A stretch of 52,476 nucleotides of DNA from Fonticula alba ATCC 38817 (lineage: Eukaryota; Protista; Nucleariida): NCBI GenBank assembly GCA_000388065.2, contig KB932203.1, one strand, 5' to 3'. Below, piece by piece: positions 1 through 52,476 of the stretch. Position 1 is the first letter of the stretch; each line of letters begins with the position of its first letter. The notes below the pieces were generated by a model that had not been told where the DNA came from, did no database searches, and worked only from the letters and a program-made list of their open reading frames with translations. The translations under genes and the position numbers were made by a program.

Positions 1-39
1 CCCCCCCCCCCTTTTGCCCTCGCTTCGCGTGCCTCCACC

Positions 40-540
40 ATGCCCGCCCACATCAACTGGCAGTCCTTCCAGCAGGCCGTCGAGGCCATGATCGCCACTT
101 CGCCCGGCTCCGTGCGCCCCCCCCCCTCCTCCTCGCCTTCCTGATCGATCCGCGCCGCCCCCGCCAGCCACCGTGGCCTAACTCCGCGCACCGCCCTCGT
201 CTCGCGGCCCTGCCTGCCGCCCGTGTGCGCGCGCGCGCGCGCGCGCGTGCAGACCACCCTCTCTTCGACGTACACCCACTCCAAGGGGGAAATCACTTTC
301 TCGGCCACCAACCGCGTCCAGGTTCGCGTCGGGCCACCTTTCGATGCGCCCTCCGCCCTCTCTCCCTCTTTCCCCCTCTGCCGCCCCTCAGCTTGACTCA
401 CCCCGTGTGTGCCGCCTGGTTCCATGCCTCCCCCCCCCCCCCAGACACATACCTTCGTGTCGTCCCTGAGTGATGACCTTCGTCGCTACGAGCGCCTCAA
501 TCTCCAGGTGTCGCTCTTCGCCTGTGGGGTGACCGACTGA
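40..540 (+). CDS. SRP9: Signal recognition particle 9 kDa subunit (SRP9/SRP21 family), 3 exons, 78 aa
   Basis: Exons 40-111, 253-321, 445-540 join in phase 0 via GT-AG introns: MPAHINWQSFQQAVEAMIATSPGS|TTLSSTYTHSKGEITFSATNRVQ|THTFVSSLSDDLRRYERLNLQVSLFACGVTD*. Matches the recalled SRP9 pattern (W..F...E.L...P; Y.H..G; ++E+.N). Not present in the ORF track. Confidence 0.8.
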
Positions 541-1015
541 GCCGCACCCATGGCGGGGAAAGGGGAGCCGAGGCCGCCGCCCNNNNNNNNNNNNNNNNNN
601 NNNNNNNNNNNNNNNNNNNNNNNNNNNNNNNNNNNNNNNNNNNNCCCCCCCCCCCCCTCCAATACACCGTGTCATACTTTGCCCCTGACGCGTGGACCGA
701 GACCAAGCAGAAAGCCCCCCTCCCCTCGCTCCGCCTCCGCCGGAGGCCACAGCAGGGCCCAAGAGGCGCACACGGAAAAAACCCGACACAAGGGCAAGTA
801 TATTGCCCCCCCCCGACGCACATGCGCAGGAGGGGGCAGGAGGGGAAAAGCGGCCGCTTCGCAGCGAGAGGAAGGGCAAGATGCCGTACAAGGAGAATGA
901 TGGATGGTCTTCTACAAGGGAAACAGAGAGGAGGCATGAAGCCGGCAACAGAGAGAGAGAGAGAGAGAGGGGACAAAGCACAGGGATGCGCGCATGCCCG
1001 GTTTCAGCACCGCAG

Positions 1016-4000
1016 TCACATTGCCACCGGGGGTGGGGAGTCGGCACTGGCAGCCGGCGACGACCGGAAGGCGTCTCCATCCAGCGACAGGTCCAGGTCA
1101 TCGCCGCCAACTCCGCCGCCGCCGCCGCTGGCGGCGCCCTCCTCTTCCCCGTCCATGGACGGCGACTGGTCCCAGGCGAACCCCTCGTCGGCCGGCGAGA
1201 AGGACACGCTCTCCGGCGACCGGTGAGACGAGGAGGCCGGCCCGGACGAAGCGGCGGCGGAGGACGACTCGCCGGCCGCATGGCGCGCCCGGCTCCCGGC
1301 CGCGGCCTTCCGCCGAAGGCGCGAGCTGGAAGGGAAAGCCCCGGGCTTGATGACCCGGTTCTTCTCCAGCGTGCTGACCACAAACTTGCGGACCTTCTTC
1401 TGGCAGCTCTCATTCCACTCGAGGCGCTTGCGCCGGTTGGACTTCTCCTTGTTGACGACCTCGTGCGTGATCTGTCCTCCGTGTGTATGTGTGTGTGTGT
1501 GTGAGAGAGAGATGGGGAGCCAGATGAAGAGAGAAGGACAAAGGAACCGGAAAAAAAAAGGGAAACGACAAGGACAGGCACTCGTGGCAAGGGAGAAGGC
1601 AGACCCCGCAGGAAAGGGGGGGGGGGGAGACACCCGCCAAAGAGACAGGACGACGCACCTTGCGCGCGAGGTGCTTGAACTTCTCGCGGTCCATCCGATC
1701 CCGGCAGCGGCTCATCAGCCGAATGACATAGTGCGACACCTGTGTCGGGAAAAAAAAAAAAACCCCAGCGGGGCAAACTCCTGTCAGCAATCCCTCGGCC
1801 AGTTCCGGCCCCAACGGGGGCCACGCCCAAAGGTGCGGGGCCCGAAAAAAAGGGGGGGGGAAAAGAAGAAGACAGAGACAGATCCAATGTGTGTACCTTC
1901 TGCAGGAAGACTCGAGTCGCCTTGTCATGGTCGTCGGCACCGGCCGGACGATAGTCGCCAGCTGGCGGCGGTGACTCCGGCAACGGGGCCGACGTGATGT
2001 AGGGGGTTCCGGTGGGGGCCGACTCAAAGCCACCGGCCTCCCCGGGGTAGGAGCTCGCCCCGGCCGGCGCTGCACCGGCCGAGTAGAGCCCCTGATAGGC
2101 GCCGGAGTGGGCCACATACTGCGAATGCTGATCGCCATGCGGACCATACGCCGGGGCAAAGGGCTTGGAGTACGGCTCGTTCGAGCCCGGGCCCGGGGCT
2201 GACCCGTGCATGCCGCCGAAAGAATCGCCCAACCTCGGTGCCGGATACTGCTGCGGCTGCTGCGGCTGCTGCTGCGGCTGATGATGAGAGTGGGAGTATG
2301 GGTGGTGGTGGTGGTGGTGGTGCTGCTGCTGCTGCTGCTGCTGGTGGTGGTGGTACTGCTGCTGGGAGGGGTGCATGTGCGGGTGCACATGGCCCGAGTT
2401 CATGCCGTCACGGTCCCACTCCCGGCGCTCCGGCCCCCCGGCTGGCGGGGGCTCGAAGAAGCCCCGGTCCCCGGCCGAAGGACCCGCATGGTGGTGCGGA
2501 AAGCCGCCGCCCGAGCGGCCACGCTCCCAGAAGTCCCGGGAGCCACGGTCGCGGTCGCGATCACGATCGCGCTCCCGAATGCGGTCGCGCTCGCGCTCGC
2601 GCTCGCGCGCCAGCCGCGACAGGCCCGCCCCACGGTCGCCCCCCAACGAGGGGCTCAGCTCCAAGTGACTGGAGGAGCTGTCGCCGGAGAAGAGCGAGAG
2701 GTTGCGGCCAAGCTCACGCTCGCGCTCCCTCTCGCGTTCGCGCTCGCGCTCGCGCTCACGCTCCTGCCGCAGGAGCTCCGACGCCGGGCCGCCAGGGACC
2801 GACACATCGGCCGCGGAGAAATCACCACCGCGCGTGCGGCTGCCCGGCGTGCCGGCCAACAGCGGCGAGATGGCCCCCCCGCCGACCACCGACGCAAGTG
2901 CCGGCGAGGAAAGCCCCCCCGCCGGGGGCGGAGGGGTGCTCGGCCCGCCCATGGCCCCGCTGCTGCCCTCGGCCGCCTCGCCACCGGCTCCCGACAAATG
3001 GTCCATGCTCGGCACCGGGCTGGTGAAGTCGTTGACCAGATCGGCCGCCTGGCGCAGCAGGGCCTCCACCTCGCGCAAGTCCGCGGCCGCCGGCCGGTCG
3101 GGCCCCGCCGTCCACCGGAGCAGGGCCGCCTCGATTTGGGACACGGCCGCCGTGCGTCGAGCCACCGGCAGCCGCCGGATGACGAAGGCCGCATCGCGCA
3201 CCACCCCCGGCTCGCGCTGGGCAATGGCCGGGTGCTCCAGCAGCCGGGCCAACGGCGGCAGGCCCCCGCGTGCCAAAAACACCCGCAACAGGGACCGCGC
3301 TTGCGCAGCCTCCTGTCCCAGGGCCCCGGTGGCCGACAGCAGGGCCGCCCCCCCGGCGCCGACCATGGACGACGAGGCGGCCGGCCCGCCCAGGGTGTTG
3401 GCCGGCATGCGAGCCTCGCGGATGGTTGCCCGCAGCCGGGCCAGCGTCCGATGGGCCGCCACCACCAGCGCATAATCCGGCCCGGCGTTGCTCTCCGCGC
3501 GGTCCAGTTCCCGGGTCAGGCGCGACACGAGCTTCCGAACGTCCGACTCATTCTTCAACGGGAAGTCATACTGCCACCGGGAGGGGCGCCGCCGCGGGGC
3601 ACAGGCAGGCAGGCAGGCGAGATGGGATTATTATCGCATCCCGGAAGGGGGCGGGGTGCACAGCAGGGAGCCGGCCAATGTGAGAAGGGGCGACGAGCCC
3701 AGCCCCAGAGGGGGGGGGGGGGAGGGGCAAGGGGCACAATGTGTACGCACCATGTCCGCGCGATCGGCGTCATTGTCAAAGTCCCCGTCCACGGCGTCGA
3801 GATCCGGCCCGGCATCCGGCCCGGTGTCGGACGGGCGCCGACCGGCGGCGTGCGGCACGCCCCCCCCGGCAGCCGGGCCGGCCGGATCCACCGGCGACTC
3901 GGCCCCGCCCAGGAGATCCAGATCGCTGGAGGGGGGGTGATTGTAGGCCGATGCCGAGTCAGGGAGTTGCGGCGACCCGGCCGCGGAGGCGGCCTGCGAC

Positions 4001-4466
4001 TGGTCGGCCGAGTCGGCTGCGGCGCGTCGAGATGCGAGTCAGAGATCATGAGCGGGAGGGCGAGGGAGCAAGGTCAAAGAGGGAGGACAAGGGGCCGTGG
4101 GATCTGGGCCGCATGGCCGCCAGTGGCCATCACCACCAGCAGAAGTCCGCCGCCGGAGGGGAGGACGCAGCGAGTCCCAGCACCCTCTGCCGCCTTCGGC
4201 CTCCCTCCCCCCCCCCATCAAGCACGCACTCTTGCCCTTGCTGGCGGCGGCACCGATGACCCCGCGGCAGCTGGGCGTGCCACAGTGGCACACCTGCGCC
4301 CGGCCGTGGCGCTCCAGCTTATAGTCGAATGTGAGCTCCTCGCCGGGGGCAATGTTCTTGATGGCAAAGATCCCGATGCGAACGACCCTGCGCCCCGAGG
4401 AGGGGGCCCATTCCCAGGGGGCACCACAAAGGGGCCGGGCCCGGTGTCAGTCGAAAAAGCCGGACA

Positions 4467-4525
<59 letters not shown>

Positions 4526-5493
4526 TGTGCCTGTAAAGGTGCCGTACCCGTGGACGTCCCACTTCTCGATGATGCAGTTCGGCTCGCAGCTGTGGTTGAT
4601 GAAGCGCGACAGGGACCCGCGCCGGGTAGCGTCGATGATCTGGATGGAGGCATGGTGTCAGCAATCGGCCCCGGCCACGCAGCAGGTCCGGGACGCAAGC
4701 GCCAGGGAGGGGGGAGGCACAGGACATCCCCCCCCCCCCTCCCCCGAGGGAGGGAATGGAGGGATCCCCTTGTGCCTCGGGGTCGCCCTCCCCTCAGCCC
4801 CCCCCCGCCCCCGGAAAGAAGGACAGAAGCCGGCGCCAAGGCCACGCACCCGGTCCGAACTCAGGGACATGAAGTAAAAGTGCCGCCGGCCCTCCACGGC
4901 ATAGGTGTTCATGCGCCGGGTGAATGCCTGTCTGGAGACCACCTCGCCGACATACTCCATGATGAGATCTCCACTGCAGGCCCATGGGGGGAGAGCACAG
5001 GGGAACCGACCGCGGGGCCCATGGCGCCGTATTGAATGCCGTGGCGGAGCGAGGTCAGTCAATGGGAAGGCCAGGCGCCGCTACCTCCCCCCTCGCACTC
5101 TCGCGGGCAGTCGCCGGCCAGCAGAGCCCCCGCCCCGAGCTGCGCCTCGCAAGAAGGAAAAAAAAACCCAGAAGAAATGTTCGCGGCACGCACGGCACCA
5201 GGCTCGAGAGGGTCCGCACACCGACGCCCTTCATCGGCGCGCGGAAGACTTCCACCTTCGAGGCGTACTCCCCGCGGTAGAGGCGCTGATTGAGGCAGTA
5301 TTGCCCGGTGGGACAGAGCTTCGGCCAGCACTCCATCTGCACCGACCGGTTGAGGCAGCTGGACCCACAAGCGGCGTCGCGTGGGTCGCGGTCTGCACGG
5401 GTCACAAGGCGGCGCGGTCAGTGGCCGGGCCCCGGGGAGCGAAAGCGAGGGCCGAGGACAGGGAGGCGGAGGGGCACCCGGCGCCAGCGCCAG

Positions 5494-5532
<39 letters not shown>

Positions 5533-5822
5533 GAGGAGGAGCAAAATGCGACAGAGTGCCACACGGCCGGCTGCGGCGCACCCGGATCGAAGGAGCAGAA
5601 GCAGGGAAAGGGCTCGCGCCGGTTCGGGCGGTCATCCTCATCCGGCTCCGTGAGGATGACGTTCTTCTTGATCTCCAGGAAGGAGAGCATGGCCTTGCGG
5701 ATGACCTCCTGATCGTCCAGGGCGGCATCCGGGTCATCGGGGGCGGCACCCGGCTTGGCGTGGGGCACCGCCACCGCCGCCGGGGACGCCTCATCGGCAG
5801 GGGCCGGGGGGGATGGTTCCAT
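1016..5822 (-). CDS. SET2: Set2/SETD2 histone H3K36 methyltransferase (AWS-SET-postSET ... SRI), multi-exon
   Basis: AWS: [32 protein letters not shown]: [50 protein letters not shown]. PostSET: [14 protein letters not shown]-terminal SRI-like: [27 protein letters not shown]|[16 protein letters not shown]. Start is uncertain; an in-frame upstream exon 6026-5923 is possible. Confidence 0.9.
4468..4527. repeat. (GCGT)n tetranucleotide microsatellite in a Set2 intron
   Basis: About 15 consecutive gcgt units, seen directly. Confidence 0.9.
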
Positions 5823-7366
5823 CTGCGCGGCCGGCGCCGTCCAGCGCCAAGCCGCAATGCACCGGAGGCCAGGGAGTCAGTCGCGCAGGCCCATGGCAAT
5901 GGCAGCAGCCGGGACAACGTACCAGCGGCTCGGTGGCGGACCCAGTCGGGGAGGAGGTGACGCCCGCGCGGTGGCCGGCTGCAGCAACGACAGCGGGCGG
6001 GGAGACAAGCAAGTCCGACACGGTGGCTGAGGGGCGGTGGTGGTGGTGGTGGTGGCGGCGGCGGCGGCGGCGGAGGGGGAGGAGCGCGGGCACAGACAAG
6101 ACAGAAGGAAGATAAGGAAGGGGGAGGGGGAGAGAGGGTGCTGCCGTGGTGGCCGCTCACCCACAGACCACCAGGCCTCCACCTGACCGCCTGGCGGGGC
6201 CCCGGGCCTCCCCCCCTCCAGCCATCCGGCGCGGCCTCGCGGGAGGAAGCGGGGGCGTACCACAGATCGCCTCGGGCCGGCGCCCGCGCGACCAGGGGGG
6301 GGGGGAGGGGCGCCGGACGGATCTAGCCAGCCGCCCGCCGGGAAAATCAATTAAGGAGAGACTAGCATTGACGAGCGGCGCGACCCCATGCCCCGCCCCC
6401 GCCCCCGCCCCCGCCGCGTGCTGCCCAAGGCGGCCGGCGGGCAGCTTGGGCGCCTTTTCGAATAAGCCCGGGGCCGTTTTTTCCGCGCCAAGAGCGCCCG
6501 GCGTCAGCAGGGCGTTGGCGCGCGCGCGCGCGCACACTCGGCCCCGCCCTGCTGCTCCCGGCGTCGCTTGGGCCCGCGGCCGGTACCCGCCGCCCCCGGT
6601 GCGGAGCTTACCTGACCCTCGTGCGGGTGGCCGACGCTCGAAGAGGCCCAATAACCGCCATTGTACCAGCAAGCGCGTGCTTGACGACCCCCCCCGGCCG
6701 GCCCGCCGGAGCCGGGTGGTGCATTGGCGCCTGGGCGGGGGACTGGGCCGGGCGCGCAAAAAGGCGCGCACGGGTAGCACCGGGACCTGGTCCCGTGAAT
6801 GCCACGTGCAGATCCGCTGTTAGGTTCCGTCTGACCTAACGCGCCAGCGTGTCGAGCCGCCGCCGCCGCCAGATCGCTCCCCCTCCGCCGTCCTCCTGGG
6901 GGGGGCCAGAGGGGGGGGGGGCCAGACTCGCCGCCCGGGGCACAGCCGCTGACGTGCGAACGTGCCCACGCGCGCTTTTTTTTCCGAGATCTGGCCGCGA
7001 GCTTGTTTTTTCGGCGATCTCCCCTGCCATGGCCCGGTGGGAGCCTCTTGGGCATGGATCCTCCACACCCNNNNNNNNNNNNNNNNNNNNNNNNNNNNNN
7101 NNNNNNNNNNNNNNNNNNNNNNNNNNNNNNNNNNNNNNNNNNNNNNNNNNNNNNNNNNNNNNNNNNNNNNNNNNNNNNNNNNNNNNNNNNNNNNNNNNNN
7201 NNNNNNNNNNNNNNNNNNNNNNNNNNNNNNNNNNNNNNNNNNNNNNNNNNNNNNNNNNNNNNNNNNNNNNNNNNNNNNNNNNNNNNNNNNNNNNNNNNCG
7301 CAGACACGCCGCCCCCCCCCCCTCCTTCCCTCCTGCCCCCTCCTCCTCCCTCTCGCCCGGCCCACC

Positions 7367-8655
7367 ATGCCATCCAGCGGCCGCGACGCGGCGCCCGGTG
7401 TCCTGTCCGGCGGCACTCTGTCCCCTCTGGCCATCAGCCTCATCGTATGTCTCCCTGCGGGGATTCGCCCCTTCTCGCGCCTCGCCCCCGCCCCCGCCCC
7501 GGCCGTCGTCTCACGCCCATGCGCCCTGGCCTCCGCCGCCCATGCGCCCTGACCTCCGCCGCCCATGCGCCCTGGCCTCCGCCGCCCATGCGCCCTGGCC
7601 TCCGCCGCCCATGCGCCCAGTCTGGCGGTGTGGCCGGGACATGCGTCGACATTGCCCTCTTCCCGCTGGACACGCTGAAGACCCGCCTGCAGCACCCCCT
7701 CGGGTTCCAGGCGTCCGGCGGCTTTCGCGGGGTGTACGCCGGGCTCGGGTCGGCGGTTCTCGGCTCGGCTCCCAGCGGGGCGCTCTTCTTCATGACGTAT
7801 GATCTGCTCCGGCGGCGCCTGGCCCAGGTGCCGGGGTTCCAGCTGGAGGCCGGCGCGGCCGGCGGCCCGGCCCGGCCCAATGTCCTGGGGCACCTGGTGG
7901 CTGCTAGCCTCGGCGAGGTGGCCGCCTGCCTGGTCCGCGTGCCGACCGACAACCTCAAGCAGAACATCCAGGCCGCGCACTTTGCCTCCATGCGGGATGG
8001 CCTGGCCCAGCTGGCCCGGGGGGAGGGCCTCCGCCGGGGGCTCTTCCGCGGCTACGCCAGTACCATTGCCCGCGATGTGCCCTTCACCTGTGTGCAATTC
8101 CCGCTGTACGATTGGCTCAAGCGCCGGGCGGCCGGCTGGCGTGCGGCCGGCCTCGCCGGCGGGGACCTCCGCCCGGAGGAAATCCTCACCGGCCCGGAGA
8201 TGGCCCTCTGCGGGGCGCTGGCCGGTGCCACGGCCGCCGGCGTGTCCACCCCGCTGGATGTGGCCAAGTCCCGCATCATCCTGCATGATCGCGGGCGAGG
8301 CACCGGCCGGGCCGGGCCCGCCCGCCCGCCCCCGGGGGCCCTGCGCATGCTCTGGCAGATCTACCACCAGGAGGGCGGCCGGGTCCTCTTCCGGGGGGTT
8401 GTCCCCCGGGTCCTGTGGATCGGCGTCGGCGGGTCCATCTTCCTCGGCATCTACGAGCAGGGCAATGCCGTACGCCGCCGGGGGGAGGCGCGCCCCACGC
8501 ATCGGACCGGGGGGAGGGGGGGGGGGTCGGCCACCGCCGCGTTCCTTCTCGCCCCCCCCCCCCGGCCCTTTCCTGCCCTCGCGAGCGCATTTCCAAATAC
8601 AGCCACCCTAGACCGCATGTCCGTCGGCACACAGGGAATGGTGTTCCCTCCCTGA
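7367..8655 (+). CDS. PET8: S-adenosylmethionine mitochondrial carrier (PET8/SAM5/SLC25A26 family)
   Basis: Exon 7367-7444 (MPSSGRD..LAISLI) joins 7621 onward: SGGVAGTCVDIALFPLDTLKTRLQ..GGFRGVYAGL, RVPTDNLKQ, RDVPFTCVQFPLYD, TPLDVAKSRI, PRVLWIGVGGSIFLG. Three PxDxxK/R carrier motifs. The 3' end is uncertain (possible donor at 8470, stop at 8611 or 8655). Confidence 0.88.
7514..7620. repeat. 23-bp tandem repeat (cgcccatgcgccctggcctccgc) x4.6 forming the 3' part of intron 1 of the SAM carrier gene
   Basis: Units at 7514, 7537, 7560, 7583 and a partial unit 7606-7620, with no spacers. Confidence 0.9.
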
Positions 8656-9503
8656 TCCAGGGGTTCAGCGGACCAGTCGCGTTGGCTGTTCGGTGTTTCC
8701 CCTTTGTCTCCCTGCTGGCGCGTGCGCCCCTGTCCGCCCCCCCCCCCCTTTCTCTCTCTCCCTCTCTCGGCCGGGTGTGGTCGCGCCCACACGGCTGGGG
8801 AGGGGCGCCGGTGGCCGGACGCAGACCGGGGCCCAGCGTGTGTGTGTGGGTGCCCCCTGCGCCGCCCGGCCCCGCCGCTTCGGAGGTGCTTCCCGTTTCG
8901 GCTGCTGCCAGTGGTCCGGTGGAGCCAGGCGGCGGGGGGGAGCTTCGGTTCCGGGGTTGGGGGGCTTTCGCACGGGGTCCGGCGCCACCTCCCGCGCCCC
9001 CGCGCATGGGGTGGAATGCGCGCTCGCGCGCCCGGGCGCGCGGGACGTTCCCAATTCGGCAGGGCGTCAGACCGCCAACGGTCAGGCCCCCTCCCCCCCC
9101 CTTCCTGCCGAGCCGCGTTCTCATTGTCCGGGCCTCGAGCGTCTGTGTTGGCGGACCTGCCGCACCCCTGCCGCCGGCTGCCCCTGGCCGGCTGCCTCCC
9201 CCCCCCTTAGGAATGAGCGATCTACATCCAGGGGGGGGGGGGGTCCATGCCCTGCCTCTCGGTCCGTCCTCGCACCAGCCGCTGGACAGCACCCGCGCCC
9301 CGTGCCCACTGCCCCGGTGAGGGCGTCCACGCACACACCGCAGACACAAAGCCCTCCTGGGTGGGCGGTGGTCGTGCACTCGACCGGCGTGCACAATCAC
9401 CTGTCCTCCCCCCTCCCCGCCCTCTGCTGCTCCGGCCCCTTGCCTCGGGATCCGTGCCGACGTCCGGCACGTTCGAGCTGGCCCTCCCCGCCTCCCCGCC
9501 ACG

Positions 9504-12114
9504 ATGGATGATTCTCTGCGTATGTCCTGTGCCGGGCCTCCCTCGCTCTCGCCTCCCTCTTTTCTAACCCCCCCCCCTGGCTCTGTGTCCGATCCGGCGA
9601 CGAGTCAGTCTCCGGCAGCGAGCTTGTCCTGCTCATCATCGCCCTGGTGGTCGCCGGCCTCATTTCCTGCTGCCGGTACATGTGCTCTCGTAAATCCAAG
9701 AAGGCCGACGTGCGTTTCCCCCGCCCCCCTCGCGTCCGCATCCCCGCGTGTCCCTCCTCGGGCTGACCCTTCGTCTCTGACGCCCTCTCGCCCTCCGGGC
9801 CATACGAACACACACACGCACACACTCCCGTGCTCATCGCTCCCGTGCTCATCGCTCCCTCCGACCCTCAGAGCCTGCGTTCTTACCTGAAGGGTGCGCC
9901 TTCATCCCCGCTTTGCCCGGGCATCTCCCCTCGCGGTACTTACCTCCCCGCCTCCCATTCCGCCCCTCCCCCCCCCCCACTGCCGCCTTCACACGCAGAG
10001 CTCAAAAAGTTCGGCGAGCCCAAGTACAAGTATAATAAGGACTTCGAGACGGTCGGCTCCTTCTCTTTCACCTACGACGATACGTCGATCTTCGTGCCCG
10101 GGCGCAAGTTCTATGACTCCAAGTTGTACACCCGCTCCAGCTCGGACTATGTCTTCCTGCGCATCCACCGAAGTGCGTGCTTGTAGGCCTCTCCATTCCC
10201 TTGCGCGCTCTCCTCTGATGCTCCTGTCTTCGCCCCTCCCCCCCATCCCCCGGCGCCAGTTCACACCGGGGACAATGCCTTCGCCTGCAAAAACTTCCGG
10301 CGCGAGATGACCATTGCCCAGTGCGTCCCCCTGTCGCATTCTCCTTCCTCCATCTCCTCCTCTCCGCACCTCTCAAGCTCCTTCCTGGCAACGCGCCCTC
10401 ACACCCGATCCCCCCTGGGGCCCCTTTCCACAGGCAGCTCCGAGACAGCCCCCGGTTCATGCGGGTGCTCGGCTTCTCCAGCCCCGTCCCGATGGTCATC
10501 TACGAGTATCTGCCCATGACTCTGGCGGCCTTTGTCGCCTCGCCCGGGGTGCTGCCCTTCTTCGACGCCTTCTGCCTTTTCCGCGATGTCTGTGCGTCGG
10601 CTCCGCTCCTCCCTCCGCTCTTTCTGTCCCTCCCGCTCACTGCGGCCCCCCCCTCCCCGGTCCTTCTTCTCCGCGCGCGCTCTCTCTCTCTCTCTCTCTC
10701 TCACCACCACCACCACCACCACCACTAGGCATGGCGCTCTTCGAGATCAACCGCATGGGGCACTGCTTTGGCGCCCTGTCCGATGAGTTCGTCTGGATCA
10801 AGCCCGCGCCGGCGGGGTCTCCCTCCCCCTGGATGGCGGTGCTGGGAAGCTTCCACCTGGCCATGGATGCCAAGACTTCCATGCTGGCAAGCCACATCCT
10901 GTCCGACTGCCCGCGGCTCTTCATCGCTCCCGAGGTACATCCCCTCCCGCCGGCCCGTCGGATGGTCGCTTTGCCTCTCCCCGCCCGACGTGGCTGCTGC
11001 GTTCGCACTCACCCCCTCCCTCCTCCCTTCGGTCTTCATCATCGCCAGGTCCACGCCGCGGCCGAGGCCGGGTTCAATGTCTCCGGCAAGGACTTCTTCT
11101 ATTCGGACATCTTTTCCCTGGGCACGGTTGGCGCCACCCTCCTCCAGCGCTCGGTCCCATTCCACGGTGCGCATCCTCCCGCCCGCCTGCCTCCCGCCCG
11201 TCTCCTGCACCCCCCTGCCTTTTGATTAGCCCCCCGCGGCTGACCCTCTGCTCATCCCCCCCCGCCCCCCCCCCCCCGGTCGCACAGACTCTTCCCTGGA
11301 GGTGGCGACCGCCAGCATCAAGAGCAGCATCGAAATCGTGTTCCCCCTGCCGGAGGCCGAGGCACACATGCACATCCCGCATGGGTTCCTGGCGGAGCTG
11401 CTCAACAAGTGCCGACTGGCCGATCCCAATCTCCGGCCGGACCTGATGACCGTGCTGACCGAGGTGGCACGCATTTTCGCCACTCCCCCCTTGGACCGCC
11501 TGTCGCCCGAGGACTTCCGCCAGGCGCCCGACGGCAGCCTATTCTCCGTGGTCATTGAGAGTTACCACCGCGAGCCGGTGGTCAGCCTGGCTCCCACCCC
11601 CGAGAAGCCCGATGACATGGTCGACTCGCCGGGGCTGTCGCGGGTCACCTTTGCCGATCCTCCCCACGACGAGCACCATGGTCTGCCGTATGACCCGGAG
11701 GCCTACCCCATGGGCGAGGTGGTACACTCCCCTTCCGGACCCGGGCCCAATGCCTACATCCCCATGCCGACCGTGCCCGGGGGATCGGCCCCCGCCTTTG
11801 CTCCTTACCCGCCGCCCGGTGGCGCGGCGCCCTACCCGCCTGCCGGTGGCGCGGCGCCCTACCCGCCGGCCGGTGGTGCCGCGCCCTATTCGCCACCTGG
11901 TGATGCCGCGCCCTACCCGGCGCCCGGTGGTGCCGCGCCCTACCCGGCGCCCGGTGGTGCCGCGCCCTACTCGCCTCCATCCACAGATGCGAGCTCCTCT
12001 CCGCCACCCTCTGCCGATGGGCCCTCCTCTCCGCCGCCCCCCGAGAACATCACCTACCCGCCGCCCGACGACAGCGGTTCCCCTCCGGGCGATGCCCCCC
12101 ACTCGCCCCACTGA
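9504..12114 (+). CDS. Single-pass membrane protein kinase-fold protein, probably a pseudokinase, 9 exons, 560 aa
   Basis: Exons 9504-9519, 9609-9709, 9872-9893, 9999-10172, 10260-10320, 10434-10591, 10729-10934, 11049-11166, 11288-12114 are all phase-compatible (1683 nt). TM LVLLIIALVVAGLISCC followed by RKSKK. Kinase hallmarks: FRREMTIAQ, RFMRVLGFS..MVIYEYLP, FIAPE, SDIFSLG, KCRLADPNLRP. Confidence 0.82.
11812..11975 (+). repeat. Coding 27-bp (9-aa, P(P/A)(P/A)GGAAPY-type) tandem repeat x~6 in the pseudokinase tail
   Basis: Translation YPPPGGAAPYPPAGGAAPYPPAGGAAPYSPPGDAAPYPAPGGAAPYPAPGGAAPYSPP. Confidence 0.88.
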
Positions 12115-12570
12115 AGAAAAGCATGATCCTTCTCCTGATCCCGACAGGGCTGCCCCCCCTGCCCCCTTCTTGTGGTCGTGTGTCCTCCCTCCCCGCCGCT
12201 TTGTCCGGTCGCCTCCCGGTGCATGCCGGAGCCCCGCGGCTTGGCCCCCCTCGCGCCCGGCCGGACACGACACGGCGCGCGGTCAGCACCTGGCCGCAAT
12301 AAATCCAATGTTCCAGAACGCCCAATCACGCGCGACCCTGGGTTCACACGCTCTGCCGGCTGTTTCAGACGTCCGTTGGCACTCGCGCGCCCCTGCCGCC
12401 GGCCAGGCGGGCCGGAAGTCGCCCCCCCCTCCCCCGCGCGCGCGCGCCCCCTCCGCACCTTCTCCCCAGCTCCATCTCACCAATCCGCCGGCAGAGATCT
12501 CGCAGGTGGCCCATTTTCCCCGGCAGTCAAAGGCCGGGATGGGGTGGAGGGGCTAGGCGCCGCCGATCGG

Positions 12571-13121
12571 NNNNNNNNNNNNNNNNNNNNNNNNNNNNNN
12601 NNNNNNNNNNNNNNNNNNNNNNNNNNNNNNNNNNNNNNNNNNNNNNNNNNNNNNNNNNNNNNNNNNNNNNNNNNNNNNNNNNNNNNNNNNNNNNNNNNNN
12701 NNNNNNNNNNNNNNNNNNNNNNNNNNNNNNNNNNNNNNNNNNNNNNNNNNNNNNNNNNNNNNNNNNNNNNNNNNNNNNNNNNNNNNNNNNNNNNNNNNNN
12801 NNNNNNNNNNNNNNNNNNNNNNNNNNNNNNNNNNNNNNNNNNNNNNNNNNNNNNNNNNNNNNNNNNNNNNNNNNNNNNNNNNNNNNNNNNNNNNNNNNNN
12901 NNNNNNNNNNNNNNNNNNNNNNNNNNNNNNNNNNNNNNNNNNNNNNNNNNNNNNNNNNNNNNNNNNNNNNNNNNNNNNNNNNNNNNNNNNNNNNNNNNNN
13001 NNNNNNNNNNNNNNNNNNNNNNNNNNNNNNNNNNNNNNNNNNNNNNNNNNNNNNNNNNNNNNNNNNNNNNNNNNNNNNNNNNNNNNNNNNNNNNNNNNNN
13101 NNNNNNNNNNNNNNNNNNNNN
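12571..13121. other. Scaffold N-gap (others at 583-644, 7071-7298, 15884-15953, 40354-40363)
   Basis: N runs, seen directly. Confidence 0.99.
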
Positions 13122-13150
13122 GGGAATGAACGCCCGCCCAGCGACAAGAT

Positions 13151-13194
<44 letters not shown>

Positions 13195-13583
13195 ACAGAG
13201 AAGGGGCTCAGGAATGGAGCCGATCGCCCTCGCGCCCGGACTTGTCGCCTCTTCCCGGGCTGCCGGAAGCCAAGACGCCACTTTGACCTGCTTCTTTTTG
13301 CCCGCCAGGCCGGTCCGTCCGGGTCAAAGCCCGGGCATGCTCTCCCCCCGCGCCCGGGTGCCCTTCGCATTCCATGGCCCCCCTGGGGGAGAGGCGCGGC
13401 CGGGTGTGAGAGACAATAGTGGCTGGGGAGGCACGGCGGTGGTGTGTGATGCTGGGCGTCAAACGGGCCAGCCCGACTAGCGGGCGCCAGCGACAACCGT
13501 GCGCAAGGTGCGCCCGCCGGGTCGGGAGGCGGAAAGACCGCCCGGCCCCGGGAGCTCTCTCTCTCTCTCTCTCTCTGGCTCTC

Positions 13584-13589
13584 TATAAA
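13584..13589 (+). promoter_or_regulatory. Candidate TATA box upstream of the Kazal gene
   Basis: TATAAA follows a (CT)n tract 170 nt upstream of ATG 13754, in very GC-rich DNA. No TSS data. Confidence 0.3.
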
Positions 13590-13753
13590 GGCCAGCGGGC
13601 TCGGGTGAGCGCAGCCTCCAACATCGACGGCACCCTCCAAGCTTTCCCCTTTCCCCCCTAGCCTGATCTCCCCCGCCCCTCGCCCCCTCCCGTCCGCCCG
13701 GCCGCTTTCCCCATCCCCTCGCCGCTGCGTCCTCTCGCACGCCTTCCCATACC

Positions 13754-14330
13754 ATGCTTCGTAAAGCCCTGGCCCTGCCGGTCCTCCTCCTTGCCCTGGC
13801 GGCCGCCTCCCTCGGTGCCGGGCAGAGCGCCGGAAGTACGCACGCGCATCCGCCCCCCCCCCCCTCCCCCCCCCTTTGCCTTCCCGTGCTGACACTTCGC
13901 TCGCCGCCTCTGCCGGCTGTCGGGACACAGCCGACGAGCCCGGATGCATGAGTGTCTGTCCTCCCCCGCCGCCCGATGAGGCGGGCCCCATTTGCGGCAC
14001 CGACTACAAGGAGTACTCGAGCCTGTGCGAGATGAACCGCACGGCCTGCCTGAAGAGCATGACCATTGACGTGCTGGTCTGGGGCTCCTGCCCTCGAGAG
14101 GAGGGCCAGAACGAGTGCGACATCTATTGCGACCCGGCTGACAGCGCCCCGGCTCCCGGGCAGCCGGACTCCCGGGTGTGCGGCAGCGACGGCGTCACCT
14201 ACGGCAGCCCGTGCATTGTGGAGCGCGTGGCGTGCGTCATGAACTCCCATCTGCCGGGGTCCGGCATCACGGTTGCCTACACCGGCCCCTGCCAGTGTAC
14301 GTTGATGTTCCCCCCCCCCCCCCCCCCCCG

Positions 14331-14393
<63 letters not shown>

Positions 14394-15389
14394 GGGGGCG
14401 CCCTCCTTCCTGCCTGGGCCTCGCGCGTGCCTCGTTATCCCCCCTTCGCGCCTTTTTCTCCCGGCTGTGTGTCCGACCACTGACGCCTCTGTCGTCCCTG
14501 TTCTTTTCGCTCCTCTTCGCTTTTTGCTCTCTCCTCTTCGCTTTTTGCTCTCTCCTCTTTGCTCTCTCCTCTTTGCTCCTCCCTCCTTGCTCCCCCCTCC
14601 TGCCTCGCCCCCTCCCCCTTTCCCCTTTCCCCCTTCCCCCCTCCTCCTCCCCCCCTCCCCTCTTCCCCACCCACACCTCCAGCCGACACCGGCCTCTGTG
14701 CCTCCCTGTGCGCTCCCCTGGCCAGCAACATGTGCCAGCGCAACTGCCCGGCCAAGAACAGCCGCTTCGATCGCGTGTGCGGCAGCGACGGCAAGACCTA
14801 CGCCTCGGCCTGCCACCTGGCCGAGTCCACCTGCCTCAGCTACGGCGAGGTGACCTACGTCAAGACCGGCACCTGCAACCCCAGCTGGAAGCCCGAGCAC
14901 TCGGCCATCCTGGCCGGCATCCTCGTCGGTGTGGCCGTCTTCGCCAGCCTGGCGGCCGCCCTGATGACGCGCAAGTTCACCCGGCCCATCGGCGGCCCGA
15001 AGGACCCGAACGCCGCGGCCGCCGACCTGGAGGAGCAGCCCGGCGCCGGCGGCAGCACCCCTGCCGGCTCCGGCCGCGGGGATGCCATTGAAATGCGCCA
15101 CCGGGCCATCCCCGGGGCCGGGGCCAATGGCAGCAACATCCACATGCTCAGCGCCATGAGCCTCGGCGAGTCCAGCAGCATGTACCTGCAGACCGACTCG
15201 ACCACCGGCTTCCTGGGCGACCCGACGGATGCCCCCTCGCGGCCGGCTCGCGGCCCGGCCGCTGTCCCCGCCGCCGGCCCGGCCGCGGCTCCGGCCTCCC
15301 CGCGCACCCACGTCATCGTCGCCTCCTCTCCGCGAGCGGCGCCGGCGGCCGACGCCGATGCCGATCCCGGCGCCTCGTCGGACCTGTGA
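13754..15389 (+). CDS. Type I membrane protein with three Kazal/follistatin-like domains, 3 exons
   Basis: Exons 13754-13835, 13931-14296, 14683-15389 are phase-compatible. Signal peptide MLRKALALPVLLLALAAASLG. Kazal motifs ICGTDYKEYSSLC, VCGSDGVTYGSPC, VCGSDGKTYASAC. TM AILAGILVGVAVFASLAAALM followed by TRK, then a cytoplasmic tail. Confidence 0.85.
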
Positions 15390-16057
15390 GGGCGGGGCCA
15401 AGCGTTGGCACCCGCTTGTCCTCCCCCCTCCCCCCCCGAACCGCCGCGCCCACTTTACCCACACGCGCCCTCAATATACACGCCTTGCACACATACACAC
15501 ACACACACACGCACGCGTACACGCATACACGCCCTTGCGCCCGGGAGTGCCTGTCTCCGGCTCCGGGGGATGGAGAAAAAAGTCAGATTGCCGCCGAGGG
15601 GGGTTCGGGGCAGGACACAGAGAACACGCGAGATCTGGCCGTCCCCGCGGCTCGAGGGGCCCGGCTCGGGGAGGCGTGGCCGAGGAAGCCCGGACAATGC
15701 TGTCGCATGGCGCCCTGCCGGGGGGTGTGCGGCTCTCCCTCGCCGTCTCTCGTCTCTTTGGCTCGGCTCGGCCCTTATCCCCGTGTGTTCCCTCCTCTCC
15801 TCCTCGTCCGCGCGCCGATCAGGTGCTTGCCCCCGGGGCCGGCCGCCGGTGTCGCCCCCACCAGCGACAGGCCCCCCCCCCCCNNNNNNNNNNNNNNNNN
15901 NNNNNNNNNNNNNNNNNNNNNNNNNNNNNNNNNNNNNNNNNNNNNNNNNNNNNCCCCCCCCACCCCCCGATTGGGGACCCCCCCTTGCCCTGCCCTCCCC
16001 ACTTGCCATCCTCCCCCCTCCTTTGGCTTCTGCCTGTGCACCGGCGGCGCGAAGCCC

Positions 16058-19000
16058 ATGCCCTCGCCGGGAGGGTCCTCCCCGCCGGCCGGCGAGTCGC
16101 CGTCTCCATCGCCAGGGCCGCAGGGCCACCCCGGCCCGGGGCCCGCGGCCGGCGCCAGCCCCGGGCTCGGGGTCCATGACCTGCCGCCGGAGCTGATGCT
16201 CATGGTGCTGGCCCGGCTGGCCGAGGCCCGGCGATCGGCGCACGTCCCGCGCTCGCGCGAAGGGCCGCCCTTCACCGCCGGCGGCCTCGGCGACGTGGCC
16301 GCCTGCGCGCGAGCCTCCCGGCGCTGGGCCGCCCTGGCCACCAGCCCCCGCACCGAGGACCCCCGGCCGGTGAGCTGGCCGGCCGTGGCGGTGACCGTGG
16401 CGGCCCCGGGGCCGGATGTGGACTTCCTGACCGGCGCCGGGGAGGCCTTCGCCGGGCGCCGGCGCATCGACACCCTGCACCTCACCGGCCCGGGGGTGTA
16501 TGGCCGCCTGGTGCCGGCCGGCCGGCCGGTCCCGTCGCCCGGCGGCCCTGGCGGCCCCGGCGGCCCCGGCGCCGCTCTGCTGGCATCGCTCTCCGGGCAG
16601 GGCGACCTGGACTGGGCAGCCGGCCGCCCGGGCGAGCCCGGCCCCCCGGCCGGCTCCGGCTGGCTGCACATCGAGGCGCTGCAGGTGGACTTCCACCCGG
16701 GCTTCATTCGGTACCCCGGCGCGCGGGCCCCCGGGGCGCCGCGGTCCCTGCAGGATGCCCAGGCCCGGCAGGTCGGGTCCCCGTGGCCGGCTGCCGCCCT
16801 GGTGGGGCTCCTCCGGTCGGTGGCCCGCCCAGGTCCCCTGGCCCTGCCGAGCGTGTGCAGCCTCTCCCGGCGGACGGCCGCCTGGCCCGGGGCCTTTCCC
16901 CCGGCACCCGGGTGCACCCTGGTCCACCTGCACCTGGACTGCATCAACTTCACCGAGCTCCGGGCATTGGTGCGGCTGTGCACGCCGCAGGCCCCGGCCG
17001 GGGCCGGCCGCCCGGGGCCCGACTACCGCGGGGCCTGGTGCGTTGCCCCGAGCCTCCGGTGCCTGACCGTGATCGCGTGCGTCGTCAATCTGGAGGCCAT
17101 TTCCGACTCGCGGCACACCGGCCCCCCCCCCGGGCTCCGGCCTCTGCTCTCGCGAATGGACGTGCGCTTCCTGCCCGTTCCCCGGCCCCGGCAGGGGGTC
17201 TTCGGCTTCGATGGGCGCGCCCTCACCGCCCTCACGCTGCTGGGGTTCGCCCACCTCCCCGGGCCGGGGGAGGACCTGGCCGCGGCGGCGGCCGCCGCCC
17301 GCTGGCCGGCCCTCACCCACCTTCGCCTCGACTGGCCGACGCTCCCCCCCCCGGCGGATGGGGCCCTGGCCGACATGTGCCGGGCCCAGTCGCGTGCCAC
17401 GCGCCAGCACTTCGCCGAGCGCCTTCTCTGGGCTCGTGGGATCCTCCACCGCCGGGCCCTTGGCCGCCTGCCGATCGAGCAGCCCGTGCCCTTGGCCGAC
17501 TCGGCCTCCAGCCCGTCCGACTTGTTGGAGGGTCCGCCCGGCCCGGCGGCCCCCCGGGACGACCCGGCGCCCATGCTGCCTGCCGGCCCCCCGGTCGCCC
17601 GGAGCCCCGTCTCTCGCACGCCGTACCTCCCGGCCCCGGACCACCCGGCCCGGGCCATGCACTTCCTGGACTCCCCGCTGGCCGTGGCCCAATGCCCCTG
17701 CCTCCGGGCGGATCTCCTGCAAACCCGGCGATCTGCCGGGCTGCCCCTCTCGGCGCAGCCGCCCTGGCCGCCGGGACAGTGGCCCGACGCCGGGGCCCGC
17801 CCGCCCGGGGATGGCCCCCCGCCGCCGGCTGCCGGCTGCCCGCCGGCCACGGCGCCGGATGTCTCCTGCTGGCGGCCCCCCCTGGCGGTCATCCTCCCGG
17901 CCGCCGCGGCCACCGACGTCCACCTGTCCTGGGGCCCGGTGGACTTGGTCCAGCCGGTCCCGGCGCCCGGGCGGTCGGCCGCCCGCTTCCACCTCCTGGA
18001 CCCGGACACCGAGTCCCCCGTCCACGGGCTGGGCCTTCGGTGCGCCATGGAGGACGTCCTCGGCCCGGCCGGCGGCCTGGCCTCCCTCACGAGCCAGCTT
18101 CAGGATTGGCTTCCCGCGGCGGGCAGCCGGCGCCCGGGCCCCAGTCCCAGCCTGGAGGCCCTCCTCCGGCCGCTGGTGCACCTGCGTAGCCTGGATCTGA
18201 ATCTCCCCCCGCCGGCGCCCGGGTCGGCCCTTGCCCGGGCCGGCGCCGGGTGCCCCGTGTGCGTGCCCGGCGCCGGGGCTCGGACCCGCGCGGCCCGGCC
18301 CATGCCCCATCTGCGGGCCTTCCGCGGCCACTGCCGGTGGCTCGACGCCCTGGCACCCGGCCAGGCCTGCTGCCTGGCCCGCCAGCTGAATTCCCTCTGC
18401 CTTGTGCCGGCCCTCGGCACGGCCGGCGACGAGCCGCCGGTGTCCGGGGCCGGGGTGCGCGACCTACGCGCCCTGGCATCCCCCCCCGGGGCCCCCATGC
18501 TGCCGGCCGTCGACGCCCTCCACCTGACGGCCGACAGCCTGGACCAGGTGACCGAGCTCCTCTTCCCCCGGTGCCAAGCCGGCCCCGGCTGCGCCGCATG
18601 CACCCCGGCCTCCACCCGGGGGGATCTCCTGAAGGTGCCCCTTTGCCCGGCGGTCCAGGCCGGCTGGCTGGCCACGCGCCAGCGCCTGCGCCGCCTCAGC
18701 ATCCTTGTCGACCGGTGCGTCCAACCGGCCATTGCCCCGGGCGGTGGCCTGGCGGCTTGGCCTCGCCGCCCCGGGGGCTGCCTGCCATCTGCCGGCTAAC
18801 CCGAATGTCGCCCCTTCCTCCTCGCCCCTCCCGCCGCCCCGGACACGCCAGCTCCATCACTGATGGCGACTTGCGCTCGCTCCTGGGGTGCTTCCTGCGC
18901 CGGCCACTGGCGCCCGGCCAGCCCGACGCGCCGGCGCCGGCCCCCCCGGCCCTCGAGCGCCTGAGCATCCTCGGGTCTCTGGACAACGACGCCACCGAGG

Positions 19001-20221
19001 GTCCGCCATCAGCTCTTCCCGCTTGTCCCCGCCCCCGGCCATGAATGTGCTATTGACACCCTGCCTCGGTCCCGGGCTCCCCCTGCTGTCCCCTGCCCTG
19101 CCCTGCCCTGCCCTGCCCTGCCCGGACAGACACCCTGGCCCTGCTGGGGCGCTTTGAGCGCCTCTCCTGCCTGCGTCTCAACCGGCTGACCGGTGCCTCC
19201 AATGGCACGGGCTTCGTGGTGCGCCCCCGCGCCCCTGGCTCGCACATGCCGATGCCCCCCTTCGCACACACCTTTGCACGTGGCTCTTACACGCACCGCC
19301 TTCCCCCCCCCCCCCCCCTGTCCAATGGGCTCGGCAGGGCACCCTCCTCCGCCGGGCGCAGGGGGTCCCCCTGCAGGAGCTCTGCCTCGACCGGCCGTAC
19401 GGCTTGAATGCCAGCCGCAGCGTGGCCGGCCTGCGCGACACGCTGATGCACTTCCTGTCGGCGGACTTCCGCCGCGAGCAGAAGCCCCACATGCGGCACA
19501 TCCCGACCGGGGCCCAGGTGGCCACGGTCCCCGCCTCGGCCACCTCGCTGGAGGTCCTGCGCCTCTTCTTCGGCGAGATGCCAGCCCGGTGCGGCGCCCC
19601 TCGTTCCCCCTGCCCTCTCCGCCATCCTCCCGGCCATTCTCCCCTCCCCATAAGGCCCCCCTCATTGCGGCTGACCGTTCCACGCGCGCCCCCCCCCCCC
19701 CCCCCCCCTCTGGTGCGCCCTTGCCGCGCAATAGAGGCGCGCAATTCGGCTTCCTCCGTGGCCTGCCCAATCTCCGGGTTCTGCACATCCGCGCGCTCGA
19801 GCTCGACGTCCCGGGCGTCAAGCGGCATTTGGACACGGAGCCGGCCCCGGAGGCTGGGGCGGCCCGGGCGTCCAAGCGCCGACGCGCCACCGGCACGCCC
19901 GACCCCCCCCGGCCCCGGGGCCCGCCACCGCCTCCGACCGTGGTCCACCGGGTGGAGGCCCTCCCCCGGAGCCCGGCACCCCTGCTGCGCACCCCGCTGG
20001 CCCGGTGGCTGGAGCTCCTCCACACTCATGCCACCTTCGAGGCCACTCCCCTGGACCAGCAGGTGGTCCTGACACCGGGCAGCTGGCCGGCATCGGCCGT
20101 CGACCAGACGCTGGCCCGCATCGGGTCAACCGGGGCCCCGCTGCCGGCCGAGCCCACCGGCTGGTTCACCCCGGACCTGATCCACTGCCCCTCGGGGCCG
20201 GCCTTCTCCGGAGACCCCTAA
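16058..20221 (+). CDS. F-box protein with degenerate LRR-like C-terminal repeats, multi-exon
   Basis: F-box-like HDLPPELMLMVLARL ... VAACARASRRWAAL. LRR-like units IDTLHLTG, LVHLHLDCIN, LRCLTVIAC, LTHLRLDWP, LRSLDLNL, LERLSILG, LPNLRVLHIRA. Exons continue past the ORF stop at 18799 (donor 18715, acceptor 18850) to TAA 20221. Start uncertain because of the N-gap upstream. Confidence 0.65.
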
Positions 20222-20711
20222 GGCCGCGCGCCTCCCGCCGTCGGCGCCGCCGCCGCCACTTCCATCTTCCCCTGTGCCCCGGGGGCCCGTCTCCAAAGCC
20301 CCTTTATAGAGGGAGCCGGGCTCCCCGGCGCACGCACCTGTCCAAACACGGAGATAAAAGGACGGAGTCTAAGGAGGGTATATTTCGTTCTAACGTGGCC
20401 GAGGCCGCGAAGCAGGGAGGGGCGAGGGGGGAGGCAAACCAAAAGAGGGAGAGGCCGAGGGAGGGAGAGAGAGAGAGAAGGAGGCAGGGAGAAAGAGAGA
20501 GAGAGAGGGAATAGTGGGAGAGGCACAGGCCGTACACGCGCGCGCGGCACATGCCAAAAGCATGCACACTATGTGCTGGCACATGGCGCACGGCCGCGCA
20601 CGGCCAAGGCCACACGTAGACCCACGCGAGGGACGTCCCCCGGCCGCGAGACACGAGGCGGCTGTCGCTCGCGCGGCCGGTCCGGCTCCCGCCCCCGGCC
20701 CGGACGAACGC

Positions 20712-22533
20712 CTACGGCCCGGTCAGCGGAAGAACCGCCTCCAGCTTGGCCTCGCCACCTTTCTCCAAATTCCACGTGTACTGGGCCCAGATCCCCTCGC
20801 CGGTGAGGACAATCACCGAGTCCGAGTGCGTGCCGACGGCCACCTTGCTCGAGTGCAAGTCCGCCATGAGGCCACCCCCGGCGGCGCCGATGGCCATGCC
20901 TGCATCACCATCGGTCGGCTTCAACAACGACATCTGCCCGCGCAGATCCCCGGCGAAGGCGCACGTGCAGATGACCGCCCCGCGGTTGCGCGGCCGGGAG
21001 TCCGTGCCGATCCCCGCCGCCGCCAGCCGCTGGCGGACCGACTGGAAGCTGGCCGGCAAGTCCGCCAGCACCGGCGCCTTGAACCAGGAAAAGGACCAGC
21101 TCGACCGGAAGTAACTGGCCCCGATCCAGGACAGGCCGCTGGTGCGGTTGGACAGCCGGAAGGCAAAGTCCTGGGTCAGCCCCTCCAAGCCGGAGGCCGA
21201 TGAGGAGCCCGCCGACCCGCCGGCGCCCGGCGCGGCCGCCCCGGCGCCCGGCGCCCCGGCAGCCGCACTGGACGACGCGCCCGCGGCCCCGGCCGACCCC
21301 GGTGCCTCGGCCGACCCCGGCGCCTGGACCAGCACCGACCACACATTGTAAATGTGCACCGTGCCCCGGTCGCTGGACACCAGGAGCTGATCACCGCCCG
21401 GGCTGAAGCGCAGGCACTGGATGACCGCCCCCTCGGAGCCACGGCGGAATTCCAGCAGCTTCTTCGGCCGCAAGTGCAAGCTCGATGCACCGAGCGTCGC
21501 GACGGTCGACGGGGCCCCATCCGACGACAACGACGCGGCACCCACCGGGTCCGGGGCGCCGGGGGTGGCGGTGGCGGCGACGGCCGCCGCCGCGGCCGCC
21601 ATCGCAACCGTCGCCGAGCTGGCCGCCTGGTCGCCAGCCAGCTCCGCCGGCCGCCGCAGGCCGATGATCTCCCGGTGAATGGCCGAGAGATCCCAAATCC
21701 GGATGAGGGTGCCCCGCTCGGAGCAGGTGGCCAGCAGCGAGCCATCCTGGCTGAAGGCCATGGCGCGGATGGGCGAATCGTGCGCCCGGAAGCTGAGAAT
21801 CTCCTGCGGCACGGGGTATGTGACCGTCTCCCCGGGCAGGGTCCCGGGCAGGTGGAAGAGCGTGATGGCCCCGGGGGCCGGCCAGTCGCCGGTACCGGCC
21901 GGGGGGAAGGCCAGCAGCGTGATGCTCGACATGTCGGAGGTCAAGGCCACGCCGTTGCGCGAGTGCCGCGCCGTCGGGAAGGAGGCCAGCTTCTCCAGCG
22001 AGGCGGTCAGCGAGTGGATGCGCACGTCGGTCTCCGTCGAGCACACCAGGTGGTACCGCGACAGATGCAGCGAGGCCACCGGCTCGGGCAGGTCCACGCT
22101 CGACACCAGGGCCCCATGGCCCTGGTCGGCCGCCTGGTCATAGAGATTCACGCGTGTCGAGGGGAAGGTGGCCGAGTCGCCCACGAAGGCCAGCAGGCTG
22201 TGCCGGTAGATTTGCCCGATCAGCGAGACATTGGCCCCGGGGATGAGGCACTCCACCCGCTGCCGAAGCGGCCGCGTGTTGAACAGGGACAGGCCATTTT
22301 GGTAGCCGATCGCGAAGCCGGAGGCGTCCTACGGCATCCGCGCGAGACCCGAACCCCGGGGCCGGCACGCGGCAGGGGGGCCGAGATGTCAGAGGCAAGC
22401 CCGGCATGCTGCGTGGGGCGGAGCGAGGGGAGGGGAGGGGGGGGGGCGCCGGGGGAACAGGCACCAGGAGGAACACCCTTGGGCCACATACCTGGTTGAA
22501 GTCCGCGAAGAGGATTTCCCCGAGTTCCTCCAT
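20712..22533 (-). CDS. PROPPIN WD40 phosphoinositide-binding autophagy protein (Atg18/Hsv2/WIPI3-4 family), 552 aa
   Basis: Exon 22533-22492 (MEELGEILFADFNQ) joins 22328-20712 (DASGFAIGYQNGLSLFNTRPL..., AHDSPIRAMAFSQDGSLLATCSERGTLIRIW, EFRRG, SSDRGTVHIY, RSSWSF). N-terminus and SxWSF motif resemble WIPI3/4/Hsv2. Confidence 0.9.
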
Positions 22534-23117
22534 GGCGCTGGGAGAGACGGGCGAAGAGGCGGGGCGGGCGAAGGGGGGAAAGGGCAAGAGGGATGGCGAG
22601 AATGTGCTCGGGGGGGGGGGGGGGGGGGAGGGCCGAAGGATGCCTTCGCGCACGGTGGGGTTGTTGGCAACCGCCTCGGTAGCATTCCCCAGGAATGGGC
22701 CGCACTTTTCACCCTGGCGCCAGGGGTACAGGGACGCCCGGGCGCCCGGGGGCGTGCGCCCGGGAGCGTGGATGGCCGGGGCTCTGACATGCATAAGACA
22801 CACGCACACACACGCAGAAACGCACACACACACATACACACATACACACGTACACCCGCAGAACACAATGCTAGCGCGCCAACACCATCCCCAACTCGCC
22901 CTCAGCCCCGTGAGTCGCCCTCCGGCAAGTCACGCCACAAAGTCAGCCGCCGGTTGATCTCCCCCGGGAGTACCAACGATCGTCCACTTTTGTCGATCTC
23001 CCCTCGCGATCCCAGTCACCGGCGCCGGCACACCGGGCCATTGTCCTCCTGCGCTGTTCCCCTTCCCCTTTCCCTCCGCTCGCGCCCTCTCCCCCCCCCC
23101 CGCCCCCCCCTGTTACG

Positions 23118-24431
23118 ATGTCCAATCGCCGCCAGAAGGTATGGCTCCTGCATGCCCCGCCCCCTCCCCAGCTCGGGGCCTCCCCTTCCTTCCTGCTGTC
23201 CCTTCCTGTTCCTCCCCCCCTCCCGTCAGCGGGCTCTATTCCTGTCCCCCGGTGTTCCTGTGTCCCCCTCCTTCGGCCGGTCCCCCATCTGACACCCCCT
23301 CTCTCCGTCGCGCTCTCTCTCTCCATCCCAGGGGGTCATCCTCGAACGCGGAATCGTGTACGGCAATTCGGCCACCCTCCTGGCCCGACCCACCGACAAC
23401 GGCCACACACACAAGTGGACGGTTTACGTGCGCGGCCTCTATGGCGAAGACATTTCCTACTTCGTCCGCAAGATCAGCTTCAAGCTCCACGAGAGTTTCT
23501 CCCCCCAGACGCGTGGTGCGACCGGCCGAGCCCCATGCCCGATGCCCTTTGGCTGCCTCCTGCCCGAGCCCAACCGAACTCATGCCCCCCCCCCCCCCCC
23601 CCCCCCCTCCCTGGCGCCCGGCATGCCTGCCCACCCGCCAGTCGTCGACACACACCCCTTCGAGCTGACCGAGACCGGGTGGGGCGAGTTCGAAATCCAA
23701 ATCCGACTCTTCTTCCACGATCCGCACGAGAAGCCCGTGGTTCTGCTCCATCCCCTTCGCCTGTACCCGGTGGAGGGGATAACCACAGAGCGTGATGCCG
23801 GCAAGCTGGTCGTTGCCGAGCGCTACGACGAAGTGGTGCGCCTCCTCCCATGCCCGTCTTGGCTCCCGGTCCCGGTCCTCCCCCTCCCGATGCCTGGCCT
23901 GACTTGTCCTCCCCCTCGCCCCATGCCCAAGATCTTCAACGAGCCCACCCATGTGATGGCCAACCAGCTGGAGCTCGGCCCGCCGGCCGGCTACGACGCC
24001 ACCCCGACCGACTCCTCCAAGTACAGTGCGTGCACCCCCGGTCCTGAGCATCCCCCCTCCACACACACACACACGCGCACACGCGCGCACACACATAAAC
24101 ACACACATAAACACACACATATACACACACATATACACACACATATACACACACACATACACACACGCACACATACACACACGCACACATACACACACGC
24201 ACACATACGCGCACGCACGCGCACGCACGCGCACGTAGACTGACCCCGCCGGCCCCGGCTCCGAACACAGTTAGCGAAGTCGAAACCATCGAGCTCCGGC
24301 AGATCGCCGAGGCTGAGGCCGCCGTGTGCAAGCAAATCGAAGCCGCCCAGCAAAAGCTCGCCCAGCTGGACCAGGGACTGCTGGTCCTCAACCGCGAGGT
24401 GGCCGAGATGGAGGCCGAGCGGGCCCGGTAG
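23118..24431 (+). CDS. YAF9: YEATS-domain protein Yaf9/GAS41 (NuA4/SWR1 subunit), multi-exon
   Basis: MSNRRQK|GVILERGIVYGNSA..GHTHKWTVYVRG..DISYFVRKISFKLHESF, PFELTETGWGEFEIQIRLFF, VVAERYDEV|IFNEPT, then a C-terminal coiled coil ending at TAG 24429-24431. Confidence 0.93.
24060..24235. repeat. Compound (CA)n/(CATA)/(CG) microsatellite in a Yaf9 intron
   Basis: Seen directly. Confidence 0.85.
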
Positions 24432-24616
24432 CGCAAAACACACATGTACCCTCCTCTCCCACCACAAGAATGCCTCGGGCTGGCCCGGCACCGAAATACA
24501 ACTCCCCTCTGGGTCAGACGTGCTTTCTTTTTTCTCCATTTGCCTGGGCCCACCGGCACCAAGGGCCACCTCTCCCAACGGGACACGCACAGACACACCG
24601 GGGCCCGGGACACGGC

Positions 24617-26389
24617 TCAGCACATCCGAAGCAGATCCGGCCGGACCATGACCGGCTTGCGGCCATCGCCGAAGGCCGGCTGCTGGCCGTCAGCCGGGCC
24701 GGCGCCAATGGCCCCGGTGGCCGCACGCAGCGCCCGGCCAGTGCCCTCCTCGTCGAAGGGGAAAGCCTGCGTCGGGAGGACGACAATGCGCCGGCGCACG
24801 GCCAGCGCAATCGAGTCGAGGGCCCGCTGCCGGGTGGCCAAGTCGGCATTGGCGGCCCAGCGCGTCAGCCAGAAGCCCCGCGCCGCGATGTCATTGAAGA
24901 TGAAGGGGCCGGCCCCGACCGACAGCGGCGCTCGGGCCAAGCCCCCGTACGTGACCACCGACGCGCCGGGGCGCAGGTGCCGCGAAAGCTCCGACCCATG
25001 GACCCCGCACACGGCATTGAAGGCCACATGCGCTTCGATGGCACCCTCGCCGGCTCGGAGGGCCTCCACCTGCTCGGCCGACGCCGGACGGCCCAGGGTC
25101 TCGGCCACCCCGCGCAGGAGGCGGCCACTGGACGGGTGCGTGACCACCGGCCGGTCATTCAGCGCGGCGGCCAGTGCCGCCTCCGGGTCGGCGGCCGGGC
25201 CAGCACCAGCGCCACCGGCTCCGCCCGAGCCCCGGGCCCCACGCCCGCGCGCCTTCAGCTCCTCCTCCGTCAAGACCACCGTGGCTCCGAAGCGCAGGAG
25301 CCGCCGGCGCAGCGCCTCCGTCTCATCGGCCGTGCCCCGGGCGCGGATCACATTCACCGTGTGATGCCCCAGCGCCTGGGCCAGCTGGATGACCGCCAGG
25401 CCGACGGCACTGTTGGCGGCATTCTGCAAGATGACCATGCCCGGCTGGACCCCGCCCCCGGGCAGGAAGTCCGCCAACAGCCGATACGCCGTCAGCGGGT
25501 TGATGGACATGGTGGCCGCCTCGGCCGGGGTCAAGTTGCTTTCGCCATTCAGGTAGCACCCGGTGCGCTGGACCAGCAGCAAGTCCCGGCAGTCATCCAC
25601 CGCCAGGACCGACCGCCAGGTCCCGGCCCCGGCCTGCGGGAGGACCACCCAGTCGCCGACCGCCAGGCCGACCGGTGACCGGGGAGCCGCCGCGCCCCCC
25701 GGGCCGCCGGCCTCGGCATCGGCGCCCTGGTCCGGCAGGAGGAGTCGGTCGCTGGCGGCCGCGGCCGCGGCCATCACCGCGTCCAGGCCGCCCGGGCCGC
25801 CGCCGCCCACGGCCCCGTCATCCGCCTGCAGCAGGGCCCGGTGGAGCTCGGCCCCGCGCACATCGGCCCCCGGGTCCACGCGCGATCCCAGCCGCGGCCG
25901 CGGCGCGTCATACAGCAGCTCCCCGGCTTGGACTTCGGCCCCAAGCTCCACCACCTCGAAGACGCCCTCATTGCCGCCGATGGCCGGCAGGGCGCCCGGC
26001 CGGATGGGATACACCCCTTCGATGGTGTTGATGTCGGCCGGGTGGATGGGAGCCCCGACCAGGCGCAGCCGGGCCCCGCGCGGGCCTACCGGCTGGTCCT
26101 CCCAGTTGACGTGGAAGTTGTGAAACCTGCGTGTCCCAATGTGTGTGCGTGTGCGTGTGTGTGTGGGGGGGGGGGGTGATTGTCAGCGGCAGAGCGGGCG
26201 CGAGGGAGGACGACAGCATGCGACCCATCGGTGGCACCCGCATGGGCAGGGGACGCACTTGAGCACCTCGGTCGGCTGACCGTGCCGGGCGAAGGCCAGT
26301 GCGGCCGAGGCCACGGACCGGGTGACGATGGAGGCCGGCCGGGAAGCAGCATGCTGGGCCCGGACAGAGAGCCGACTGGCGACGAACAT
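24617..26389 (-). CDS. MECR: Mitochondrial trans-2-enoyl-thioester reductase (MECR/Etr1), 2 exons
   Basis: Exon 26389-26259 (presequence-like, FARHGQPTEVLK) joins 26126-24617: APIHPADINTIEGVYP, GGNEGV, AATMSINPLTAYRLL, ILQNAANSAVGLAVIQLA, NAVCG, VVTYGG, FIFNDIAARGFW. Confidence 0.93.
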
Positions 26390-26897
26390 TCGAGGCGCGG
26401 GGAGGGGCGAAAAAAGAAAAAAAAGACGGGCGAGGGGGGACGGTGGGTTTGTGCAAAAGAGGAGGAGGCCGCAATGGGACGGGGCGTATGAGGCGAGTGC
26501 GCGTGTGCGTGTGTGTGTGTGTGTGTAGTTGCGATTGGCTGCGTGCAGGTGTATATTCCGCGGGGTCTAGGTGAAAGAATGGTAACCCGCATTTATGTCG
26601 TGTACATGTGTGGATGGGGAAGGGGGGGGGGGGGCCATGTCGCGCGGCGCGCTCGTTCTCCGAGGCAGCGGAGATCGGGTTGAGGAGCGGGCCGGGGCGG
26701 GGGGCATCGAAGATCGGCGGACAGGCCGCGCACAGGGGACGCCGGCGTCACCGGCGCCGAGGCGGCCCCCCCCCCCAGGCACGGGCGGCCCCCGGTGGCG
26801 GCTGCGTCGTCTAGGGCATGACCACATGCGTTGGCAATTGACACACCGCGGGATCCGGCCCCCCCCCCCCCCGCCTGGCGCTCCCAGGGACCCAAGT

Positions 26898-27689
26898 CTA
26901 TTCCTGCCGCTCGGGGGCCGGCGCGGCGGCCGCCGGAGTGGCCGCCGGAGTGGCCGCCGGCCCACCGGCGGCATACGACCGGGAAAGGGCACGGCGGTGA
27001 CGAGCCAACAGCCGGGCGGCCATGGCCGAGGACATGCCCGTGGCCGGGGCCGCATCGGCCGGCTCCGGCGAGGCCGTCGCCCCCGCGGAGGCCGCTGCGG
27101 CCTCCGGCTCGGCTGCCACATGGGCCGCCGGGGTGGCCGCCTGCTCGGCGGCCGGCCGCCCGGCCGGCAGGGCCCCCACCTTGGCCGACAGCTGGAAGAG
27201 CACGCCCGCGCGATTGTGCATCTGGATGATGTCCGACCGCTGGCGATCCAGCTGGGCCTCCATGTCCAGGTAGTCCTGGCGCCGGGCCTCGAAGATGCGC
27301 AGCATCTGCGGCACGATCGACCGCTCGGCAAAGGCCATGGCAGTCGGCAGGCCCTGGTCAAAGAAAACCGCCCCAATCAGGGCCTTCACCGCGTCCGAGA
27401 TGATGGTCCGGTCGGCGGACCAGGGCCCGGCCTCGGCGCGCTGCGCCTGGATCCCCTCCTGCAGCACGGCCGCCGGCATGTCGAAGAGGAAGGCATCATG
27501 CTTGAAGACCAGGGCCCGGTCCAGGCGCAGGAGGCGCCCGACCCGCGTCGGGATCCGGCTCGATTCCAGCGCGGTCAGCTGCTGCCGCAGGTCCTCCAGC
27601 TAGGCGGAGGTGGGCCCCGACATGGAAGGAGCGAGGCGCATGGTGCCCATGTGAATGTGCGCGTGTGCGCAAATGTAAAAATTCACATG

Positions 27690-27771
<82 letters not shown>

Positions 27772-28279
27772 CGAGTGGGCACGCGAGTGCATGTGGTGCG
27801 TGTGTGCGTGTGTGTGTGCGTGCGAGTGCATGTGGTGCGTGTGTCAGTATTGCCCGGTCCTTACGGCTGGCTGGCGACCGGCGGCCCGGAGGACAAAGCT
27901 GTCCCCAGAACACGCGCAGAATAGGGGGGGGCGGCGGCGGCAGGCAGCCACGACGCGCCAGCACACATGCGCACCGGGATGGTAGGGTTGTGAGACATCA
28001 CAGCATAGAGAAGCGCCGAGCTGAGGATGGTCTGGCCCATCTCCACGTGTCTGCCGCGGGCGAGCGGGGAAGGCGCCAAGGAAGGAGGGACCAGACAAAG
28101 GCCACCACCGCCCGAGGGAGGAAAGCCGAGTAAGACCACAGACGGGTGCACAAGCGAACCGGCGTCCACCAGGGCCCGGCGACAGTCGACAGAGGTGAGT
28201 GCCCGATGGAAAGCCGCGGCCAGGCGGGGTGTGTGGCAGGGGCTGGTCGGGGCCCGGGGGCCGCGCCTCGCTGCTGTGT

Positions 28280-28370
<91 letters not shown>

Positions 28371-29932
28371 CGGAATGACCGCGACTCGGGGGTTCATGCG
28401 CACCGGAGGTTGGAGATGCTCGACTGGGTGAGGGCAGCCGTGCCGGCCTCGGTGCTGGTCAAATGCGCAACCCGGTCATGCGGGATGAACACCTGCCGCA
28501 GGAGATTCGGCTCCTTGAAGGAAAGCTGCAGGGGGGGGAAAGTAAGAAAAGGAAAGAAGCACCGGGAGAAAGGGCCCAAAAAGGGGACGCCCACGCGAGT
28601 CAGCCCACGCCCAGATGCCGCCTCGGCCGGCTCGCCGCGGCGACGGCACGCACCTCAAGCTCCTCGGCCACCCGACGGACATTCCGATCGAAGTGCGGCG
28701 GGAGGTTCAGGAAGGCAAAGGTCTGGTCGGTCAGGCGCCAGTGCACCGGCACCCGTGGCCGGAGGAGGCTCACGTCGCGGGTCTTGAGCGTGCTGTCGGA
28801 CAGGAGCGGCGCCTGGAAGGGGCCGGTCGAGGGCCCGGCCGCCGTGGCGGCCCCCGGCGCGGCGGCCTTGGACCGGGCGGCCGGCTCGGGCGCCTGCCCA
28901 CCCGGCCCCAGCCCGAAGATGCCATCCTCATCCTTCAGATGCCGCGAGTACTGGCGCTGCTCGTCCAGCTGCGAGCGGGCCTCGGCGATGGAGATGATCG
29001 ACGAGGCAAAGGTCGAGGCCACCGGCGCCGGGACATCCGGCCGCCGCCCGGTCAGCGCGTGGGCCAAAAACCGATAGTAGTCCACCGGGTCGGCCAGCGC
29101 CGCGGCCTGCTGCCGGAGCAGCAGCGGCAAATTCGGCGACACCGATGTCACGCGCTCGAAGAAGCCGCGCAGCTCCCGCGCCACGGCCCCCGCATCCGAC
29201 AGGTCCTCCAACACCGGCAGCGGGGGCAGGCTATCGGCCGGCGGGAAGCCCGGAGGCAGGGACACCTGGGTCAGCACCGGGGCCGAGGCCGCCCCCGGGG
29301 CCGCGGCCACCGCCCCGGCCACGCCGGCAACCGCGCCAGCAGCAGTGGCGGCGCCAGTCGCAGCCCTGCCGGTGCCAGCCCCGCCAGCACGCCTGCCACC
29401 AGCCTCCGACCGGGAGCCCGGGGCCGCATCCCGACGCGGCGGCGGATCCCCACCGCGCTTCGGCAGCCAGCCCTCCGGCCGGACGGCCGACAGGGCCGAC
29501 GATCCGAGCAAACTGGCGCTGCTGCTGTCCAGGAAGGAGGCCCGCCGCCGCGGGGTCGACCCCTCGGCCGCCGACGGGTGGTAAAGCGGATCCCGGCGCC
29601 GGGCCTCGGCCGCCGCCAGCTCCCGCTCCCGGCGCCGGCGCTGCTTGTCGGCCATCTTCGTGGGGAGATCCCGCTTCCGGGGGGGAGGGCCGGCCGCCGG
29701 GGAGGCTTCCTCGGCCGGCCGGCCGGCCTCCTCGCGGCGAGTCTTCCGCCGCCGGGGAGTCGGCTCCACCGAGTCGGCCACCGGGCGCGAGGGGAAATTG
29801 CTGTCGCCCACGCTCTGGGACACCTGGCGCACATGCCTCAGCGTGTTGTTGGCATCCTCCACCAGCTTGCGCTCCAGATCGGCCAGCCACTCGGGAGACC
29901 CGATGTGCTCGTCGTCATCGGCCGCGTTGCTT

Positions 29933-29966
<34 letters not shown>

Positions 29967-30093
29967 CATCGCGGGCCGCTGCCGCCATAGACCGACAGGC
30001 ATCGGCGCCGTGCCGCATCGGGGCACCCGCCGGACGGGCCGCCACCATGGGGCCCGCTCGCCGGAGGACCGTGGCCGAAAGCGAGGAGAGCAT
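26898..30093 (-). CDS. Mitochondrial-targeted RNase III-fold protein with degenerate active site (mitoribosomal mL57/mL44-like), 4 exons
   Basis: Exons 30093-28654, 28525-28404, 28050-~27974, 27599-26898. N-terminus [14 protein letters not shown] is presequence-like. [13 protein letters not shown]; [13 protein letters not shown] (cf. NERLEFLGD); [10 protein letters not shown]; [16 protein letters not shown] (cf. DxxEALIGAIYLDxG). No dsRBD seen. Confidence 0.7.
27689..27842. repeat. (TG)n microsatellite with imperfect extension, intronic
   Basis: A long pure tg run followed by two near-copies of gcgagtg(g)catgtggtgcgtgtg. Confidence 0.85.
28280..28368. repeat. Poly-G homopolymer of about 89 nt, intronic
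   Basis: Seen directly. Similar runs occur at 13152-13192, 14310-14389 and 36096-36184. Confidence 0.8.
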
Positions 30094-30819
30094 GTGGGTT
30101 GGGGAGGGGGAGACGAGGTAGCTGGGCAGGGGGGCGGGGGGAGAAACGGCAAAAAGGCGGCGCGAGGAGACTTCCAGGTGCAACGGCAGAGGGGGGGGAA
30201 AGCAAGAGGGGGGGAGAGGGAGAAAGAGGGAGAGAGAGAGAGAGAGAGGGAGAGAGAGAGAGGGAGAGAGGGGGATTGTTTCGGCCTTCTCGATGGCCTG
30301 GGGAACACGGCCCGCCGCCCTGGTATCAGAAAGGGGACCGCCTCATGGCGGCGCAAGGTGGCGCACGTGTTCCCGGCGTCACGCTCACACATGCCAACGA
30401 ACAAGCGGGCGGTCCCGGACGCCCGGCGCGCGCCGGGCGACTGTCCGGCCTCGTCCCCCCCCCCCCCCCCGGCCCCCGGCCCCGGTGCCCCTCGCTGGGA
30501 TGGAAAAGAAAAAATGGGACCCAGGGGTGCACGGCACGGGATGACGCGCGAGGAGAATCGAGGGTGTGAATGTATTTTCGGGCGTGAACGCGCGGCGGTC
30601 AGAGGGGGGAGGATGAAGCGGAGTCCCGGCGAGATGGCCGGCGCGGGCAGGCACAGGCCCCCCCCGGGCCGTCCCCGGCAGGAGAAGACGAGGCATGCCG
30701 CATGGGCCACCGGCGCAAATGCAAGCCCACGCGTGTGAATATGTGTCTCCATGCAGGGGGGGGAGGGATGTGCGCGCGTACGCGCCCGGTAGCGCATCTC
30801 CTCGCGGGCCCCCCCCCTT

Positions 30820-31096
30820 CTAGGACTCCATCGACAGCGAGAGGGAGGACGACCGAGGGGTACGGGTGTCCATGAACCGGAAAACAAAGTTCGACACATA
30901 GCCAATCATCACCGGCAGGCCCAGCAGGAGCGGCACAAAGAAGGGCACCGCCGGCGGGAAGGGGGGCTGCAGGCGGAGGATGGCGTCCACCCGGCGCATC
31001 TGCTCGATGCCGTACCGCGCAGCCAGTGACCGGGCGCGAGCTTCGTACATGGTTTCCAGGCGGGTGTAGGGAGACTGTGCGCATGCGTCCGGGCGG

Positions 31097-31138
<42 letters not shown>

Positions 31139-32679
31139 AAGGGAGAAACAGACAGAAGTGCGCGTGCAAAGGACCGGCAAACTGCGCGCCCATGCGCGTG
31201 CGCGGGCATTTGGGGAGGAAAAAAACCCACCGCAGCAAGATCCCCCGCCCCACCCCGCCCCCTTGGATACCGGCCGCCAGGCATGCCCTTCAGGAGAGCG
31301 AGCCACCGAGCAAGACACGCACCCGGCGGAAACCCACCGACTGGTAGGCCATCAGCTCGGACACGAGCGGGCTGTTCGGATGCTTGGTCTCCTCCAGCTG
31401 GATGACGATGATGCCGAAGATGGAGTGCTTCATGCAGGAGGTCCACGTGTGGCAATGCTGGGACTGGTAGAGTCTAAACAGGATGTTGATCAGCTCGTCG
31501 CTGCTCTCATCCAGCCCCGGCATGCTCAGGACACGTCGATCGATGACGCTGAACATGGACCCGGTGATCCGGTCCAGCACCATGGCGATCATCAAGTACG
31601 AGCAATAGAGGGTCGTGTAGAATTGGATGTCTGTGCATGCGTCGTACGGGGGAGGGGGGGGGAGAGCGCGCGCGCGCGCGAGGTGGGAAAGGGAGACAGA
31701 GAGTGCGGAGGGAGGAAGGGGGGGGGGGGGGGGCGTGCGTCGGTGAGTTGACAGGTGTGTGCGTGCGCGCGCCAAAAGACAATCCGGTCCTTGGCGAGAT
31801 GCGGCGCTCAGGGCGAGACGACGCGAGCCGGGAAAAGGGACGGGAAGAACGCACACCACATGGGCAGGGGCGCCGGCTTCGGCAAAGCCTGGTCCATGTC
31901 CACCTCGGCATCCTTCAGCAGCTGCAGCAGGTCCGAACTGGGCCCGGCCAGCGGCTCCGACGACACCGGCGCAGGCGTCGGCGACGCCGTCATCGGAGAG
32001 GAGGCGGAGGACCCCAATGACGAGGTCGATGACGAGGCCGACATCGACCGCTCCATCGCCAGCGTCGGGCCCCCATGCTCCAGGGCGCTGGACATGGCGA
32101 ACTTCGTCAGGTACGAGGCATTCATGATGGACAGGTCCCGACGGCCGCGCCCGCGCCGACTGACCACGCCCCCATGGTCGGGAGCCGCCACGGCGCTCGA
32201 CAGGGCCGCCTGGCTGGCCATGCCCTCGGCCGCCGGGCGGACCGCGGTGGTCGTCGCCGGCGCCACGTCCGGGACCTCACCATCCTCGGCGCCGGTGCCG
32301 GTGTCGGGCTCGATCTCGGCCCCGGCCGCCGGCCCCTGCATGAGGGCTTGGGCCTCGGTGCCAGCCTCGGCCACAGGAGGCTGGGGATCATCCTCGGCCC
32401 GGGTCCCGGGCAGGCGACACCGGAGCAAGCATGTCCGACGCACGTTGAAGGGCCGCATGAGGCCCAACTCAAAGTGGCCCGCAAAGGACCGCCCTTGCGA
32501 GGCATCCTGGCGCTCGGTCGACATATCCTCCAGCGAGGAGTCCTCCGTGGCGGCCGCCAACTCCAAGGACCGACCCCAGATCAAGCGCCCTGCTTGCAGG
32601 TAGAGCTGCGAACCGGGCGGACAGACAAAAAAGGGGAGCCCGCCAGCCAGCGGCAATAGAGAGAGGGAGAGAGGGGAGG

Positions 32680-32715
<36 letters not shown>

Positions 32716-34208
32716 ATGAGGAAAGAGTCAATACAGGCAGATCCCAGCGCCGGGTGGGCCCAGGAGAGGAGCCAAGGGCAAAGGAAGGCGAAGCCAGGGA
32801 CAACGAAGGAACCACAGCAACAGGCGCACCTTTCGCGCCTCGGCAATGTGCCCGGCAAAGGCCAGCCGGTCGGCGTGCTCGCGGATCAGCCGCGCCTTCC
32901 GCGTATTGCTGGCCATCTGCGGCGACAGGGACAGGGTCTTCACCAGCACCAGGACCTTCACCAGGGTCATCAGGCCAAACCACCGGAAGAAGCCCAAGGT
33001 CACATAGAGGACGGAACACAATGGCCCATAGGCGAAGGAGACAAACGCCGACAGGATCTTCGCCCGGGTGGACGCAAAGACCTCGGTGGAAATGATCGAT
33101 GGCAGGGACCCCTCCAGCGTGGCGGCCGCCATGGCCGATGCCATGTCCCCCGCCTCGGGCGGGGTGTAGTTCGGAAGCGGCATCAGCAGCAACACCACCG
33201 ACACCAAGACACAGACACTCAGCGCCCCGTCGATGGCGAAGAAGGACGGAGACCGGCGCTTCCGCGGGTTGATCTCGGCCAACGGCAGGCCGGCCCCGCC
33301 GTCCGGGAGATGCTCCCCCGCCACGGCCGGGACCGGGCCGCCGGCATCCGGCGCAGCCCCCTCGCCACCGGCCACCGGCCCATCGGCCAGGGGCCCATCG
33401 CCGGCGAGGACACCGGGGGCGCCGGCCAGGTCGGCCGTGGCCGGGGCCTGCGCCGGTGCCGGGAGCGCCAGCACCGGGGCTGCTTCGGCCACGGCCGGGG
33501 CCCGGTCGCCGGGCATGGTGCCCTGCCCCGGCCGGGGGGCCGAGCCACCGGCACCCGACCGCAAATGATGCGGCTGCGGCTGGAGGAAGTGCCGAGGCGC
33601 CCCCGGAGGAGGAGCTGGCCCCCATGGCTTCGGCTGCGTGGCGGCCCTGCCGCCCTCCCGGTACGAGGGGGAATAGTGCGACGGGTAGAACCCATCCACC
33701 GGGCCGTCCTGCCCCGGCCCCGCTGGGTAGTAAAACTCCCCCCCGGGACCGGGGGCAAAGGGCGCCTGGTGCGCCGCCGCCGCCGGGGAGCCACCATACT
33801 GGCCCCCGCTGTGGTAGAGGCTGCCATGGGGTGGGAGGGGCCCCGGTGCCGAGCCCCGTGAATGATATGCCGGAGGCGCCTGTCGCCGAGGAGACTCGCC
33901 GCCTCCCACCCCGGGATAGTATGGGCCTCCGGCCGCCAGGCCGGCAGGCGGCAGTCGAGCCCCCTCGCCCCGGGGGTAGCCCCCGCCCGAGGTGGACAGA
34001 CCATCGTCGCTGGCCGGCGCCGCTGGCAGATACCACCCCCGAGGAGGCGGGCCGCCAGGAGGACCCGGCGACATGCCATCCGGCACCGACATCCGGTACC
34101 CATGGCTTGGTGGTCCATAGTACCGGCCGTCGGCCAGCGAGTCGACACCATACCCATCGCCACCCGCCAGTGGGTACTGATGGTGACGGTGGTAATCATA
34201 ATAGGGCG

Positions 34209-34241
<33 letters not shown>

Positions 34242-34591
34242 AGCCGGGCTGGTGATAATCGGAAGGGAATGGAGCGAGCGGACCGCCCCCCGGGAGATAG
34301 CCACCACTGGTCGCCGGGGGGGCGATCAAGTGTGGCGGCAGTGGCGCACCGTCCGGTCGGTGTGCGTACCTCCGAGACGCCTCTATGGTGGCAGCGGGCA
34401 GGGGGAAAGACGGAGCCCGCGAGCCAGAAGCCGCGACAAAAGGTCAGCACCACTGTGTGGCAGGGGGAAGGCCGGCGAAAGGGACAGAACCCGACCCATG
34501 CGGCGGCCTCCGTCGTACCATCATCACCGGCCAGACCGGCCGGTGTCACAAAGGAAGAGGAGGCGCCCCCCGGCGGCCCCCGACGCATGAA

Positions 34592-34622
<31 letters not shown>

Positions 34623-36110
34623 TGTGGGGGAGGCTGCTGGGAGGGGGGCTCATGGCGAAAAAAATGCCGGTCCTGAGGCGACAGCCCAGAAGGCGGGGGT
34701 CCTGACGGGTCGGACCGGACCGGGCTGGCCCCGGGCCCGGGGGCGTCACCAGCGAATCCACCTGCCGGTGGCCCGCCCGGATAGTGTCCAGCGAATGGCC
34801 CGGAGAGGCCACCGGCCGGGTGCCGGGATGGATACGCCTGCTGCTGCTGCTGCTGCCGGCCAACCGGAGCATGAGACGAATGGTGGTGATGATGGTGGTA
34901 CGGGTGGGCGGCGGCCGCGGCCGCGGCGCTCGCGGCTCCGGGGGGATTGCCCCCGGCGCCGGCCGCCGCCGCCGCCGCCGCTTGATCGGCCTCACTCAAC
35001 GGCGTGTTCAGCCCATTGGACGAACCGGATGGCGGCGCGCTCGGCACCCCACCCGACCCGAAGGAAGCCGACGAAGAAGCGGCCCCCGGGGCCGAGGAGA
35101 AGGACCCCGCACTCGCAGGGGGAGCCTCATCGCCGGGCGAGGAAAAGGGCCCGGCCGAGCCATCCGGCGGCGAGTTGACCATCACCGAGCCACCGAGGTC
35201 GGGCGCTGGTACCGGCCCCGGTAACCCCCCGGCCGGCCCATGCATCCCATGCGCATGGCCGCCCCCGCCGAGGGACCCCGAGCCAGGGGCCCCGGCCGGC
35301 GGCACCGAGCGCGACATTTGCGAATAGGCCCCGCTGTGGCCCGGCTGCGAGTAGGCATGCCCCGGCGGAGGCAGGGGCTGGCCCCCGGACGGGGTGGGCC
35401 CCCTGGCCGAGGAGCCCCCCGACGAGCCGGGGGTCGTGTGCCCGGAAGACCCGCCCGCCCCGGGCGAGGGGGATGGCCCATCAGCAGGCCCGGGGCCGCC
35501 CTCCGAGGCCGGGCCACCGTCCGACGCGCCGGGCCCGGAGGCGGCCGCCCGCTCCAGCTGCGCAATGCGATCCTGCAACTGGCGGACCTTCAGCCGGAGC
35601 TCCAGATTCGACCGGTGCAACGACCGGCACGAGCTGGTCAGGGTGTCGACAAAGGTGACACTGCGCGAGAGGATGGCCGCCTTGGAGGGCTTGCGATCCC
35701 CCCGCAGGCCGGCCTCCAGCCCGGTGATTTCGAGCAGATCGCTCTGTGCATCCGGAAGCAGCCCGTACAGCTGGTTGATGGCCGAGTTGATGCTTTGCTG
35801 CCGGCGCCGCTCCGACACATTGTGGTTGTGCTGCTTCAGAAGCTCAATCGCATCGGCATCCAGGGCCTGGCCGGCCGACAGGGCTGCCGCGGCCTCGGCT
35901 GCCGCGGCCTCGCGCCGAATCGACCTACACACGAGCAGGAAGAGGACGCAGGAGGAGGGAGGCATGGAGAGGGCAAGCACGGGGAGAGGCATTGGGGCAG
36001 GGGGGCAGGGGGGGGGGCGGGGGCGCGGCGATGAGCGGGGAAAAACAGAAACAAAGAAACAACAACAACGGACGCCAGGGGGGTGAGAAAAGGGAGGGGG
36101 GGGGGGGGGG

Positions 36111-36186
<76 letters not shown>

Positions 36187-38358
36187 GGAAGCCGGAGCCG
36201 GACACACAGACACACAGACACACAGCAACCGGATGCCATGGAGTTAGGACATGCAAGGCGCAGGAAGGGGGCCAAAGAGGAGAGGGGGCAGGGGGGGGGA
36301 AGTCAGGATACAGGGCACGCACGCCAGCTTACGCGACCCGATGGACGCGCCGCCGGCCAGGTCGTCCAGGTCCGGCGAGGGGGACCCGCCACTGTTGCGC
36401 GAAGAATGCCGCTTGTGCCGGGACACGGCCCGAAGCCCCGACGCGGGGTCATCCTCGCCCTCGTCGCTGGAGCTGTCGTCCGAGGACTGGGACTCGGCCT
36501 CGGGCGGCTGGTCCGGCTCCTCGGCCGCGGCGGCCGCCGCACGCGCACGCACTGGGCCCGCCGCCGCCGCCGACGCCGACGCCGCCGTCACCGGCACCGC
36601 CGTCACTTCTGATGGATCGCCCCCGGCCGCGGCGTGGCGCTTGCGCGGCGGCAAGGTCGGCTCTGTGGCCGCGGCCACGGGCTTGCCACTGTCAGGCACC
36701 GCCGGGGCCGCGTGCGACACGCACGACTGGTCCAGTCGCCTGGACAGGGCCTGGATGGAGCTCTCGTCCCCGGCCACCGCCGGGTCCGGCTTGACGGCCA
36801 CCGCCGGCATGGCCGCCGCCCCATGCTTGGCAAGGAAGGCCCCGGAATCGGAGTAGGTGGCGGGGAAGCCGCCGGCCACCCCGGTCGCCGTGGCCGCCAC
36901 CGCCGCCGGGTCAAAGTCCGGCGAGGAGGCCGACGACGAGCTAGACGACGACGACGACGACGAGGTGGCCGCCAGGTGAGGGTGGTGGTGAGGGTGGTGG
37001 TAGTGCGGCTGCTGATGCTGATGCTGGTGCTGCTGCTGCTGCTGGTGGTGGGGGGGAGGCTGGTGCTGCTGCTGCTGCTGCTGGTATTGCTGCTGATGCT
37101 GCTGATGCTGCTGATGCTGCTGCTGATACTGCTGATGCTGCTGGCCTGGGCCACCCTGTCCAGGAGGCGGGCCCAGCGGCCGGCCACCCGGCGGGAAGTA
37201 CCGCTGCCCGGCGGGCGGCTGCTCGGCATGGCCCCCGGGAGATGAGTGGTACGTGGGCGGGGAACTCCAGGCCCCGGGGGGCGGCGGCCCGGCCGGGCCC
37301 TGCCCCGGGGCCCCGACCGGCCCATGGCCGTGCGAATGGCCGTGCGAATGGCCGACACTTGCCGAGGCCCCTGGCCCGGGGCCACCGGGGTGGAAGTCCC
37401 CGGGGCCACTGCCCGGGCCCGGAGCACCGCCCCCATCGCCCGGATGGCGTGGCCCACCATCATACACCGGGCCACGCGCACCATAGGAATAGTGGCGGCC
37501 CTCGGCCGAGTGGCCATACGTGCCGGGGTGTGCCGAGGGATCCGGCCCAGGGCCCCCGACTCCCGGCCGGCCAGCCAGATGACCCGGCACAGGGCCATAG
37601 TATGCATCGGCGGAGCCCGGCCCGCCGGAAGCCGCGGCATTGTGGAAGCCCGCATGCGGCGGGTGCCCCTCGGTCGAAATGCTGTACCCATCGCGCATGG
37701 GCCCGGCCCCAGGACCGGGGCCGCCGCCACCGACAGCCGGACCCGAGGGCGACGATGACGATGACGAGCAAGAGGAAGAGGAGGCCAGCCCGGAGCTGAC
37801 CGTGTCGGCATGTGCCTGGTCCGTCAGCAAGCCGCTGCCGGAGCTGGCGATCGGCTGCGGGTCGAAAGTGCCACGACCCGGGTGGGGCTGCGCCTGTCCC
37901 GGCGCCTGGAGCTGTTGCGACTGCGAGGACGGCTCGGCCGGGAAGCCGGGGTGGCGCGGGTGGTGGTGCGCCGGCGGGGCCATGTGCCCGCCGGTCGGCG
38001 GCAGGAAGTGCGCCGGGCCCAGCGCCGCCACGCGGTATTCCCCCCGCTGGGGCTGGTACGGATGGTGCGTGGCCGAGCTCGACCCCGGCGGGTGAGAGTA
38101 GGAGTGACTGGAGGGAGGGTGCGGAGGCATGGGCCCGGGCCCATGCCCCGTCGGGTGGTGGAGGTGGTGATCCGGCGACTCGTTGAAGAAGTTCGAATCC
38201 CCCAAGAACACCGGGTCAAAGTCGCCGATGCTGTGGCTGACCGAACTCCCGGGCGGCGGGGCCGCACCGGTGGCATACGCCAGCGTCAAGTAGGCATTGT
38301 CATTGCCGGCTGCCGGGGGGAAAAAGTGCTCAGGCTCGAAGGAGTTGGGATAGGCCAT
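30820..38358 (-). CDS. SREBP-like membrane-tethered bHLH-Zip transcription factor, 6 exons, ~2097 aa
   Basis: Exons 38358-36323, 35924-34519, 34382-32830, 32605-31855, 31630-31338, 31074-30820 total 6294 nt with all phases compatible and GT-AG introns. bHLH-Zip HNHNVSERRRQQSINSAINQLYGLL..KPSKAAILSRSVTFVDTL..LHRSNLELRLKV. TM1 LSVCVLVSVVLLLMPL; TM2 ..LMTLVKVLVLVKTL; then REHADRLAFAGHIAEARK|LYLQAGRLIWGRSL, resembling the recalled SREBP C-terminal start RKQADLDLARGDFAAA..LGRAL. Confidence 0.75.
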
Positions 38359-40581
38359 TGGGTGGGACGACGGCCGCGGGGCCTCTTCTTCGTGTCACGG
38401 CAGAAGCCGAGACAAGGGACACTGGAAAAAGGGAGGGGGGAGGGGGGGGACACACACACACACACGGGCGCGCGCGCGCGCGGGGTCCCGGCGCAGTTTG
38501 CGTCAGCCGGCGACGGCCACCAGAGGCAACCCCGGAGAGCGATGCCCGGGCAGGGAGAGGGGGAACGGGCAGGCCGCCGGCACGCGGTGCGTATGACCGA
38601 GCGCGGCAGCCAGATGCGCGGAGGGCAGATCGCGCACGGCCGACGGGGCACAAGACAGGGAGCCGGCTGGCCGAGGGGGTGACACGACCGAGAGTGAGGG
38701 AGGGAAAGGCGGAGACAAAGGAAGGGAGGGAGGGAGGGGGGAGGAGGAGGGGGGCTGCTGGCCCCCTGCGGCGCGCGACCGCGACCGGAGCCTCGGCGCA
38801 CTTCTATCCCGTGCGTGCCCCCGGCGCCCCGGCCATCGATGGATCTCGCCGGTCTGCCTGGGGCGGTGCCGGCGGCCCGGGCCGGCGCGAGTCCACACCG
38901 GCAAGGCTCGCCCGGCTTTTGCCGCCAGCCGCGCGCCCCCGCCGGGACCACCGCCCGTGCCCCCTCCCGCGGCCCCCCGCCCAGGGACGCAGCCCCGGGG
39001 AGGGGGTGTGCCAACGCGCGCAGGCCCGCGCCCGGCTGCATGCGCCCCCGCGCCAGGGCCGTTGTTTACCGTGCTGGCGCATGCGCGCACACGGCCTGCC
39101 TCGAGCGAGGGCCGCCCAAGCGCGGGGCCCGCCCCCCGGCCATCGTTCGTCAGCCAGCCCGATGTACCCCCCCCCCCCCGGCCTTCGGGAAGTGCAGGAG
39201 AAATCGACGGATCTAGTCGTCGGTGGCCCTCCCCGGCCGGGGGCGCCGGGAAAGGTAGAATGTTCTCCCCCCAGTCCGCCGGCAGAGAGACGGCCGCCCC
39301 CGGTCCCCCGGGCCACGAACCGGCCCCCCCCCCCCCTGCCCGCCCCCTGGACCGCACCCGGGCTGCCGGCTCTTCCCCGGAAACACACGTCCTGCCGGTT
39401 GCCGGGTTCCGGCCTGCCTGCCAAGTGGGGAGCACGCGCCGCACCCCCCCCCCCCCCCCGGGAGAGTGTAACATGCGAAAACGTGCGCCGCCCCCGCCCT
39501 CGCCGTCGCCCGGTCGGCGAACTCCTAACGCATCACAATGCGTCCATGCGCGTCTCCCCCTGCAAGCGCATGTGCACACATGCGTCGCCGCCTCTTGCTA
39601 ACACCCGCGCGCGCGCGCGTTCTCCACACGACACGTTAATTGATCGGCGCATCGATTGCCGCCCCGCCGGCTGGACATCACCCAAGCAGGGAGGAAGCCA
39701 CCGTGCCGGCCCCCGCCCGCCGGCCCCCGCCCGCCCGCCCGCCGAGCACCACGCCACCATGCCCGACCCATACCACGCCACAAATCATCCCGGCCCCCGC
39801 CTGCCCGGGTCCATATGGCGAGGGGCACCGGCCGGGCGCCCGTGCGCGACCCAGCCCCCCTCCCCGGGCCCCCCCCCGGCCCCCGGGCCCCGGTTGGCGC
39901 CGATCCCGCCCCAGGCGAGATCTTGCGGACCATATGAAATGGGCTCGATCAGCTGTGGCGCCCGGGCGAGTCCCAACGATTCGGGCATGTGACCGCCGCG
40001 TCGGTCCCGGCAGGGTCCGGCGCACGGAAATCCGCCCGACCGTCCGGCAAAAAGAGCGTGCGAGCGTGCGAGTGTGTGTGTGTGTGTGTGTACCTGGTTG
40101 CGCGCGTGCCGGAGACGAGCATGCGTCGGGGAAAAGAAAGAAAACAAAAACACCCTATGTTGCATCACCCACCGGAGATACCGCGCCCGCAGCAGGGTGG
40201 ATTTTCCGCCCACACACATATGCTCTGACTGAGAGAGGGAGAGAGGGCGGGGGACACCGCGCACCGGGCCACATTCTATTCGAGCCCCCCCTTTTTTCTG
40301 GCCTCTAGCCACGGCGCTGCCGGGACACCCCCACATGCCCGGGGGGGGGGGGGNNNNNNNNNNGGGGGGGGGGGGGGGGGGGAGGCGGATGGCGGCGTGA
40401 GGCGATGCCACCCCAGGGCAGGGGGGACGGCGACCCTGCCCACCAAGGGCGGCGCCGGGCACTTGGACTTCCACCGGCGGCGGCCCCCTGCTGTGGACAC
40501 GCTGCCGCCCTTTGGCCCCTCTCGCCGCGCCAGGCGCGCGCACACCTCCCTCCCCGTCCCGCCCCCCACCCCCCGCCCCGC

Positions 40582-41757
40582 TCAGAGACAGCTCCCGGGC
40601 AGGGGCCCAGAACCAGGGGGGGCCCCGAAGACCGGGGTCGGGCTGCCGTCCGGGGCGAAACCCGGCACCGCGCGCCCGGCACAGTGCGGACACCGGCTGA
40701 CATCCACCGCCCCGGCGTCCTGGCACAGGCGAACCAGCAGGAACTGCGCATTGGCCGCCAGGCTGTCCAGATCGAAGGGAGCCGGCGAGCCAGCCGCCGA
40801 GGAAGCCGCCCCGGCGCCCGACTCGGCCTCCAGCAAATTGGCCAGCAACTTCGGCGGCAGCAGCCCCTTGGGCGTGGTGGCCAGGTGGAAGCGCCGCCGG
40901 GCCGCCTCATCGGCCGGGGTCCGGCACGCGGCCACCAGGGCCCGCTTCAAGCGCCACGAGTCGACCGGACCCAAATCCCGCAGCGGCTGGTACTGAGGCA
41001 GCGGCGGGGCCGGCTGCACGACACCGGCCCCCGGCAGCCGGCGCCCAGTCGGCCCGACAAAGGCCCCGGCCGCATCCCGGGCCCCGGCCAGCTTGGCCTG
41101 CCGCTGGGCTGCCAGGCGCTCCAGCCGCCGACGCCGGGCATTCGACAAGGTCGCCACAAATGGCCCGACATCCCGATGCAGGCGCTCCACATCAATCAGC
41201 CGATCGAGCGGCACCGCACGCAGGTGCACCAGTTCCCGGTGCTCGGCCGCCCGGCCCTCGGCATCCACGGCCGAGCCCCCGCCGGCGGGAGCCCCGCCCA
41301 CCGGGACCGGCTGGTTCAGCAGGATGGTCCCCATGGCACACAGGGGCCCGGCCCACCGAGGCAAATAGTCGGCTCCCGGGTCGTCCGGGCCGCCGCCGGC
41401 CCCGCACGGATCGGCCCCCGCCCCGGCCAATGCCCCGGCCAGGGGGAAGGCCAATGGCAACAGCGGCTCCAGCAGGGCCAGCCCGGAGGCCGGCTGCAAG
41501 TCCTGGATGGACAGCCGCGCCAGGGAGGCCCGCGCGGCCGCCGCCTCGGCCTGCAGCACGGCCGCCGCGCCTCCCCCCCCCGGCTCGGCCCCGAGGGCTT
41601 CGCTGGCGGCCACGGCACTGGCGATGCTGAATGCCTCGCACACGGCCCCGGCCACGGCGAAGGCATCCGCATCATTGCACGCTGGCAGCTGGTCCATCCA
41701 GTCCGCGCAGTCCGGGGCTCGGACATGCCCGCGCACGGGCTTCAGGCCGGGGGCCGG

Positions 41758-41809
<52 letters not shown>

Positions 41810-43891
41810 TCACCATCACCGCCGCCGCCATCGTCAATCCCAAGCCCCAGCCCGGAGAAGATGTCCGTCGGGGCTCGGGCCGAGGAAACCACCAGCCCGC
41901 TGATGACCCCGACGCCCCGGCGGACGGCCCGCGCCAAGGGGACCAAGTCCGGCCGGCGGTCCTCCCGGTGGTCGATGTTGAAGTCCAGGATGATCTTCAG
42001 CCCGGTGAAGGTGCGCGCATGGGCCACCACCGTCTCCAGGTCGGCCGGATAGCTGGTGGCTTCGGGCGCGCCGGCCTGCAAGAACCACGTCACATACGGG
42101 TACACCTGGGGGTTGGACAAGATCGACCGGTACACCGGGGCCACTGGGTCATCAGCCAGCCGGGCCAGGCTGATGAATCGGTCATAGGAGAGCTGGCGCC
42201 GCGAGGGCAGACAGAAGCCAAGGAGCAGGGGCGAGGGGAGGGCGGGGGACGCCGAGAGGGAATGTCAGTCTCACATGGAGCAGGGGCAAGTGCCAGCCCG
42301 AGGGGGAGAGATCCGAGCCGGAGCAGGAGGAGTGTCTGGCCCCCCCCCCCCCCACAAACACACAGACACACAGGGTGGCGATCGACCGTCCAGCATGACA
42401 CAGCGTACCTCAACAAGCATTATCCCGCTGATGAAGCCCACCAGCCCCAGGAGCAGAGCATTAACGGCTGCCATATCGGTGGCCAGGTTTACTTGGGCCT
42501 GTATGTACACGCACAGGCACACACGCACGCACAGGCACACACGGGCACACAGGGACACAGGCACACACGGGCACACAGATACCAGGATAGCACATGGCCA
42601 CCCGGGACAAAGTCAGCATTCTTGCGCTTCACCATGACCGACAAAACCCGACGAACAGCACAAAGGGGCAGGATGCATCCCACGCCGGGCAGATCCGCTG
42701 GCCCGAAAACGCACCCGAACGACGAAGTGCGACCCAGGCGGATAGACACGATGCCAGGCGGCCAGCTGCTCGCGCAGCTTCTCCAGCGGGACAAGCGCTC
42801 CGTCCAGAAACACCGGCAAGTCCAGCACCACCGGCCGGACTACGTGGCCCGCGTGCTCGAGAAGCTTTTTCTGCATACATGCACGCGTCCGCGCATACAT
42901 GCGCATGCGCCCAGGGAGGAGACACAGTCAGCAAAGGCGCGACAGGGCCCATCCGCGAGGGGGGCGGGGGGGGGGGCGAGAGCGCGAGGAGAATCCAAAA
43001 TGACAGGCAAACGGGCGGGCAGGCGAGGGGAGAAAGCAAAAAGAAAAGCAAAAGCGAAAAAAAAAAAAGGGGGTGGCCTCCGGGCACACGGCAGGGCGCC
43101 GCACGCGGCCAAACCCCGAGCCCCGGCGCACCGCGTCAAAAGCCTGGCTCGTCTGACTGGAGTTCAGACGTGGGGCGGGGGGGGGGGCGAGAGCGCGAGG
43201 AGAATCCAAAATGACAGGCAAACGGGCGGGCAGGCGAGGGGAGAAAGCAAAAAGAAAAGCAAAAGCGAAAAAAAAAAAAGGGGGTGGCCTCCGGGCACAC
43301 GGCAGGGCGCCGCACGCGGCCAAACCCCGAGCCCCGGCGCACCGCGTCAAAAGCCTGGCTCGTCAAACGCCCATCAATGGGCTGGCGCCACCAGTCGGCC
43401 AGGCGCTTGGCCTCGGCCGGCGGCAATGCCGGCCGACCGCCAGCCGGCGGCAGCGACTGGAAGGGCGCCAGCGCCGGGGTGGCCATCAGCCGGCGGAAGG
43501 TCCGCGGCCGCGAGGAAATTAACACATCCCGGCGCCCATGGCGCGGGCAGATGATCGCCAGCAGGACGCCAGTCTGGCCGCGCTCGGTGAACCGGCCATC
43601 CAGATCTTCGTCCGCCTCGTCGGCCGACCCGGCGCTCGTTTGCGAGGCGCTCCGAGGCCGGCCCGGGCCGGAGGAGGCCATGCCCCCGGTGCCGCGGCCT
43701 GCCCCGGCCGCCTCGGGGGCCGGCTTCCGTTCCACCACATACGCGCTCACCAGCGACTCCGGGCCGAAGCCCTGGCGATCCACCAGTGCACATGTCAGAC
43801 ACCGCGACCCGGTGTGATAGAGAACCGTCTCTTGGAACTGGACCGCCGGCTGGGCCGGCGCGTCACCGGCGCTCCCCGGCAGGGAGGTCAT
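40582..43891 (-). CDS. Uncharacterised 801-aa protein, possibly a degenerate DHODH/DPD-like FMN TIM barrel, 4 exons
   Basis: Exons 43891-43343, 42870-42715, 42498-42409, 42192-40582 are all phase 0 with GT-AG introns. The gene model is well supported; the fold assignment rests on weak motif resemblance only. Confidence 0.55.
42961..43364. other. Assembly artefact: ~190-bp direct duplication with an Illumina TruSeq adapter fragment at the junction
   Basis: 43154-43172 tgactggagttcagacgtg is a 19-nt match to GTGACTGGAGTTCAGACGTGTG, lying between copies ~42961-43153 and ~43173-43364. Confidence 0.92.
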
Positions 43892-43939
43892 TGTGCGCAG
43901 GCTGGAGAGAGAGAGAGAGGGCCGAGGGAGCGAGGCGAG

Positions 43940-44182
43940 GGAAGCAAGGGGGTAAAGAGAGGGGGGGGGGAGGGCACGAGGCAGGAGTGTGTCGAGATCG
44001 GCCGGAGGAAAGGAGGACAGCGGGGCGGCGCAGCCAACCAACGAGGAAGCCAGATCGGAAGAGCACACGTGGAAGCAAGGGGGTAAAGAGAGGGGGGGGG
44101 GAGGGCACGAGGCAGGAGTGTGTCGAGATCGGCCGGAGGAAAGGAGGACAGCGGGGCGGCGCAGCCAACCAACGAGGAAGCC
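43940..44182. other. Assembly artefact: 112-bp direct duplication with an Illumina adapter fragment at the junction
   Basis: 44052-44070 agatcggaagagcacacgt is a 19-nt match to AGATCGGAAGAGCACACGTCT, lying between copies 43940-44051 and 44071-44182. Confidence 0.93.
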
Positions 44183-45305
44183 GGCAGGCAGGGGAGAGGG
44201 ATAGAGGGTAGCCAGGGGGCTGAGGAGGAGAGTGTGCGTGTGTGTGTGTGTATGTCAGGCGCGGGGCGAACACCCGACAGCCGGCGGCAGCGCGGCAAAA
44301 ATCCGCCCACACAGGCAAATGGCGTCTAGTTGGGCAGGCGGGCCGGATCGTGGGCGGGCTTTCTCACCGCGAAAAGCGCGACATCCCCCCGGCGTGGGAC
44401 GCGATGGTCCACGGAAGGGCGGGCGGGCGGGCGGGCGGGCGGGCAAGACACACCCCCCAAGGCCAATGCCCGGAGACGGCCCCGGAGCCAAGGCAAAGAC
44501 ACGGCCGGCGCGCAGGAGGGGCACAGCGCCGACAATAGCCCGCAAAGAAGCGAGGCATGCGGAAAACAACAACCCCCGAGAACGCCCCCCGGCGCCCGGG
44601 GGCCGCGGACGCAGGGCCGACGCATTGCCGCCCGGGCGGTGTCAGCCCGCTAACAGCCCCCCCCCCCCCGCCCCCCCGAGCAAGAGACAGCACGAGAGCC
44701 AGCAGCCGGGGGGAGGGCGGGGGGGCTGCTGGCTGGCAGGCAGGCAGGCAGGCAGGCAGGAAAGCGGGCCGGGGCGGGCACCCCGGCAACGCCCTCCCCC
44801 GGGCATGGTGAGCGGAACAAGGCCGGGGGAATGCGCCAGTTGGAGGGTCGCGTGATCCGCCGAGTGGGCACGTGCGGCACATCGTGGCGGTGCTCCCTCG
44901 CGCCGCGGGGGGCCGTCCTCGCTGCCGGGCCGCGGGAGAGAGAGAGAGATCACCCCCTGGGCCGGGGGGGAGGGCCGGCACGCGCCCGGGGAAAGGGGGA
45001 GGGGGCGGGGGCGCGCGGAAGAACGCCACACCACGCGGACGGGACCGCTTCGCGGAGAGTGTATGCCCCGGCGCCCCCCCCCTCCCCCCCCGCGCACTGG
45101 GCGCGGAGGGAGGGGGCGGAGCAGCGCGAGCACGAGCCGACCACAATCCGGCAGCGGCGCGCCATTTTTCGGGACCCAGCGGCGGGCCGGTGGCATTCGT
45201 CACCACAACAGCGCCGCCCTCCCCCCCCCCCTCCCTCCCCTTCCGCCGCTCGCCCTCCCTCTCCTCCCGCCCTCTCTCCCTCTCGCCCTCCGTCCCAGTG
45301 TAACC

Positions 45306-46072
45306 ATGGCCAAGAGTATTCGCTCGAAGAGCAAGCGCGCCTTCCGCCGCATCCGCGCCAAGAACATCCACGGCCCGATCGAGCACCAGAGGTTCGTCCC
45401 TTGCCCGCCTGCCGCTTCCTCCTCCCTCTCGCTCTCGCGCTCTCCCTCACCGCCTGGACTCGCCTTCGCCGGCTTCTGTCCCGCTTTTTGGTTGTCTCGG
45501 CCCCCGCCCACCCTCACACCGCCTGCTCCCTGCCTCTCTCTCTCTCTCCCCGCCCCCCCCCCCCCTGCCCGTGTTCCACGCTCGCACCCTCGGCACAGCC
45601 TCATGCGCATTGCCGCCAAGCTCGGCACCGCCGACCCCGCGGACGCCCCCCCCGAGGAGCCCAAGCGCTTCTCTTTCACCGCGCCCAAGGTGCGTCACTT
45701 GGCGCCCCTCCCCTGCCGCCGAGCTGCCCTCGGGCCCCTGCCCTCATGCACCCCCCTCTGGTTCTCAACTGACCCCATGCGTCTTCGCCCCTTCACCCCT
45801 CTTTCACGCGCGCGCACACACACACACACACACAGAGCCCGAACGACCCGCCCCCTCAGGAGATTGGCGCCAACAAGTTCGAGAACGACAAGCGCCTGGA
45901 CTCCGAGTTCATCGCCCGCCGCCAGCAGGCCGTCGAGCGTGACCGCGCCGAGTACGAGGAGCGCATTGCCAAGCGCGGCCCCCGCCTCACCCCGGCCAAG
46001 CCCTCCACCATCAAGAAGCACCGCGCCAGCAAGTACAAGCGCATGGCCAGTGTCCAGAGCAAGCGCTTCTAA
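45306..46072 (+). CDS. LLPH/LAP18/YBL028C (DUF2423)-like small basic nucleolar pre-60S protein, 3 exons, 129 aa
   Basis: Exons 45306-45391, 45599-45689, 45860-46072 are phase-compatible: MAKSIRSKSKRAFRRIRAKNIHGPIEHQSLMRIAAKL... with a basic C-terminal tail. Matches the recalled MAKS(L/I/V)R(S/A) family N-terminus. Confidence 0.78.
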
Positions 46073-46832
46073 GAACACCCGAGCAAGAGAAGATGGGTCC
46101 GAGCAGAGCATGCGCGCGCGGCGCGCCCATGCATCCCCCGCGCACATACACATACATGCACACACACACACACAGTCGCACGCCAGCCGGAGCCGCGACC
46201 GGCCGGCCCTCCGTGCGGCAAGCCGACGGAACCTTTCCCCCCCCCCCCTCCCTCATGCGCCCCGGCGCCGCCACGCCACACCGGGCATTGTATTTTTTAG
46301 TGTTTCGCCCTCCACATCCTCCGCCCTCTCCCGCCATGCTCCTCCTCTCTTTCCCTGCGCCCCCTTCCCCACTACTCTCCGGCTGGACTGTCCTTGTGCC
46401 ACATCTTTATGTATCTTTTATACACATACACGAAATCCACCATATGCAGTCACACAGGTGTACCTCCTTCCTGCCATGGCCGCCCTCCGCCCTCCCCCTA
46501 CCTCCGGCCGCCGGGGGGGTCCCCAAGCGCGAGGGGACTCCCCCGAAGGAGGAGGCCCAGGAGCAAAGGCCACCGGGCTTCCGCCCAGCACAGCACCCCC
46601 TCATGTGTGGCCATGCAAGGCTAGAGTGTGTCTATTTCGTTTCGAGCAAAGGGATGGAGGTCAAAAAGCGGGGCCAGACGCGCCGTGCTTGGCCTCCCCT
46701 CTCCCCCCGCACGCACGCACGCATGCACGAAGGGAGCACACGGCCAGCAAGCACAAAAATGTCCTGTGGCGGCAACCAGACGGAGCAAAAGAGCCGGCAG
46801 GGGAGAAAGACCGGATACATCCGGCCCCCCTC

Positions 46833-47889
46833 TCACAGGAAGCCGGACACAAAGTCCCCGGCACCGTGCAACTGCGCCAGCCCGGCGGCCGCTCCGGCCC
46901 CGGTGGCGAATGGCAAGTGCGGTGGCTGCGACTGGGCCAGGGCCAACGGACGGATGGACGAATCGCCCAGCAGCAGCTCAATCCCCCCGCCGACGGGCGG
47001 CCGGGCGGCGCCCGCCGACGTGGCCGACGCCTGGGCCGAGGCCGCCCCGGACCCGGGCACCAGGGTCCCGGCCGCCGCGGCCGACCCCTCGCCGACTCCA
47101 GTGCCCGGCGACGGCCCGGCCGGCGACGGCGGCACCGGCACCGAGTCGAGGATGTGAAGGAGGAGCTTGGCCCGGAAGACCGTGGAGAAGCCACTGCCGG
47201 GGGCCGCGGCACCGGGCACCACCGTCCCAATGCCGGCTGCCTGGCCGCCGCCGCCCAGGGCAAAGGAGTGCTCGAAGGGATCATCATCAGCAGCAGCAGC
47301 AGCAGCGCCAGGCCCACTGCCCGGGCCGGCCAGCGACACGAATGCCTCCCCCTCGCCGGTGCCATTGTAAAGGAGCTCATCAACGGCGGCGCGCACGCGC
47401 AGGCGGTCCCGCGCCTCGGCCGCTGCCCGGACATACGCCAACATCGACACGGCGTAGCTTTGCTCCGGCGTCAGGGGGGCCGCCACACCGGTGACCACCG
47501 GCAGCCGGTGCGGCCACACATGCAGGTGGTCAAAGCGCCCGAGGTCCCCGGCCGCCGGGCCGGCTGACACCCGCGACCCCGAGCCGCCACCCGGCGACTG
47601 AGACGACAACAGCTGGCCAGGCCCCTGGTCCCCGGCCAGGGCAATCCCCTGCCGGGCCAGGGCCAGACGCCGCTCCAGGGTCAGCAGCGTGGCCAGGCGC
47701 TGCTCGCGCGCCGTGGCCGACCCCAGTGGCCCCAGACCCAGGGCGATGGCCGCCCGGTCGACGCGCCGGCGAATGCGCGCCTCCAGCCGCAAGTTGGCCG
47801 CCGGGTCCAGCGGAGGCACGGCGGCCGCGGCGCCAGCTGACCGCGGCCCGCGCCCGGGGGGACCACGCCCGCGCCCGGTGGCCGGCCCT

Positions 47890-47920
<31 letters not shown>

Positions 47921-49156
47921 ATCCCCCGGCCGTCCCGGCCGCCAGCTGCGACGGCGTCAGCCCCAGCTCCGCGATGAAGGCCGACGAAAAGACCGACGAC
48001 CCATCCTGGAAGGTGGCTCCAATCGGGTCCCGGTACAGGGACAGCACGCTGAGGCCCTCCTCGCTGACGCGCACCCAGGCCCCCAGGCGCCGGGCAAACT
48101 CATACTCATGCACCACCACCACGCTGGTGGAGGGGGGCTTGGCCCCGCCGCCGGCCGGCGCGCCGCCCGGCACCGTATGGGCGATGGTCAGGCGCGGCAC
48201 CCAGCGCGGCAGGGCCTCGGCCGACAGGACCAGGCGCGACTGCAGCAGCCGCGCCGTCGGCCCAGCCCGCGCAGCCGACAGCAGCCCGGCGAAGCTCAAT
48301 CCATCAGGCGAGGGCTCGGCCCCGTGGACATGCCGGGCCCGGCACTGCTCGGCCGCATCGAACACATGCAGCGCGGTGGTCGTGGTAACCAGCACCAGCC
48401 AGCCGGCCACGTGCAGCGACCGAACCGGCTCATTCAGGTAGATGGTCGGCAGGAGCCTGGACCCGGCGCGACCGTGCGGCCGAAGGCCGAGAGGCAAGCC
48501 ACCGGCGGGGGCGCAGCCCGGAGCAAAACCGCCACAGCAAGGGAGTCAGCATCAGGCGGAGAGAAGCAGGGGGGGGGGGGGGGGATGAGGGGGGAGGGAC
48601 ACGGCGACGGCGCAGAAGCACCAAGCGGTGAGGGAGGGGAGGGCAAGAAAAATGAACACCAAGAAGAAGAAGAAGAAGAAGAAGAGGGCAGATGGCCGCG
48701 CCCGCCAGCCAGCCACGTACAGTCGCCCGCTGGCCGTGCTAAACACCTGGACCTGGCCGCAGCCGCCGCTGGCCGTGCCGGCCGTGCCGTCCGGATCGCC
48801 CAGCGCCACGGCCGCCACATACCGCGACGCGCTCAGCGCCAGGGCATACGTCGGCAGGAGGGTCTCCCACACCAGGGACACCTGGGTGCCGGGCAATAGC
48901 CGGGCAGTCAGCCCCGAGCCGGAGTCGGATGCGGCGGCGGCGGCCGCTGCCGCCGCCGTCCCGGGCCGCGCGCCGGATGCCCCCTTCCGGGCGGCCTTGG
49001 AATCCAACGGCCGACCGAGGGACTTGTCATCGGCCGACCGAGCACGCTTCCCGGTGTCCGACACGTCGGCATCACCGGCGAGCAGGCCATCGGCCCCGTC
49101 GGCCCCGACACCACCGGTGGCCGAAGCCACCAGACCCAGGGCCTGGTCGGCGCCGG

Positions 49157-49187
<31 letters not shown>

Positions 49188-52100
49188 ACTGGCGCCGCCG
49201 CTGGCGCTGCTGCCGGTGCCAGCGGCGCCGGCACCGGTGCTCCCGCCGGTCGCCGCGCGATCAATCGACTTCAGCTGCAGCACCGCGCGATAGAGCGACG
49301 CAGCCCCGGTCTCGGCCGGGGTCAGAACATTGGTGGCCACCAGGTTCCACCGTTGCGGGCCCTCAAGCCGGGGAAGCGGAGCAAAGCGCATGTCGCCGGC
49401 CGGCGGTGGGCCGCCCCCGGCCGAACACGTCTCATTCACCAGCACCCCGACCGAAGCCTGGAGTGGCAGCAGGTGCCCCGGCGGGATGACCGGCACCGCG
49501 GTGGCCATCGGGATCGGCTGGCTCACCACCTCCCCCAGATGAACCCCCGAGGCCACCGGCGTGCCGAAGGGAATGTACGGCACGAAGGGCACGCCCCAGG
49601 AGGAGGCCCCGGCCGCGGCCGCCGCGGCGCCAGCCTCCCCGCCCATCGGCGAGGCCAGGAGCCCCATGCGCCCGCCGGTGGCCCCCCCGGGGCCCGCGCC
49701 ACCGAAGGAGGCCGACCCGCCCGGGCCGACCGGCGTCATCGGCGCCCCGGGGGTGCTTGCCCCGCCGCCGGCGGCCCCGCCAGGCGCCGACACCAGGGTC
49801 CCGGTGATGCGCTTCCGGCCCTTGCTATCGACGGTGGCCTGCGAGGAGCGCGGCGTCCCCACCAGGGGGCTGCCCCTGGCCGGGGTCAGGTCACTGCCAG
49901 CGCGCGCGCTTGGCGTCAGCTGGTGGGGCCCGAGCGAGCTCGGCGGTCGGGACAGCATGGCCGCCGCCGTGGCCCCGGCGTTCGGCCGGGGGAAGGCCTC
50001 GGCCGCCGTGGCGGCGGCCACGGCCGCCGGCACCGCCGGCCGGCTGAGCATGTGCTCGAAGGATTCGGCCGGGCCGTCGGACCCGGACAATCCGGCCGGT
50101 CGATACCCATACCGAGTCCAGTGGGGGACCTGCCACGGGAGGAGCGTGTGGCAACTGGGCGGTCAGTATCGGGCCGAGGCCGTGGTGCCGGGGTGCTGGC
50201 AGAGAAAAGGGGCCACGCTGCCGACGGCCGGGCCATGCGTTTGTCCCCCGCCCCCCCCCCCCTTCAACAGCACACGCACAATGTCCTCCAGCGGGGCAGG
50301 CTCGCCGATGCCAGCGTGCGAGAGATCCACCAGGATGACGCCGGCCGCGGAGCACGCCACAAAGAGCGCGCCATCCGACCGCCGCCAGGATAGGTCGGTC
50401 AGGGGTCCGTCGATGGAAATGCGGATGGAGGCCGAGCTGGAGTCCGACGCCAGGCGGCAGAGGATCAGCTGGTTCCGGCTGAGGTTGGCCGGCGGCACAG
50501 GAGGGGAGACCGGACCCGGGAGGGTGTGTTAGCTGCCGCCGATGGCACGGGCCGGCGGGGGGGAGGGGGGGGGAGGAACAAGGAGGGCAGGAAGAAGCAC
50601 ACGAGACAAGGGAGGACAGAGAGGAGGCGGCTGACGACAGGGCAGCGACACACCTGGACGCCGCGATGATGGACGAGTACTCATACTGCGGGACCATGGA
50701 GGTGAGGCCGGCGGCTGGTTCGCCGGTGGCACCGGGCTCCGACGCGGCGCCCTCTGTCGGGGCATCGGCTGGGCCGGCGCGCGGGCCCCCGACGCGAGGC
50801 TTCTCCTGGCGATACATGACCGGGGCGCATTTCTGTGCCCGCAGCATGGCCGGCGGGGCGGAGACCCCGGGAGTGGGGGGGAGGGGGGGAGGGAGGGGCG
50901 GCGGGGGAGCCGGACAGCAAACACTTGTCAGCCAGCGGCAGTGGCCTGTCGGCGGGCGGGGGAAAGGAGGGGAAAAGGGGCAGGCACACGGCGACGCACC
51001 GCGATGGTCACCAGATCCAGGAAACCGTCCAGCCGGAGGAACTTGCCCAGGGGACGCTCACGCGACACCAGCGCCGCGCACAGGCGCTCGCCCTCGTACG
51101 CATGCGGCAGGCAGATGATGCCACCATCGAAGGTGACACTGGTGGCGTAGGGCATGCGCACGCAGGGGGGGGGGGGGGGGGGGGCAGAGGTGCATTAGCA
51201 GGAGGACGGGGGCGAGGGCGGGTGGACACATGGCAAGCGATGGGGAAGAAGGGCGAGGGGCAGGGAGAGGAGGGAAAGAGAGAGAGAGCGAGAGGGAAAA
51301 AAAACCACGCGACCGGGAAACCCACCTCATGGCCAGATCACTGGCATTGGTCGGCGAGTGCTGCAGCGGGGTTTGAATCTCGGCCTTCAGGGTCCAATCA
51401 CCGGTGGAGTCGGACCCGCTGCCGAAGGGGCCGGCCGCGGTGCCCCGGGCCGAGAGCCCGGTTCCATCATCATGGTCCCCGAGCGAAGGGACCGAGTAGA
51501 TCTTACACACGCGCAGCTCGCTGATCAGCACGGCCAGGAAGAGCCCGGCCGGGTCCCACGCCAGGGCGCTGATGGGCCGCGACTCGCGGAACACCTTGAC
51601 ACACTCTGTGGCCAGCGGGCCCGGGCAAGGGAGAAGGCCGAGAGGTTAGCTGACATGGGGGGGGGCAGCCTTTCGAAGGGAGCCGGGCCCGGGGGGCTGG
51701 GGCTGGCGGCACCACCAGCGCGGGCGGCGCAGCCGGCGAAAGGCAGCGGCAATGGAAGCAACAAAGGAGGAGAGGGGGGACGCACTGAAGCCGGCCGATT
51801 GGCGGAATATGCGGACCGTCCGGTCCAAGGACGCTGTGGCCAGGTACTCGCCGCAGCGAGACCACTCCAGGCCGACGACATCGGCCTGGTGGTCTTCAAT
51901 CCGGTGAACCGGCACCCAGGACTCGACGTCCGGCTCGGCGGAGCCAAATTCCCGGATGGGGGCCACGCTACGCCCGGCGGGTGCACAGGAGCACAAGCGC
52001 ATGGTCGGAGGCCGGGGAGGGGCTCGGGGGCGTCAGTGGCGGGGGGGGGGGGGGGGGGAGGCGAGGCTTCATCCATACACCGTGACACGCGGGGGCATGT

Positions 52101-52476
52101 GCACATAGGCGAGGAGACACCGTGGCAAGAGGGGGCAAGGTGCGACACCGGCCGCACGCACGTTGGTGCCCAGATGATGACCGGGTCCGACTCGCCGCCG
52201 CTGGCCAGCAAATGGTACGGCCCGGCTTGGATGCCGGCCCGCGAGTAGGACGCCCGGTAGCCGGCGGAGCAGGGAACCGGCTGCCAGCGGACCACCATTA
52301 CCGGGCTGTTCAGGCGCATGGTCGACAGCAGGGGGCTGCCCTTGCTGCCGGGGGCCGGCGGCGGGACCCCCGGCTGCTGCTGCTGCTCGAGCGTCAGGCG
52401 CCGAGCAGCGGGCAGGGACCAAACCCGGATGGTGTTGTCTAGATGCACCCACGCGTGTGGACATCGGGGGGAAGGG
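46833..52476 (-). CDS. HIRA: HIRA/Hir1 histone H3.3 chaperone, 5' end outside the window, multi-exon
   Basis: WD40 repeats: VMVVRWQP..LLASGGESDPVIIW, HQADVVGLEWSRCGEYLATASLDRTVRIF, ISALAWDPAGLFLA, DWTLKAEIQTPL, LTDLSW. B-motif DSKGRKRITGTLV. C-terminal Hira domain QVFSTASGRLY..LLPTIYLNEPVRSL, GAWVRVSE. Stop at 46833. Confidence 0.88.

Follow-up and report, generated by a model that had tools for sequence, protein, structure and literature searches.

A six-exon gene of Fonticula alba with a predicted membrane-tethered bHLH-zipper product and an SREBP-like order of parts

The analysed window, a stretch of 52,476 nt of Fonticula alba DNA, contains a real, expressed six-exon gene of this slime mould (Table 1). 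Its product consists, in this order, of a low-complexity N-terminus, a bHLH-zipper, a low-complexity spacer of about 720 aa, a predicted two-helix hairpin and a tail of about 470 aa. SREBP is the textbook membrane-stored transcription factor, known from animals and fungi, and Fonticula is a member of the sister lineage to fungi. We consider it fairly probable that the gene encodes a membrane-tethered bHLH-zipper factor which is released by proteolysis, most simply a divergent opisthokont paralogue of the SREBP family; descent from this family is suggested by the architecture. With an SREBP layout, a basic region of the ordinary E-box type and a tail beyond recognition, such a factor would illustrate diversification of this regulatory design, and could inform whether the SREBP tyrosine and the link to SCAP are ancestral or later additions. 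The practical value is limited, as the gene is already public, annotated as a hypothetical protein, and its function here is a proposal from sequence.

When joined computationally, the exons gave a 6309-nt CDS which is in frame, ends with a single terminal stop and encodes 2102 aa. All five introns of the gene are of the GT-AG type (CT..AC on the plus strand, corresponding to GT..AG on the minus strand). Two samples of 2012 yielded spliced RNA contigs with the joins 36323/35924, 34519/34382, 32830/32605, 31855/31630 and 31323/31074. Introns 1 to 4 (398, 136, 224 and 224 nt) were skipped exactly in both X1 and X2 contigs, intron 2 in one 268-nt contig of each; intron 3 was absent from RNA contigs of 2882 and 2930 nt. 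As for intron 5, position 31074 was directly joined to 31323 in RNA contigs, and depth was 0 across 31088-31281. RNA depth within introns was about 0. Of the words sampled from exon 1 and about 440 nt upstream of it, 95-98% were found in these RNA contigs. Intron 1 includes a poly-C run of about 90 nt.

The GenBank annotation (GCA_000388065.2, KB932203.1) contains one gene ending at window position 30820, with a 2102-residue product for which Pfam HLH is the only domain on record. Both this model and RNA splicing agree with the first-pass annotation, which had proposed one gene of about 2100 aa with five GT-AG introns in matching phase and had suggested an RNA check at the three junctions 36323/35924, 34519/34382 and 32830/32605, all of which were spliced in the two samples. 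The joint regarded as critical was likewise found in all its parts (donor GATG/GTACGA at 34518, acceptor CATAG/AG at 34383, CTGAC at 34447-34443). However, the gene can hardly be called hidden, nor was it split by automated annotation, since the public model keeps it whole. The assembler breaks at two CAG repeats (34202-34248 and 34585-34628) and no single contig spans either of them. Because of this, we infer the continuity of one transcript from the open frame, the flanking spliced contigs and the public gene model. Depth was 72 for the RNA contig with the 3' part and 25-30 for the 5' contigs, a two- to threefold difference which could be due to 3' bias or to a separate shorter transcript.

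Table 1. Features of the F. alba gene (window positions; all introns end in AG)
Feature	Position	Strand	Description
Whole gene	30820..38358	-	Fonticula alba KB932203.1, GCA_000388065.2; six exons
Exon 1	36323..38358	-	ATG at 38358; aa 1-679, final codon split; low complexity rich in P/A/G/S/H/Q; from ORF and RNA
Intron 1	35925..36322	-	398 nt, GTGCGT..AG; donor 36322; absent from X1/X2 contigs
Exon 2	34519..35924	-	aa 679-1147; bHLH-zipper, then low-complexity spacer
bHLH-leucine zipper	35546..35833	-	aa 710-805; Pfam PF00010
Intron 2	34383..34518	-	136 nt, GTACGA..AG, phase 1; spliced out in RNA
Exon 3	32830..34382	-	aa 1148-1665; remaining spacer, TM1, loop, TM2, 30 aa beyond TM2
TM1 (predicted)	33175..33243	-	aa 1528-1550; Kyte-Doolittle peak 2.52
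Presumed luminal loop	33058..33174	-	about 37-39 aa; from hydropathy and AF2 helices
TM2 (predicted) and adjoining helix	32926..33057	-	TM2 aa 1590-1613; hydrophobic/amphipathic helix aa 1614-1633
Intron 3	32606..32829	-	224 nt, GTGCGC..AG, with (CT)n tract; spliced out in RNA
Exon 4	31855..32605	-	aa 1666-1915; helical start, then A/S/P-rich low complexity
Intron 4	31631..31854	-	224 nt, GTGCGT..AG; spliced out in RNA contigs
Exon 5	31323..31630	-	aa 1916-2018; hydrophobic, helical; contig pieces match 31323-31630
Intron 5	31075..31322	-	248 nt, donor GTGCGT, ..AG; (CT)n/(CA)n tracts
Exon 6	30820..31074	-	aa 2019-2102 and stop codon; annotated gene ends at 30820
Third hydrophobic segment	30874..30951	-	aa 2060-2085; Kyte-Doolittle peak 2.05

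The DNA-binding domain was recognised by Pfam HLH with E=3.8e-10 at aa 710-774 and is followed by heptad leucines, so that it would classify as a group-B bHLH-zipper, as in SREBPs. Its basic region, HNVSERRRQQSIN, has Arg at the position of the SREBP Tyr and Gln next to it (ERRRQ); in an alignment with the yeast SREBP-like HMS1 (HNIIEKKYRSNIN), Arg occupies the Tyr position and Gln replaces the Arg after it. The characteristic basic-region Tyr of SREBPs replaces a conserved Arg (PMC3894159), and this diagnostic residue is missing from the F. alba domain. With Arg in its place, E-box-type sites would therefore be expected over sterol regulatory elements. The alignment with HMS1 is also good over the long bHLH loop and over helix 2, where the pattern is K-x-x-K-A-A-I-L. 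When compared with PDB sequences by phmmer, the domain scored 21.5 bits to MITF, 20.2 to HMS1, 19.2 to USF2, 18.9 to TFEB and 18.2 to SREBP-1a, with Cbf1 also among the matches; it would thus be no nearer to SREBP-1a than to MITF, USF and TFEB, the score gaps being too small for family placement. For this domain, word-based searches gave no match among 5.8 billion proteins even at E<=10, and its neighbours in the Atlas belonged to generic HLH clusters of fungi (scores up to 0.90), with no SREBP-named cluster among them.

The membrane part was delimited by Kyte-Doolittle hydropathy in 19-residue windows, with 1.6 as the usual cut-off. TM1 is an unbroken run of 23 apolar residues with Cys and prolines in it or at its end (MPLPN), and an AF2 helix was placed at aa 1527-1547 (low confidence). 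Hydropathy was 1.75-1.86 over aa 1590-1633, where AF2 gave one long helix (aa 1581-1664, pLDDT 70-89) over TM2. Basic residues occupy both outer flanks, namely the RKRRS cluster (RKRRSPS) just before TM1 and NTRKAR after TM2. A two-helix hairpin with a short luminal loop and cytosolic ends is predicted from this, as in SREBPs, and such strong hydrophobic segments downstream in the same spliced gene would set the product apart from the soluble, anchorless MITF/TFE or USF factors. Hydropathy and Pfam thus bear out the hydrophobic segments proposed near aa 1530 and 1590-1633 and the bHLH-Zip, whereas the loop, put at about 55 aa in the first-pass annotation, shrinks to about 37 aa by hydropathy and AF2 helices. 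RAKIL/KILS, the only S1P-like (RxxL type) sequence in the loop, lies at the TM2 boundary; it had been considered a possible S1P-type site but fits the relaxed motif only, which would occur by chance in about half of loops of this size (a rough estimate, not computed). S2P cleavage depends on DRSR ahead of TM1 and on Asn-Pro within this helix (PMC7981912). The F. alba protein has neither determinant: DRSR is absent before TM1, and there is no Asn-Pro in aa 1528-1550.

A helical segment rich in A/G/R/L follows TM2. From TM1 to the C-terminus, there was no SREBP/Sre1 match in exon-by-exon Pfam scans at E<=1 and no SREBP or Sre1 chain among PDB sequences at E<=10, and for the C-terminal region neither search gave any match at all; in a phmmer search of 1.84 billion protein representatives with the TM region, no SREBP was recovered. 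For exon 4, there was no relative in Pfam or PDB sequences, and exon 5 was all-helical in an AF2 model of low confidence (pLDDT 46). The missing DUF2014 says little, because this domain is confined to Ascomycota (PMC3894159). The third hydrophobic segment is Pro-rich, lies 17 aa short of the C-terminus and may form a further membrane helix. To our knowledge, SREBPs have no counterpart to it.

According to the explanation that we favour, the N-terminal part of about 1525 aa with the DNA-binding domain would reside on the cytosolic side of an internal membrane, anchored by the two helices with about 37 aa of loop between them, while the tail would be back in the cytosol and perhaps re-enter the membrane near its end. 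The tethered factor would be inactive until proteolysis, at the membrane or within it, sets it free in the manner of SREBP; the released N-terminal fragment would then dimerise via its zipper and bind DNA, favouring sites of the E-box type over sterol regulatory elements. Among the HLH proteins of vertebrates, about 1% also have membrane helices, and these are essentially the SREBPs (PMC13294678). SREBPs are known in both animals and fungi (PMC3894159), and inheritance of one by a holomycotan relative would therefore be expected.

We compared the protein with the SREBP family as represented by human SREBP-1/-2, Drosophila HLH106, S. pombe Sre1, A. fumigatus SrbA and C. neoformans Sre1. It is alike in the activation/low-complexity N-terminus, the group-B bHLH-zipper with a long loop and a similar helix-2 pattern, the two-helix hairpin, the short loop and the long C-terminal region, which is predicted to lie on the same side as the N-terminus. 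It is unlike them in having Arg-Gln for the Tyr-Arg of the basic region, a TM1 without DRSR or Asn-Pro, and a tail of no detectable similarity with a large low-complexity insert and the third hydrophobic segment. Moreover, zipper and TM1 are about 720 aa apart, against roughly 100 aa for human SREBPs, and the total length of 2102 aa contrasts with about 900-1150 aa in SREBPs. The likenesses would suit a full SREBP, in which the tail binds a SCAP homologue, ER-to-Golgi transport is controlled by sterol or oxygen, and S1P-type and then S2P-type cleavage frees the bHLH. The order of parts, a loop similar in length to that of SREBP, the Cys and prolines of TM1 and the A/G/R/L-rich helical segment, which would have a counterpart after TM2 in SREBP, all point in this direction. 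Nevertheless, we regard it as unlikely. Binding to SREs is not expected when the Tyr is Arg (PMC3894159), TM1 is devoid of the two S2P determinants (PMC7981912), and KILS is only a relaxed S1P motif at the membrane edge. The tail showed no sequence similarity to any SREBP/Sre1 chain (PDB sequences, E<=10) and contains an extra hydrophobic segment, the search with the TM region yielded no SREBP from the 1.84 billion representatives, and the annotated product bears only HLH on record. Furthermore, fungal SREBPs rely on the Dsc ligase and rhomboid rather than on S1P/S2P. From this, the SREBP architecture proposed in the first pass is supported as to the order of parts, but not as to a full SREBP with SCAP-binding domain, the Tyr being Arg and the tail unmatched.

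The same differences might indicate that a MITF/USF-like group-B E-box factor gained an anchor in the Fonticula lineage and responds to another signal, not being an SREBP by descent. MITF/TFE and USF share the HN-x-x-ERRR basic region, whose Arg at the position that reads the E-box is usual for E-box factors, and gave best or near-best PDB scores (21.5, 18.9 and 19.2 bits), MITF being the best match by a small margin; the tail and TM region had no detectable relatives in our searches, and the third hydrophobic segment and 720-aa spacer differ from SREBP. We find this origin doubtful, however: the exact SREBP order with hairpin and short loop would need to have arisen twice, the long bHLH loop and helix-2 pattern align well with HMS1, and the bit-score differences are too small to assign one family. 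MITF/TFE and USF have a shorter bHLH loop and no membrane helices, being soluble in nucleus or cytosol. It is highly improbable that the product is soluble and nuclear, with the hydrophobic stretches being buried helices of a C-terminal domain or with the membrane part derived from a separate 3' transcript. Such a protein would agree with the low confidence of the AF2 models, with a membrane topology that rests on prediction, with the breaks of the contigs at CAG repeats and with the greater depth of the 3' contig; yet the hydropathy of TM1, with 23 consecutive apolar residues and a value of 2.52, is well over 1.6, the 34519/34382 junction between the two CAG repeats is spliced in RNA, the reading frame is uninterrupted and the public annotation models a single gene.

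Besides the divergent SREBP-family paralogue preferred here, it can be suggested, quite tentatively and as a rather improbable case, that F. alba has a lineage-specific class of membrane-tethered E-box bHLH-zipper factors including the 2102-aa gene, with the Tyr lost, tails unlike the SCAP-binding domain and a non-sterol signal, perhaps from the aggregative life cycle. A membrane-parked DNA-binding domain that is freed by cleavage is also found in ATF6, the CREB3 family and MYRF (PMC13294678). Although these have bZIP or Ndt80-type domains and a single membrane span, and are not homologous, the principle is the same as that proposed for the F. alba factor.

Four long, overlapping ORFs occupy the minus strand from 38358 to 30820. 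Long ORFs by themselves were weak evidence for a gene, because the G+C content of the DNA is about 72%. The six exons listed in the table were assembled by script into a model with GT-AG borders and matching phases at all introns, giving an in-frame coding sequence of 6309 nt that encodes 2102 aa. At the joint most critical for the proposal of a single gene, the donor 34518 (GATG/GTACGA, phase 1) joins the acceptor 34383, and reading continues directly in the third ORF's frame, with no need for a tiny additional exon. Pyrimidines make up 60-81% of each of the five introns on the coding strand, and GTGCG opens four of them, apparently a house style for introns in the Fonticula alba genome.

The gene is expressed and spliced according to this model. 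When words were sampled from 30700-36500, 73% of them were present in four small RNA runs from 2012, all of one organism; this is approximately the exonic share of the stretch. The assembled RNA contigs skipped exactly 398, 136, 224 and 224 nt at predicted introns, each skipped piece reading CT..AC on the plus strand, and depth within introns was close to zero. A single contig (2882 nt in sample X1, 2930 nt in sample X2) starts past the stop codon and continues through exons 6, 5, 4 and 3. In this contig, 31074 adjoins 31323, and the last intron is therefore 31075-31322, with the donor GTGCGT. Of the words sampled from exon 1 together with some 440 nt preceding it, 95-98% were present in the same RNA contigs. 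Two CAG repeats, at 34202-34248 and 34585-34628, are the sole places where the contigs are interrupted. Between these repeats, a 268-nt contig contains the splice 34519/34382, so that the critical joint, like the other exon joints proposed in the first-pass annotation, was borne out. Within 30700-36500, word depth of the 3' contig (exons 3-6) was 72 in X1 and 56 in X2, against 23-30 for the contigs of exons 1-2; this excess indicates either 3' bias or an additional shorter transcript of the membrane and tail part only. RNA cover of 38359-38800 represents either a 5' UTR of at least 400 nt or an overlapping neighbouring transcript.

Several introns contain simple repeats. A near-pure poly-C run of about 90 nt (minus strand, 36100-36190; poly-G on the plus strand) lies within spliceosomal intron 1, and (CT)n and (CA)n microsatellites are present in introns 3 and 5, at 32656-32724 and 31081-31152. 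Reads of X12, a run of another organism, stack at the intron-1 poly-C run and at 31718-31733, an obvious mapping artefact. As only a few reads of X12 and X13, both from that organism, were found, on poly-C/G tracts, they were dismissed as evidence of expression.

At a distance of 10 kb from the gene, a WD40 ORF is 100% identical to the NCBI protein H696_01834 of Fonticula alba, and the GenBank locus containing it is identical to 10712-32533. One of the annotated genes at this locus ends exactly at 30820, and its product has 2102 residues with HLH as the only Pfam domain. The six exons are therefore already united in the public annotation, as a single protein equal in length to the RNA-based model. 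The gene was thus correctly recognized in the first-pass annotation, but it is neither hidden nor split: it is already public, as a hypothetical protein. Four long ATG ORFs were looked up as exact gene products, and none was found; in the literature library searched, no publication mentions both Fonticula and SREBP.

Coordinates of exons, protein regions and neighbouring genes
Feature	Position	Strand	Remark
Exon 1	38358-36323	-	
Exon 2	35924-34519	-	
Exon 3	34382-32830	-	
Exon 4	32605-31855	-	
Exon 5	31630-31323	-	inner end set by RNA contig join 31074/31323
Exon 6	31074-30820	-	
N-terminal region	aa 1-690		P/A/G/S/H/Q-rich, low complexity
HLH	aa 710-774		Pfam E=3.8e-10; zipper then to ~aa 805
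Spacer	aa 811-1515		G/P/A/S-rich
Basic cluster	just before aa 1528		RKRRS
TM1 (predicted)	aa 1528-1550		Kyte-Doolittle 2.52
Loop	about aa 1551-1589		~37 aa
TM2 (predicted)	aa 1590-1613		adjoining hydrophobic/amphipathic helix to aa 1633
Basic residues, then helical stretch	after aa 1633		helical stretch interrupted by intron 3
Insert	aa 1741-1905		A/S/P-rich
Hydrophobic, helical end	aa 1906-2102		Pro-rich hydrophobic segment aa 2060-2085, Kyte-Doolittle 2.05
560-aa gene	10712-12114		annotated; cut by locus end
Kazal-domain protein, 384 aa	13754-15389		annotated
1210-aa protein	16058-20221		annotated; no Pfam match
WD40 protein H696_01834	20712-22533		annotated
YEATS protein	23118-24431		annotated
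546-aa protein	24617-26389		annotated; faint ADH_zinc_N match
779-aa protein	26898-30093		annotated; faint RNase III match
834-aa ORF	45063-47567	+	YBL028C ribosome-biogenesis N-terminal domain, E=9e-7
Opposite-strand ORF	46833-48497	-	Hira/TUP1-like match, E=2e-6

The order of parts in the Fonticula protein is that of SREBPs, and the combination of HLH with membrane helices is rare outside this family (PMC13294678). The bHLH, which the product clearly contains, scored similarly against several families in the PDB search (MITF 21.5, HMS1 20.2, USF2 19.2, TFEB 18.9 and SREBP-1a 18.2 bits), and its family could therefore not be distinguished. When the bHLH region served as query in a word-based search for homologues, no match was obtained at E<=0.001 or at E<=10, and its ESM Atlas neighbours were generic fungal HLH clusters. 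SREBP basic regions are characterised by a Tyr, which switches binding from the E-box to the SRE (PMC3894159). Whereas in SREBPs this Tyr is followed by Arg, the Fonticula protein has Arg at the Tyr position and Gln at the next.

The part from TM1 onward was not recognisable as SREBP either. Pfam gave no match for the exon pieces of this part, and the stored Pfam record of the whole product contained nothing besides HLH; the absence of DUF2014 is uninformative, since this domain is restricted to Ascomycota (PMC3894159). The PDB sequence search with four pieces (E<=10) detected no SREBP or Sre1, and its matches (PknB, a designed Kelch repeat and a K2P channel) were attributed to chance. Among 1.84 billion representatives, phmmer with aa 1500-1665 found no SREBP, a negative to be read with caution for low-complexity proteins because the annotated 2102-aa protein itself was likewise missed; that library possibly groups this low-complexity protein with a representative to which it is unrelated. 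The only two matches were repeat proteins with summed weak scores, judged spurious on reading. The NCBI protein of the WD40 neighbour is present in a sister collection of the library. Searches of JGI metagenomes with exon 5 and the TM piece revealed no relatives, and the ESM Atlas clusters for these queries (TPR-like and nematode 7TM) scored 0.63-0.75, under the useful level. AF2 models made with no alignment gave helices at aa 1527-1547 and 1581-1664 for aa 1516-1665 (mean pLDDT 65) and a helical exon 5 (pLDDT 46), both below the quality fit for a fold search. The membrane hairpin is a prediction. We know of no counterpart in SREBPs of the hydrophobic segment near the C-terminus.

The S2P determinants of SREBP are the DRSR and Asn-Pro motifs (PMC7981912), and both are absent from TM1. 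The S1P site proposed earlier for the loop agrees with a relaxed motif only and is located on the border of TM2. With Arg in place of Tyr, TM1 devoid of S2P motifs and no SREBP match from TM1 onward, the proposal of a full SREBP with a SCAP-binding domain was not supported, and nothing tested spoke for a link to sterols or SCAP. The protein can be classed as a bHLH of SREBP style with a predicted membrane tether, in which the basic region is of the E-box type, the spacer is giant and the tail is not recognisable. If it works as its layout suggests, the precursor would be tethered to the membrane and inactive, until proteolysis released an N-terminal part of roughly 1500 aa, which would dimerise via the zipper and bind E-box-type sites. 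Fungal SREBPs are released by the Dsc ligase and a rhomboid, not by S1P and S2P; should the release machinery in Fonticula be fungus-like, the former would be expected rather than the latter. As for its origin, the simplest account would be descent from the opisthokont SREBP family via duplication and divergence, which is favoured because SREBPs occur in both animals and fungi (PMC3894159).

None of the annotated neighbours within 10712-30093 is evidently linked to sterol or SREBP pathways. Farther away, the ORFs with YBL028C and Hira/TUP1-like matches overlap on opposite strands, and at most one of the two frames can therefore be real in the shared part.
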